Source: Takakia lepidozioides (lineage: Eukaryota; Plantae; Bryophyta). From it: a DNA stretch of 64,000 bases. Shown here in pieces: positions 1-64,000 of the stretch. The DNA lies in the NCBI GenBank assembly GCA_030704615.1, contig CM060731.1, forward strand, positions 66,588,001-66,652,000, read 5' to 3'. Each line of letters opens with the position of its first letter. Within the stretch, counting starts at the first letter, position 1. The notes beneath the pieces were generated by a model that saw only the letters and a program-made list of their open reading frames with translations, did no database searches and was not told the origin of the DNA. Made by a program: the position numbers and the translations under genes.

Positions 1-619
1 CACCTTTACAAATTTGTAAGGTGCACCTGTTGAAAATCAGGTCAGGCCCATCCAAAGGGCATTCCGCTGTGTAAGGGTCTAGGAATCAGGGTCCAAATTT
101 CCCATACTGGAGAACAACGGAATGCGCCCTTTCCCTACACATGACTTTACACATAAAAATATTGCAGCTTGTCACATTTTCTCGGTTAGCAGATCGTATT
201 AGTTAGGTAATTGTCTACCAAAGCTTTCAATCACTCACCAGCAAAGGGTTTGTGGAGTGTGACACCTATTCTTAAAATTGGCAAGCAAATTAGTTCAAGA
301 CAGGTGTAGATGGATTATTTCATTCATATTTATGGATGGAATATGGTCATATGGTCTAGTTGGTGCAAGTTGGATAGGTAAGACCATGGTACACGTTTAG
401 GGTTTCATCCAGCACGAGACTTTGTGGATTTTGTTACAGGTATTCTTAAATTCATGCCATAACCGGGATTTGGATGCAATTGGAACTCCTGATTGCATCT
501 GAGCCATAGGGTAAACAAGTGGACCTATAGTAAATTCACCTTACTCTGAAAGGGTAAGCAAAATCTATCTACCCACACAACATTGGCAATAACCATCGTC
601 TCCATAGGTAGGTAATAAC

Positions 620-1411
620 CAGTGTTGGGCGGTTCTTGCATTTGTGAAGGAACCTTCGGTTCCAGTTCCACAATTATTTCAAGAGACGGTTCCGGTCCCG
701 TTCCGGATCCAACTTTTAAACATGGGGGCAGTTCCGGTTACCGGCTAGTTGCTGATAAAAACCATCGGTTCCGGTTAGGTTCCGGTTCTATTTTAAAAAT
801 ATATTTGTTTAATTTAATTAGATTTAAATTTTTTATCAGTCCGGTAGATTAAATAGCAGTGTATTCACATATTTGAACTAAAATCCAACGATTTTGTTAG
901 TTTTCACTAACACAAAAAAACAAACAAAAATACTCTAAATAAACTGGTGGAAGAAAATGGGTAAAATTTTATGGGTTGAAAGTACTATTCAGCTACCTGG
1001 CAAGTATTGGCATCTTCAAACATTTTATTAATGAACTTAGCTAGGATATCATGGAGCTAGAGATTGAACCCAAGATCTCATGGCCTTCAAGCATTGAACT
1101 AAGGACCGGTTCTTGAGAGCATGAGAGCTTGAGAGCATTGAACTAAGGAGCTTGAGAGCATTAAATAAGTTTTGCCCTGGGCCCACGAGCCCCACCAAGG
1201 GGTCAAGAACGGAACCTGTTTTTATCCCCATGCGCCCCGGTTCTCCGGTTTTCACACCCAGCAGGAACCGCCGGTTCGGTTCTGCGCCGATCCCCATTGG
1301 CAGGTTCCGGGTCAGGTTATGTAGGAATGGGCCCGGTTCCGATCCTGTTCAGGTTACCTGAACCTGAACCGGCGGTTAACCTGGGTCCCGGCGGGTAACC
1401 GCCCAACACTG
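620..1411. mobile_element. Non-autonomous hAT-type MITE (792 bp)
   Basis: Perfect 15-bp TIRs CAGTGTTGGGCGGTT (620-634) / AACCGCCCAACACTG (1397-1411); 8-bp TSD GTAATAAC (612-619, 1412-1419); many subterminal CCGGTT/AACCGG motifs; no transposase ORF. Confidence 0.92.
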
Positions 1412-3420
1412 GTAATAACTTGGAAGGTCCACTCTGGGAGGACCCAATAACATGTCATGGACGTTAGCACTTAGCTCAAGAAGACCTTACTATTTACTTT
1501 TGACCTTCTGGGATGAGCAGTACCGGATAATAGATACTGAAAAGGCTTGGCCTTCGGCAAGATTTTTACCAACTGTGTGTTGACCTTAGAATTCTGAAGG
1601 ATCCTTGTATCAAGGGCGGCCCTCATACAAAAAAGACATACACCTAAAGATGATGAAACCCTTTGGAGCTTTATTTACAAACTGACAGAGGCGGCAGGCG
1701 GAGTGCAAGCATGGAGGAAGATAGGTTAGAACTTAGTCCTTGTCCTGCGCATGGAATGGTTGGCCCACAGCGCACAGATGGTGCACGTAGATCACATGTT
1801 GTGTGGTTGGCTCACAACCCATAAATCAATATGTGGGTATATGCAGATTGAGAGGAGGACCTGCAGAAAGGTTTTCGATACTCGTGAGTTGCAGATCTGG
1901 TAGTTGGCTCGTAACACACACCTAATCACAACGGGTGTCGGTCCTGGTGCCTGTGCAGGACGAACAAGGAATCCATGTCGGCCTTTTAGTTAACTAGTCC
2001 AGTTGTTCTCTAGTTTACCAGTAACTCCAGAGTCCACAGCCGTCTTTATGTGAATCCCCAGTGCCCACTAGCCAGACTGTTCAAATCTGGATCCGTAAAG
2101 CCTGAGCGACAAGAGTTTCCCGCTGTCGAAATGCCTCACCATACTTAAAAGCTTGAATGCAAAAACGTGCCAAGTCGTGCTCGCGTCTGGCCTGCCTCCC
2201 CCACAACTTGCAAGCGATTGGAGCCTTGGGGGCAATTCAAAGTATTGGTACTTGAAGATTATAAATGTCAAGCATAGACTTGGGCTGTTGAAGTTTGTAG
2301 TACTTTGAGCCGCTCTGAAGCGAAGTACCCGCCATATGACGGTAAGGAGTAAGGAGCCCAACGACTCCAACTGTTACGCACTTGAAGATCTCTTCGGTGC
2401 ATGCAATCACATTCCCTCGAAAACATCAAAATCATAAGTACAACTTGTTGCTCTTCTCTCTCATACCCTTCACAGATCACTTCGAGTCCCCCACATTGCA
2501 AAATATTACATGTTTTCACAACAAATTAATCAACCTTTCCTGCGAAGTGCATCTCCTGTACACGTGATAATTCTCCTCATCCGGCCCTAAATCTGTCTTC
2601 CATCAAAACAATGGCCGCCCTTTTTCTGGTGTTACAGTGTCGGTTTGAAGCCAAATTCATCACCATTACCCCCGTCCCGTCCTCCCATTCCGTTCCCACG
2701 CGTGTGTGATCGGGAGGGACGGACAGCCGCGTCGGGGTTGCACGTTCATATTTGCTGCAGCACGTCCTTCTGATTGAGCCCCTTCTGACGGGGGTGAACG
2801 TCCTGCTGCGTCCGTCCTCGCCGCTGGGCTGCCATCTATGCGGACGGACAGGAGCCCCAAGATTGAGCCAGTGCAATGAATCTGGCAGGGGAGTTTGAGC
2901 AACCAAAAAGTGCAGCGATCCGGTCTGTAGGTGAGGTGAAGTATGAGAGAGAGAGAATGCTTGGTTGAGTAGAAGCACTAAGTATTCACGGGGTGTGCCT
3001 GTGCCTGCACCAGCTGTCGATGCATCAAGAGAAACCCAAGACAGGCTGCGGACCCGCCACAGGCACACCCATCAATGCAGCAGCAGCCGTCAAAGGACGA
3101 TGCATCCCCACCACTTTATGTACCTTGTGGATGTTATATATATCGGAAGCTGCCTTCTTGCCATCACCATGCTATGTAAAACTATGGCTAAAACTGTAGT
3201 CAAGAGCGGCCCACTTGAACTAAGCAACGACATTGAAGCGGATGCAGAAAACTGCAAGAAAACGGTTCTCAGCAGCTGCCGTCGCTGACTTTGGCACGGC
3301 AACGGCAATACCCAACGGACCCCTGTTGCCCTTTATCAGAGTGGACATGCAGTTCATCTGCTCGTGAGCTGCTGCCAGTAGGAGCAGAGAGTCAAGCCAT
3401 CGAATATGGAACTTTTGCAA

Positions 3421-3545
3421 GCATTTCAAGCAGCAACCTGCACACAATCCATGAGCTACACAATCCATGGATTACTTCCCCTACCTAAGTAGCTCATGGA
3501 TGATTGCTGTAGCTCATGGATTGTGTGCAGGTTGTTGCTTGATGC
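3421..3545. repeat. Inverted repeat / foldback, ~35-bp stem
   Basis: TCAAGCAGCAACCTGCACACAATCCATGAGCTACA (3426-3460) pairs with TGTAGCTCATGGATTGTGTGCAGGTTGTTGCTTGA (3508-3542) with one mismatch. Confidence 0.85.
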
Positions 3546-5959
3546 TGCACAAGAGCACCGGTGTCTCTCTCTCTCTCAAGAATCACTCCAGAAACTAGGC
3601 ATGCCTTAAATGCTCGGCCAAGTCGAGCTTTGATTATCGACATAAAGCATCAGCACAGATGCCATACAGCCCCAAATCGGATCGAGGGAAACTGACCACA
3701 TAACATGGAACCCACTATCAGTGGAAAAAGCATGTCAGAAATTTCTACCTTCAAACGTCAATCAAAACTCATAACATACCTAAGGTTACCATGCATCCCC
3801 ATGACAGGTGGAGGAATGGGCAGGACGTGCCTCCAACGACGTGGCCACATAGCAGTTCTTGCATGTGAACTGGCTCCACGCCTTCCTGTCAGCGCGCATG
3901 CTCCCCGACTACTACTAAGACTGAGCTGCTCTGATTCTCTTTGTAATGCGGCATGCCCACTGGAAGGGTCACATACGGAGCCAAGACAACACAGAGCCTG
4001 ACAAATGGAAGGAAACCCATAAGCCCAAACCCAATTTGCCAAATGTGGGCTTGACGCTTACCCCTGCACCACAACAATCTCCATACCTACCATCCAACAG
4101 GCTGCCATGGGGCAGAGTCCTATGACAAACTGACACATTCTGTCCCTGCAAGAATTTTAGAATGTTCTTTATTGAAGTTGCAAATTTATAATGGGTGCAA
4201 TTTCATTTTCGTTTTTTTTATAATTTGTCTACTTGTTGCAAAACGTTCTCTCCTGTATTGGAAGGATGCAGTATACGTACTTTTTCTCAATTACCATTTC
4301 AGCTGAATGTAAACTTAATGCCCAAAAATTCTCCTGAGGGGCTTGTTGTGAATCAAAATCATGAAATGTAATGTACTTTCCTTAATGTGGGGAAGAATTT
4401 CTTGGAAGGTCATTTCCATGACCAGATTGAGCCTGTCCTGAGTGGAGCTTTACCTATTTTCCCAGAATATGTCTGCAGCTTCCCCCTTGTATATTTGGGG
4501 TTATCTTCCACACCAGACATTGGGACACGAGTGTATGAATTTGTACTACCCCACATTTGGGCTCAAACATCAGTACACAATCTTAAAGACATGCTCATCC
4601 ATATATAGACTTGATTCGTGTATTGTGCTCAAAGTTTTCTTGAACAATACTTCACACTAGCTCTGTTTGGAGTTTCCTTACACAATTCCTCTTCATTCTG
4701 TAGATAATCCACCGCATTTTCTTTGAAGTGGTGTTCACGGTTGTGAGAGCCTGAGAATCCTCCACAACATGGCATTACTGCAGGTGAAGTCTTGATCCAC
4801 ATGCAATTTCCCAGACACCATCACCTCTTAGCTTCTGTGCACGCCAGTTCATGGTCCATAGCAAAGGAACTACAGAATGTGTTTTCGAGCCTATTGACCA
4901 ACAGGTACAGGGAATATACTCACTGTCAAACATGCACCTCGTGACCTACAAACTCATTTCAGTTATGGTGCTGTATCTCCCAGTAGCAACTTGCCGATTC
5001 CAATTTGAAAGCTTGCATTGATCAAAGCAAACACAATCTTGAAAGCAAGTAATAACCGATCTGCACTCCTACATCGATAAGAACGGACTTTCATTGCCAG
5101 CTAGAGAGCCCCCTTTCAAGACCCTCAAGAGGTATTTTGATCAGGACTCCACTTCAAACATTGGAATCTTATCCCAACATGAGCACACAAAATGTGCTCA
5201 TATTGTTAAAGCATTCTTATACCTCCGAAGGCTCATTCGGGAACGCTCTATCTACCATGACCTAGGCCAAGTCCAGGTTTTTTCGTCTAAAACTGATCGA
5301 ACTCCAGCACACAGAAATACTGAAACGCAAGCTTGGAATCTGTGATGTATGGCTTCATTTTCATCTTGAAAACTTTTCGACCAACAAGCGAGTCAGAAAG
5401 AATTTGTTTTGAGAGTGGTAGAACAAGAGGGCCTCATGTGTCGATGTGTGTACGAGCTGGTGCTTTTCCCCCCAGCCTTCGCACTTGGGATTCGAGAGAA
5501 TAACAGCCGCTCCCTCCACGCGAAAGCATCGATCTACTGTTGCCGAAGTACCAATTGTCTCCGTCCTCACCACGATTGCTTATGAGCTTCCATGAACCTG
5601 GAGCAAGACAATATAAGACAACTGTGATCAGGAATAAACCTCAACTTCTGCGTTCAGATGAAACATAAGCCTTTGCATTCCACTCGAGTCTGGTTAGCCC
5701 ACTGGGTGTAGAGAGATGTCAGGAGCAAACAAGTGCCACTCATTATTGAAAGCCTGGCAGTGCTGAGACAAAACTCGTTCAACCTGACAACGTATACATT
5801 TTTCGAGAATTGATAAAGATTTAGCACTGTTGATAGGAGCCTAAACGAAACACCCTGTTAGCCAAACTTCGACCGTCTACTTCGCAAGTCAACTGATAAT
5901 AAAACAGCGTAGGACATTGAACACATCTGCTGTCGAGAGTGAAAGGCGCAAACTGATAT

Positions 5960-6140
5960 TCTTGGCAGCGGAAACAGGGGAGCTCCCTTCAGTCCAAGGG
6001 AAGCCAAGAAGAAGAAAGGTCGGCTCCCGCATCAGACACGCGACCACCCAATCAAGTCTCGACATTGATAGGGTAGTCGGATGCATGAGTCGGCAGCTGT
6101 GCTAACCTCGCATCGGCCACTATTGAACTGAGGGGAGCTC
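5960..6140 (-). repeat. Dispersed repeat, copy 1 (homologous to ~48135-48305)
   Basis: Shared ACAGGGGAGCTCCCTTCAGTCCAAG...GGTCGGCTCCCGCATCA...CGGATGC.TGAGTCGGCAG; both translate to CLMREPT.L..G..WTEGSS on the minus strand. Confidence 0.8.
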
Positions 6141-7985
6141 CCCGGGGCATCGATGCCTTGCATCAGAATTGCTACAGAGACCTTAAACGTCCGCCAACAG
6201 AAAAACGCATAGATCGAAGCGCGAGAACTGTAAAGTTGACGAGCAAAAACACAACAGAGAAGCAATCGATTCCATATACGGTAAAGGCTAGACTACTCCT
6301 CTTTGGGAACCATCCAAGCAGCAATCATCTGAAGTGGGTTTTATATGTCACAGAGGTCGATCACACATAAGCCGCAGCACCCTGAAGAACGAGACTCAGC
6401 CTCCGCATGCAATCACACGCGGAGTGAAAAGGAGGGAGGAGATCCAGAAAATCGACAGACAACCCATCACCACCCAGAGATCAGCGCATCCGGAGGAATA
6501 GAGAGGTGGTGTGTGAGAGAGGAGAGGGTGACGAGGAGGAGAGGGGAGCAGAAAGCGGATCGGGACAGGTGTTGAATTGACGAAGCCATAGAATATATTT
6601 ATACATGCGGTGCACGTAAGCTGCGGCGCCGTCTAGTGCGCGACGAAACACTAGCTACAGTAAAGAGAGAGTGAAAACTTAAAAGAGAGGCTGATTTGTC
6701 TACACCTGCAGTTGTATGGACAGGTGTATGTAGTGGCAGACCTCAAGTCATCGATGCAAGGACTCACAGTAATGAATTTTAACATTGAATACACAATGTG
6801 CCTGCCCCCCTTCCATCATTGTGACCGCTAAACTTAGCATAAAACTATGATAGAAAAAGAGGCCTGGAAGTAAGAGCTAAGGGGCACGAGATTCAAGACT
6901 GTCAACCTCTTTTTGGGGAAGAGCGACGTGATTTGAAAATGATTAACTTGCGCTCACAAGAAATAATCACTTGTAAGGTGCCAATGGTACTTACAGTACG
7001 CGTGAGTAAACAAGAAAGCAAGGACCTTTCCTGTGCAGATGGTGTAGTTTTGGAGGGGAAGATATGTTGGCCCACCTTTCTGCAACTTCCTCCTGAGAGT
7101 ACACTCTCCAGACAGACTCCTCGTCCACTTTTATCAAACTTAAAATTGATGGGGCTTCGATGACTCTCAGCTCTGTCGCTTAATGATTTTCCTGAGGTGG
7201 CTCCTTTTTTGCGTATAGGTAGTCTAGAAATGCCTTTCTGTCACTTCTTGCTGCAGTTGGACAGCTTGGTCTTCTGCATCTACGATCATTTTCATTTTCT
7301 AAAACAAAATGCTTATTCTATTTGGACTCAGAGATTTGTACCACAAACCTCCTCCCCTACTATTGCATGATGTCAGGAACGTTTGACAGACTTAGACTGA
7401 TTTCTGTCGCATGGAACGGGCATCTGCGCGGACAACCCCTCTAACATTTGCTAAATTGCTGTTCAATGTGGGTGTCGTCTTGGATTAATTTCCTGCGGCG
7501 TGGAACGGACAACGGACCTTGACATCCATTAGAAATCCACAAACGCAATCGCATCTGATAGGGCTTACATCTGCCAATTGTTGTACAATTGTCCCATTGC
7601 GATTCATGAGGACCAATTGAATCCATGGGTTGTGACTTGTGTGACATGGGAGGTCAGATCTATCACACCCTTGCCTGGTTGTCACTGATGTGCAGACTCC
7701 TGCTTTGTGTCCCATCTTCCTTCCCTAGCCTCCAGAGTTCAGAAGTCCAGCTTCGTTACATAACGCCTTCACACGTCTCTAATCATCATCACAAGTACTA
7801 ATCACTCCTCTTAATTACATACTGACGCCCACAATGCATGACAGAAGCTATAGCAGCAAAGGACCGTGCCCATTACTTCAACATCCTGCCAAGGGCATCC
7901 TGCATGCAGACCTACTCCTTGTCTGTCCTTCATGTCCGGGGCAGTGTTTTTCAAGGAAAAAAAGGTAGAGGCACAAATGTATTAA

Positions 7986-9130
7986 CCCTTCAAGGACGAG
8001 CCTGTTTTTGGTGGGCCCCGTCTAAAACCAGATATACCCTCACGGATGAGGGTGTATCTCCCATTGGACAAACATCCGAGGGGATGAACCGTTCCAAAGT
8101 CATCCTACCTACTTCATGCACCTGAAGTAAAAATTTCAGGAGAATTGACCGTCTAAAGTGGAAGATTATAACTAAAATTCTAGGCTTTTTTTTTTTGTTG
8201 GATATTTTCAACATGAAAATTTGGTTTGACCAAGCAGATTGCCAACCTTTTTGATTTTTCATTGATACAGCCTACCCAGATTCAGATTATATGGCACCCA
8301 CAGCAAAGCCTCCCAAAATTCCAGAGCCAAATTCCAAAAATGCATAATGGTTGCTTTGTATGGGAAAACAGGGGAGTCAAAATGCCAATTTCTCTCATGG
8401 GAAAAACACATCCCCCCAAATGTGGGCAATTTGTGAGGGAATCCAAATTCCTCTCGTCATGTTGTTGTTTGCCTACCTACCGAGTACCCTGGAAAAAAAA
8501 TTCCACATTCTAAGCTGTTTGTAGGCAAAGATTGCAAAACAAACCGAATCCCTACTTGAATCCCAGTTCCGGCCAAGAATTGCCGGAGCCGGTGGACATT
8601 GCCGGCAAAAAATCCGGCCACGTCATCACAAACCAAGGAAGTCACGGGGCCCTCCACCCTGCGTTTCAGCGCTCTCCCTCCACGACCTTCCAACGGCCAC
8701 CTGATTGGGCCACGCACCTAAACCCTACGCGGGTGAGAATCTCCCGCCACCGCTACCTGCCATCTGATTGGGCCACGTGCCTGGCGTTTCGCGCGTGCCG
8801 GGGTTCGCCGCTGTCCGCACGGGCGGACATGCAGCCCCCCGCTGTCACCCGCTGCCGGCAAACGCCCACCCCCCCAATCCTGCCTGCCACGTCTGCCAGT
8901 CAACCTGCTGGCGGGCCCAAACCACAGGATTTTGGGTACCCCTCCAGATTCCAAAAAATCCTGACGGCGGGGGATTAGATTTTTTAGGGTGCGATCAACA
9001 CAGGGGGCCGTAAATATTTATGGGCTACACTTTTCGTTCAGGAATCGTTTTCATCCGACATGATCTGCGCATTTATCATCCAATCGAAATTTCGACCCGA
9101 CCCGATACGGGTCGCCTCGTCCTTGAAGGG
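7986..9130. mobile_element. Non-autonomous piggyBac-type element (1145 bp)
   Basis: Perfect 15-bp TIRs CCCTTCAAGGACGAG (7986-8000) / CTCGTCCTTGAAGGG (9116-9130); TTAA on both sides (7982-7985, 9131-9134). Confidence 0.85.
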
Positions 9131-9414
9131 TTAATATTCTTTGTTGTTGGGTTTGTTTTTTTCTTGTGCCGGATCACATGTGAGCATCCAGGGAAATATT
9201 GCAAAAGGAAGAGGATCTAATTCATGGGTACACAGTCACTCATGATTTATTGCCTCCCAACGGGTTCAGCCGTAATCAACACAACAAATCAATGAAGTGG
9301 TGTTGCATACTTTAGCCACACTAATTAATTCTGGTCCCAAAGATCAAATCTATAAAATAGGCGACCCTTCCCCTTATTCACAAATCTCTACTTCACATGT
9401 TGGTGCAGGCCCTG

Positions 9415-9843
9415 ACATCATTGATACTCAAGTTGATATCTAAATCTGGAAAATTAGAGGTGAAGAGTTCTTAGTGCAGGCTCTCCCAACAGGTGCCGGC
9501 CCTCAGATTGATCTTCAAGTTGATCTAAATCTGGAAAATCAGAGGTGAGTGCAGGCTCTCCTAACAGGTGCCGGCCCTCGCATGATGTACATCATTGATC
9601 TGCAAGTTGATCTAAATCTGGAAAACCAGAGGTGAGGGGTTCTCAATGCGGGCTCTCCCAACAGGTGCCGGCCCATGATCTGCAAGTTGATCTAAATCTG
9701 GAAAATCAGAGGTGAAGGGTTCTCAATGCAGGCTCTCCCAACAAGGGCCGGCCCTCACATGATGTACATCATTGATCTTCAAGTTGATCTAAATCTGGAA
9801 AATTAGAGGTGAAGAGTTCTCAGTGCAGGCTCTTCCAACAGGT
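9415..9843. repeat. Tandem array, 5 copies of an ~80-100 bp unit
   Basis: Core AAGTTGATCTAAATCTGGAAAA..AGAGGTGA..GCAGGCTCTCCCAACAGGTGCCGGCCC recurs at ~9430, 9517, 9604, 9685, 9781. Confidence 0.9.
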
Positions 9844-12633
9844 GGGTGGTGGAGTCTGGACGACAGGTTCGTGAGAGTAATGAAAGCTATTGACATCTCT
9901 AACAAAGTGCCAAACAACACATGAAGTAAATGAGTGCATTGATTCAGCTCCTGGGTACTGTTGCTATGCCGGTACACATCGACAGGCTTGGAATGGACTG
10001 AAAAGGGTGGTGGCTCAGTCACACAACAAACGTGCATTTGAATTGGGCTGTTAGAAACCCTATCTTGATCAGCCACTCCCGCCCCACTGGCCAGTGTTGC
10101 TCCTCATTTATCAACTCATGAGCATCATCCATCATAATCCTCAGCTTCAGCATAGACTAGTGTTTTTCTGGTGGGTAGAAGACATCAAGGTTATGGAGTC
10201 TTCTCCTTGCCTCTAGTAAGTTCCTCACTAAAGGCCACTAAAAAGGCCTCCATTCTTCAATTTATTTTTTCATTACTCCCAACATTATATATACAAGCCG
10301 TAGCTAGGGTAAATAAGAGCCTCTTCCCCTTGCGGCTACTTCATTCTTTCAGGGGTGGGCTCTATCACCCCAACATGTAACACTTATCTCTTCCCATGAA
10401 TATATATCGTCGGCCATAGAGACTTAGAGCCGGCAGCTGCAAGCGCCCCCGTGAATCGCCCCAGTATTTACGAGGCGGCGAGTGGTCGAAATAGGATATT
10501 CCCTAAGGGACACCCCAGGGATTCGCCTCTTGCTAAGGGGCGCAAAAAGCCGTCCCTTCACAACGGGCGATGGATGGAGTTTCACGGCGCCCCTAAGTGA
10601 CACCTTTGTCTTTTCCTATAGCGGGCCACAGACTTGCATCATACTATTGATTTCCATCCAAAGTGAGTTAGATTTTAGGAGAATGAATGATTTTTGACAT
10701 TCTCATCCAAAATTTATATTAATTATCAATTATTATGTCATGGGCCCAGAGCAATTGGTGCCAAAGATTTCTAGAGGGGTGAATGGAAAGGTATCCATGG
10801 AACCACCCCCTCATTTTTAAGGGGTGATTCTCTCTTGGGGCGCTTGCTTGGGGGGGGGGTGTTTTGGGAGTGCCCCTCAAACCGGCTCATTACATCCCAT
10901 GCCGTTGCTTGTTGTTTCAAAGGAGAATACATGCTTAGACGCCAAAACATCACTCCATCACATGCAGCTCATTTCATGTGGGTAAAGATATTGGATTCTT
11001 TGAAAAAGTCTTCAATATCATATGCGGGACAATGTGAGGGGCAAGGTGGGTCTGGTTGCGCCTTTGTAAATTTTTGGAGGCTAAAATATCTAGGAACGCC
11101 CTAGGATAGCTGGTAGGATGAATAGTGTCACCTACCAACCAAGAATGGGCTACATGTTAAACAATCTCCATGCTCCAGTTGTTGATGCGGGGAATGTTAT
11201 CATTCCGCATGAACATAATACTCAAATGGGGACGTGGTCACTCGACCTCCTTGGTTCATAATGCTCCACATAAGCCAAATACATGTGGATGGGTCATTCC
11301 GAAGCTGGATAATGGCCTACCTACTATATAGCGGCATTACCTACTCGACCATTATCCTATACTTCATCTTGTTATCTCCAAATTTTATAAGAGTAAAGAA
11401 TATATATATACTATTGCTTGACTAGTCTTTTTGCTTGCTTTTGAGAGATGCTTTTCAACAGTCCACAATCCAGATCATCATTCTCATCGGTATTGCATTA
11501 TAGTCGTGATGTCCCTCATCTCTCACAGTATATTCAACCAGTTCAGAGATTGGTTGGTGCAAGTTGATTTGTTGAGTCCGTTGTGGCTTATGTTGACTTG
11601 TTCCGGCAAAGGTGCAAACAAGGCATGCTCAGTAGGCTTTGTTGTTTTCAAATGGTCCACACTCCACACAAGAACCTATGCACAAAGTCTTCTTTTTCTT
11701 GGGTTCTAATCTATCTTGGGTCCCCGCACCCTTCTTAGAAAAAAAAGCAGCTACTACTAGTAGTATAATAGTTCCACCTTTACATAATATTATATTGATT
11801 GTGAAAAATAATGATACAGTGTAAGTGACTAGATAGTTCTAAGAAAATTATTGGTTTATGATTGGTCCAATATAATGATAATAGAATGCAAGGAACAAAA
11901 TATGATAAGATAAAACTGAAATGAACTATATGTGATGGAACAGAATATACAATGGAATTGAATATGATGGGAAAAACAAAAAATAAATAAAGAGGCCTCA
12001 AGCGGGCTCTCTTGCTTTGGCAAAACATGAGAGGAAGGTAAGACTAGGGAGCACGACGTAGCACAACAAACCAATCGGTGCCTTGACATGGTGTAAGGTC
12101 CTTTGACCACATTTCCTCCCTTGACTTCAACATGATGCTAGTCTCTCTCTAGGAGAGAACCAATAAAGTGATGGACTAGAGGGATAAAGTGGAAAAGAAC
12201 TGAATATAGTGGAACTCAATCCGATAGAGTTGAACAGAACGAAGCGAACTGAATGTGATGGAACTTAAGGGAACTATATGAAGGGAGATGAGTATAAATG
12301 AATGCAAATGATAATACTAAAGGGAATTGAATAAAATGGAGCTGAAGAAATAATTGTGAAGGGAACTGAATATGATGATGGAACTGTAGCACTCAAATGA
12401 ATGAGTAACAATAGACAAAGAAAATCTTAAATATATGACAGTGCCCTTAATTGTAAATGGTTATCTTTCGGCAAATGTATAGTTTTCTGAGGCAGGTGTT
12501 AAACGGGGAAAATATATCAGGAAAAAATGATTGATGTGTAGGGAGGAGCACCACTTACAAGTAGGTTGACTAGGAATTCACTTGGGTATAAAACTGAGAA
12601 AAAAGAGAAGAAGAAAAAAGAAAAAAGAAAAAA

Positions 12634-12634
<1 letters not shown>

Positions 12635-12675
<41 letters not shown>
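12635..12675. repeat. (AAC)n microsatellite after an A/G-rich tract
   Basis: About 13 AAC units, read directly. Confidence 0.95.
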
Positions 12676-12677
<2 letters not shown>

Positions 12678-12720
12678 TGTTGCTTAAGTAGACGTAAGGA
12701 TCTATAACAACCTTTACATA

Positions 12721-12880
12721 GCTTAGACCTTAACATTAGGACTACGCATTTATTTGGGTTTACAATCACTCTAATGATATAAATAGCTTGGACCTTAATG
12801 TTGGGACTACGCATTTATTTGGGTTTACAATCACTCTAATGATATAAATAGCTTGGACCTTAATGTTGGGACTACACATT
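12721..12880. repeat. 65-bp tandem repeat (~2.5 copies; degenerate copies to ~13140)
   Basis: GCTT(A/G)GACCTTAA..TT.GGACTAC.CATTTAT.. starts at 12721, 12786, 12851. Confidence 0.88.
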
Positions 12881-13993
12881 TATCAGCCTCTGGGGGTCTG
12901 GTACTGGCTCGGGTTCCCACTACCGTTGGGCGTCCACAAACACTCACAGTACAACTACCTTAATGTAAAAGATTTTACCACTAAAAATAGCTTGGATCTT
13001 AACGTCAAGACTACGTATTCTCTTGGGTCTACATATACATTAACGCGAAAAAAAAGATTTGGACCTGTACAAACTCTTGTCTTGACTACGCACTCATTTT
13101 ATACCTTATCGTTAAAAGTAGTGTGGACCTTAATGAGGGCGTACACACACGGGCGGCAATCGAGATGAATCGGAGACGACCATTGGCCGAGGGGAAACCG
13201 CACACTAACACACGGGAGGAAGCACGTTCTACTACTGGAAGCTGATGTGGACAGTTTTGGAAACCGCAACACTTCCGGGCACTTCCGGCTGGAAGTGCCG
13301 CGCACCTCTGAAAAGTTTTGTCGTGATGTGAAGTGCAGGGCCACCGTCTTCTGTCTTCCCGAACTTCTTTCACGCAGCTCTTCACTACAGAGATCGATGG
13401 TTTCCACAAAATAAAATCCACGGTTGATCACCAACATAACGTCTATCTACTTCCACTCGTGTGTTTGCTGCAACATCCACCCTTGCCTATGTGTCACTTG
13501 GAAGAAGGGGTGTCGACACTCTCTTCCATTGCCCCTCGTGAGAAAAGGGCCTGATATGTATAGCTAGTCTCGTCTTGATTACACGCCACGTCATGACGCA
13601 TGAGTGTGGGCTCACGCCATGTCAGCAATGTGCGAGCCTGGGCTCACGCTCTAGCATTGCTGGTCCAAGTACCTCCTACTTGGCAGGAGGTTTTAGGGGA
13701 GTGAGGCGGGAGTGTAGGGCAGGAGAAATGTGTTCAACTCATCAACATTACATATAATATGATATTACAAAACATTGGACTAACCACAACTATATACTTG
13801 ATCAAGCTCTCGTTTATTAACCCTTAAACAACAAGCACTATTTTGGTGGGCCCAATAAAAAAAAATAGTGCATATCCTCAATGGGTAGTAATTATTATGA
13901 TTTCTTCCCTCGACCACTGACCCGTTGCTTAAAAGTGAAACACTTACGGGTGGGCTATTCTTGAGCCTAATCCACTTTGATGCCGGACTCCGT

Positions 13994-14227
13994 GTGTGAT
14001 GTCGCCCACGCGTGGAAAGGCTAGTCAATACTCCATCTCAAATATAAACAACTTGTACTTACTTGGACTAGCATACAGTGTAACCCTGCGTAAGATTGTT
14101 AAGACGTGACGTGTGATGTCGCCCACGCGTGGAAAGGCTAGTCAATACTCCATCTCAAATATAAACAACTTGTACTTACTTGGACTAGCATACAGTGTAA
14201 CCCTGCGTAAGATTGTTAAGACGTGAC
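13994..14227. repeat. Apparently identical 2 x 117-bp tandem duplication
   Basis: GTGTGATGTCGCCCACGCG...GTTAAGACGTGAC at 13994-14110 and 14111-14227. Confidence 0.92.
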
Positions 14228-14789
14228 GGAGATGAATTACATATTCATTGACAGTTTTACTAAAGATCAATATGTCATCCATAAAATCAATATCAAATTT
14301 GCCTATAAAAGGTCTCAAAACTACAACAGATCCCTTGTTTTATGACTGTCACTATTTGGCAGTTATAGCTTTGATGTCTATGAACATGACTAAAGAGACG
14401 CGGAGGACATTGGAGCTGAACCTTGACTTTTGCGAAGACATATATATGACTTCGTAATCTCGGGATTTGCGGTCAAACATTGTTGACCAGAGGAGTTGAC
14501 ATGGTTGATATGACTAATATGACTACATGACTACATGTGTTGACATATGGTTGTGCACAATATCGACATATGTCAATTCTGAAAGGAATGGATGAATGTT
14601 TGCAGGGATGAATACATGGAAGGTTAGGGTTCATTAAGATCAAATATTTTCTACTGCACGCTACGCATGCCCTATACGGTTGAAAAAAATCTGTTGTCTT
14701 GAAGCGCGATGATTGCCGGACGTGCTTCACATAGGTGGCGGGATGGGCTTTGGAGACCAATAAGCAAATAATGTAGGAAGGGCTTTGGT

Positions 14790-14872
14790 TGAGAATTGTG
14801 AGCAAATAATACGAAAAGGGATGAAGCTTGACCACATCACGTTTGTTAACATTTGTAATGCTTGTGCGACCT
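14790..14872 (+). pseudogene. Degenerate PLS-class PPR motif fragment
   Basis: Reads EQIIRKGMKLDHITFVNICNACA, resembling the PPR M..EG..PD.ITFV..LNAC junction; flanked by stops. Confidence 0.4.
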
Positions 14873-16038
14873 AGAAAATGACAAGGGGTCACATAGATCT
14901 CTTCACTATTCCATCTCCATTTTACTCCCTCCCCATGACAATCATTGAGTGCCACCACTGCATATACATGAACATTGGCCTCTAGCCTTTGCAGATCAAA
15001 GTACGTACCTCTTTGCACTTGTAGATAGTTTATGTTTTCTAGGTTTCATGATCTAGATAGCTCGCCACAAGCAACCAATTTAATGTATGTGAGGTGCCCA
15101 ACAGTTAGGCACCAACAGGGCCAAGGCTTAGGCTCAGCCTTGAGATTTTGAAAGTTGCTGAACAAAGGTGCAAGACTATGGTCTTGATGGTTTTGAAGAA
15201 GGTCACTCTATGATGAGAATACCTTGGCTGGGTAGCCGGGGACTGAATTTTAAGAAGGTTGGCAATGTGTTTGGAAGGTCATTATGGAGTAATGAATGGC
15301 AAAGAGATAAAGAAAGAGAGCAAAGAGTTGGAGGTACTCAAGTCTCAGGTGATCAACCAGCTCTGCTTGGAGTGGAGGAATTAGAAGTGTTTACAATTAA
15401 ATCATGCATAATAAACCTACCTAGGATTTTGGTTCTAAGCTTGATACTACAAGCTATGGCGGAAAATGACTATTTACTACTGTATAAAGAGCATATTTCA
15501 TAGCGGCGTATATATCCTCTGTGACTGGAGTGGCTATATTACTTAAAGTTTAGCATTAATCAGAGAATATTTTTTAAGTAAAACTGGACAATGAACTGAC
15601 TGACACAAAGTTATGAATTTAACCAACAGTCAATAGCTCCGTTGGTTAAGTGCACTAAGTGCTACCCAGACGATTATGGGGTCAAACTTGCTATTGACGG
15701 GTGTGGTATGGTTCCTGGGTGGTGCCCCATTCCTACGCCTCATGGCGGGTTACTGTGAAAGAGGTTATTTTCTCATGCATAGGCTGGATTGTGAGCCTTG
15801 TGCATAATCTGTTTACTCATGGAGAGGAAAAAATGACTATCTTATGATGTACAAGAATGGGCATTCCATAATTGCTTTTTAACTAACTCATATGTCATTC
15901 TTGCTAAACAATAGCACTAATCAAAGATTATAGTTAGGGAATGCCATCGTAAAGCTGAAATAGTAGAAAGATCTTATAGCCTTGGAGTTATGAATTAAAG
16001 AACATGCTATATCACTGAGTTTTTAGGTATAGAATCTC

Positions 16039-17257
16039 TGTCACGATTTCTAGCCGAAATCGGATGACTCCCAACTAGGGGCAAGGAAACTTGCGCCTTG
16101 ATTGAGAATACACGTGCTAGTGAGTACATAGCACGTACGCGCACTATATCCAAGCTACGGAGAGGGTTGCCCTATACTCAGGCTAACGTGAAAGTGTTTA
16201 TGTTCACGTATGACTACGGCTTGTTCCCATACCTTAGGCCGACATCTCAAGGCGGGCCCAATTGCAATGATTGGATGTACAATCAATTCAAGGTTATCTT
16301 CTTGGTCAAAGGGGTTGAAGGCAAAGCCTTGCTCAAGGTGATGCCAAAATCACTGGCGATCGCAAGTAATTGATGTTGCAGTAAGACAATTCGATCCTTG
16401 AGGAGAATTGTACATCGGCCATTGAGTGGGCCGAAAACAGTGCAGTAGGTGAGTCTGGGAAACTCCACATTTGGCCATGACTTGGGGAATCGGCCGAACT
16501 AGCTAGTGGGAAATAAAAATCAAGTGGTTGTTTGGAACTTTGTCATGGGACCCCATGCAATAGGAACAAACTCCTTGATGTGAGACACCACAATTTAGAA
16601 GTTAGTTTCCACAAAAAAACCAGTCGATGAGGACATCAATTTCTTGTTGGTAGGGGTATGTGTCGTAGCCCTGTGCTTTGAGGGCAGGGGTCGGGGCAGC
16701 GGTAGCAACGGGAGTGGGGCTGAACGATCCTTATGTGGCTAGGTACTCAAAGGGGCTGAGGCACTAACTAGGCGGGGCCCCCAACTGGTGGGCGGTGGAG
16801 ATCCTGAGTGGGGTTGGTCACAAGACGGTGGTGGCTTAGAGTGGATAGGGCTGGGGCGCTTAACAAAAGTAGGTGGGAGTCGTGGGGGAGTCTTGGGACT
16901 TACCGCAGGCCGATATGACCGCAAGGAGTTGGCCGAGGCACGAGATGGTCGTGCACCAAAAAAGATTATGAGCTCTTCAACGACAGTCACATAAGTACAC
17001 ATAAGCAGTAATAACCCAAGAATGATACAAGCCCATGAAGCTACCAAAGCTAATAGAGCAAGTGAGCGAGCCAGAAAACGACCGAGTGTAGAAAGCTATT
17101 CCGGACTACCTACAACCATAGGGAATTTCCACTCAACCCATGTAGTCAAGGGTTGCATGGGAGGACCATTATGCCTAGACAGAGTTTCAAGTCGACCCAG
17201 CGGCCAATTTTGGAATTAGGAATGACTTGAGGAAAGTTTACCGAAGGGTGCGCGACA
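16039..17257 (+). mobile_element. Solo LTR (~1.2 kb)
   Basis: Starts TGTCACG, ends CGCGACA; the 3' ~280 bp is homologous to the reverse complement of 35360-35690, which abuts a tRNAiMet PBS. No PBS follows this copy; TSD not cleanly matched. Confidence 0.72.
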
Positions 17258-18192
17258 TATTTCACAATTGGATGGCTTTCCAAAAAATTGCGCTGATTAT
17301 TTGTTCCCACTTTTTTAGCTTCTGGAAATACTTAACTATGCGTTTTTCTCTTCGTACACCAAAATTAGTTATATTGCATCTTGCAAAGTTTTACTTTTAG
17401 CTTTCTCGACTCGGATTCAATTTCATCTTTATGACTTTGTATATAAAAAACAAGTTATACCTCATTAATGATATCCTTGGGCAGCAGATTGCTGCCAATG
17501 CTCTTATTCACATGTTCATGTTGTGAATCACGGGCAGTATTTAGTCCTTAGGCTTAAGTCTATAGATATGGCTTTGCTTAAAATCTTTTTTGTACTTTTA
17601 ATATTATGGCTTGTTTAAGCCCATAACTAACGTTTGCTAATTTAGGCTGTAACAGCAAAAATATGCAAGAAGCAAAAATATGTGATTGAAAATATTTCAA
17701 TCTAAAGACAAAACAACGGTTCCATAACTAACTCTATGCCAAAGAAAACACACATTTCTATTTGGTGCAGTCTAAGCCACAACTACACGAAAAAGAAAGT
17801 GAGAACACTTAGATATAAAATACTAGCACAGCGTTACAAACCCCATTCTAGCTCATTGTACTGCTGAAAAAATAAAGCCTTAAATAGGCATAAAACTAAC
17901 AATTGTCTTTTAGCCGAAAAAATTTGAAGTCAAATTTTAATCCTTTAAAAGAAAAAGCATCTCTATTACTTAGCACGAACTAATAAAAACCTAAATTCCT
18001 TGTTTTTTTCCAATATACCATGGTCTGTCAAAAGACGCCATCCATCTGTGGAATTTTCAAAAGCCTCTTATGCAATTTAGGGTTTACGACTACCCCAAGG
18101 CTTAGAACTTGAGTATAATGAGAATGCTTAAGTTTCATAAAGAGGGCGGGCCTCTGTAGCATGTTGTGCACAATCACATAGCCCGAAACACT

Positions 18193-18883
18193 CTAGGACA
18201 AAACACTTTGAATAGCCTTGAGCATGTATGATCTCACATGTGCTCTCTCTCGAAGTGTACCAACATAGCTCAACAATGATAAATGCTTGTTTTTTACGCC
18301 GCAGATGACATCATTTCGGGTGGCAAAACTCTCAAAATATCCCGACATCCCTCTCCAATGCAATGCAATGTGTTTTGTGAGGCATAAAGTCAATATTGGC
18401 ATAGATAATGGACATAATGTTCCCCTCCGCCTGGAGTGTCTCTGGTCGAGGCCGCTTCACGCCACGATTTCCGTGGAAAGATGACAAACACCCTTCTTTA
18501 CTGAGCTTTTTATACTCCATATACGTTGACCTACCAATTCCGTGTATTATCCACCATGCTTTCTCACAAACATCAACACCTTCTATTGTAACATACGATC
18601 TGCGCGATGCCCCTTCCATGATGTGAAGTCGTTTTGAAACATTCAATCCAAGTTCTCTCCTCTCATCGAATGACGAACCCCAAAATGCAGTACAAATTGC
18701 CAAGGTTTTTCTCCAATCAAAATATTGGCAGCAGTATTTGTTGAGTCCCTTCTGATGACATCTCAAAGATAGAAACCCACTATTGACAAACTCAACTCTA
18801 TTGAAGTTTACTGTGGAGTCAATGTAGCCCCTGGACAACAAGCTCTGGTGACTTTCATGAGCCCTATAGCCCAGGTTGGACAA
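18193..18883 (-). pseudogene. Fragment of a DNA-transposon-associated protein (N-terminal region resembling Sola/DUF7869-type transposases)
   Basis: YCCQ.F...R..FW...YVTIEGVDVCEKAWWIIHGIGRSTY..YK...HGNRG..RPR..T..A......DFMPH pattern, recalled from memory; no catalytic core seen; truncated and frameshifted. Confidence 0.4.
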
Positions 18884-19987
18884 TGATTGTCTTATATGGA
18901 ATCTACCTCGGGATATTAGGGAGGTTAGCAGACAATGAATGTGGCCGCACTATCTCATTAGAGTACCATACCTACTGCAATTGTGGTTCAAAAATCTGAC
19001 CCGCCCATAGAACGTTAATTGGATAGCGATTGAGTCAGAGGCTACTCCTGTCATGCAAAATGTCCAAAAGAAAAAAGAGCTTTGCCTCATGATGAGGCAT
19101 TAAAAAAAAGAAATCCCCAAAAATACCAGGGTTTAGTGGCGCCTCAATCCCTTTCTACTTTCTGGGATAAAGAGCTGGTCCACTGACCGTCATTACATCA
19201 AGCACAAGAGATGGTATACACCTCGACAAATATTACTACTTTACATAACAATTTCAATACCCATAATACATGCATTCACATATGCTTCAAAACTATCCAC
19301 CGCCATCCAATCCCTCACGACCATCATCACTAACATACGAGAATTAGAAACCAATACCCTCTAGGTCATGATATGCATCGCTATGCCTCTGTTTTCATAG
19401 GGCCTTCCTTGAAAAGGAAGAAGGGTCAATAGCCATGATGTTAATTATGCCAGCTTTGGCCGGAGTCTTCTCTCTCTCTTTCTTCATAAATGCCCAAACC
19501 ACAACATTGTGGTCATTGGTTCATTTGCTACAGCGAGTAAATCAAGATAAATGATGTCTGATCAAGTTGGTGCCTAAAAAAAAAGATTACACACCTAGTT
19601 CCTGACACACTGGACTTCATTTTTTAATTTATTTAATCAAAAGGGGGAATGGAGCTCCATTACTCAAATTGAGCAAGGAAAAAACAACCTCGCGGTCGCC
19701 GTGAAGCTTACAAGAGGGTTGGAGTGTATAACGCCAACTTAGTTATCTTGCAAGCAGTGAGACAAGAAAGATGGAAAAGACCGTCTGCCATCCACATAAC
19801 ACAGGATGTCACAGTTGCCACTAGAACCTGGAAGCCTGGGGCGACAATGTCACTAACTCTAGCAAGTTATAGGCTGCGGAAGGCCCATTTCATAATGTGA
19901 AAAACAGAAACCATCCTCCATCACAAGAACTACACTACCATGCAGCTGTGAGCACGCATAGTGGAAACAAAGAACTACCACTCAGGT

Positions 19988-20107
19988 AGTGGGGAAGGGC
20001 AGCTGATGAGGCCCTTCCACGATTTAAGAATGCATGAATGAGGGCGGTAGTCCAAGTTCATGCATTCAAAAGCGGCGGAAGGGCCAGGTTAGCTGCCTTT
20101 CACCAGT
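19988..20107. repeat. Imperfect ~120-bp foldback (MITE-like)
   Basis: Nested arms AAGGGCAGCTGA/TTAGCTGCCTTT, GGCCCTTCC/GGAAGGGCC, GAATGCATGAA/TTCATGCATTC. Confidence 0.75.
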
Positions 20108-23100
20108 GTAAAAAACCAACCTGCCCCCTTTCTCGCCCCCCCAAAATTACATCTGAAAAATTTCGCAAGGCCCTAGGTGTCTTGTGCCTGACATAAGGTG
20201 TATCCTCCTGTCAGGATGAAAACTTCCCGTTTAACAAGGTATCGAAAGAACAAACAAAGGAAATTTCTAGGTGGCTTTTTGCGTGCAAGGTAGAGCCTCA
20301 AAATGCTAGTATCGATGTTGACCTCTTCACCGCATGCTAGCATGAGAAGGAATGCTATCTCACATCTGCTAACTGCAACTACCAATACTTATTGGTAGCG
20401 AAGGAAGCCCCTCTGTTGCTAACAGATGTGCTCAGGCCACACACAACACACCATGGATGCCAAACACTCCAGACGCTAGCACGGACGAGGCAAGGGCCCC
20501 ACGCTACTCTCCAACTGTTTGACAATAGCACTCCACATGGACTACTCATCTCAACAACTCACTGTCGTGCTCTGTAGTACAAAATTCAGGAGAGCTCCCC
20601 ATTGCTGACTTGCTTGACATATGCACAGCTAGCATATTGACAGACACAACCAAGCTAAATTACAAGCTCCAAGGCCCCCACAATTACTGTGACAGCATAC
20701 CCACACCCACCACTGGCCATGACCACAATCACGAACTATATGTACTAAAAAGGCAACCGCAGCCTACAACTGCAACAGGTACCCAACACTTCAGGTGGAC
20801 AAGACAAGAGATGACTGATAACTCCACACCACACAATTCTGGAACAGAGGACATACACAATGTATGCCCCCACTTTGGCCTAACAGAGGAGATAAAGAAA
20901 GAACCATGCAAGTGGCAGCAGGACCTGTAACAGTGGAGAGTTATCTACCAAGGAGCTGAAGGGTAGTATTGATGGGGAAGGTGATCAATTGCCTACGAAT
21001 GTTACGAGGACCCGCTGGGATGGGGTGGCAAGTCAACAATAACCTATGAGCAGGTCCAGCTAAACGACACGATGAAAATGGGAGAGCCGACAACAGGGCC
21101 CAAGACCCTGCCCACATAAAAATGAGCTACTTACGTCTGTTGCCATCTTGTGGAAGTCTTCAATATGTTAATCCAGAAATGATACTAAAACACAGCCAGG
21201 GTCTGCAACAGCTACTCAGAGGAAAATTAAAGGGACCCCCTTAGACCTGGCTTTATTGAGTTCTCAGTCGCACAACTTTCAGAGGACAAATGCAAAAGAG
21301 TGCACACCTACCATGAGGCCAGTATGCATACTACTAAAGAGGGACGACGTGCCACATTTAAGCAAGGAATTCACACACAGATGTAACATCCCCTGCTCTT
21401 GTTATCTCACTAATATCCCCTCTTTGATATACAATACTGTGCACACTGACCTGTCATTCATGTTGCATGCCCCGATGAACGTCTACAAATGATAATTATG
21501 ATATACCAGACATTCCATCAGCTATCCCCTGTTCTCTACCCTTGTGACAATCCATGGCATATACTCACGCAGAACATAGCAAACACCAGCATTGCTGCCT
21601 GTCACCCCTACTAGAATGCAAAGGTTGCTTGAGACAGGCTCCAGGAACCCGGCAGGTGCAACCCATGACCAGCACACCACAAACGTGAACTGCCACAAAG
21701 AGCTTCTAAAACATCACCTGTGAGGTAAAAGGGAAAATTGTTCTCATTCCTCTCTGGGAATATCCTGTCAAAGGGACAGGCTTGTACAACTACAAGATGC
21801 TTGTAACAGGGAAAAGGTTGACCATTGCCTCAAGTAGGCAACCGGGAATCGGTTGCCCGCTCTCCACAATCTCGGAATTGTGGGGGAATTTGTGGCGTCC
21901 AAATGGTTCTAAACTCCATAGGCAACCCCAGTTTTCTGAGAGGACCTTCTCCTTCCTACATGTCATACAAAGAGAATTTGTCGTCTTGAACAGAATTGTA
22001 TCGATTTAGTATCCAATGTTGGCAGTAAGCATCACATTCATAAGGCTTCTAATGAATTGCCAAGCTCTTCAAAGAAATTAGGGCATCATAATTGGTCCAC
22101 GATTCGCCATTATCAAGGCCCTCTAAAAGATTAGTTTGTGGTGACTAGGCTATAGGTGGGAACATGGGTTAGCCGACCAGTGTGATTTATATATAATTTC
22201 GAGTTACTCCACAGGCTTCCTTCTCACAATAAAACAAAATAAGACCGTTAATGTGGAAATATTTACTCCACCCCTTGTTGACTGCAGTTCCAAAGTTGTG
22301 GTATACTCTGGATCTTCTGTTATCCTCTCATGGCAGCTACAACAATTGGGTGGTCAGACTTACATTTGGTCTTTTGTATCCTTTTCCAGAAGCGAACTCT
22401 TCAGCTCGGACAAACGCAGGCATTCTCTCTGCAAGTCCCCAACGGATGATCCTCCCTGAGACATTAAGAGGCCAGGGAGGAATCATTGCAATGTTGAGAA
22501 CCTGATGAAAATTTACCCATGACCCTACTACAGAATCTGTTCCTTCCTTCTCTCCATCCATCCCTGTTGCCTTTGACTTTTCTTCAGAGGCCACATGGGT
22601 TTGAGCTTCCGCGAACCTGTAAACTTCCAAGTCATTCCTTCCTTCCAGATCAAATAGCATCTGTAATAGAGTGTCATCTTTACTGATCAGATCCAAATGG
22701 AAATTTGACCATAAGAAGGACATGTCTTATGTCTTCCAGGTGGATTACTAAACGACCTAGATGATCAAGTGAAGTTTAACAAGGTCTATGGTGCAAATCA
22801 AGCTACGATTCATGAACCATTCTTTGAGAGCAAGCATACACATTCACAGACTTCTTAATGGAAGATATCAAAGTCCAAACAACCACTCCAGTTATTCAAG
22901 GGCTGCAAATCAAACATCAGTGATCAGATGGTACACTGTACCAGATGTTCTTGCTGGTTTTGTTCAACAATCAATGGATACTCTCTCAGTTTGACACAAC
23001 CACCAGCTTGAGGAACACATTGAGGTTCAAACTAAAAACCTAACACATGCAGGGCTGAGGACTCCAAAAATACCTTGAGGAGCTTTTCTTTACTTCTTGT

Positions 23101-23323
23101 AAGCTGTATCCATTTTCAGATCACCTCGATCTTTCCTGAAAAAGCGGTTGACAGTCTTGAATCTCATGCCACTTAGCTTTTACTTCCAGGCTTCTTTTTC
23201 TATCATAGTTTTGTGCTAAGTTTAGCAGTGACAGTGATGGAACTTTTGGAAACTTTATGAATCTCCAAACTACAACACTGGAGGCTTGCACATAACACTA
23301 CAAACCTGTGTCCAACATATATG

Positions 23324-26300
23324 TTAGATGAAACCCTCAAGAAGTTTGCGCAAATCTTCATCTGCTCCCCCTCGCTGCGTAGTTCCTCCCACTGTAAGAG
23401 GCAGCCACATCTTGTGAGAATAGGCTCCCGACAAAAGTCAAGCTCAAACATGTAAAGTTTTTGCATCCTTTCCTCCAACTCAGGCCTTCAAATGCTAGAA
23501 GGTGAGCAGCCTGTGTAGTGGCCATGATGGCTTAAGTCATAACCATGTGAAAATATCTTAAACAATAGGAAATTCTGTTCACGTTCGGTGTGACCTATGC
23601 ATTAGAAAAGATTTACACATCTCACAGGTCTGCGCAAAACTTTTACTCATTGAAAAACACACCTAGTTAGGCCCTCAGTGTTCGTGCAAGGATTTAGTTC
23701 TAGTGGTGCAGTGTCCTATAAAGTGTTTGGGCTTTCCTGGAAGTTAGATAGCACCTCTGTCTCATCCCTCAGGCAGGTTTTCAGCAATTTCAGTGCTTTC
23801 CACTCTACGGACTACTACAGGAAGATGGGACGACTTATCTTCTGAGGATAAGAGGTGCCAGAGTTGCACCATATGCGAAGTGGAGAGAAAGAGTAATTTT
23901 CTCAGGCCATCATTACTACATGAGAGCAGATACTGGAGTCTTTTTAGAGATTCTCGGTCCCATGCACACTTGATTTTTGAAGTGTGCTTTGGTTTCTGTG
24001 GATCTACTCCATTAATGTACATCCATCTTTTTAAGCCCTTTGACCCTCCCACGGACATATAATCCATATTTCACTCTTTGTTTTCGCTCTAATCTTATTT
24101 TTGGCTTTCTGACTCCTTTTGGCCCCTTAGACACAAAGGGCCTCCTATGGATGTCTACGTTTTCTTCTTTATTTGTCTTTGTGGAAAACTGAGCCTCTGC
24201 ACATTGGACAAGCTCTAACGCTCAATCTTACCTCTTGGTAAGGTAGGGGAATAACCATCCATCCAGCTGCAGCCAAGAGCCTACGCTTCAAAACGGTGTG
24301 GCCAAGTGGTGTGCCTGCAAAGCAAGATGAACAGGCATCAACTTAAGAAAATTATTTACTGTGGTTTGATCCCTTCTGGCTGGACCACCTCAACATAGAG
24401 GGCTCTCAGGCACTGATAGGTTGCCATGGACAAGGATGAGCTTTAACTGATCCTGGTTCTGAAGTGTTCCTGTGTACCAAATGCTAAGCATTATAGCTGC
24501 ATAAACCTGTACAGCCACCAGATATCCATGCCTTTCCCCCTTTTCCCTCACTTTAATTAAGCTTATGCTTCATTTCACATCCTTGAGGATCTTGTTTGGA
24601 GTGAGATCTGTTTTTTATTAACAGAAACAAAGTAGACTTCGTGCATCATATGCAAATAGATAGATTGAGATGAGAAACGAATAAGAGACGTTCAGGGTCC
24701 AGAAGTTGGTTGGTGTGGCTTTGTTTTATAGAAATATTAGGCAATAGCGTATGGTCGGCATTGGAGTGCGCCATCAGGATATCCAAACTCAAAAAGTTGC
24801 TGGTAGGCATCTTCTTGACTACAACTTTTGCTTTACTGAATTAGCTGACATAATGGCATATATTCACAGTGCCTTTAGTGTCATGCATATATGTGCATTC
24901 TTTCCTGCCATTGTCAACAAATGTCCCTCAATAGAGATTGAAAATGCACTCACCTGTATTGCGAGTAAAATGTGTCGGACCATCAATCTCAAGAGCAAGC
25001 CTGGCCTCCACCAAAGCAAGGTCCAACGTGTATTCAGCTGCCAGATACTCTGGTACCCAATTTCGTCCCGTCCCAACCAGCAGGCGCTCTACCTCCTTCT
25101 GATGGATAGACGTCCACTTGGTACCTGCCTTCTCCTCCTTCCAAGCCCCTGCCAAGATTTTCTCCAAAGCACTCCCTAACTCCAGGCCTAGATCAGGAAG
25201 TTCTAATTGCAAACTCAGATTTACCTGATACAGCTGTGAAAGATGTGACATATCCTTGGATTGAAAATCAGGTTTGCACTGTGATGTAGCAACCCTCCAA
25301 CTGGCAGTGAGGGCTGCCCACAGCTGAGCAAAAGAAGGGCGGGCTAGTTGGCCGAGCACAGCATATGACCATGCCATGTTGGCAAGCTGCTGTAGACTGA
25401 AACCATTGAAGAAATCATGTTGTGCAGTGGGCTGATCCGCCCCTTCCCCTGGTTCTAGAAAAGAGTCGAGAGCATCAAGGAATGGGTCCGCTGGCTGATA
25501 CAAATTGGCGAATGCCCAAAAGGAGTTGGACAAGCTCTTGCGGCCGGAAGCTCCGAGCAACAAGGCTTGCCTGCGTGGCCAGTTCTAGAAAGAGAGCAGG
25601 AGAAGCATGCTGCATGGAAGCCAAGGCACCTGCTGTGTTGGCAATGTTCTGGGGTTTAAACTCCAGCTTTCGCTTCAAAGCAGCACCACCAACCCAGTTC
25701 ATCTCATCGAAACACAGTAAATGTCCACCCACTTTAGAGAGAGCCCATGCAATATTGGAGATGCCCTGGGCAGAGCAGTCGGGTAAAGCCAGCATAGCTG
25801 CATTGACGAGCTGCACCATTTCCTTTTTTCTTGCGAACGTAAGCCTCTCGCTCTTGGACATTGACGTGCTCTCCATATGCTTGGCGACCCTGTGAAGGGC
25901 GGTGGCCGAATTGAGCGGACTGAGAGGTATTTTCTTGGCCCGGCGTGCACTGCCCATCGCCTGGGTAACCAAACGAAGCACAGATTCACCATCAGCAGCC
26001 TCTACTAACCGTCTATTCAATCCACGCTCCTCTCTGTATTGATCCCTTGCTAACAGATCCTCCCAATTGTTTGTAGAGGAAGAAGAGGTGGAAAGTTCTC
26101 CAGCATATCTCCTGGACGATAGCACCGTATTTGTGCCTCGAGTTTTGCCCCACACGGCACTTGCCAAGGCACAACTATCTGCCTCCGTGTTCCTTCCATT
26201 TCTGTCAGCTTCATATCCATTTTGCAACCATTGTGACTTGGCGTCAACATTTCTATTCCTTCTGACACGCACTGCACGCCCTTCGCTCGATGGAACATCT

Positions 26301-26377
26301 CCATTTCTCCATCTCCACAAGGCTGAAAGAAAAGTGCTTCCTCCTGGTGCTGCTAATGGAAACATAGTCTGCCACAT
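23324..26377 (-). pseudogene. RAP: Chloroplast RAP-domain/OPR-type RNA-binding protein gene, 3 exons (~26377-24954, 24314-24232, 23391-23324), two frameshifts
   Basis: LSPLNSATALHRVAKHME...AQGISNIAWALSKVGG and RAP domain YTLDLAL..RLALEIDGPTHFTRNTG|TPLGHTVLKRRLLAAAGW..IPLPYQE|WEELRSEGEQM match recalled land-plant RAP; GT-AG introns in consistent phase; +1 T at ~25518-25521 and an apparent -1 at ~23355. True start codon uncertain. Confidence 0.88.
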
Positions 26378-27491
26378 CCCCGTCCTCAATGACCAGCATC
26401 TCTAGTAATTACCTCCAAGCGTCTGCATGAGATGGCTCTACATTTTTTGTGCCACATGGATGATTTCCACCCAGCAGGAAAGGTCCGCTCTTGCTTCACC
26501 ACAACCCATGTAAGGAATTCAACAGTATGTCTAACAAGGATGCAACCGCTGTAGAACTTATGGAGTCTAGCCTCCAGCATTCCCTGGATCACCATCTTCT
26601 GTTAAACTAGAGTCTCACACCTATCTTTCTGGAAATGGGTTTTGATGCAGTTACTCTGAAGGCCAACATTCTTTGAGGATGATGCCTGCTACCAGCGATA
26701 GACCAAAGTATCCTGTGTGGGCAAGGTATGCGCAATAAGGGCCATACTTTGAAAGATCCCATAGGCCGATCAGTTTGTTTAGCAGTGTACATAAGGGAAA
26801 TATGTGATGGCGGACAGCCGGCAGCCAGAGGCGCCAGCCACTCCCACTTTACCCATGGCGGGTCTATGCCCTCCCCCAAATCAGCTATCAGGTACGCGGA
26901 GGCCTCCCACAAAGCTTCCCACCACCTCCTTCTCGGCAGCGGACACGTTCACTTGAGCGTACAGTCTCTTATTATAGCCCATCCCATCAAGCACCACCAT
27001 CTTGTCAACCAGACCCAATGCCTTATGAGTTCGACGACTTTCTTTGTACTTGTGCTCATCGTGCTGCTAAGAACAACATCAATGGCATTCCCAATGCTTT
27101 TGTCTTCGTAGATTCTATAGCCAACTGGCACAGGCTATGTCCATCTTGCATTGGGCTACTCTAGTTGGCATGGCTTCGTCTCATCTTTTTGCTCTTCCCA
27201 ATGTCACACCCATTTCTTTGTCTCATGTCATTCGCGCATTTGGATGGGATGATCATTTGGTTTGATTAGCTTGATATGTTGTATTTTTCATTTCTTTATG
27301 TTAATTCTTCCCTTGCTATGGGAACTTTCCATATTTTGTACAGTTACCTCATGACAGTTTGTAAATAAAAGCTTTGCAGGGTTTCATTATCCAGGTTGTG
27401 GTGGGATGTTTGCCCATATTAGGGGTCTTGCGCGTCATCAGCATATGTTTCATATAGCCCATCAATATTATCAAGACGGTCGTATACCTAC

Positions 27492-28067
27492 TGTCAGGGA
27501 CAAAGCCCAGGAGACTTACCAAGAGTAAATACCAAAAGTTATCATGTTATCCAAGTTATCATGATTTATCGTAATTTACCATGATCTATCATGATTTACC
27601 GTTAGTTAGCAAGTTACCTGGAGTTTACCAAATTACCTAAAATAACTTGGGAAACTGCTCGTGAAGCTTCCTTTGAAAGAAACTTCTCCACCAAGATACC
27701 TGCTTTGTTTAAGGAATCTTCTCCATCAAGAAACCTCCACAGGGGAAGCTTCTTAGAGAACTTCTTAGTAGCCAGTATATATAGGAGGCGAGACTGGATA
27801 CTCTTCAGTCTCGCCAACACAAGTTCAAGCTACTCTTGTTCCCAGTCCCAGTACTCCAGTCCAGCTTCCAGTACTCTAGTCCAGTTTCCAGCATTTTAGT
27901 ATTCGAGTCGAGTTCCAGTATCTTGTATTCTTGTCCATTGTTATAAATATCATTTGATTCATGTTTACCCACCATGCATTCGGCCACGCCGACCTTGACT
28001 TTTTGTCTAGTCTTGTACCTCTAGTCTGATCTCTTGTTTGTGTTAAATCATATTCTCATCCATGACA
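27492..28067 (+). repeat. 5' LTR of the chromovirus (576 bp), TATA at ~27776-27783
   Basis: TG...CA ends; diverged direct repeat of 34623-35096. Confidence 0.88.
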
Positions 28068-28069
28068 GT

Positions 28070-28080
28070 TTGGCAAGACT
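28070..28080 (+). promoter_or_regulatory. Self-priming primer binding site (Tf1-type)
   Basis: TTGGCAAGACT is 10/11 complementary to AGTCTCGCCAA (27807-27817), ~30 nt downstream of the LTR TATA. Confidence 0.75.
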
Positions 28081-28105
28081 AAAGTTTGTTCCTTAGTTAG
28101 TTAAG

Positions 28106-31100
28106 ATGGAAGACACATTTGAGAAAATGGTCGCCACATTGCAGAATCTTCAGCTCCAGATGCAAGAACTTAGTACCTCTACCGCCTAATTGCAAGCTGA
28201 TCAGTTTCAAGATCTTGGTAATGCTCTTCACAATTTGCAACAACAAATTTCAGAGTTAAAGGAATCGAACAATGGATCTTCAACCATACGAGTCCCTACT
28301 GCAACAGCTTCCACTACAACGGTTCCTCTTCAACAGATTAAGAGATAACCAAAGATCAACATGCCCGAGAAATTTGATGTGACGAGATCAAGATTTCGCG
28401 GTTTTGTTCAACAAGTACGACTGTTCCTACGACTACATCTACAACGCTACCCCGATGAAGGTATTCAAGTGGGATTCGTGGGCACCATTCTATCAGGCAC
28501 TGCCCTATCTTGGTTTACACCGCTATTAGAAAAAAATTCGCATTTACTATACAATTTTGAAGCATTCATATCTGAGTTCACTGCAACGTTTGGAGAGAAT
28601 GATAGAGATAAAGTTACAGAGACAAAGATGCGAAATCTTCGACAATGAACACGTCCTGCTTCCGTTTATGCTGCCGAATTTCGACAACTTACATGCGACC
28701 TCAACTGGAATGAGAAGAGCCTCATTAGTCAGTTTCGATGTGGGCTACAAGAGGCTGTAAAAGATTTGTTGCTGACAATGCCAAACGTGAGCACACTGAG
28801 TGAATTCATCACCCAAGTCATTGCATGCGATAATCGTTTGTTCGAAAGCCGTCAAGCGAAGCGATCTGGATGGTCGACAACGCATCATGTCGCTGCTACT
28901 ACGACACCAAACACAACGATCCATTAGACATCTGGTAGTGATCATATGTAGATTGATGCTGTCCGATTCAAGCCATTGACGTCACAAGAAAAACAAAGAC
29001 GACGCTCGAATGGATTATGCCTCTAATGCGAAGAAGAATATCACATAGCATTAAATTGCCCCAACAAGAGAAGATTCAAAGCTTAGGGCGCAACTCAAGT
29101 GTTCGATACGAGGAGGTCAGAAAACGAAGATGTCTAGTCACAGTAGGGACCATGCGGCTGGACACCACAAATTCCTCACTGAAAAAATGTCTCTTTCTAC
29201 CTCCAGACCCTGTACCTTGTTTCACAGTTCCGGTAAAAATCAGAGTGCAAAATCGAGATATCTTTGTAGAAGCACTTTTGAATTCAGGGACTTCAACATG
29301 TTTTATGGACAAAAACTTTGCGAAGCAATACAATTTAACGCTCATAAAGAAGAAACTTTCGACCCATGTTGAAGTCATCGATGGACGACCGTTAGCATTA
29401 GAAAATGTTGACCATGAAACTTGACCACTTGAAGTGAAGCTTAAAGATCGAGCATTACATATTGTTTTCAACATCATCCAATCTCCAACGAATCATGTGA
29501 TCCTTGAACTTCTCTGGTTTGTACTTCACAATCCTGACATCGACTGGCGATCGCGACAAATTTCTGCAAGACAAAAATGTAGAAATATCAAAGGTATTCA
29601 ACCCATATTCCTTGGAGCTAGAGCTTTCATGAGAGTTACCAAAAAGAATGCGACATTTGCACTTTATGCGACTCCGATCAAGACCACAACAGACAAAGGT
29701 ACTTCAACATTACCCACTCAATATTAAGATTTCAAGGATGTCTTCGAGAAGAAAAATGTAGACATATTGCCAGAACATCGACCTTATGACTATGCAATTG
29801 AGTTACAAGAAGGAGCCCAACCACCATTCGGCCCAATCTATAACTTATCCCAGACGGAGTTGGCTGCATTACGAATACATTGATGTAAATTTGTCGAAGC
29901 ACTTCATCCGACATTCAAAATCACATGCCGGGACGCCTATCTTGTTTGTGAAAAAGAATGACGGATCATTACGCATGTGTGTAGACTATCACGGTCTCAA
30001 TAAAGTCACAATTTGACAATTAGATATTTTCACAGAATGAAGAAGAACATGGCCGTCATGTACGCCTTGTCTTTCATAAATTAAGATAAAGATGACTATA
30101 TGCCAAGTTGGAAAAAATATCTTTTCCATCAATCTGAGGTTGAATTTCTGGGCTACATTATTTTCGACAAAGGCGTCTTTATAGATAAGAAGAAAATACA
30201 AACCATCATTGAGTGGATTAAACCAATTTCGGTCCGAGATGTACAATGTTTTTTGATATTTGTAAATTTCTATAGAATCTTCATCAAGGACTACTCCAAA
30301 ATTGTTGCACCATTGACACGACTCACAGGGAATGACAAATTTGTATGAGACGAGAAGGCTGACCAGACATTTGAAAGGCTGAAACGGACATTTACAACTG
30401 CTCCAATACTGGTACATGCAGACCCATCTAAACAATTCTTCTTGGAAGCAGATGCATCGGACTTTGCACTTGGCGCTATACTCTCTCAATACGGTACGGA
30501 TGGCCGACTTCTCCCTGTTGGTTTTTGTTCTCGCAAATTTTCCGTTGCAGAGATCAATTATGAAATCCATGACAAAGAACTTATAGCGATCATCGATGTT
30601 TTAAAGGAGTGGCGTCATTTATTGGATGGAGCTAAACATCATGTCACTATTTACACCGATCACAAAAACCTCGAATATTTTATGAGTGCTCGTGTTTTAA
30701 ATCGACGTCAAGCAAGATGGGGTATGTCACTAGCAAGGTTTGATTTTGTTATTACCTATCGTCCCGAACATCTCAAAGGAAACCCGATGCTCTTTCTCGA
30801 CGATCGTATCTTGCGCCGAAAAAAAATGATGCAGCTTTCGACCAACAGAAATCCATCATATTAAAACCAACAAATCTCCAATTGAATATGTTATCCATGT
30901 GCACCTATGACGATGTAGAGATCATAAAGGAGATTCAGGAAGCATTGAAGAGCGACCAATTTGCTATGACACTACGAAGTCAACTAAATTGACCTCGAGA
31001 CAACCCATATGTTACAAACGACTTCGAATTCAAAGATGGCTTACTTTATTTCAAGGGACTTCTCTATGTACCTCCAGGACCTACACGACTTTGAATTTAT

Positions 31101-34025
31101 CAAACATGTCATGATCTTCCGGCTGTAAGACATTTCGGCTTCAACAAAATAATGGAATTGGTATCCAGGGACTATTGGTGGCCGCAGATGTGGAAACCCG
31201 TGAAAGAATTTGTAAAATCTTGTGACACCTATACTAGGGGGAAGGGACCACGACATCGACCTTATGGCCTTCTTCAACCATTCCCCATTCCCAAGGGTCC
31301 ATGGACGTCCTTATCTATGGACTTTATTACGAACCTTCCAATTTCCAAGACCATCGACTCAATCATTGTTATTGTGGATCGTTTTACGAAGATGACACAT
31401 TTCATTCTATGTAATAAGACGGTTACAAGCGAGGAAACTACAAGACTCTTCCTCAATAATATCTACCGCATGCATGGACTCCCGAAGGACATCGTATCTG
31501 ATCGAGGACGCTGTGACTGGTTGTGCGACTGTGTTGGGCTGTGACGGGCTGTGTCGGACTGTGATTGGCTGTGCGACTATGTTGGGCTGTGTCGGGCTGT
31601 GTCGGGCTGTGACTGGCTGTGTGGCTGTGACGGGCTGTGTAACCCCCCCCCCCTAAAGTGCGCTGCTGTCACCCCTAAGGCTCCTGTTGGTCTCAGTCTG
31701 TGCAAAAATTAAGGGTACCCCACAGATCCCGTAAAAGTGCCTAAGTCCCAAACAGTCCTCTAACATCCACTCCCTGTGCTCGCAACGTTGCCCGTTCCAT
31801 TGCCTGCTTCTAAGGATGGCAGGAGTTTGGGGTACATATGTGACATTCCCTCCAATTCTCATACTCCAAACACACGGTCTGCTCCTCTGTGCTGCTCTCT
31901 TCGCTTGCAGCGTTTTTTTCTGTCAATTCCATTGCTATGCATTCTAAGGGCGTGCTCATGCGCCGTCGACGTCAAACACTTCACACTGCTTCATGGCATC
32001 GGAGCATGGCAGAAATTTAGCGAAAGCACAAAATTCGGTATGTTGCACAGTAAGCAAAAGCGTTGCGCATCAGCAAGAGAGCGGAAGACGCTTGTGCAGT
32101 TGTGTTTCGTTGGCTGGGAGAGAGCGGGATCCATAGGAGGGAGGCCGTCCCTCACTTTTTCTGTCTTTCCGCTTGCAGCAAGAGACTCGATGCCTGTGGG
32201 CAAAAGTAGCCGCATCTCTACGGTTATGCTGCTTGGTACCACCTCCTCAAGCTCCCATGTCCTATTGGTTTCAACCTGTGATAATCGTGCATGTCACATT
32301 CACTTCGATTTAGTGTCTGTACTTGTCTGTGCAACCTCATTTCAATGCCATTCGATCATTTGTAACCAATATTTCTCTTATCAGCTGGGCCATGTTTTGG
32401 CGTGCGAGTGGGTGGATCTGAACAAACGTATCTCCAGGCTTGTATTCCACTACCAGATGGCGTCGACCGCTGCAATTTTTCTGCTATCATTGTTGTACGG
32501 TGGCAATCCTGTCAGACGGTGAGGGGTGAATAATTGTAGGAGGCGCACACAGGGCGATCTGTTTCAGACTCGGTGGCGTGATCAATACACAGATTTTGGT
32601 CTACTGAATTTCATGTTCTCTCGGTGCACTTCACTGGCCAGAGACTTTTGTTCTGTAATCTTTTGAAATCATGAGTGAATTGAATATTTTGCATGGTTGT
32701 GCCTATCCATTGAATGCATGCTGTGATTGTCTGCCGCTTCGCAGTATGAGCCTTGGTTTTGATGCTGACCGCGATGCCCAAACACTGTAATGCATGGGCA
32801 CCATTTACACATAACCTCACATACAGAGTGCGGTGCACAGTCGTCTCTCTAGCACGTTCGTTATGTTCAAATTGTTCTCCACACAACCCAAACGCCTTAC
32901 TAATCTGCTTGTTGGGCACGCCATCCAAAACAATTTAAGCGTGGGAGGCAACAACCCCATCATATCAGCAGATTTGAGCATTGTCTGAGAAAAAACAAGG
33001 CGAGTGGCACACGCGAAGAATAAACCCTTAGAATCTGTATACGCCACATTGTAGGATAGTTGTGAGCGTTGATGGGGAATGGACGGCCAAGATCCGACGG
33101 GAGGTTGGGATCAGTCTACCAAAAAGTGAGGGTAGAGCAACATGGGAGGAGGGGATGAACAGGGGAGCAGAGAGCGCCCCGAGGATCAAATGGGAGATGG
33201 CAACTGTTCATATCAAATTTCTGGAGGGGATTATTTCACATATTGGATACTAAGATCAACCTCTCTACAGCTAATTACCTACAGACTGATAGTCAAACCG
33301 AACGCATAAATCAGATTTTGGAGCAATATCTTTGTTGTACGATAAATTATCACCAAGATAATTAGACGGACCTTTTGCCATTAGCTGATTTTGCCTACAA
33401 CAACACTATACATTCTTCGACCAAGCAAACTCCATTTTTCTCCAATTATGGTCATCATCCTCGAGCAAACTCTTTCCACATGAAAATTGTTGGAAGCCCT
33501 GCTGTAGAAAACCTTGCTACTCATCTTGCTACAATTCACAATGAGCTTACATTCCGCCTCGCGGAAGCTCAAAAATAATACAATGAGTATGTAGATCAAC
33601 ATCGCCAACTCCAACCCCAGTTCAAGGTCGGAGATCGTGTGTGGCTTCTTCGACGGGACATAACAAACCTCATGACCATCAAGGAAGTTGGATTATCAAC
33701 GCCTGGGACCATTCAAAATTATTCGACAAATAAATCAGGTCAGTTTTCGGCTTGAACTCTCACGAAGTATGCGCATCCATCCAGTATTTCTTGTTTCATT
33801 ATTGGAGTTGTATCATCCATCGAATATTCCATGGAGAGTCTCCGTACCACCCCCACCAATCGACGTCAATCAGGAAATCGAGTATGAAATCGACGAAGTC
33901 CTAGACTCTCGCATCAAGTATAAACGTCTTGAGTATTTCGTACATTAGAAAGGTTATGACATCAGCGAACGAACGTGGGAACCTTCATTCAACCTCACCA
34001 ATGCATCTGACAAAGTCTAAGAGTC
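28106..34025 (+). pseudogene. Disrupted gag-pol with chromodomain
   Basis: Gag PEKFD..RSRFRGF; protease ALLNSGTS (D>N); [20 protein letters not shown] followed by deletion of the RT core at ~30015; RNase H EADASDFALGAIL; integrase LSMDFIT..IVSDRG|FISNFW..QTERINQ; chromodomain EYEIDEVLDSR..LEYFVH*KGY..RTWEP; many stops. Confidence 0.92.
31510..33204. other. 1.7-kb composite insertion splitting the chromovirus integrase; starts with a ~10-bp GCTGTG-based repeat (31510-31640) and poly-C
   Basis: Integrase stops at IVSDRG (~31509) and resumes at FISNFWRGLF (~33207); no TSD seen. Confidence 0.8.
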
Positions 34026-34622
34026 ACAACAATGATGTCAGCTAAGTTAGCTTCAAGGTTAAGACTCTACATTCAATGTACCTAATACACGCTAAGGAGG
34101 GAGGAGCACCACACATCAGTATATATAGCTACACTTCCAGCACTCTTACATCTCGTATTGGCAGTATGGAATCACAGAAACCAGATACATTGGAGTTGTC
34201 ATTTACCCAACTACCAGATCAGCCGTTCCAACTCTCACGACCTTCAACATCACGCCGACGCTCTCGAGACGATGGGCTACCAATAAGACTCGTACCTCCT
34301 CGTCTAGACCCCGTACGACAGCAAATGGAGCCTACTTGAAGTCTGATAATCTTGTTGGAGGTTGAGGCTTCGGACCCAGAGGGCAACGAAATCATGTTTG
34401 AAAGCAGCTTCGAAAATCAGAATGTTTAAATCACTGCGTGGTCCCAAGTTCAAGGTGTTGGACACTATCAATGGTTGCAGGGACCTATAAATCATTTGAG
34501 TCAAGAACGAAGAGCCGAATACTTAGCAAGTACCATTCGTCGGATTTTGGATTTTCTCCAACTCTAAGCAAGTCCAAGATTTTACCGTTCCTCGAGGAAT
34601 TCGGCGCTAGAGGATGGGGTGA

Positions 34623-35096
34623 TATCACGGACATAGCCCAGAGGAACTTACCAGGAGTAAATACCAGAAATTATCAAGTTACCATGTTACCGGAAGTTAT
34701 CATGACTTACCGTGATTTATCATGATCTACCATGATTTACCATTAGTTACCAAGTTACCGGGAGTATACCAAATTACTGAGAGTAACTTGGGAAATTGCT
34801 CAGGAAGCTTCCTTTGGAGGAAACTTCTCCACCAAGATACCTCATTTGTTTAAGGAAGCTTCTCCATCAAGAAACCTTTGTTTAACCTCAGAAACTTCTC
34901 AATCAAGAAACCTCCATAGGGGAAACTTCTTAGAAAACTTATTAGTAGCCAGTATATATAGGAGGCGAGACTGGACACTCTTCAGTCTCGCCAACACAAG
35001 TTCAAGCTACTCTTATTCCCAGTCCCAGTACTCCAGTCCAGCTTTCAGTACTCTAGTCCAGTTTCCAGTATCTGGTACCCCAGTCCAGTTTCCAGC
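34623..35096 (+). repeat. Truncated 3' LTR of the chromovirus
   Basis: Collinear with 27492-27894, then breaks at ...GTTTCCAGCA|GGGAGG. Confidence 0.85.
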
Positions 35097-36595
35097 AGGG
35101 AGGCATCTGTTGGTCTGTCGGAGATCTCAGGGATTCCTCGGGCTCCGACTCCTCAGATTCCTCCCGTTCTTGAGTGGCCTCGTTTTCAAAAACATGCATC
35201 GCTTCCTCAAATGTCCGCTTCGGTGACACGTCGCCCCCATCGGGCTCACCAGGATCATCACCTTTCGGGCCATTCCGCTTTCGCTTTGGCTTGCCCGACC
35301 CCATGATGAGGCCGATCCCAAGGACGATTGCGTACTGAACTCTAAGCTCTGATACCAAGTGTCGCGTACCTCACTTCGGTAAGCTCCCCTTCAAGTCATA
35401 GTTACTCGCTTCGATGCGCGCGCCTAACTCCCAACCTGGCCGCCGGGCCAACTCGGAGCTTCGGCTGCTCACCGAGACATAACGGTCCCCCTTTATTCTT
35501 CCAAGAAACCCTCCACCAATTTGGGCCTAGTGGAAATTCCCTTTGGTGGATGGCAGTCCGGAATAGCTCCCCACTCCTTGGTTGCTTTCCGGCTTGCTCG
35601 CTTACTCACTAGGTTTTTGACACCAACGGGCTTGCACCGTTCTCGGGGTTACTACTCCCTATATATACTTCTGTGACTGTCCGCGGGGGTTTCACAAACA
35701 ACCATGCCATTTTATGGCGAACCACCACGAAAACCCTCGACTCCCGGTGATAAGTCGCGGTGAGTTTTGGCCCACCCACCACGGTCCCATTGGACCGTGA
35801 TGAGTCCCAAGACTCCCCACGACTCCCACCACAAGGTCTCCGCCCCCATGGTGAGTCCTATGCCACCCCCACTAAATCCCACTAAGCTACCACCACCCCT
35901 CGTGGAACCACCCCCACCGCAACCCCCACCGCAACCCGGTGCGCGGGGTTCCACCTAGTGAGTGCCTCCGCCTCCTTGAGTGCCCAAGGCACTCAAGGGT
36001 GCTTCAGCCCCCGCATCTATTGTCGCCACTGCCCCCACCACAGGGGCAGCCCCTCTCGTGTCCCGACCCCCTGCCCTCAAGGCAAAGGGCCGCGACACCC
36101 CGTTTGTGGAGGATTTTGAACTTGATGAGGAATTTCAATTGGATCACGACATTTTCAAACAGGCATTCACTCGTAGCCCTCATCTTACAACAGCCGGCCC
36201 ATTTAGATTGGTACATGCACATCTACCCGACTATCTTAATCCACAAGACTCTTCAAGTGGCTTTCCCAGCTGTTCTAAGTTTGTTTTTTCATTGCGACTG
36301 GACATATATCTACCCCAGTAACACGTTTGCTTGGAGCAACACGGCTCTTGGCCATGTCTAAGAATACATGTGGGATTCGTTCTATAGCAGTGGGGGGAGT
36401 CCCCACGATTCCCACCACAAGGCCCCGCGGTGAGTCATATGCCACCCCCACTACGACTCCATATGCTACGACCACCCCGCTTGGAGCCCCACCGCAACCT
36501 AGTTGCACCTAGTGAGCGCCTCTGCCCCCACTCATATTCACTGTCGTTGCCCCCACCATAGCTTGGGCAGCCCCTCTTGCCACGCGGGTCCCGAC
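35097..36595 (-). mobile_element. 5' fragment of an LTR retrotransposon (LTR, tRNAiMet PBS, start of gag-like ORF); distal boundary approximate
   Basis: Minus strand reads ...GGTACGCGACA CT TGGTATCAGAGC (LTR end 35360; PBS 35357-35346), then MGSGKPKRKRNG...; LTR related to the solo LTR at 16039-17257. Confidence 0.78.
36085..36395 (+). pseudogene. Non-LTR (CRE-like) reverse transcriptase N-terminal fragment
   Basis: AFTRSPHLTTAGP....HLPDYLNPQDSSSGF...LGATRLLAMSKNTCGIRSIAVG resembles the RT domain 0-2 motif L.AL.K..GG.RPIAVG. Confidence 0.6.
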
Positions 36596-37045
36596 CAGTG
36601 TTAGGCGGGTATATTGATTTCAATATACCCTCAGGGTCTGGGTTATCCCTTTTCAGAAAAAAACAATGGACCCTTTGGGTCCGGGTTTCAAATTTGTGTG
36701 CACATACAATCCAGGTCGGGTCAGGGTAAAATAAGATCTGAATAAATATTCATATAATATACCCTCAGGGTCAGGGTAGATGAAGGGTCCGGGCCTATTA
36801 TTCCTATTATCTTCATAAAACAAATAATGGAACAACATAATAATAATGGAAGGTCCACCACACAAGGGCTGAAATGCCTCCTTTGGCCCTACACACATGA
36901 TTGAAGACTTTAAAATAGTCCAATAGAAAATGACGCAGCTAATTCATGTTTTCAACACCTTAAAAAAAAAAGTTTCGGAGTCGCATTCCCCTCGGATGCT
37001 TGAGGGCTTTCTTCAGGATTATTTTTTCCTTGTTTCTCCTTTTAA

Positions 37046-37834
37046 CCCCTAAACGACCCGAATCGGGTCGCTTCAGTCGGGCACCAGGTCCACCTCCCTT
37101 GGATGTGAGTGGATGGAGGTGGGTCCCGAAAATAAAGTGAGGGGGGTAAGGAGAAGCACACGTGCGGATTTAAAGCACCCTGAAAATATTAAAAGCTCTG
37201 CTCCCTATAATTTTTGAAAGTGCAAATTCAGCGTTGACTTGCCTACGTGGTAGGCCAAATGAGGAATCTTGAACAACATCTAGGGTTCAGATTTTATCAA
37301 AATGCCAATTTGTTTTTACAAGGTACTATATAATGTTAGTGTGTACTTACTTACCAGAGGAATTAGCAAACAAATATCATGTCATGGCTCTACTTGGGTA
37401 AGAAGCCAAACCATGATAAATACCCCCCAAATTTCACATACAAAGCACACACCCCCCCCCCCCCCCCCCCCCCCCCCGCCCCCCAATTTTTTGGCAGATT
37501 CACCTGAAATTTGGTGTGAGGGTTTGGGATGCAGCACTACACTTGTTCTCCCATAAATTTTTTGCAACATTGATTTTTTGCTTGGTCAAACATGAAGTTA
37601 TAGTTTTTTTTTTTTTTAAATTCCAGAAACTGCACTATTTTCAATTGTTATAATCTCCCCCAACAAAACGGTGGAATCTCCCCAAATTTGGGGTGCTTGT
37701 GCATCTGGTAGGTCGGTGTGACTTTGTACGGTTCATCCACGTGGATGAAGGGGGATAGGCAGTTGCAAGTTGAAGTGTGAGGGTGGGTCCCGGTTTTGTC
37801 CCAAAATCCAAAAAGAGGTCTAGTCGCTTAGGGG
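37046..37834. mobile_element. Second piggyBac-type MITE (789 bp), related to 7986-9130, opposite orientation
   Basis: TTAA|CCCCTAAACGAC ... GTCGCTTAGGGG|TTAA (11/12 TIR match); shares GGATGAACCGT..CAAAGTCA..C.ACCTAC and the CGACCCGAT.CGGGTCG palindrome with the first element. Confidence 0.8.
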
Positions 37835-38416
37835 TTAATATTACTATTGGGCAACACTCTCTTTTTCAAGAATAAAATAAAATACCATCCATTGGCATAT
37901 AATGAAGAGGAAAAAAATAAAACCCCTGAGAAGCCATAAGGTAGATTAGACACCCCGGTTGAGGACAAGTCCACCCATTAACCCTTAAGTGTCAATCCAA
38001 CCCGTTTTGGGTTGGTTAGGTTTCTTTTGTTAGAAGTCAGCTCAGATTTAGTTAGCTAGGGTTCTGTTAGGGTTTTTTGACGGCTAGGGATAGTTCTACC
38101 AGAAGGTTCCAGCCACCAGAATTTTCTAGAGAACTCATGTAGGATTTAAGAGAAAGGCTGAGGCAATGCCCAGCACTTCTTCTAGCATTTTGGATGTGCT
38201 ATCCTAGTAGATTGCAGAGAGAGGAGGAGGAGACGTCCAGCATCTACTTTTGTAAGTTTTTTCTTTTGCAGTAAGGAGCATTCTTGTTAGGACTGACACT
38301 TCTTGTTAGTACTAACTCTTTGGTTGGTTTAGGCTGTCAGTTTTTGTACTGCTGCTTGTGCTAGAAGCTATCTGTCAATATCACTAGGAGGTAGAGGACA
38401 GGTCTAGTTTCCAACA

Positions 38417-38430
38417 GGTTATGGGCCCAC
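38417..38430 (+). promoter_or_regulatory. PBS complementary to the anticodon arm of tRNAiMet (half-tRNA priming)
   Basis: GGTTATGGGCCCAC directly after the LTR is the reverse complement of GTGGGCCCATAACC in plant initiator tRNA-Met. Confidence 0.88.
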
Positions 38431-41400
38431 AAGACGTTACAACTACTTGGACAGTTGAGCCACTGGATGGCAACAACTATAAGAGTTGGATCTACACGAT
38501 GCAGCTCCTGCTCTCTTCAAAGAGCCTATGGTCAATAGTGGCTAAAAAGCCTTCAGAGGATAACCTGAAGGAGGAGAGACGGATCCAAAAGAATGAGCTT
38601 GCAATGGCAGCTCTAGTCACAAACATGAGATCAAAACTGGTAGTTTTGATAAGGAATCTTACAACTGCTCATGAGGTCTGGCAGACCTTAAGTGAGGTGT
38701 ATGAGGCAGATGTGATGGGGAAAGCATATGTCCTATGGAAACAGCTCATGGACTTGAGAATGAGAGAAGGTGAGAGTGTAGCCATTCACATTGCCACTGT
38801 TAAAGCCATGTGTCTGGAGATAATTGATGCGGGAGAACCCATGACTGAATCACTTCAGATCATGACCTTGTTTGGCACCTTGCCAAAGAGTTATGACATG
38901 GTGGAAACCGCATTGGCTACTCATGGTAAGAGTAGACTGAGTTGGAAGTATGTCACTTCACAACTCATCATGGAAGAAAGCAAGCTGACTAGGGGTAGCT
39001 CAAGTATGGACAATGCCCTGACGGCTACTTCCATCAAGAAAGATGAAGCATGTTTCCGATGCGGCAAATTTGGGCATTTCCAGAAGGACTGCAAGGTGAA
39101 GATTGACAAGCCCAAGAAGGACAAGTGGAGACCAAGGAAGGGAAGTCTGTACATGCACATGTCGTTGACATGGGCAACGACAGTGAAGTTCACCTGTTTA
39201 TGGCAGATGCAGCTTATACTCGTGATGAAGACTACCTGCTGACTACTGAAGGAGAACACTGTGGAGATGAGTGGTATTTGGACTCTGGAGCTACTAACCA
39301 CATGTGTGGGAGGAATGAGTTGTTTCACAACTTGAAACCCATTCAGCCTAGGAGCGTAAAGATGGGCAACAAGACGTTTTCTGTAAGTACGATGATGGGA
39401 GAAATCCCTGTCAACTTTATCAGAAAAGAGAGTAAGGTTACCCGTTGTACCCTTCAGAAAGTCCTATATGTGCCAGACTTGGCAAAGAATCTGATCTCTG
39501 TTAGTACCTTGGATGAGCTTGGGTATGATGTCATTTTCAGAAACAATGCTTGCAGCATCCAGAAGGGCAACGAGGAACTCTGCTATGGAGTGAAGGAGCA
39601 GAGACTCTACAAGCTTTTGAGTACATCTGGAACTCAGGAGGAGGCCAATGTTGGGGACACAATGGACACTGCACCATTGTGGCATAGAAGGTTGGGTCAC
39701 TTGGGGACACAAGCGATCAAGGATCTTCAAAAGTTGGCGTTGGGACTGAATGTGGACTGGTCACATGAGCTACAGTTCTATGAATGATGTGCTAAAGGGA
39801 AACAACACAAGTCATCAATGCCCAAGGAATCTGCCACAAGAGCCAAGGAGAGGCTGGAGTTGATACACACAGATGTGTGTGGCCCCATGAAGACAACATC
39901 ACTGGGAGGATCTAGGTACTTTGTCACCTTCATTGATGACATGAATAGAAAGACTTTCTTATATCCCTTGAGAGAGAAAGGTCAAGTGCTGCAGGTCTTT
40001 AAGCAATTTGTGCATGAAGTAGAAAACCAGCTGGACCTCAAAGTCAAGGTTCTGAGGAGCGATGGTGGGGGGGAATTCCTAAATCAGGAATTCAAAAACT
40101 ATCTTGCTGAGAAAGGCATAAAGAGCCAAGTAACAGCGAGGGACAGTCCAGCCCAGAATGGAGTGGCAGAGAGATTAAACATAACACTGGTTGAGAAGGC
40201 TAGATGTATGCTACAGACCTCAGGCCTTGGACCAGAGTTTTGGGGAGAGGCGATCAGCACTGCCACCTATCTGAAAAATTTGAGTCCCGTGAGCTTTGAA
40301 AGACATGACTCCAGAGGAGGCGTGGAGTGGGAAGAAGCCAAACCTGAAGCATCTAAGAGTTTTTGGTTGTGCTGCTTATGCATGATACCTGACGAGCAAA
40401 GGAGCAAGTTGGATGCCAAGTCAGAAAGATGTATCTTCATTGGGTATGATCTGGGTTGCAAGGGGTACAAGGTCTACAATCCTAGAACCCAGAGGTCAAT
40501 CAGGAGTAGAGATGTCCTGTTTGATGAGGATAATTTTGGGAAGGAGACAAAGCCCAAGGACCTGTCCGTTCCTGTGATAATCCTTGATGTGGGAGAAAAA
40601 AAAAGGGAACAACCAGTACTAAAGGTTTACACTCGAAGAGAGAAGGTGGCGAAGAAACCAGAAGAGGATGAAGATTCTGAAGATCGGGATCCTATTGACA
40701 AGGATGGGGGGCCTAGAAGGTCAGGAAGGATCAGCAACCCCCCAGAAAGGTTTGGAGCTAATGTGGCAGAAGGACTGACTGGTCTGACTATGGATGACAT
40801 AGGGCAGATGGAAAGTTGTTTCCATGCCCTTGATAATGCAGAGGAGCCAGCCACCCTCAATGACGCTTTGGCAAGGGATGATGCCAATGAGTGGGAGGGA
40901 GCTGTACTAGAGGAGATGAAATCTCAAAAAGAAAACCAGATTTGGGAGCTGGTAACACTGCATGGTGGTAGAAAGGCGGTAGATTGCAAGTGGGTTTTCA
41001 AAGTGAAAAGAGGACCCAACAATGAGATAGTGAAGTACAAGGCCAGACTTGTGGCCAAAGGTTTCACACAGACTGCAGGGCTTGACTACAATGAAACTTT
41101 TGCCCCGGTGGCAAAGTTCACCTCCATCCGATGTTTACTGGCATTGGCAGCGAAGCATGACTGGGAGATAGAACACATGGACGTGAAGACTGCATTCTTG
41201 AATGGGGATCTCCAGGAGGAGATCTACATGAAACAACCAGAAGGCTTCCAAGAAGGTGATAAGGTGTGTCGGCTCAAGAAATCGTTATATGGACTCAAAT
41301 AGGCATCGAGGACATGGTATGAGAAGATCAATAGCTACTTGACAGGCCAAGGTTTTGTAAGGAGTACAGCTGATCAGAGCATTTACTACATGACATCAGG

Positions 41401-42397
41401 TGTCATGATAATAGCACTCTATGTGGATGACCTGCTACTGATCAGCGACAACAAGGATACCATGCGCAGGCAGAAGCATGATTTGAGTGAAACCTTTGAG
41501 ATGGTTGATCTTGGAGCCGTGAACTACCTACTTGGAATTCAGATTCTGAGGGACAGGAAGGCGAGAACTATAAAGTTGAGCCAAGAGAGGTATGTCAGGA
41601 ATGTTGTTGCGAAGTTTGGTATGCAGGACTGCAAACCAGCACCAACACCATTGGAAACCGGCTGCAAGCTGAGTAAGGAAATGGAGCCAAAATCTCCAAG
41701 TGAGATTGAGGAAATGGCTAAGGTTCCATATCAGCAAGCCATGGGATCTCTGATGTATGCAATGATTGGCACCAGGCCAGACATTGCCTATGCAGTGGGA
41801 ATGCTTAGTAAGTTCATGCACAACCCAGGACCTCAGCATTGGAAAGCACTCAAGAAGGTGATTAGATATTTGAAAGGGACTGCGGATACATGTCTAACTT
41901 ACAACAAGCAAGACACTGGAGCATCACTAGAAGGATACAATGATGCAGATTGGGCAGGAGACACAGATGAGAGGAGATCCATATCTGCCTACTGCTTTGT
42001 AATGAGTGGAGGTGCTGTGAGCTGGAGCAGCAAAAGACAGCAGACCACTGCTCTATCCTCAACTGAGTCAGAGTATATGGCTCTGACTCATGCAGCTAAA
42101 GAAGCCATTTGGATTCGAAGGCTTCTTGGTGAACTTGGCTTCAGTCAAGAACAGCCAACGAAAGTGCATGCTGATAACAGGAGCAGCATTGAGCTGAGCA
42201 AGAATCCTGTTCATCACGCCCGGACCAAGCACATAGATATCAAACATCATTTCATTAGAGAAATGATTGGTTTGGAGATTGAGTTGGTTTACTGTAGGAC
42301 TGAGGACATGGCAGCTGATGCACTCACAAAGGCTCTATCCAAAGAAAAGCATTCTAGATGCATGGAACTGATTGGGTTAAGCCTCAATCCTCGCTGA
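38421..42397 (+). pseudogene. Copia gag-pol (gag, CCHC, PR, INT, RT, RNase H) with stops and frameshifts
   Basis: CFRCGKFGHFQKDC; WYLDSGATNHM; LWHRRLGH; IHTDVCGP, LRSDGGGEF, QNGVAER; YKARLVAKG, LYVDDLL; DADWAG, RTKHIDIKHHF. Frameshift ~39120, stops at 39785 and 41300, compensating frameshifts ~40290-40380. Confidence 0.96.
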
Positions 42398-44129
42398 GTG
42401 GGAGTGTTAGAAGTCAGCTCAGATTTAGTTAGCTAGGGTTCTGTTAGGGTTTTTTGACGGCTAGGGATAGTTCTACCAAAAGGTTCCAGCCACCAGAAGT
42501 TTCTAGAGAACTCATGTAGGATTTAAGAGAAAGGCTGAGGCAATGCCCAGCACTTCTTCTAGCATTTTGGATGTGCTATCCTAGTAGATTGCAGAGAGAG
42601 GAGGATGAGAAGTCCAGCATCTACTTTTGTAAGTTTTTTCTTTTGCAGTAAGGAGCATTCTTGTTAGGACTGACACTTCTTGTTAGTACTAACTCTTTGG
42701 TTGGTTTAGGCTGTCAGTTTTTGTACTGCTGCTTGTGCTAGAAGCTATCTGTCAATATCACTAGGAGGTAGAGGACAAGTCTAGTTTCCAACATCTTTAA
42801 CCATCCAATCCTTACTGGGATTAACTTTGATTTGAGTCAAATTAGGCTCATTAGGTAGGAAAAAAAAACTCTTACACACAATGGCATTGGCCAATCTTCA
42901 AAAAAGAAATATATATATGAAGTAAGACCCCCCAATTTGGGGCTAACTCAGTTTTTTTGACACATTTTTGCTGAATCATCTTGCCCAAGCTGCTTACATG
43001 GCAACCATGGTCAGGTTACGGAAAGGTATCCACCCTAAGAACGGCGGGCCCACAGACATCCCAATGCCCCATGAATGTATAGCAGCCACAGGTTTCACCA
43101 CATGAGTGGCAAAACGGTCTCAAAACCCGCTAGGTACAAGGGCTAGAGTAGGAAATATGAGAGGGCTGCAGGCCAAAATATAGGTTGGGCTGGGAATTAC
43201 CGGGCAGTGCCCGAAAATAGCCTAAAACATTTCCCAATTAGATTGAATTTTTTTCTACAACAACATTTGCATGCAATGATGACATGGACCAGAGCGATTG
43301 AGAATTGGACGAAAGATGTGTCCTACGTAATTTTTGAAGCTCAAATTTTGGTCTGCCCGCTTCAAATTGGGTTTTGAGACCCCCCAATTTGTGAGTACAA
43401 AGCAGCCCACACGAAAACAAGTCGGAAAAAAACGAAAATTTCAGGGAAGGTGTGGCATCAAGTGAGGTACACAATTCCCAAGACTCTCATATGAGGTCGC
43501 CGAAAAAAAACACTCCCGGGATACCATGAAGACCCAATTGGGGTGACAGTACAAATGGATAAAACTGTCCCCAAGAGAAAAAACAAAATCTCATAGAACT
43601 AGATATATTAACAAAAAGAAATCCAACTATTCTAGTGAAGAAGGTCAAACAATATGAAAGATGATGGGACAAAGTGGGACCAGGTGTTGGGAGAATCCAA
43701 GACATTGGGTTTGTTGACATTGCCATAGTGACTCAAGATCAGACCCTCAAAAACAACATCTCTCATAGTGAGGTCTAAATCATCTACCAAAAGCATGGGA
43801 CGTTCACGCTTGACCATTCCTGCCATAACGAAGAGCTTGGAAGAGAGAGCACAAAGAAAGAGCACAAAGAGAGAGCGAGTGAGATGAGAGACTTCCAGAA
43901 ATGAAATGAGTTGTGAGAGAAGAGAGACAGCAGCCTACCTTTATATTCTTGAGAGGGGATGCTCGTTTGCTTGGTTGCTGCTCCTGCGGATGCTTGCAAG
44001 TTGATAGAGCTTTGAATGTGCATCAATACATGGAAGACAAACCGCCGGAAGAGTTGAAAGCAGGGCTGGTGGTGACAGCATGTGCAGAAGCAATTTCAAA
44101 CTTGAGCATAAGTGCGCCGCACAGGAAAC

Positions 44130-44345
44130 CTAGATGGAGGAACCTTTGCCCGACGCAAAATAGACAGAGCTTGACCCTTTTGTAGAGCAACATAAACTCG
44201 TTGTCTAAAGAATGTTACAAGAATAGATACGTTTGGGTTTCCAATGCTTTTGTTTTTCGCTGCGCGAGGGCACATATGCGAAAGAAGTCGTTGAACCGAT
44301 GATCCAAACAATCGAAAATCTCGACTGTCAGATGGAATAATGTTT
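44130..44345 (-). pseudogene. C-terminal fragment of a CRE-like non-LTR retrotransposon (restriction-like endonuclease tail)
   Basis: LTVEIFDCLDHRFNDFFRICA / VTFFRQRVYVALQKGQALSILRRA resembles the P.A.E.FG....RQR.S.ALQR.QA..I tail. Confidence 0.55.
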
Positions 44346-47300
44346 ATGTGGGGTCACGTTCCCGATGAACTCGAGGATGACGACAAACACACCGTTGTAA
44401 TCCCAACATAGGACCCGTCGGGTATATCAGGGTCCCGGTATATAATATACCTTGGCCCACCAATTGCATGATACCCTGACCTGGGCCCTATTGGCCGGGT
44501 ATTTAACTGCATCCTACCCAAACCGGACCCTACCTGATTCTCGCTGAGGCCGAGGCTGGTTTCACAACTCCAAGCCTCTAAGGATAGCTAGACCCTACCT
44601 GGTTTCTATCTGCCTCACAGGGTCCGAGTTTATCCCACATGGGCCCACAGTAGCCCACGACAACCCACCTATTGCATCTTTTTTCTATTGGACCACGCAC
44701 TAATATGCTAAAAAATGAATTGCTTGCTCCTTTTTTCTATTGGACCACAAGTAAATGTGTAAATGTGCCATTGTAATTGCCAAGTAATGTGCCATTTCTC
44801 TCTTTGATTAACCCTTAAGTGTCCGGGCCCATTTTCAAAACATGTTGTGAAAAAAGGACCCTGGCCCACTAAATCTTTTTTATCTTGAGCAGGTAGCCCA
44901 GTGGTTGGGTGTTTGTGCCTTGCCTGTACATAACCTGGGTGATCCTGGGGTCAATCCTTCAACATGTTCCTTCAGACCGTCCATTGGGCCCTCGATGGCC
45001 TATGTGTTGAGCAGTAGGCTCTGTAAATTTACTGGACGTTACAGTATCTTTATCTTATCTTTTTTATCTCCCAGATTTCCAAGTCCCTGTAAAAGTGACC
45101 GTTGAATTTACTACCCACCTACCCAAAATATGACCTCAAAAAATTTGAGCCGTATCCAATTGCCAAATTAGAAGGTTATAATATGCAGATGTGCCCCAAA
45201 AAGAATCCTTCCTAAAATTGAAGAGCATAAAAAACCAAGAAATTTACCAAATTTGGGCAATGTTTCCCTTGCATTAAAATAGAATATTCTATCGTAAATT
45301 CCCAAATTTTTCATGGATGAAATCGCCAAACTTCTACAAGGAAAAAAAAAAGATAATGAATGAATTCGCCAAATATGGATAATATAAATGGATGAAATAT
45401 AGGAGGATGATTCTATCCAAATTTTCACTGGATGAACAGAATATATAGCTATTTCTTGTAATCACTCGTGCTATTTTTCAAATTTAACAAAAAAATCACT
45501 ATATCCAGGGCTTTTGTTCTAAGAAAGTCCAAATTCCTGAGGCTCTCCGGGCATCTATTACGTTCATAATTAATGCACCTAACATTGATTATGAGTGTGA
45601 TTTAGGCTGAGCTGTGGATAAGTTCACAAGTGAGTGAGCACTGAGTAGTTGGGTCGTTTATAAAGCTTTATGGCAGAGTTTCCTACGTTGTGGTGTGTGG
45701 GATTCTATTCCTTTGACTGGTTTATAACACAATGGAAAGACATATGGGGCCTAGTGCTCTCAGTCTAGACCAAGATTTCAAACGAGCAGTTACGTGACTC
45801 CACCAACTCGTATATTCTGACAATGCCTTCACCAGGTAATATCATATGACGAGAACATACCTCGGGCACGATGGCTCTGGCAGAGGGCCAGTTCACCGCT
45901 TGCTCAACAATGACAACTAGCAGTGTCTATGTTTCCTACGTCGAAGGCATTTTAAAATTCCGAAGCATACGTCTGTTATATATCCCCATAGTACCGTCAG
46001 CACAATCCAACTGCCCATGTGGAGGATTCCATCGGCCTGCCAAGAATCCTGTTTTAGCGGTTGCAATCATGTTTTCGATGGCAGTAGTCCATCATTACCA
46101 GGGGGGCTTGACAGACACTATCTCACTCTTGTCATGAGCTTGGTTGATAGTTTAGAAGATGAGGATGGAGAGAGATGTGGACGGAGGGGGGGAGTAGAGA
46201 GATATTTTGTTGATTGTTGGTTGTTTTTGTTCATATCTCCTCTAGCTGTTCTATGATGGTCTTGACTGTAAAAGTCCAGACTAAAATTATTAATAGTTTA
46301 AATGTGCAAATATTCTAGACAAATCTAAAGTCGAAAAAGTGTTGCAATGTTGAGCAACGGGTTGTTAAGGATAGAATTTGGTAAGGTATGCAATTAATGG
46401 TACGACCCAGATTTTTGCTTGTACCCACTGACCCTTCCTCCTCTTCTTTTCAAGGGCGCTTGCACAAACTACATGAACCGCTCGTAGCATACGATAAGAA
46501 CGGAAAGGGGTACAGATGCTTGTTACACGCTATACATTTGAAACGCTCATTGTTAGTCTAGTCCAAGCTTGACAGTTTAGAGAGGATCACTCATTGTTCA
46601 CTTGACCTAACATAATTTCCTCCGCTCAGTCAGATTGAATTGAAAACTAGTTGGGGAATTGTTCAGATGCATCAAAGCTGGTGTAAGCATGTCTGCTCAA
46701 ACATCCCTCTTTAACTGTCACTCCATTCATTTCGAATTAAGTAAATTTCTGAGAAAAATTTAGTGGTCACTTTCACAGTAATGTCTTTCCAGTATCACAG
46801 ATACAATGTTCGTTTCGACTGCAAGCCAGGTGCAGCACAGTTCAATGGCAAATGATAGTTCACAATTTACATATTCACTGTATCATAAGGTACTATGAAT
46901 TGTCACAGCAGTGGACAGCCAATACATTGCAGTGAGAAATTTGCAGTTCAGAAGATACGTCGATGCTACGGCAAAAAATTTAAGCCATGTTATGACAGAG
47001 CATGAAAGTAGCATGAGATAGTCAATTATCAACAACCCAATCTTGGGGAAAAATTAAGGTACGAAGTTTGGATTGAAAACATGACAAACAATGTCTTGAA
47101 AAAATGCCACCTTTTCCTCAGAACTGTTAACCAAGTTTAAAGACTTGTAGATTTATGATCTCATCAAGCTGCGAAAATACATGAAAGGCTGATTGACTAA
47201 GCCACTCTAGATCCCAGAGCCCGCTCACTTTCAAATGCCGCCAGCAGATAGATTGAACTCTTACGACAATAAATGCAGGAAGCTTAAGAGTAAGGACACT

Positions 47301-48134
47301 CCAACTGTGCACACGAGAACATCACAGATTTTCAAATGTAACAGAACAGAACATCAAGGCTTCTCACTTACTTTGGGGAGGTTGGAAGTATCTCAAATGT
47401 TTAAAACCTGAACACATTCAACTAGCTGGACCTGAAAGGTGACCCTGCATATAAATGGTAAGGCTGCAGATCTTTGGGAGCTTCTAGTGGCTACGTCTCG
47501 AGCTTGGAAAGCAGACTTTAACCAGTGTCACTACAATTGATGCACACGAAAAGCTGAGATGGGGAGCGGCCACACTGCGTGAATGTAGGTCATAACCTTA
47601 TGTTCGGGCTGCTCTAGTGAAATTTGCAGTAGATAGGGCTGGAGTAGTCCTGTTTGAAGTGAACACGAGTTAGTCCAGTGTCGACATATATCGCTCTTAT
47701 GGCATCTAAGCCGCCTCGAGTAATACAGCCATGGATGTTCCTGCACTACTTAGCCAATCATTAGATATCGAGAACCAGAAAAATCTGACCTTTAGATCAC
47801 AATTCCAACTAAGGACTCTCTACTGTGACGTCACTATACAAAAAGAAAATTTCTACGAGAACACAACGGCATCTTCTCCACAACGTGTTGCAGAAACTAC
47901 TAGCACAACCTGGATGCATCCTTCGACATACTACATATGTTTGCAGCCTGGTATCATGAACACGATCCTCCGGACACTGTTTCTTTGGCTTGTATAAGAA
48001 ATGGCAGATGCCGTCAACAATGCAGAACAAATTCATCTTCACCGGGAACCTAAATGAACACCAGCGACTTGTACCGGTCAGCATCACAGAGAACATCAAT
48101 CCTACATTACATGTACACAACGGATAGCACAGAC

Positions 48135-48305
48135 ACAGGGAGCTCCCTTCAGTCCAAGACAAACCAAATCGAAGAGTGGTCGGCTCCCGCATCAAGCACT
48201 CGGCTGGGGTATCAAGAACAGCCTTGGATACAGCAGCCGGATGCGTGAGTCGGCAGATGGGCACACTTCGCTTTAGTCAGGATTGAACTGAGTAGAGCTC
48301 CCGCT
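48135..48305 (-). repeat. Dispersed repeat, copy 2 (homologous to 5960-6140)
   Basis: Same shared blocks as copy 1. Confidence 0.8.
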
Positions 48306-49709
48306 GGCAGTACTACTTCTAAGTCACTAAATCCCGTGTGAGCGTACCTGGAACCAACACCCACCAAACACCTTGGTACAGAGAGTGCGTCGTCGCACCT
48401 CAGGACCCATGGGGAAGTGCTGAATGACAAGACAGACCTTGGCCAGCAGGTCTATGGAGCAGCACGTGAACTCCACCTGGTGAGGGCATCGACTAGGAGG
48501 ACCCCGGCCAGATCTAAGAAGGCAATCCCACAGAAGATAGAGGAAGGGTGCGGAAGAGTTCGTGAATGAGGAGAGAGAAGTGGACTGTCTTACTCAGCGG
48601 TGAGGTACGAGCTTTATACTTGTCGCGGTGTGAAGGATGACCACCCAATAATCCTTTATCGTTTTTTCCCAGATATCCTTGAGGAATCTATGATAGTTCC
48701 AGGCTGGTTCCATTCCATCCGGGTTTCTCTGCTAGGAAAGATCATAGAAGGCAGGTGGGTAGTTGTGTGCCACATGGCACAAAGGATATGTAGGTGAATT
48801 TGAACCCACGACACCCTCCTCATCTCACTTAGAGAGGCTCCAGCGTTGCATTGCTTTGCTTTTGTGCGAGTACCAGCAGCATTGATGAAAAGGCGGAATA
48901 AAACTTAATGGAATGAATGAAGGACAAAAGCGCGAGCATGAACAGGAACTACAACTCTGGCGTTTGTACTCTCCAAATCCTACAGAGAATCTGCAGCAGA
49001 CTGCACAGTGCAAGTGGAAAGGGGGGGATCCACCTGCCCTTTCTTTTTGACGCCCTTTCGACATTCCTCCCATGGCAGGGCCTCTAAATCTTTTGTGAAG
49101 GGCACTCACGTGCCTTTTTCAGTGATCCTTTTAATTTTATCTATTTTTTATTATTATTTTTTGGCTCTCTTGCAGACAGAATATGTGCGGAGACATGCAA
49201 GTCAATGGAGAAAATGTGGTCAAAGTACCTTACACAGTGTCAAGGCGCTGATTGGTGATTGGTGTGTTGTGCTGAGTCATGCTCCCTAGTCGTAGCTTCC
49301 TCTTTAGTTGTGCCAAACCAAAGGAGAGAGCCAATTGTGGTGTGAGGCTTGTTTAAAATAGCGGGATAGAGGGAGAAGAACTTCTAGTTAGGTCGTTCAT
49401 AAATCCATTCCACTGGATTTACTTTCAAATATTGTGGTTTGAAAAGACTTACAACCCACACTTGCAAGATTTGCTCGAATCCCAACCCAAATTTTCGTTG
49501 ACGTCCGGAGTTCAGACCAGAGTTGGGCAAGTATGGTTTTTCTGTTTGTCAATAACAGACAAGACAACATATCATCGGCTCTGTTTCTTCGTCCTCTAAT
49601 CTTTGGCCGCCTTCTCTGAAATGGTTGGTTCGAGGAACCCCCTCCAAGGCTGAAATGTTGGTTCAAAGGCGTGGCAGTCCATTTGGGATGTTTGGCTTCG
49701 CATGAGGTC

Positions 49710-50392
49710 TCATGTACGAAGGTAGGGCAACACTGCTGCATCTTCACACACATCATTAGCACCACCAAGCTCCTCACTGATCTCCGGATCGTCATGCACA
49801 CCATCTACATGACCAATCCTATGGGATGGACCAACTTGAGCTCCCATTGCTAGGATGCACAAAAAGGCAGATGCCTGCCATCCTGGCACCATCTCCTCAT
49901 CCGTCTCACCGTGCCACCGAGCTCCAGTATCATTATGCTCGCTCATGCATGGATTACAACTCAACCCATCTGCATCCCAATTGATTATACCGGCTCGATG
50001 CACCACCTGGAAGTCGTACTCTTGAAGCATAAGTGCCCACCGTGCAAGCTTCCCTGTAAGCTTGTCTGACTCCATCAACCACTTCAATGGTTGGTGATCC
50101 GTGACAAAGTTGAAGAGGTTGTCATAGAGGTAGCATCTGAAATGTGCCACTGCCCATACCGCAACTAGACACTCCCCTTCATATGAGCTATACTTCGTCT
50201 CAGCATCATTGTTCGAGCGGCTGGCATAAGCTACTACGAACTCTCTTCCCTCGTCATCAACCTGTGTGAGCACTGCTCCAATTCACAGTATACTCCAATC
50301 TGTATGTAGCTGGAAAGGCCGCCCCCGAATAGGCCGCCTCAGAATAGGTGCAGAAGTCAATTGAGCCTTGAGTTCCTCAAAGGCTTCATCAT
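49710..50392 (-). pseudogene. Ty3/gypsy RNase H and linker
   Basis: AFEELK..LTSAPIL..FQLHTDWS..IGAVLTQ; VAYASRS; YSSYEGECL; VTDHQPLKWL; LARWALMLQEYDF; DADGLS. Confidence 0.93.
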
Positions 50393-51376
50393 TGCACCAT
50401 CATCAGGTGTAACCTTTCCACCCCCCCCCCCCCCCCCTGGTTTTCGCATAATTTGTCAAATGGTGTTTTGTTTTGCATCCTGGAAAAATCATCAATAACG
50501 GTCAAAAAATATTTTGCACCTCCATGAGATTCAGTAGATATAAGTCCGCATAGATCTGTATGGGATAAATGCACAGATGGGTGGACCAAAAACTGTGTAA
50601 CAATGTTTCCCCCATCATTTGATTATAGGTCTCCAAAGCCTCCATACCATGTCCTGGCGCAATTCCAGCATTCTTACTATTGATATGGACCTCTTTGCCC
50701 ATCTCCAGAGCTGCCAAGCTGGTACAAGCATTGAGAATGCAGACAAGTGTGACCTTGTCAGGGGTTACCTCTTCATTTATCGATGGTGCATAGACCTCCA
50801 AAGCCTTCTTACCACACCCATAGTGGGCATATTCTAAGCCGCTGCTCATTGTATCAACATGGATTACCCACAAGTAAATCTGCCCAGGCCCACCTCTCCA
50901 ATAGCCTTCCACTGGAGAGGTGTGCTCAGTTAAACCAGATCTTCGAAGTGTAGGGTTGGTGCTCGCTCCCACGATTGTTGCAGTGAAAGTAGTTATAATG
51001 GCAGGTGGTAGCACCAACCATTGCATCAGTGTCGTTGCATCAGGCGCATTCAGAGTGGGGTGATTGGGAGATGAATCCCACCTTAACGAATCTGGCTCTG
51101 GGAGTAGATTGTAGAGCATAGTGGACTTGGAAATCACCTCCCTCCAGTTTATTGTCGTGTGGTCCTTAGGTGCAAACACACTAGAACTCAGATAATGCAG
51201 CCGAGGCTGCTGCTTCTGTTGAGGAAATATGAGTGGTTCAACTAAAGGAACTATGCTAAAGCTTTCATGGGGTTGACAAACTACTATCGACGGTTTGTCA
51301 AGGGATTTAGCAGCATTGCAAAGGCTCTTACCAAGTTGACCAAGGTGGATTAGGAGTGGCAGTGGGAGGAGGAGCC
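50393..51376. other. Rearranged block: inverted RT segment (51261-51375, +) plus foreign PPR and copia-integrase fragments
   Basis: Plus strand AFMGLTNYYRRFVKGFSSIAKALTKLTKVD*EWQWEEE is the piece missing between DVSRVR and DEAFEELK on the minus strand; minus-strand TPDKVTLVCILNACTSLAALEMGKEVH (PPR) and HTDLCG...GGAKYFLTVIDDFSR (copia INT). Confidence 0.85.
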
Positions 51377-51377
51377 A

Positions 51378-52200
51378 CGAACTCTGCTAACATCTATGGG
51401 GCGTGGAATGCGTGCAATGGCCTCCACCTTTGTCTTTTGAACACCCAATCCTCCAGGGTATATCATGTGGCCCAGCTACTCAATCTGGTTGTGGAAGAAC
51501 TTGCACTTCCTAGGGTGCAATTTCAACCCATGCGCTCTCAAGCGCTCAAACACCATCTGAAGGTGTCTCTCATGCTCCTCAACCGTAGCACTAAAGACGA
51601 CGATGTAATCAATGTAACACCGGGCAAAGTCTAGCCCTGCAAGAATCCTATCCATAATCCTCTGAAACTCTGCAGAAGCATTCTTCAACCCAAACGGTAG
51701 GAACCGCCATTGGTACAAGCAATCCTTCACATGTTGGTCAATCCCCCAGAATGCCGTCTTTTGCTTGTCAGCCTCTTTGATTGGCAACTGGTGGTAACCG
51801 GATCGCAAGTCCAATGTGCTAAACACCTTTGCATGCCCAATGGCATCAAAGATCTCCTCTGGAGTTGGCATGGCATATCTATCGGACTTAGTATGACGAT
51901 TCACAGGACGGTAGTCCCCACAAATCCTTCTTTATGTCCAATTGTCATAGATATCCTTTTTAACCGGCATTACCGTTGCCGAGGCATACTCCTCGCCTGA
52001 CAACTCCACCAATCCAGCTTCGAACAGCTCTATAGTCCGTGACTGGATCAATGACCTTTCCATGTCACTATACCGGTAGGGCTTTCGCAAAATTGGCAGG
52101 TCACTTGCCAAATCAATACGAATCTCCTGGCCCTTCAAACTCCCCAAATCCTTCAAACCGAAGGCAAAGCAATTTCTATAACCCTTTAGAAATCGCTGGA
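51378..52200 (-). pseudogene. Ty3/gypsy reverse transcriptase
   Basis: RKPYR..; RICGDYRPVN; FSTLDLRSGYHQ; KTAFW; LPFGLKNA; CYIDYIVVFS (YIDD>YIDY); KCKFF; *LGH. Confidence 0.95.
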
Positions 52201-52669
52201 TCCTCCGTCTCTCTCCTCCGGTGTCTGTAGGTCCAACATCTGGTTCCTAGTTGTCCTTAGTGACTGCAACCTTGGGTACACCAGGCTTGGAGGTAAGAGA
52301 CGCATCCTTTGGTTGCTAGATAGCAACCTCTTGGGCCTTATCCACCCACCCTGACTGTGGCGTAGCCTCCACTTGCTTTGCCATAGCCACCTTGAGAACA
52401 TCCTCTAGGGAAGAAACATTCTCAACCTCTTCAAAAACATTGGTCACCTTGGCCTCCAACTGATCATCAGTGTATGGCTCTCCTCACTCCTCATATTGCT
52501 GCTTGAGATATCCAAGGACTCTCTCTTTCCGCATCTCACCCCACATCTGTCATGGATGTTTGCACCTCATGATCATGTACTCGCTCCTACTCACTGCCTC
52601 AACCGTCCCGGTTCGCAGAGGGGATGCAATACCAAATGGGAATGCAGAAGTAGCCACCAATGTCTGCAA

Positions 52670-53710
52670 CCTCTGTTTCTCAGCCATGCACAAGCCAATG
52701 ACCCATGTCAAGCAATTTAGATCCATTGCTTGACCCAACACTTGTCAGCGTGATGCCTCTGACACATCTGACACAGCTGTAGTGCCCGTGGCAAATCCCA
52801 TTGCCCACTCTCGCTCATCCGCATTGGGCTCTACCAATTGCTGTAGCACACTGTCCCAAATCAACGCAGGACCATTGTCTCGAAAAGCATGAGACGAGGG
52901 AAAGCTCATGAGCGTAGGCAAGGCTGCACGTGGCTGCCCCACTCGATTGACCACTGCTAGAGGTGGATGGTCATCATGGCACACCCTTTGTGGTTGCCTC
53001 CCTTGGTCCAAAATGCCCTGATTGGGTTCTGTCCGCCATAGGCCGCTCCACCCGCTTTTCCTTTTGAAGCACCGGGTGCCGCCTTGATTGCTGAAGGTCC
53101 GCCGTTGAATGGAATCGTATGCTCTCTTGAGCAGCTCTGGTGGTGCAAGATTGGTCCACCATAATCGAGGTCGATGCGCGCGTGATCCCACCGCTACTGC
53201 GTCCAATAGCACCGCCGATCCAATCCAAGACCGCACTTGATGCACACTGGCCATAACCCTGGCCCGAGAGTCCCCCATAAGAGGAACATTCTCCAAGATA
53301 TAGGCTAGAGGTTGCATTTGCCTCGTCTATAGGTCACGCAACACTCTCAACATCTCCCAAAATAAATGCGATCGTGCATCATGCAAGCCATTCCCATGAC
53401 CTGCGGGAGAGTGTCTTTGGCAAGGCCATCTAGCTATCACCAAGTCAATGGCACCATGCCGGTCCAAATCATCCACCCCCAGCAAGGTAATGTCTGCTGG
53501 CAAGGCTTTTTGATACCCTTGAATTGCTAAGAGAGGCAACAACTCAGGATACCGGTGTGTGAGCAAGGCAATGTGACACATAGAAATACGCCGAGTTATC
53601 TCATCCTTCTCCACATACAAATACTTGCGTACTTTAATCCCTGCTTGCAACACTCCTGCAAGCCCAGTGCTCATGCCTCCAAACAGGTCTAGCAAACAAA
53701 TCCCTGAGTC
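52670..53710 (-). pseudogene. DNMT3-like cytosine-C5 methyltransferase domain within pol
   Basis: Motif I LLDLFGG; II YVEKD; III ADIT; IV DLVIARWPCQ (PC at 53425-53420); VI YILENV (53293-53285); VIII SRAHRPRLWWTNL; IX EREWAMGF..GTT; X R*QVLGQAMD. Two internal stops. Confidence 0.93.
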
Positions 53711-55791
53711 AGGTGGTTGTCAGGTAATGGGCAATGTGTCTAAAGGAGCTAACTGAGGAGGTCCAGGTGATGTCACTGAACTCCCCTCACTCACCAATGG
53801 ATAGGCCTCCTGCCATGCTTGGTGCACACACTCGCCTGCTATTCGATGCAAATTCCCAACTGTACTCCACAGTGGAATATGAACAGGCACATAAGGAAGC
53901 AAATCAGCCTTGTATGCCAATCGTTTGTCCTCATCAGATGGTGGCCTATCATCTGCATGGCTATTACCCTCCAAGAGCTCACCACCCCTGAGAATGCAGC
54001 CAATGTGGGCATCATGTTCCTATGATCCACCGCTATGTCATGGTTTTTGTCATGGTTATCTAGAATTACCTATTTCTAGTTAACTAGGACATTTTAGATA
54101 TTTATATTTATATTTTGTGTGTTGGGACTTCATTTGGTCTCACATGCCAAGTGAGGTGTCGAGCCTCACTTGGGACATGGGGATAGGTTTTCTCCTTGTG
54201 AGGATGGAGGAGGCTCATCTTCTTGTAGTAGCCTCCACCCTTGCAACACCTTGCAAGCCTTGTGAGATACCTGAGCTTTTCCTAGCTCTCTTACTCCTTG
54301 GTGTACACCAACACAAGTGCAAAACTACACTCCGCACTCACAAGCATAATGTCATCTTCTTGTAGTGATAATGAAAGTAAACATAATGGAAAACCCTCCA
54401 CTCACGAATCCACTCAATCACATAAACTAAGTCAAGCCAAGGGCACCCTTGCTAAGGGAATCCACCCTACAAAGCCCTCACCACACTCCCTCTCAATATC
54501 TAGAGCTATGGAGGTGAGTGTGTTTGCATTGCATCAAGGAGGTGGAGAGCTCAAGGAGAGAGCTCAAGAAGAGAGCTCTTGAGTTACAAGACTTTGCAAG
54601 TATTGCAGGGAGAAAGTCTTGTGTGTGTGGAAGCAAAAGGTTTGAAAGTTTGAGAAGAAGGAGCGTCATCTCTTGTATCTCAAGTGTTGTGACAACCATT
54701 TGCCAAGGAAGTGAATTCTATGGTGAAAAGAATGCATTGAGGGTTTGTAGAAGCATTATTGTGCACCAAGGGTTTGAGAGCTTAGAAAAGAGCTCTTGCA
54801 TCACAAGAGAAGCGTCTTGTGTGTGGAGAAGATAGACACTAGGGTTTTAAGAGCAAGTTCTAATTGTTCATGGTGTGAAAGAGAAGCCAAAGAGCAGCAC
54901 ATGTTTGGGTTAGAAACACCATAGAAGAAGTACAACAAGGATAGCTTGAGGGGCATTGAGTAGCTCAAGAGAAGCTAAGAAGTGGTTGTTTTATCCATGG
55001 TGAAATGAAGCCAAGTGGGGTTTCATTTGGTTGACAAACAAGTAAGCTAAGGTGCTAGAAGGGAGTGCTTCTGCTAGTCTATGAGTTCTTGGATTGCTCT
55101 TGGCGAAGCAAGTGGTTGACCAAGCAAGTGGCACATGTGTGGAGCATGCTTTCCAAGTGCGGCTTCCAACTTCAAGCTTGAGGAGAGCTAGAAGGTGAAG
55201 GGAACAAGTCATTCTTTTGTGTATAAGGTGATGCTTATGTGGAGCATGTTTTCAGCCCATTGAGGTTTTTATTTTCAAGCCTTGGAGAGCAAGAAGAAAT
55301 GAAAAGGGCTGGTTTACACTTAGGTGAAGGAAAAGCACTTGTAGAGCACATGTTTGAGTTGGGGTTTCAACCTTAAGCTTGAGGAGAGCACGACTCTTGA
55401 GCTAGCAAATGAAGGGACTTGAATCTTCCTCTTTACATGAGATGGAGATGTATTGATGCTTGGAGAAGCAACACAGAAGCCAAGAATGGAGCATGTGTGT
55501 GGATGGCCAAAGGAGAGCACATGAATGAGTGCAAGACTTGGTTGCTTGTCAAATGAGGTAAAAAGCTTGATTCTTGAGCTCCAAAGAGAAGTGAAGCTTG
55601 TTGTGTGGCAAATGCATTGCTAGGTGAGATGGAATCAAGCTTGGTTGTGGCTTGAGGTGAAGAAGATAAAGGTATATCTCATAAAAATCATGGATGCTTG
55701 AGGAGAGCAAGCATGAAGCTCAAGGAAGCCCAAACCCTAGCTTGGAATGCACAAACCCTAGCATGAGATGCACATGAAACCTTAGGTGCAT

Positions 55792-55919
55792 GGAACAGTC
55801 ACCAAAGTGTGGGAACGGTCATCGTAGTCTGGGAACCGTCATTGTAGTCTAGGAACCGTCACCGTAGTCTGGGAACGGTCACCAAGGTGTGGGAACGGTC
55901 ACTATAGGCTGGGAACATA
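55792..55919. repeat. 20-bp tandem repeat (~6.5 copies) in the LTR
   Basis: Units like GGAACGGTCACCAAAGTGTG / GGAACCGTCATTGTAGTCTA. Confidence 0.9.
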
Positions 55920-56089
55920 GTGACATATAAAAACAATATAGGGCTTTTGGAGGATTTTCAAGGGCCTTTTGGAGGATTGTTTGGGGGATCTTTGGGGTCC
56001 TTTGGGGAGCTTTTGGAAGACATTCTGAGGAGTTTTTGTAAGGCATTTTGAAGAGCTCTTGAAGAGGTATTTGGATGACTATTTGGAAG

Positions 56090-56410
56090 CTTATTTGCGG
56101 TCCTTGAAGGCCAAGTTTTGGCAAGTTTTTGGAGCCTTGGAAGGCTATGTGGAGGACCATTTGGGGTCTTTGAAGGCCAAGTTTTGGCAAGTTTTTGGAG
56201 TCTTTGAAAGGCTATGTGGAGGACCATTTGGGGTCTTTGAAGACCAATATTTGGCAAGTTTTTGGAACCTTTGGAAGGCTGTTTGGAGGGTTGTTTGGGG
56301 TCCTTGGAGGCCGATATTTGGCGAGCTTGAGGAGTCTTTGGCGACTTGTTAAAGGACTATTTGGGGTCCTTGAGGGCCGAGATTTGGCAGGCTCTTGGGG
56401 CCTTGGTGTA
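56090..56410. repeat. ~65-bp degenerate tandem repeat in the LTR
   Basis: TTTGGGGTC.TTGAAGGCCAAGTTTTGGCAAGTTTTTGGAG recurs about 5 times. Confidence 0.85.
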
Positions 56411-57113
56411 CTATTTGGAGTACTATTGTCCAAGCTTTGGGAGTCTTAATGAGATTGTTTGGGAGACATCTTGAGGGATCTTAGAGAGTTATTTGAGAGA
56501 TCCTTGAAAGTCTTGTCTATTGCTTAAGCAAGAGAGTGTGGAGATAGGGTAGTGGGATGAGAGCATGCTGTGATAGGAATTGCTTTAGTCTCTCTTCCTT
56601 GTAGTATTCCACCCTCTCTGTAGGCCAAAACCTTTCCGTAGGTGGAGGCAAGAGTCAGTCCGGGTTTGGGCTGGGGTGTCTTGCAGAAGCGACACTATGG
56701 AGTGTTTTTGGTGTGGGGGAGTTACTGTTTTGATTTCCTTGTGCTTGGATCCCCTCCATACATGCATGCTTGACTGTGCGTCATGTTAATTTTGTGTGGG
56801 CGTTTGTTTTCATAGGAGGTTGGTCCGGATTTGATCACCGATCAATCCTAGAGCGTACTGTCGATGGTGAGGCTGGGGTGATGACCAGTCAGACCATCAT
56901 GTTCTCTTATGGTGAGGTTGGGTTGATGACCAGCAGACCATAGGAGTGCTTGCAGTGGATGCAGGTGCAGGTGCAGGTACAGGTCTACATTAGAAACCTA
57001 TTATTCATGCTTGAACCAGTAGCCGCAACAGGTTCTCTACCCGGTTACCTTGTAGAAAGTGGGGATTAGAGACAGGTTGACAACCGGTTGGATTGTGAGT
57101 TTTCATCACGGAG

Positions 57114-58670
57114 GTGCCACCAGTTGCTGAGGGGAGTGTCGGTACGGGCACCAACGATACTAGTGGGTACACAAGACGAGGTGTGCAGTTTAGGCCACCT
57201 TCACCTTCAGTGTCTTCTGATGAAGGTTTAGACTGGGAGTCGGGAGGATTCTCGCCGAGGGTGCAAGTCATTTCTGTGCCATTATTGTGGGACACGATGG
57301 AGGAGATGTATGGAGCTACCAAGGGGCCACGTAGGTACTCTAGAGCTGTGGGCACCATCGAGTTTGATGACTTCATACAAGAGTTTGACAGTTGGTGTGA
57401 ATCCACAACTGTTTACGCCTTTTATGGCGTGGAAGGGGCTATTCCAGCACCTTGAGGGGCCGCCCATGGATGATTACCATGATTTTAGGCGGGGACACGC
57501 GGTGGAGATTGAGGAGTGGCGATAGTATTGGTCACCTAACTATGTCTCCATCACTAGAGGCACAAGGGCAGTGGCGACACCAGTAGCTATACAAACATCT
57601 CCAACTGCAAGCACTAGTAGTGGGACAAGTGGTACAGGAGCTGGGAAATCCACTCAAGCTCCTGCTGCAGCACCAGCACCCGTGCCTGCCTTTAACCCAG
57701 TTGTGGAGTTCTTCGAGGAGTTGAGGAGAAACTACCAAGGGATAAGGACATAGAAGTTGCGGAGCTTGCAAGAGTTCCAATGAAGGTCTACTGAGAGTTT
57801 GAGGGAGGCTTACATCCGCATGAGGCACTTGATAAACGTAACCCAATGGGTTACAGAATCTCAGGCAGTCCAGTTCTGGTATGGGATCCTGGACAAGGAG
57901 CTGAGGAGAAGGGTGTGGGATGCAACTCTCCTACAAGTGGACCAACCCACCTTAGCAACTGTGTTTTTGCTGGTAGAGCGGATAGAGCTCAATATGGTGG
58001 AAGAGCGAGTGGTCATGGTAGGGTTTGGCAAGGAGACACAATGAAGCGGGGCTCCTAGCCAACAACAACCACTATCCCAACGTGTTCAAGGCAACAAGGA
58101 GGCTCAGGTGAAGCCGAGGGAATGACAGAGAGGATCTCAGATGCAGAGGTTTTTTCCTTCATTCTCAGGCCAACAACAGTCGGGTGTGACTTGTTGGGAT
58201 TGTGGAGGACCCCATGTCAAGAAGGATTGCCCGAAGAGAGGCAAAGGGTCGGCACAGGCACAGCCTACACAACTACAGTATGGGCATTGTGGAAAATATG
58301 GGCATGAGGAGGCCCATTGTTATGGCTTGCATCCTGAGCTACGGCCAGGCCAGTTCCAAGGGAACAATGGTGGCCGAAGACGAGGCAATGTAGTCCCAAG
58401 AGGTAGAGGAGGCAGAGGTCGGGGTGGAGGTCGTAACCAAAATCAAGGAGCATAGGATCAGGGTCAAGATCATGACCAAGGCATGGTGGATAGACTTGCC
58501 CAGCTAGAGCAACGTCTTGCTGCCATGGCCACTACTCATGTTGTGCTAGCTCCAAGACTTGAGGTTCAAGCCCCACCTGTACAACCTCTTATGCCTAGGG
58601 AAGACCAGATTGGTATGGGCTTCATGTGTGGAGCCGCACTTGCAGGGCCATTGCATGTATTGGACTCTGC
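57114..58670 (+). pseudogene. Retrotransposon gag with two zinc knuckles and an RGG tract
   Basis: EFFEELRRNYQG...Q*RSTESLREAYIRMR...QFWYGILDKELRRRV; CWDCGGPHVKKDC; YGHCGKYGHEEAHC; RGRGGRGRGGGR; several stops; cut at ~58673. Confidence 0.82.
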
Positions 58671-59279
58671 TGCGCGCTGCTGTCACTCCAACGACGCAAT
58701 GGCGTGAGCGTTGCGCGTGAGCACGAGCGTACGCTCACGCAGGAATGACGTGGCGTGAGCGTCATGTCAGCATGCTGATGTGGCGGTAAATGATGACGTG
58801 GCACTGTCCGTCATCTGCTACGTCAGCATTAACATGCGCCGCCTATAACCGTGGATGGTCCTATGACCGTGGAATTAATGCAGGGAATCTTGCCTAAATA
58901 GAATCAAGACGAGCGTTGAGGCCTACAATTGCAGCATCCAACATTGTGCAATTACAAATGCTTGTTTCACTTTTACAATTACGAGGACGAAAAAATATCC
59001 TCACAAAGTGTGCGCCATAAAGGCTGCCACGGGAAGACCTTCATCCCTCCTCAAATAACAATGAGAGTTAGGATCATCTTCAAAAGATGATTGTAGTGCA
59101 TAGCGACAGCAAGACATGTAGACTTCGAACGGTGCAATGACAAATGTGCACTACCTAAAAGTTGTCACTCAGAGCTCACTCCGTATAGTTGGAGGCCATA
59201 TCATTGCACCGCCGACGAATTGATGTGAATTACACATTTCAAATCATGGTCGTCCATATACCACATTGCATAGTTGATG

Positions 59280-61674
59280 CTACCCATGTGTTGTATCCCG
59301 CTGCAAAAGAGTATCGACCTCGTTGAAACTCATGGTGGCCTGGTGAATGAAGTTGTCACGTTTGGGATCGCAAACCATCCTCTTCAAAAATATGAAATAC
59401 AAATGTTTGCAGGGTATGAATTTACCTCTCTTGCCCAAACTGGTTGATAGCATATTCACAAAATCAGGACATGTGCAATTGGGGAAATTGGAAACCGTGA
59501 TGTCGTAGGTCCTGTCATGAACAGCAGATGTGGAAGTGATGATTGTGAATACCCGACCATATCCTGGATCGGGTACTTCCGTGGTGCTTCCAACACGAGC
59601 TTGGAGCATTCTTGCGGACTCCACTTTGCCAAAGTGTTCAGCGGTTGGAGGGAAACGCCGAACGAGCTTTCCATCTCGTTTGGTTGGCCACAAGTCAGGA
59701 TTTGCCGGGGGGACCCGGGAGGACGCAGAAGTAGTAGCACATGTATGGAGTTAGGGTTGTCTCGCAAGGGAAAAACCTGCCTCCTCCAGCATTTCAATCT
59801 CCTGAAAGCTGAGATGTGTTCCCACCTTCACGGACCAAACGGTTGGAGGAGATGGCTTCATCACTATGGAAGGACGCACACATCTGGCACAATCATCTGC
59901 GCAGAACCAGAACTTGTGGTTCTTGGCTTCTGGTTGACCGTATGGACGCATCAAGCCCGTGAAAGTCGGAGCAGGAGTTCGGGCACCACCTCTAGATATA
60001 GATGAAGTGCACTTCTCAAAATTAGTTATCGCTGTACATTTCACACGAGACCCTACACTTGTGCGTTCTATGTGCCAAACGTGGTCGGGGCATGCGGACT
60101 CAAGCACATCAAGGGGGTTGTTTCTCTCCTGCACCATTTCAGTGGCACTGTTTGATGCTGGAGCTTGCCGTTGTGTTGGAGGTTCCTCCACAATGGAGGT
60201 TCCAGACATGGAGCTGTTATGCAAGGGAACACGAGGCTTCGAGAAGTTATCACGGTTGCCCTGTGGGAATCTGAATCCGAACCAGGTGGAGTGTTCAATT
60301 TCCTCTTACAGGAGCCGAATCTCTCCTCCCCTCCAAGATGTGGAACTCTAGAAACAAGTGGCGTTCCCTGGGCATACATGCTCACCGCCCGTGCTATCTT
60401 GATTGGATCCCCAGATCTGTTTGCAACACGCAACATCAACTCCCATTTGTCCGGACCCTTGCCACCAACCCCACCTCGTAAGAAATCACGGTATCGGGTT
60501 TGTTGTTGCAAGGCACGTATCAAATCATCTGTTGTTGCCACATACAAATCCCGACCTCGTTTCCCAGACTGCTGCAACCATGCGTTGTGCACAGTTTCTG
60601 CCAAATTGCAAGATGGCATGTCCGCCATTTCCTCAATGGACATGTTCTGCAAAGTGCAGAACCACACTTCAAAACAGTGAACAGAAAACAACATAAAGAA
60701 AGCGAGGACACAATAAAATGGAAAGCAAATGTATGAAAAATCAATAAATATAAGCCTCGTACCAATGGCATGGTTGCTCCCCACTGTCTATACCGGAAGT
60801 GCCAAAACGCCAGCCAATCTTCCAATGCTCTCATACTCTCAAGTGATGCAGCTCCACAAGAGAACCACCAGGCACGAATTGTCTGGAACAAAGTGTCCGC
60901 CTCCTTCATTGTTCTAGCATCTTTGTACTCTTTGCACAATTTACGGTGCTGAGTCTGCATCTCTGGTTTGATGTCCGACTTTGTATGTTTTTCCAGAGAT
61001 TGTGTCCAATGGAATAGACATGTACGCTCTCTTCCTCGCATTGGCACTTTTGGGTCGCCCGATCCGAAGACAATACGAACAACATTGAAATTAGTCTCCG
61101 GCAAGAACTTCACAGGCACCTGCTTCAAAGATTCCCAATCAATTCCCCGTAACTCCCTTTTGAATCCAGCCATTCCTCCCATCGCCCGCAATTTTGGAAT
61201 GACATTACAAATCTTTTCTTCATCAGCTTCTCCAACCATAGTAGGAAGGACTGGATTTGGAATTTCACTTATGTCATCATCGGAAGAATCCGAAAGCTCA
61301 ACGATTGGAGTGGAGGACGTCTGTTCTTTTTTCACCACCACCTCCCTCTTGTCTTCAACGACCGAAGCAGCAGTCCCGGGTGTCACATATGACCCAAGAG
61401 ACTTTCGCCGAGGCTCTCCAAGTACTCTGTATCAACCAGGACGTACTCTCCACTGGCTGATATGAGCCGTCTCATCACGGTTTTGGAAAGAGTATTTCAA
61501 CAACTTCCCTTTAAGATCGTACACCTCTTTCTCCAAAAAGATGGAGCCATTCTGCAGCTGAAAACGGGTAGCCAAGACATGTTCCAGAACAATTGCAAAT
61601 CCATTGTCAAGGACTTCCTGGGAGAACGGCACTGGTTTGTCGTCAGAGAAGAACTCCGCTTCAGAGGAAGCCAT
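59280..61674 (-). pseudogene. MULE-type transposase with C-terminal SWIM zinc finger; intron 60762-60647; internal deletion, stops, frameshift
   Basis: CxxH motif CLFHWTQS; WLAFWHFRYRQWG; CNLAETVH (catalytic-E region); SWIM YDITVSNFPNCTCPDF...PCKHLYFIF; GT-AG intron joins PL|NMS in frame; first two catalytic Asp not found. Confidence 0.75.
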
Positions 61675-62531
61675 CTTCCTTCCTCGCGTACATTTGTACC
61701 TTGCTATCGCAGATCTAGTGTAAATCGGTTTTACTGATGTCTCCAGAACACAGTTGAAGAATGAGCAGAGAATATGGCGGAGGAAGCTCAGACAACGACT
61801 GTGCATATTATGTTATTCTTTCCAGATATGCAGCCGTCCATTTTAATTACTTTTCTTGTGGGCCCAATGGTCAGAGTATCCCTAGGAGCAGTGTCGGCAG
61901 CTGTTAAACCGTTAACCAGAACCTCATCAATAAACCCAATAACAAAGCCGACTTCCTGGAAGCATGCCACAGGATCTGAGGATGGGATTGCAGATTAAGT
62001 AAATGTATCTTTATACTACTACCAATGATCATGCGCACCTGAAAAGTTCCAAATGTGAAACGAATGTGGGGTTTGGCTAACAAGGATGACCGTGTATGAT
62101 ATTCCAAGATTTGTCATCAAACTCTCGTTCATTTACATTTATTTGTGTAAGACTGTGCGCCAAGATTTCTGGGATTCGCTGTTATTTTTAAATATTGAAA
62201 CCGTTCTAATAAAGAACACGCCGTTTATTTTGGGCGACACACGTCAGACATCCATAACTGAATACGAACAGCTGTACACCAATTGCTGGCATGTGCACTA
62301 ATAAGGGAACGACTATGTGTAACGGTCACGCGAGAGGGAATCCAATGCTTCTAGAGACACGCAAGAACGCAGGCAATCCCGCAAGAAATCGGGAGTCACT
62401 GCGTTTTTCTACTTTTCGCGCTTAGAGAGAGAGTGGTAGTCAAGGTGGAGAGGGTTCATTCTACAATACGAAAGAGAAGAAAGTCTCTTTATTTTACTTC
62501 CCTTAGAGAGAGACGCAGAGCAAGAGAGCAA

Positions 62532-64000
62532 ATGACGAGGCGTCGTTTGTTGGAGAACACAGGGCCAAGGCAGCAGGTGAACGCGGAGACTGATTCAGAA
62601 GAGCAGACGGAGACTGAGGCAGCGGCTGTGACACAGTCGGCGATACAAGTGAGCCAGCCTGTGGAGGCAGAGATGATTTGCAAGGACACTGAAGGAGGTG
62701 GAAGCACGCGGAACGCCGAACCGGGAGAAGGTCCGTAAACCCTAGAGCAGACAGAAATTCCAGCAGATGTGAGAGGGAAGAGGAAAGCTGCAGAAGGGGA
62801 TCCAATTTCAAAACCTAAGAAGACGCCAGTACATTTTATCTAACTTACATTTCATTGTTGAAGATATGCGTAGAGATTGAGTGGAATGTCCCAGACAGGG
62901 ATTGTCGCTACCGACCATCACAAAGGTGATTTGCTTTCTACTCCTCTGCTAAGGGTTTACCGCACAATGAGTGGGTGACTATCGGTACAGTCATTCACTG
63001 TTGTTCAGATCATACAGTCTGTCTGATTGCCTTTCAAGGAGTCCTTCCTCTTCCCTTCTTTAGCAGGAACTACTGAATTGCAAGCGTCGTTAACGCCATT
63101 CGATTCTCCTCATGAGATTTATGTACCTATGTGTTTGAAGAGAGAGTGAGGGTCGGCATACCGTCAATCATCGTTGTTCAGACCATACAGTCTATCTGAT
63201 TGCCTTTCAAGCAGTCCTTCCTCTTCCCATGCTGGCGACGGTAATCACAGTGGAGTCAATCTGAATAATCTGCACTTACTGTCCGCCCTAAACTATACTG
63301 AATGTCGTTGCCGCCAATCACTTGCACATAGATGTCATTACACAACACCGATCCGGCAGGTCGTTATCTTTTGTGATTGTCGTTAACGCCGTTCGCTATC
63401 GCTCTCGCTTTTGTTTTGAATACGGCAGTATCAGCTTTGCTTGTGTAGATTGTGCTGAATTGTTTCACACCATTCATAGTGAGTTTCTTTGAGACAAAGT
63501 GATGGTCGTTACCGCCATTCACTATTTGCAAATTACTCAGTCAGAACTGAATGGCATCGTGCAGAAAACTGTGAGGTCGAAGCCTACAGGATCAGAGGGG
63601 AAAGGATCTGGAGATGGGGACGAGTCCGCAAAAAGCTCAGAGAATACAGATGAAGCAGATGAATCTGAAGTGCACTACCTTGACAAGGTGAAAGAACTCA
63701 TGTCATTCCAGAAGGTAAACTCTCAGGAGGTTATAAGGGACATGCTCGTATCTGGAGGGCGTCTGGACATCCCTCTGTGCCGGATGATATCAATGCCTGT
63801 TGTGCGTCCACCTCTTTCTCATGACATAACAAAATTGGAGAGTGATTTTGTGCATGGATATAGACTTGGTGCACAAGTTTTTTATCTATCACTGACGGAT
63901 ATAAATGGGAAAAGCACATTAGTGTCTCCAGAGATCAGTGATAACTGGGATGAGTGCTGGAAAGATGCCAATGAGGAGTTCGAGCTGGGCCTCATGATGG
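62532..64000 (+). CDS. Divergent transposon-borne gene, probable ParB/Srx-like domain protein (exon 62532-62828, exon 63565->64000; one in-frame TAA at 62736; incomplete)
   Basis: Acidic N-terminus and NLS-like RGKRK..KPKK; phase-0 GT(62829)-AG(63564) intron; frame open to the window end: LDIPLCRMISMPVVRPPLSHDITKLESDFVHGYRLGAQVFYLS...W...W...NEEFE. Not in the supplied ORF track. Confidence 0.6.
62985..63230. repeat. Intronic direct repeat, ~174-bp period
   Basis: GTTGTTCAGA.CATACAGTCT.TCTGATTGCCTTTCAAG.AGTCCTTCCTCTTCCC at ~63000 and ~63173. Confidence 0.8.

Follow-up and report, generated by a model that had tools for sequence, protein, structure and literature searches.

The window analysed here, 64,000 nucleotides of Takakia lepidozioides DNA, contains a copy, dead and rearranged, of a Ty3/gypsy retrotransposon family that is present in high copy number and carries a DNMT3-like cytosine methyltransferase (DNMT). 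In our reading, which we hold at a probability of roughly two in three, the family is organized as gag-protease-DNMT, a leaky stop codon, and reverse transcriptase (RT)-RNase H-integrase-PHD, with the methylase made at the level of Gag and likely acting on cDNA in the particle. The features of the element in the window were as follows.

49716..50393, minus strand: RNase H and the stretch beyond it (RT_RNaseH, E 6e-33), 62% identical to residues 353-569 of ORF2 of the related locus L062; integrase and 3' repeats missing
50400..51257, strand not assigned: foreign insert with a copia-like fragment, splitting pol (tblastx to the copia element of the window, E 6e-9)
51258..51376, plus strand: inverted piece from the RT-RNase H junction (opposite-strand tblastn; "opposite strands" joints at 51262/51376)
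51386..52309, minus strand: gypsy RT in the same frame, with three decay stops and a broken catalytic motif (RVT_1, E 6e-28); 60% identical to L062 ORF2
52310..52318, minus strand: conserved in-frame stop TAG CAA CCA in a type I readthrough context (comparison of related loci)
52319..52684, minus strand: C-terminal tail of the Gag-protease-DNMT ORF, with two decay stops (translation of the linker, related loci)
52685..53713, minus strand: DNMT3-like C5 cytosine methyltransferase domain with three decay stops (PF00145; sequence and fold matches to DNMT3A)
53030..53101, minus strand: in-frame insertion within the DNMT, not in relatives (run X1 joints and loose ends at 53016-53121)
53723..54035, minus strand: spacer between protease and DNMT (tblastn with P0004 from residue 786 on and with L062 ORF1)
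54036..58536, plus strand: second truncated copy of the family, head-to-head with the first (terminal TGTCATG at 54036, as in related loci)

The initial annotation described one minus-strand frame of about 870 codons with stops and without a frameshift. This frame was recovered with 878 codons, nine stops, and no frameshift, running from 54019 to 51386 in the phase of position 53989, whereas the frame from 53990, where it had been said to start, is closed. Along it lie the DNMT3-like domain, the linker, and the gypsy RT, and Pfam returned both expected domains (DNA_methylase at E 9e-10 and 38.9 bits, cut-off 22; RVT_1 as listed above). The methyltransferase motifs were in linear order, as claimed, and the circular permutation of DRM was absent. 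The proposed DNMT3 rather than DRM affinity agreed with the PDB sequence matches, which were better for DNMT3A (E 2e-10) than for DRM (2e-3) or HhaI (1e-2). The predicted model of the domain had a mean pLDDT of 78, and DNMT3A, DNMT3B, and DNMT3C were its fold matches among those listed (best E 3e-17, TM-score over the target 0.78); pLDDT fell below 50 at model residues 208-231, supporting the in-frame insertion. The Ty3/gypsy identity of the element was borne out by RT followed by RNase H, which picks up again at 50393-49716 beyond the small inversion and the foreign insert. The complete order RT-RNase H-DDE integrase was present in L062; integrase is gone from the window copy, and tblastn with family relatives found neither the protease nor the integrase of the family in the 64-kb window. 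As the initial annotation had stated, this copy can no longer function: its RT has a disrupted catalytic motif, and the residue in its methylase motif IV occurred in just 2 of 156 family sequences.

The ends of the copy have also been lost. It is truncated at about 54035, where loose contig ends occur (54035/54036). Of the terminal repeats, the window retains only a heptamer, that of the second copy at 54036. In the second copy, gag lies at 57297-58536 on the strand opposite to the DNMT, preceded by a 5' region with tandem repeats D4 and D5; this gag was 45% identical to P0004 (80% over the first 35 residues), and the whole stretch from 54036 to gag probably represents one copy. The CpG ratio of the element (0.48) was uninformative because that of the whole window was similar (0.54). 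The host is probably moss-like; a weak pointer to its placement came from the neighbouring RAP-domain gene, both ORFs of which matched Physcomitrium best (57% and 51%) but scored almost as well against seed plants.

The window family belongs to the KnitGypsy-Dnmt3 kind, and relatives were present in Marchantia, Calypogeia, Sphagnum, and Closterium. Marchantia polymorpha accounted for 18 of the 34 database matches to the DNMT, and most Marchantia and Calypogeia relatives were 55-65% identical to the window DNMT. In run X1, 11,542 contigs were found over 3.2 kb with a summed depth of 3e4-7e5, whereas the neighbouring insert reached only 65 (the drop at 51258 being from about 4e5); this is a sign of a high-copy repeat and not a copy number. 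DNMT was followed by RT in 55 of 80 metagenome loci, and a further retroelement domain was present in 95 of the top 150 cluster representatives. These counts argue that the initial annotation was right to see more than a chance join. That a host DNMT3 fragment fell into a gypsy relic by accident, or that the assembly is at fault, has a negligible likelihood in our view, even though the locus is heavily rearranged by the inversion, the insert, and the second copy; high depth was alike over DNMT, linker, and RT, and no intron was present. An intact-looking relative, L062, had the order gag-protease-DNMT, TAG, RT-RNase H-integrase-PHD: its first ORF, with protease and DNMT, spans 1369 codons, and after a single TAG a second ORF of 1047 codons (RT, RNase H, integrase, PHD) continues in the same frame, with no other stop.

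Two lineages could be told apart, and the window was placed with lineage A in both the DNMT and the RT tree. In lineage B, linkers were fully open (L067, L068, L071-L073, L076, L093, and L096). Single ORFs joining DNMT and RT were also seen, for example in P0234 and P0334. A sister architecture in a green alga had the DNMT between RNase H and integrase. Klebsormidium nitens GAQ93235.1 showed the gag-protease-DNMT order of the window family. A possible DNMT clade with the K. nitens element received 0.99 in FastTree (156 sequences, no host DNMT3 in the tree), and SH-aLRT 89 and UFBoot 67 in an IQ-TREE analysis of 37 of those sequences, likewise unrooted by host DNMT3. In IMG/VR, 27 loci were matched, all by weak, partial methylase matches (28-42%, E 8e-11 to 8e-4). 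ESM Atlas matches were all below 0.8 and count as leads only. Our literature searches turned up neither the land-plant family nor its stop, although published surveys may have grouped bryophyte copies with other "streptophytes".

The view that all stops in the frame are decay was not supported for this lineage. The stop at 52318-52316 is family-wide: of 43 lineage-A loci, 30 span the site (the other 13 were omitted for contig ends or linker rearrangement), and 29 of these have a stop at the corresponding position. It read TAG in 22, TAA in seven, and TAC, a Tyr codon and the sole sense variant, in one (L041); CAR-YY came next in all 30. The full CARYYA followed in four (L032, L047, L062, and L065) and in the window, placing UAG plus CAR YYA between two in-frame ORFs in each. 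The other 26 loci, of Sphagnum type and including some copies sampled more than once in replicate data sets, had CAR-YY-C/T (five of six positions) and an ATG two codons past the stop. When 18 distinct, indel-free Sphagnum-type linkers were considered, all 18 had the stop, against at most 3 of 11 for decay-prone DNMT codons. The signal was common to the window, Sphagnum-type, and L062 sub-lineages, whose synonymous sites are saturated (pS 0.75-0.86). Among 842 TAG triplets on the minus strand of the window, TAG-CARYYA was unique to this stop. At codon 100 of the same frame, however, CAACCA follows a stop that is due to decay, so this context can occur by chance at one site. Many database relatives terminated 57-117 residues past the DNMT. 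A lineage B stop between protease and DNMT, suggested by L072, was rejected, as most of 34 copies were open there.

The type I readthrough motif has the sequence UAG CAR YYA (PMC11166343). According to the available text of PMC2754532, reporters carrying contexts of this kind were read through at 11-32% in plants, depended on a C directly 3' of the stop codon, and incorporated Tyr at the read-through stop. A search for stimulatory RNA structure 3' of the stop in six sequences gave no consistent signal (z +0.5 to -2.8, mononucleotide shuffles). Divergent copies share this stop and its readthrough-type context, which places the DNMT at the end of Gag-protease; judging from these sequence features, the stop between DNMT and RT is probably read through. 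The proposal that the methylase is made as part of Pol applies to lineage B and some algal relatives but is not supported for lineage A, in which the DNMT lies on the Gag side of the stop.

An alternative is that Pol is expressed from a transcript with the stop spliced out, as happens in Ogre, or from a start codon of its own, with the DNMT still on the Gag side; we consider this rather unlikely. The Sphagnum-type TAG follows T-rich bases and resembles a splice acceptor, an ATG stands two codons on, and the NCBI gene models P0008, P0010, P0021, and P0028 skip the linker to join DNMT to RT. However, these models omit a different stretch each time, and a single stop interrupts an otherwise open, in-frame linker, unlike the roughly 274-bp spacer of Ogre. 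The conserved bases, moreover, lie 3' of the stop, as for readthrough. A separate start is opposed by the lack of the ATG in the window, L062, and L065: the first in-frame Met lay at +85 in the window and +117 in L062 and L065, compared with +5 and +3 elsewhere, and was not conserved. A plain in-frame DNMT within Pol, with all nine stops due to decay, is highly improbable and, for the window lineage, largely refuted. It would suit the single frame without a frameshift, and it is true of the lineage B linkers and single ORFs, but the window falls in lineage A in both trees, where the stop was kept in 29 of 30 loci.

The methylase itself appears to be a maintained enzyme in the family. The catalytic Cys was present in 155 and the motif VI Glu in all 156 of the family DNMT sequences. 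A comparison of dN/dS across copies, proposed in the initial annotation, yielded values near 0.12 and 0.09 for the two pairs compared, indicating purifying selection at the family level, the window copy being dead. Whether its substrate is cDNA, with new copies arriving already methylated, is in our estimate an even call. It is possible, although we think it rather less than probable, that a real enzyme acts mainly on host chromatin or existing copies (self-limiting), or serves as a binding module. Synthesis at Gag level yields far more enzyme than one cDNA requires, and the DNMT occupies two different polyprotein positions among relatives; because it moved between them, it need not adjoin RT. 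The almost invariant catalytic residues speak against such a role, as does the packaging expected of the domain, since domains fused to Gag are expected in the particle alongside RNA and cDNA. Also against it, Pfam found in the element DNMT none of the targeting modules of host DNMT3 (PWWP/ADD, DUF3444; PMC6453930, available text). In its available text, PMC5890265 (De Mendoza et al.) lists RNA binding and host-beneficial slowing as options and reports that the Klebsormidium domain was inactive in yeast, a test its authors called inconclusive; both points favour a target other than cDNA.

The relatives also suggest how new copies may integrate. Full A...B-A-B split repeats were found in L071, L072, L080, and L102, all of lineage B, and lineage A showed parts of them (a B-A-B 3' end in L036 and L050, A...A in L031 and L055). 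A CAYGACA-NN-TGTCRYG junction lay 3' of PHD in 12 loci. Relatives had TG...CA ends and a polypurine tract before B; they lacked two standard LTRs, and visual inspection showed no tRNA primer site following A. Of three loci that could be checked, L072 alone had a clear target-site duplication. An integrase-type junction inside split repeats suggests a circular intermediate, and we somewhat favour a circle that opens at the internal B-A junction and then integrates.

In the mechanism that we propose, low-rate readthrough would yield methylase in bulk with the capsid protein and far less RT. The methylase may be packaged with Gag, released by the protease, and act on the new cDNA of the element inside the particle. 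The circular cDNA would then be opened at the B-A junction for integration, possibly steered by the PHD finger reading histone H3 tails. Gag-level DNMT is not required by all relatives, because lineage B has no fixed stop.

The closest known system is KnitGypsy-Dnmt3 of K. nitens (de Mendoza et al. 2018, PMC5890265), which, from the available text, likewise has a DNMT3-like domain without introns or permutation inside its Ty3/gypsy polyprotein, is under purifying selection, and has DIRS-like split repeats (here in relatives). There the DNMT was sited in the RT ORF and its acquisition attributed to the K. nitens lineage. In contrast, the present family occurs in land plants at high copy and has a conserved stop separating DNMT from RT; a PHD finger and an att-like repeat junction are not mentioned in the same text. 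The shared open frame for DNMT and RT is split by the stop in lineage A and unsplit in lineage B. The stop resembles the in-frame UAG plus CAR-YY(A) of TMV replicase, BNYVV, and some ilarviruses (PMC2754532, PMC11166343) and the single UAG that sets a high upstream-to-downstream ratio in MuLV gag-pol (PMC5009743), as far as the available texts describe them; here, however, it follows protease and an extra enzyme, not gag. Rice gypsy elements have been mentioned as readthrough candidates, none with a DNMT. Ogre (Tat) likewise has a translation stop splitting GAG-PROT from RT-RH-INT, but there, in the available text (PMC6317226), the spacer measures about 274 bp and is spliced, and the LTRs are standard, instead of one codon plus DNMT and PHD.

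Other retrotransposons with cytosine methyltransferases are EpiLTRs, SymbioDIRS-Dnmt3, and SymbioLINE-Dnmt (10.64898/2026.05.21.726589; PMC5890265; available texts). EpiLTR DNMTs are described as sister to DNMT4 and accompanied by DAM and a chromodomain, neither of which Pfam matched in the relatives scanned; "Marchantia", "Sphagnum", "bryophyte", and "readthrough" had no match in the available text of that preprint. The Symbiodinium elements, of which SymbioDIRS-Dnmt3 methylated CG de novo, are DIRS or LINE in the available text of PMC5890265, unlike the gypsy element here, and the two L062 ORFs contained rve and H2C2 (Pfam) and no DIRS/Ngaro tyrosine recombinase. Host plant DNMT3 and DRM share the DNMT3-type catalytic domain and fold, but, following the available text of PMC6453930, the former has DUF3444 and introns and the latter is permuted, and neither fits the window DNMT.

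Since 2018, activity of retrotransposon DNMTs has been shown only for dinoflagellate DIRS enzymes, with the gypsy case being one alga; the relatives in M. polymorpha bring the question of how these enzymes act to a model species for which methylation mutants exist. Dosage is predicted by the conserved stop, with DNMT at Gag level and RT far lower, for which lineage B, lacking the stop, is a natural control, and the stop explains annotations in which genes end past the DNMT or are joined by inconsistent introns. The CA-NN-TG junction within split repeats points to a DDE integrase acting on a circle, unlike textbook LTR elements. Tentatively, and with somewhat less than even confidence, we suggest an old gypsy clade of the green lineage that spans green algae, liverworts, and mosses and has inherited a single DNMT3. 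In its land-plant branch, a leaky stop would load particles at capsid stoichiometry, and the circular cDNA would be methylated, opened at the att junction, and aimed by PHD. If this clade-wide pre-marking occurs, these transposons would arrive epigenetically marked and at high copy, and bryophytes may owe some of their de novo methylation to this overlooked source.

The initial annotation had read a DNMT3-like methyltransferase (DNMT) and a gypsy reverse transcriptase (RT) in one minus-strand frame from 53990. That frame is closed; the described frame was found one base over, at 54019-51386 (minus strand; 878 codons, nine stops, no frameshifts). With X at the stops, it matched PF00145 (E 9e-10) and RVT_1 (E 6e-28). 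Against solved-structure sequences, the DNMT region scored best with DNMT3A (E 2e-10; DRM, 2e-3; HhaI, 1e-2), and the structure matches listed for its predicted model (pLDDT 78) were exclusively DNMT3. The initial observation is thus confirmed, in a copy that is a relic. The locus carries the following features:

52318-52310, minus strand, conserved stop between DNMT and RT (TAG CAA CCA)
51258-51376, RT-RNase H junction inverted over 120 bp, following RT
50400-51257, foreign insert between the inversion and RNase H
50393-49716, minus strand, RNase H
57297-58536, plus strand, gag of the same family (45% to the Marchantia protein P0004)

Integrase is missing from this copy, and the inversion is private to it, as indicated by opposite-strand joints in contigs of sequencing run X1. 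The summed depth of the 11,542 run X1 contigs, which is not a copy number, was 3e4-7e5 over DNMT, linker and RT versus 65 at the insert edge, marking the element as a member of a high-copy family. The upstream end lies at about 54035; the plus strand from 54036 opens with TGTCATG, the heptamer that terminates related elements, and continues to the gag listed above; from here onward we infer a second copy, head-to-head with the first, both being truncated. Tandem arrays (20-nt units within 55772-55931, 66-67-nt units within 56060-56392) occupy part of the second copy's 5' region, and short units are also repeated at the 5' end of the metagenome relative L062.

Elsewhere in the window, a near-complete Ty1/copia element (38028-42704) has 300-bp LTRs 99% identical and long gag-pol ORFs, and a second, unrelated Ty3/gypsy relic (28957-31544; about 30% to the DNMT family) retains protease, RT, RNase H and integrase fragments. 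A chloroplast RAP-domain gene (24928-26401, minus strand), scoring highest against Physcomitrium by a thin margin, occupies two overlapping frames; the frame change near 25520 reflects a pseudogene, an intron or a sequence error. On the strength of this gene's match, the host is probably a moss-like land plant. Fragmented ORFs at 59280-61812 (minus strand), with a weak SWIM zinc-finger match below the cut-off (E 0.006), are perhaps a Mutator-like relic.

DNMT was followed by RT in 55 of the 80 metagenome loci kept from 314 confirmed, and chance capture of the DNMT is a negligible prospect. L062, which looks intact from its sequence, has 1369 open codons encoding protease and DNMT, one TAG and, in the same frame, 1047 open codons encoding RT, RNase H, integrase and a PHD finger. 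The stop site was covered in 30 of 43 loci of lineage A, the window's own lineage (at least three pairs among the 30 being the same copy twice), and read TAG in 22, TAA in seven and TAC in one; CAR-YY followed in all 30 and full CARYYA in four. All 18 distinct linkers termed Sphagnum-type for their near-identity to the S. fallax protein P0028 carried the stop, the figure for decay-prone codons being at most 3/11. The signal, 30-37 codons upstream of the RT anchor, is common to sub-lineages with pS of 0.75-0.86. Among the 842 TAG triplets of the window's minus strand, TAG-CARYYA occurs at 52318 alone. At two of the remaining stops and at the broken RT motif, the window departs from 97-100% of run X1 depth (among 40 of 449 differences listed), as expected of private damage. 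The initial annotation had ascribed all stops to decay, a view contradicted by retention of this one in 29 of the 30 loci, with CAR-YY context in all.

The sequence pattern suggests readthrough of the conserved stop, to which we assign a probability of about 0.75. The type I readthrough motif is UAG CAR YYA, according to the available text of PMC11166343, and, according to that of PMC2754532, type I contexts in plant reporters gave 11-32% readthrough, Tyr being the residue inserted at such stops. Most ribosomes would terminate past Gag-protease-DNMT, and a minority would continue into RT-RNase H-integrase-PHD. Counting against readthrough are a sixth position that is C or T plus a nearby ATG in most loci, the chance occurrence of the same hexamer as at the conserved stop after one of the window's decay stops, and 36 loci of the sister lineage B without a fixed stop. 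Splicing or reinitiation in place of readthrough is unlikely. Synthesis of the methylase as part of Pol, as annotated initially, fits the open linkers of lineage B; the family-wide stop puts the methylase on the Gag side, and a plain Pol fusion is improbable for the window's lineage.

Under readthrough, the methylase could be packaged at the Gag level and methylate cDNA before integration, a proposal we consider evenly poised; pre-methylated new copies would resemble old chromatin or remain quiet. A target other than cDNA, which would not exclude these readings, is less likely. The L062 PHD finger matches those of CHD4, PHF12, PHF21A, ATXR5 and KDM5, several of which are readers of unmethylated H3K4; that it steers integration is a guess.

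Of 34 proteins matching the DNMT region, 18 were named Marchantia polymorpha, two Calypogeia fissa and two Sphagnum; no fern or seed plant was named among them. A representative library yielded 189 matching clusters (E up to 1e-30), and 95 of the best 150 had a further retroelement domain: DNMT lay between protease and RT in 21 (first order), past RNase H or immediately upstream of integrase in 73 (second order), and one was unclear. Among 20 named representatives, Klebsormidium nitens and three Closterium showed the first order and Scenedesmus the second. The two orders formed two DNMT clades (FastTree 0.99, 156 sequences; SH-aLRT 89/UFBoot 67 for 37 of these), and the RT tree likewise grouped the first order (0.96); both trees concern relationships within the family. 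The catalytic Cys was present in 155/156 sequences and the motif VI Glu in 156/156, and two pairs gave DNMT dN/dS values of about 0.12 and 0.09. The residue preceding the catalytic Cys was Pro in 73/156 and Glu in 71/156, a change to the catalytic loop that is specific to this family.

The full RT-RNaseH-DNMT-integrase-PHD order occurred in 30 of the best 150 representatives (sole named case, Scenedesmus), and P0037-P0042, P0248 and L078:143-4516 carry it in single long ORFs with intact catalytic motifs. Three gag-protease-DNMT proteins (P0286, K. nitens GAQ93235.1, marked partial; P0263; P0033) end just 11-13 residues past DNMT, hinting at a recoding site soon after DNMT in the algal branch too. 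Lineage B (L067-L107), another DNMT-gypsy family found in the same metagenome set, with DNMT only 32-44% alike, has protease-DNMT-RT open; a stop just upstream of RT recurs in seven linkers without being fixed. One locus (L074) holds two partial lineage B copies in tandem, 82% alike over 4 kb.

The split terminal repeats A and B were arranged as A…coding…B-A-B in four lineage B loci; in lineage A, B-A-B was found in L036 and L050 and A…A in L031 and L055. B is preceded by a G-rich tract, and the elements have TG…CA ends. In 12 loci the sequence at the inner B|A joint is CAYGACA-NN-TGTCRYG; unprocessed integrase ends take the form CA-NN-TG. A target-site duplication was clear in one of three checkable loci. 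This order would be the product expected from a two-LTR circle (LTR = B+A) opened at one inner joint.

The K. nitens element KnitGypsy-Dnmt3 is described with the same repeat order (de Mendoza et al. 2018, PMC5890265). The window's element is of this kind, would work alike and probably has the same origin, but the single ORF of KnitGypsy-Dnmt3 is absent from the window's lineage. The KnitGypsy-Dnmt3 enzyme showed no activity in yeast, in a test its authors found inconclusive (PMC5890265). In their available text, later papers cite KnitGypsy-Dnmt3 only as a streptophyte case (PMC12344493; a 2026 preprint). A term search of the accessible text of a plant LTR element survey (PMC6317226) gave no matches for methyltransferase or Marchantia. 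Openly accessible main texts gave no account of copies in land plants, the conserved stop, or an RNaseH-DNMT-integrase-PHD order whose motifs are intact. What gives the finding its value is the family-wide stop, which places the methylase with Gag, together with the presence of relatives in a model plant.

Follow-up and report, generated by a model that had tools for sequence, protein, structure and literature searches.

Decayed copy of a MULE-like transposon from a probable land plant carries a predicted ParB/Srx-fold gene with intronic palindromes

Transposon accessory genes with ParB-like domains

VANDAL MULEs of Arabidopsis carry a second gene, VANC, together with short target motifs in introns and non-coding parts that vary between families, and VANC binds introns (PMC5735166). 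According to the Bostrychia preprint, no transposon system other than VANDAL/VANC is known to bind its own sequence and modify it (bioRxiv 2025.02.11.637652). Accessory genes for ParB-like proteins, with or without a methylase, are candidates for a second and much wider self-binding system, so far only predicted and in algae. In Ectocarpus, the accessory gene of Sola1-1 combines ParB with an N4C/N6A methyltransferase and is read from the strand opposite to that of the transposase; the accessory protein of Sola1-1_Ec32 is proposed to bind and modify its own element (PMC12477816). In red-algal Plavaka elements, ParB-like accessory genes lie beside inverted-repeat arrays and have reported homologues in Mutator elements of Chondrus (bioRxiv 2025.02.11.637652). 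The literature examined on ParB-like accessory genes yielded no experimental tests of homologues.

Here we analysed a window, by which we mean the whole stretch of 64,000 nucleotides, with a head-to-head gene pair at its right edge (Table 1). At a probability of roughly 55%, we read this locus as a dead copy of a cut-and-paste, MULE-like transposon that exists in many copies and probably belongs to a non-seed land plant. On this reading, its second gene would encode a predicted ParB/Srx-fold protein, likely with a DNA-methylase-like domain, which would regulate chromatin specifically at the element by loading on the palindromes that the element itself carries. The initial annotation of this DNA had suggested a possibly undescribed anti-silencing or DNA-modification module. 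That it is undescribed is not supported, as ParB(+methylase) accessory genes are already published for Sola1-1 (PMC12477816) and for Plavaka and Mutator elements (bioRxiv 2025.02.11.637652). What is probably new is a MULE-like, probably land-plant member of this published design; the openly accessible literature searched describes no ParB-like accessory gene for MULEs of land plants.

Among the closest described systems is Sola1-1_Ec32, which likewise combines a ParB-like and an N4C/N6A methyltransferase domain in a protein of ~1,100 aa (1104 aa; 1147 aa in the Ceratodon relative P0003), encoded on the opposite strand. It is a Sola1 element of a brown alga, whereas the present transposase is SWIM-bearing and MULE-like and stems from a probable land plant; the likeness is one of domain description, and the methylase half comes here from the relative P0003. 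The PAG2/PAG3 genes of red-algal Plavaka (EnSpm), Chondrus Mutator and Zisupton elements likewise include a ParB-homologous protein, tandem inverted repeats adjoining the gene and a PF01555 methylase on the element. In PAG, however, a three-gene cassette encodes ParB joined to a 2OG oxygenase and, in a gene of its own, a SET-fused methylase, while the relative of the present gene fuses ParB directly to the methylase; also, the array lies within an intron here and next to the gene in PAG elements. VANC is unrelated in kind to the present protein, its motifs of 8-9 bp are not palindromic and its demethylation has been demonstrated (PMC5735166), whereas for the present gene any function is a prediction. 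The locus carries the ParB design over to a SWIM-type MULE-like family of a probable land plant and pairs a ParB-like protein with a concrete candidate target, a 24-bp palindrome. Since this candidate target is known and a moss relative exists (Ceratodon), binding and methylation are directly testable.

Table 1. Positions of features at the right edge of the window.
Feature	Position	Strand	Remarks
Decayed LTR-retrotransposon gag-like flank, zinc knuckles	57099..58688	+	element inserted into it; outside the element
Probable left end with subterminal repeat array	58689..58830	.	terminus between 58689 and ~58705
Transposase exon 2	59280..60646	-	putative catalytic E (NLAETVH), WHIxR...CxDDxxRC Cys cluster, SWIM finger
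Transposase intron (putative)	60647..60762	-	116 nt, GT..AG, phase 0; splice signals
Transposase exon 1 with CLFH	60763..61677	-	TGA 61432-34; internal deletion 61092/61093
Divergent intergenic region	61678..62531	.	854 bp; likely bidirectional promoter; cover depth similar to both genes (X5, X1)
ParB-like gene exon 1	62532..62828	+	low-complexity N-terminus; TAA 62736-38 in this copy only
ParB-like gene intron (putative)	62829..63564	+	six quasi-palindromic 24-mers
ParB-like gene exon 2	63565..64000	+	IPLCRM, VVRP, FxHGY; runs past window edge

The plus-strand gene: predicted fold and probable methylase-like end

The plus-strand gene had been described as spliced, its last visible exon open for 145 codons to the window edge. 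Indeed, GT at 62829 and AG at 63564 join a 99-codon exon 1 (phase 0) to an open frame of that length. We infer this intron from the splice signals and the conserved exon ends in relatives; two presumed RNA runs, which scarcely cover 62829-63564 and contain no joint across it, are uninformative on expression. The stop in exon 1 is private to the window copy, with T replaced by G at 62736 in every covering contig of X6 and X7. Exon 2 covers the N-terminal ~two thirds of the ParB/Srx-fold domain and is 65-66% identical to the relatives P0001 and P0002 and 39% identical to P0003. A DGxHR motif had been expected just downstream, and WDGNHR occurs in P0001, P0002 and P0003 at a position ~15 codons beyond the window edge, so that the GxxR nucleotide-binding motif reads GNHR in these proteins. 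In alignment A5 the four residues were counted as G 103/122, N 116/121, H 108/121 and R 91/118; the exact xDGNHR is found in 55 of 149 representatives, many of them fragments or decayed. One X6 contig runs 185 bp beyond 64000.

The ParB-like family comprises 635 representatives at 50% clustering (E <= 0.001). A metagenome scan gave three loci among 386 candidates, all short (1.5-2.6 kb) and ending before any methylase, and no transposase was found beside the ParB-like gene on them. Among 52 pattern matches in viral contigs there were no relatives of the domain, and phage tblastn with P0001 gave one match (E 0.2).

An AF2 model of P0001 reached a pLDDT of 94.1 and a pTM of 0.87. A model built from a 4-sequence alignment was useless (pLDDT 36). 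The initial annotation had proposed a ParB/sulfiredoxin-like fold from sequence motifs, and the model agrees: all 32 PDB matches listed by Foldseek are ParB, Noc, KorB, PadC, Srx, SbnI, serine kinase or ParB-like structural-genomics entries, at weak E-values (best 5.3e-3). In VIA, whose Z-scores rescore Foldseek's own matches, the best was Caulobacter ParB 7bm8 (Z 9.5, rmsd 1.9 A, 94 aligned), and the 16 chains at Z >= 8 are, among the matches listed, all ParB/Noc/KorB. The best viral structural match was a partitioning protein (E 8.9e-4). ParB structures scored Z 8.3-9.5 versus 5.4-6.6 for sulfiredoxin, and the GNHR motif contains no Cys; a sulfiredoxin-like redox function was therefore rejected as the main reading. 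No sequence-profile method ties the domain to ParB, so that the fold link rests on predicted structure: Pfam, PHROGs and NCBIfam gave no ParB match for the window exon, P0001 or P0002, none of 150 aligned members matched the ParB Pfam families, and PDB sequence and profile searches gave chance helical matches only. In the Atlas, the named clusters nearest to P0001 were DUF3723 (0.94, 47% of members) and a ParB_N-bearing one (0.90, 11% of members), which are leads only; the middle region of P0003 scored <= 0.80. The family domain is thus predicted to have a ParB/Srx fold. Its likeness to the CTP-binding domain of bacterial ParB/Noc/KorB consists of the predicted fold, the GxxR-type motif and a conserved terminal Asn, with the palindrome array as candidate counterpart of parS-type palindromes. 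The family domain differs from these proteins by a Trp-rich insertion of ~45 residues and shares 11-19% identity with the ParB/Noc/KorB structures listed. In the bacterial system, an adjacent HTH reads a palindromic site, and CTP hydrolysis and a ParA partner belong to it as well. The N-terminal domain of bacterial ParB does not read DNA sequence, which speaks against the proposed recognition of palindromes.

P0003 is the only full-length relative with a name and has a beta-class N4/N6 DNA-methylase domain at its C-terminus (PF01555 at 903-1119, E 4.9e-7, above cut-off; phrog_67 in PHROGs, E 5.6e-6). The fused methyltransferase that the initial annotation had thought worth looking for thus exists, seen in relatives only: besides P0003, the fusion occurs in P0146 (E 4.5e-10) and weakly in P0178 (E 0.014) among 149 representatives, most of which are exon-limited fragments. 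Motif IV (DTPF, at 908) precedes motif I (DLSASTG, at 1089) in P0003, as in the beta class of PF01555. Canonical beta-class motifs are (D/N/S)PP(Y/F/W) for catalysis and FxGxG for SAM. As P0003 and P0004 read DTPF and DLSASTG instead, we term the domain methylase-like, and that of P0003 may be inactive. The window ends before both DGNHR and the methylase part, which are taken from relatives for the window element; an intact gene of the family likely ends in a beta-class methylase-like domain. MpDN4MT1 of Marchantia and N4CMT of bdelloids are likewise eukaryotic beta-class amino-methyltransferases of prokaryotic type (bioRxiv 10.1101/2021.02.12.428880; PMC8885841). These enzymes belong to the host and use canonical SPPY-type catalysis (TSPPY for MpDN4MT1) in contrast to DTPF, and the passages describing them show no ParB domain, unlike P0003.

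Intronic palindromes and a proposed loading system

The intron of the ParB-like gene holds 24-mers at 62898, 62975, 63080, 63298, 63373 and 63499, which the initial annotation had overlooked. Their symmetrised consensus is GTGATTGTCG-TTAA-CGACAATCAC, and each pairs at 7-9 of 12 base pairs. Six such sites in the intron compare with at most three in 60 shuffles. In leave-one-out scoring every site outscored all 63,182 positions outside the intron. The inverted-repeat array beside or within the gene that marks the Sola1-1_Ec32 and PAG type is found again at the related locus L001, where six 20-bp palindromes lie upstream of the ParB exon; their sequence differs from that of the window and the spacers are unlike. 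No array was seen in the 500-700 bp available for L002 and L003.

In the mechanism we propose, the accessory protein would dimerise and bind a nucleotide (CTP-like) via GNHR and terminal Asn residues, while the region after the ParB domain would recognise the intronic palindromes. From there the protein would spread over the element, in the manner of ParB starting at parS, and would mark or shield element DNA, either by 6mA/4mC deposition or by base binding of a weakened methylase fold. This might keep the shared divergent promoter active against host 5mC silencing. The logic would be VANC-like, but with a protein of bacterial or phage origin. Support falls from the single element over the methylase-like end and ParB-like loading to marking or shielding.

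The same element might instead encode a transposition co-factor without epigenetic role, which bridges or condenses the ends or loads the transposase in a MURB- or TnpA-like manner, its methylase-like part being a catalytically dead DNA-binding module. We regard this as possible, if on the unlikely side. The non-canonical motifs of P0003 would fit, the ParB fold is suited to clamp and bridging roles, and MURA-MURB binding is reported (PMC12973397). Yet the palindromes sit in the intron of the accessory gene, whereas the visible end has repeats of another family, and of the catalytic motif DTPF preserves Asp, the aromatic residue and the second of the two Pro.

Instead of binding sites, the intronic palindromes could also be self-amplified fold-back filler in a real cargo gene whose protein acts non-specifically or elsewhere, and a 70-nt duplication with 173-bp spacing as well as variable array length (171-bp and 122-bp deletions in other contigs) point in this direction. 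We consider this quite improbable: the 24-mers stay alike though most spacers between them share nothing, an unrelated palindrome is likewise arrayed in six copies at L001, and VANC target arrays also evolve by tandem duplication (PMC5735166).

A far-reaching extension of the loading model is doubtful. It would have non-seed land plants host a widespread MULE-like class with a parS/ParB-like loading system of its own, to which an active 6mA/4mC methyltransferase is fused; the protein would load at family-specific intronic palindromes, spread along the element and write a bacterial-type mark blocking host 5mC silencing. If true, it would represent a transposon-encoded, sequence-specific epigenetic writer.

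The transposase, the probable single element and its left end

The transposase motifs reported initially are all present in minus-strand frames: CxxH as CLFH, NxxExxH as NLAETVH, the cluster FWFCADDCARC and a terminal SWIM. A C-terminal SWIM finger is common in MULEs, though not universal, and CxxH after the second Asp is a Mutator/MULE feature common to hAT. PF04434 (SWIM) matched the window just under the cut-off (E 0.0018) and the relative P0005 above it (E 0.00021); CxxH reads CLFH in the window and P0021 and CLLH in P0028. Exon 2 has 28 relatives at 49-82% identity, with N-L/M-A/S-E-x-x-H in 25 and WHIxR in 27 of them. At the intron position, P0021 and P0028 show unalignable read-through, and a diverged DNA copy has 93 other letters in place of the 116-nt stretch. 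The intact relative P0021 has D527 (MFDH), D593 (MADS) and E812 (NLAETVH), assigned by position alone; the DDE triad of Muta1 is D214, D283 and E419 (PMC5225508), so that the D-D spacing is 66 versus 69. The Pfam MULE profile and PDB searches gave no match with P0021, and no relatives of it were found in the viral contigs searched.

Both genes are pseudogenes in the window copy, which the initial annotation did not mention. Three stops, one frameshift and a ~370-codon deletion are private to this copy and exclude an intact autonomous element. In transposase exon 2 the lesions are the frameshift at 60256 and TAA at 59751-53, neither found in other copies. With the deletion at 61092/61093, this copy has lost its N-terminal Cys domain as well as the first two putative catalytic Asp. 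The window transposase aligns to residues 21-~225 and 596-727 of P0021 and not to ~226-595, and loose ends flanking the junction (X1, X5, X6) read into the deleted part.

The ATGs at 61677 (minus) and 62532 (plus) lie 854 bp apart, close to the ~860 bp given initially. Transposase, spacer and ParB-like gene are all multi-copy in read contigs, and 24,202 X1 contigs, mostly 95-100% alike, align to 57500-64000, of which ~1.2 kb is flank. X5 depth was 150-300 in nearly all bins of 59019-64000 compared to 55 in the neighbouring gag bin, contig depth not being equal to copy number. Record 9 of X6 ties the spacer to the transposase and record 16 of X7 ties it to the plus-strand gene; contigs spanning both coding regions were absent from the runs examined. 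Of two runs with other species labels, X10 gave no match and X11 three short pieces. Depth and linking contigs thus support the initially proposed two-gene unit, the best supported of the inferred steps, as good evidence, not proof. That the ParB-like gene belongs to the host or to a neighbouring or nested transposon (e.g. Sola or EnSpm type) is very unlikely. The right end lies beyond the window, such genes move between superfamilies (bioRxiv 2025.02.11.637652) and none of the relatives found carries both genes on a single contig, but cover is unbroken and of similar depth from the transposase through the spacer into the ParB gene (runs X1, X5 and X6, from three studies), none of the loose ends listed falls in the spacer, and one X1 contig joins 61674 to 62523, with only 23 letters on its short side. 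These sequence data point to a dead copy of a MULE-like transposon that is present in many copies.

MULEs typically create an 8-11-bp target-site duplication, and long terminal inverted repeats are a trait absent in some families. The flank contains broken frames with CCHC-like motifs, which we take to be gag-like; a Pfam search of these frames gave no match, and the depth pattern is unlike that of the element. A loose end from three X7 contigs extends this retrotransposon sequence and matches the window to ~58688 (21/23 letters identical, one 4-nt gap allowed). As retrotransposon DNA runs this far, neither the left end placed at 58674 nor the target-site duplication proposed at 58665-73, which falls inside the flank, is supported. 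The subterminal array contains GCGTGAGC four times, a TGACGTGGC-like unit four times and short palindromes. Four of the six GCGTGAGC sites in the window fall within it, as do four of the 13 window matches to TGACGTGGC (<=1 mismatch; at 58746-58825), whose window-wide count is not above chance. Other copies contain additional units in this array.

Two divergent genes in a decayed copy

The window is eukaryotic in content and rich in repeats, with decayed retrotransposons and spliced genes. The two-gene layout proposed by the initial annotation holds, including the transposase motifs, the head-to-head spacing, the predicted plus-strand intron and a frame that stays open to the window edge.

Features of the window (window positions)
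Feature	Position	Strand	Remarks
Transposase	ATG 61677 to stop 59280	minus	CLFH, NLAETVH, WHIxR...FWFCADDCARC cluster, terminal SWIM finger
Transposase intron	60762-60647	minus	116 nt; single, predicted
Second gene	ATG 62532	plus	854 bp from transposase ATG; frame open to edge after intron
Second-gene intron	62829-63564	plus	phase-0 GT-AG; predicted; leads into open frame
Six intronic 24-mers	62898, 62975, 63080, 63298, 63373, 63499		pairing at 7-9 of 12 positions around one centre
Tandem repeat	56070-56450		period 66-67 bp
Methyltransferase-like frame	52300-53500	minus	decayed; resembles C5-cytosine DNA methyltransferase
Reverse transcriptase	51476-51931		PF00078, E 1.4e-27
RNase H	49710-50282		
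Polyprotein	38388-42397	plus	nearly unbroken across four frames
Candidate host gene	24928-26401	minus	probable FAST-kinase/RAP-domain RNA-binding gene
205-aa frame	18332-18949	minus	CEKAWWIIHGIGRSTY...HGNRG

Longer relatives of the transposase (n = 28) are 49-82% identical to it; N-L/M-A/S-E-x-x-H is conserved in 25 of these and WHIxR in 27. The order D...D...CxxH...E...SWIM of the family and the 66 residues between its two putative Asp are similar to Muta1 (D214, D283, H307 and E419; PMC5225508). The Pfam MULE model did not match the transposase, and we call the family MULE-like.

The window copy of the element is dead. Its transposase is interrupted by stops at 61432-34 and 59751-53 as well as by a frameshift at 60256; a further stop, at 62736-38, lies in the second gene. 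At all four places contigs of other copies have sense codons or one extra base. Compared with an intact transposase relative of 1278 aa (P0021), residues 21 to ~225 and 596 onward are matched, while ~226-595 have no counterpart. Contig parts that diverge from the window on both sides of 61092/61093 (runs X1, X5, X6) lead into this missing part. The deletion removed a Cys-rich N-terminal domain and the putative first two catalytic aspartates (D527 and D593 of P0021). At 54 of the 143 places that differ in run X6 the window has A or T where G or C is found elsewhere, with the reverse at 26; this skew would be consistent with decay of a methylated copy.

A predicted ParB-like fold and a probable methylase-like partner

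Two relatives of the second gene, P0001 and P0002, share 65-66% identity with its exon 2 and read on into MFFVWDGNHRLQAW ~15 codons beyond the edge, where a DGxHR-type motif had been predicted. Both stop at a conserved intron position that splits the gene. This is a large family: a search at E <= 0.001 gives 635 representatives, and the listing covered the 150 best. In the family alignment the GNHR residues are conserved at 103/122 (G), 116/121 (N), 108/121 (H) and 91/118 (R).

Profile searches gave no link of this domain to ParB. AlphaFold2, run with 150 sequences, modelled the P0001 domain with a pLDDT of 94.1. All 32 rows listed in a Foldseek search of the PDB were ParB/Srx-superfamily or ParB-like proteins, and the best E, a weak one, was 5.3e-3. 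In VIA-align the model matched Caulobacter ParB over 94 residues (Z 9.5, rmsd 1.9 A); ParB, KorB and Noc rows ranged from Z 7.8 to 9.5, sulfiredoxins from 5.4 to 6.6. Among viral structures, a partitioning protein matches best (E 8.9e-4). The model and its matches support the ParB/Srx-like fold suggested earlier for the second gene. The alignment to Bacillus ParB ends at model residue 174 against ParB residue 113, so that the conserved terminal Asn of the family would match Asn112, which contacts CTP in the bacterial protein. The second-gene protein may use a nucleotide.

The sole named relative of the second-gene protein comes from the moss Ceratodon purpureus (M758_1G295400, P0003; 1147 aa). 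With a plant metagenome among the runs that hold matching contigs, this suggests that the window stems from a non-seed land plant. Among 450 candidates it is the only longer match of P0001 (48% identity), and it is 39% identical to the window exon. Its C-terminal part matches PF01555 over the cut-off (E 4.9e-7) and also phage methyltransferase families. Among 149 representatives, mostly single-exon fragments, methylase-like sequence follows the ParB part in P0146 (E 4.5e-10) and weakly in P0178 (E 0.014). A short metagenome locus with a ParB-like exon (L001) tracks P0003 up to residue 724, where the contig stops. Judging from these relatives, the window's own element probably encodes such a domain too. 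In P0146 the ParB part runs directly into the methylase-like part at its midpoint region; this relative is apparently another internal-deletion derivative.

On the most likely reading, the second-gene protein would be a self-targeting regulator of its own element, with a methylase-like domain that would mark the element's DNA or protect it from silencing by the host. The methylase-like motifs of P0003 are non-canonical (DTPF, DLSASTG), and methylase activity is therefore only putative. These motifs would also suit a less likely reading, in which the protein is a co-factor of transposition and its methylase is dead.

Intronic palindromes and the probable unity of the element

The second-gene intron holds a palindrome array, a new observation absent from the initial annotation. 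An all-against-all search picked out six similar 24-mers there, where 60 dinucleotide shuffles gave three at most. Control tiles cut from the window (n = 40) included two with more (10 and 8) and one with five; the richest falls within the tandem repeat around 56000. In leave-one-out scoring each 24-mer exceeded all 63,182 extra-intronic window positions, in a register picked by eye once the cluster was known. Further palindromes were found in L001 (positions 9-193), 5' of the ParB-like exon: six of 20 bp with 6-9 of 10 pairs and unlike spacers, of the type TTTGGGTCG-NN-CGACCCAAA and spaced 32-35 bp. They differ from the window's motif in sequence and spacing and share with it a GTCG...CGAC core. 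The short flank examined in two other such loci (L002, L003) had no palindromes. Introns of other copies are shorter by 171 or 122 bp, so the array is variable in length.

A less likely reading takes the intronic palindromes for filler; the variable array length would suit it, and the six palindromes of L001 speak against it. Target arrays within introns have a precedent in VANC (PMC5735166). As a self-targeting regulator, the protein would load as a ParB-type dimer onto the element's palindromes and spread along the element, and one divergent promoter would drive both genes. The accessible portions of PMC4738411, PMC8885841, bioRxiv 2021.02.12.428880, PMC6446971, PMC12973397 and bioRxiv 2026.08.24.746577 do not describe this design for a land-plant MULE. 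The feature is real and belongs to a kind described only recently, the function of which is predicted.

The initial annotation had placed the left end at 58674, with a TSD at 58665-73. Both fail, since the flanking repeat extends to about 58688: in three contigs of run X7 the diverging end from the flanking gag-like repeat agrees with the window up to that point. We place the left terminus between 58689 and about 58705, before a subterminal array that contains four of the window's six GCGTGAGC sites. Cover is unbroken from 58800 to 64000 in X1, X5 and X6. X5 reaches a depth of 150-300 in nearly all bins along the two genes and their spacer; the adjoining gag bin has 55. X6 record 9 links transposase and spacer, X7 record 16 links spacer and exon 1. 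Both genes very likely lie in one element (probability about 0.9); this is short of proof, because depth of contig cover is not copy number and no contig of the compared runs crosses both coding regions. That the second gene is part of a separate neighbouring element is improbable given the continuous cover and both links.

Other features of the window

In the methyltransferase-like frame, LLDLFGG, WPCQ, YILENVP, HRPRLWW and VLGQAMD are presumably C5-cytosine DNA methyltransferase-like motifs; Pfam did not match the single fragment tested. The frame lies in frame ahead of the reverse transcriptase and RNase H, and the region looks like an LTR retrotransposon with a DNMT inside pol. The 205-aa frame had no Pfam match and is, we assume, similar to Sola1/DUF7869-type transposases. 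Pfam hints for the candidate host gene are weak (FAST_1, E 0.057). The polyprotein, by its motifs, is presumably of copia type.
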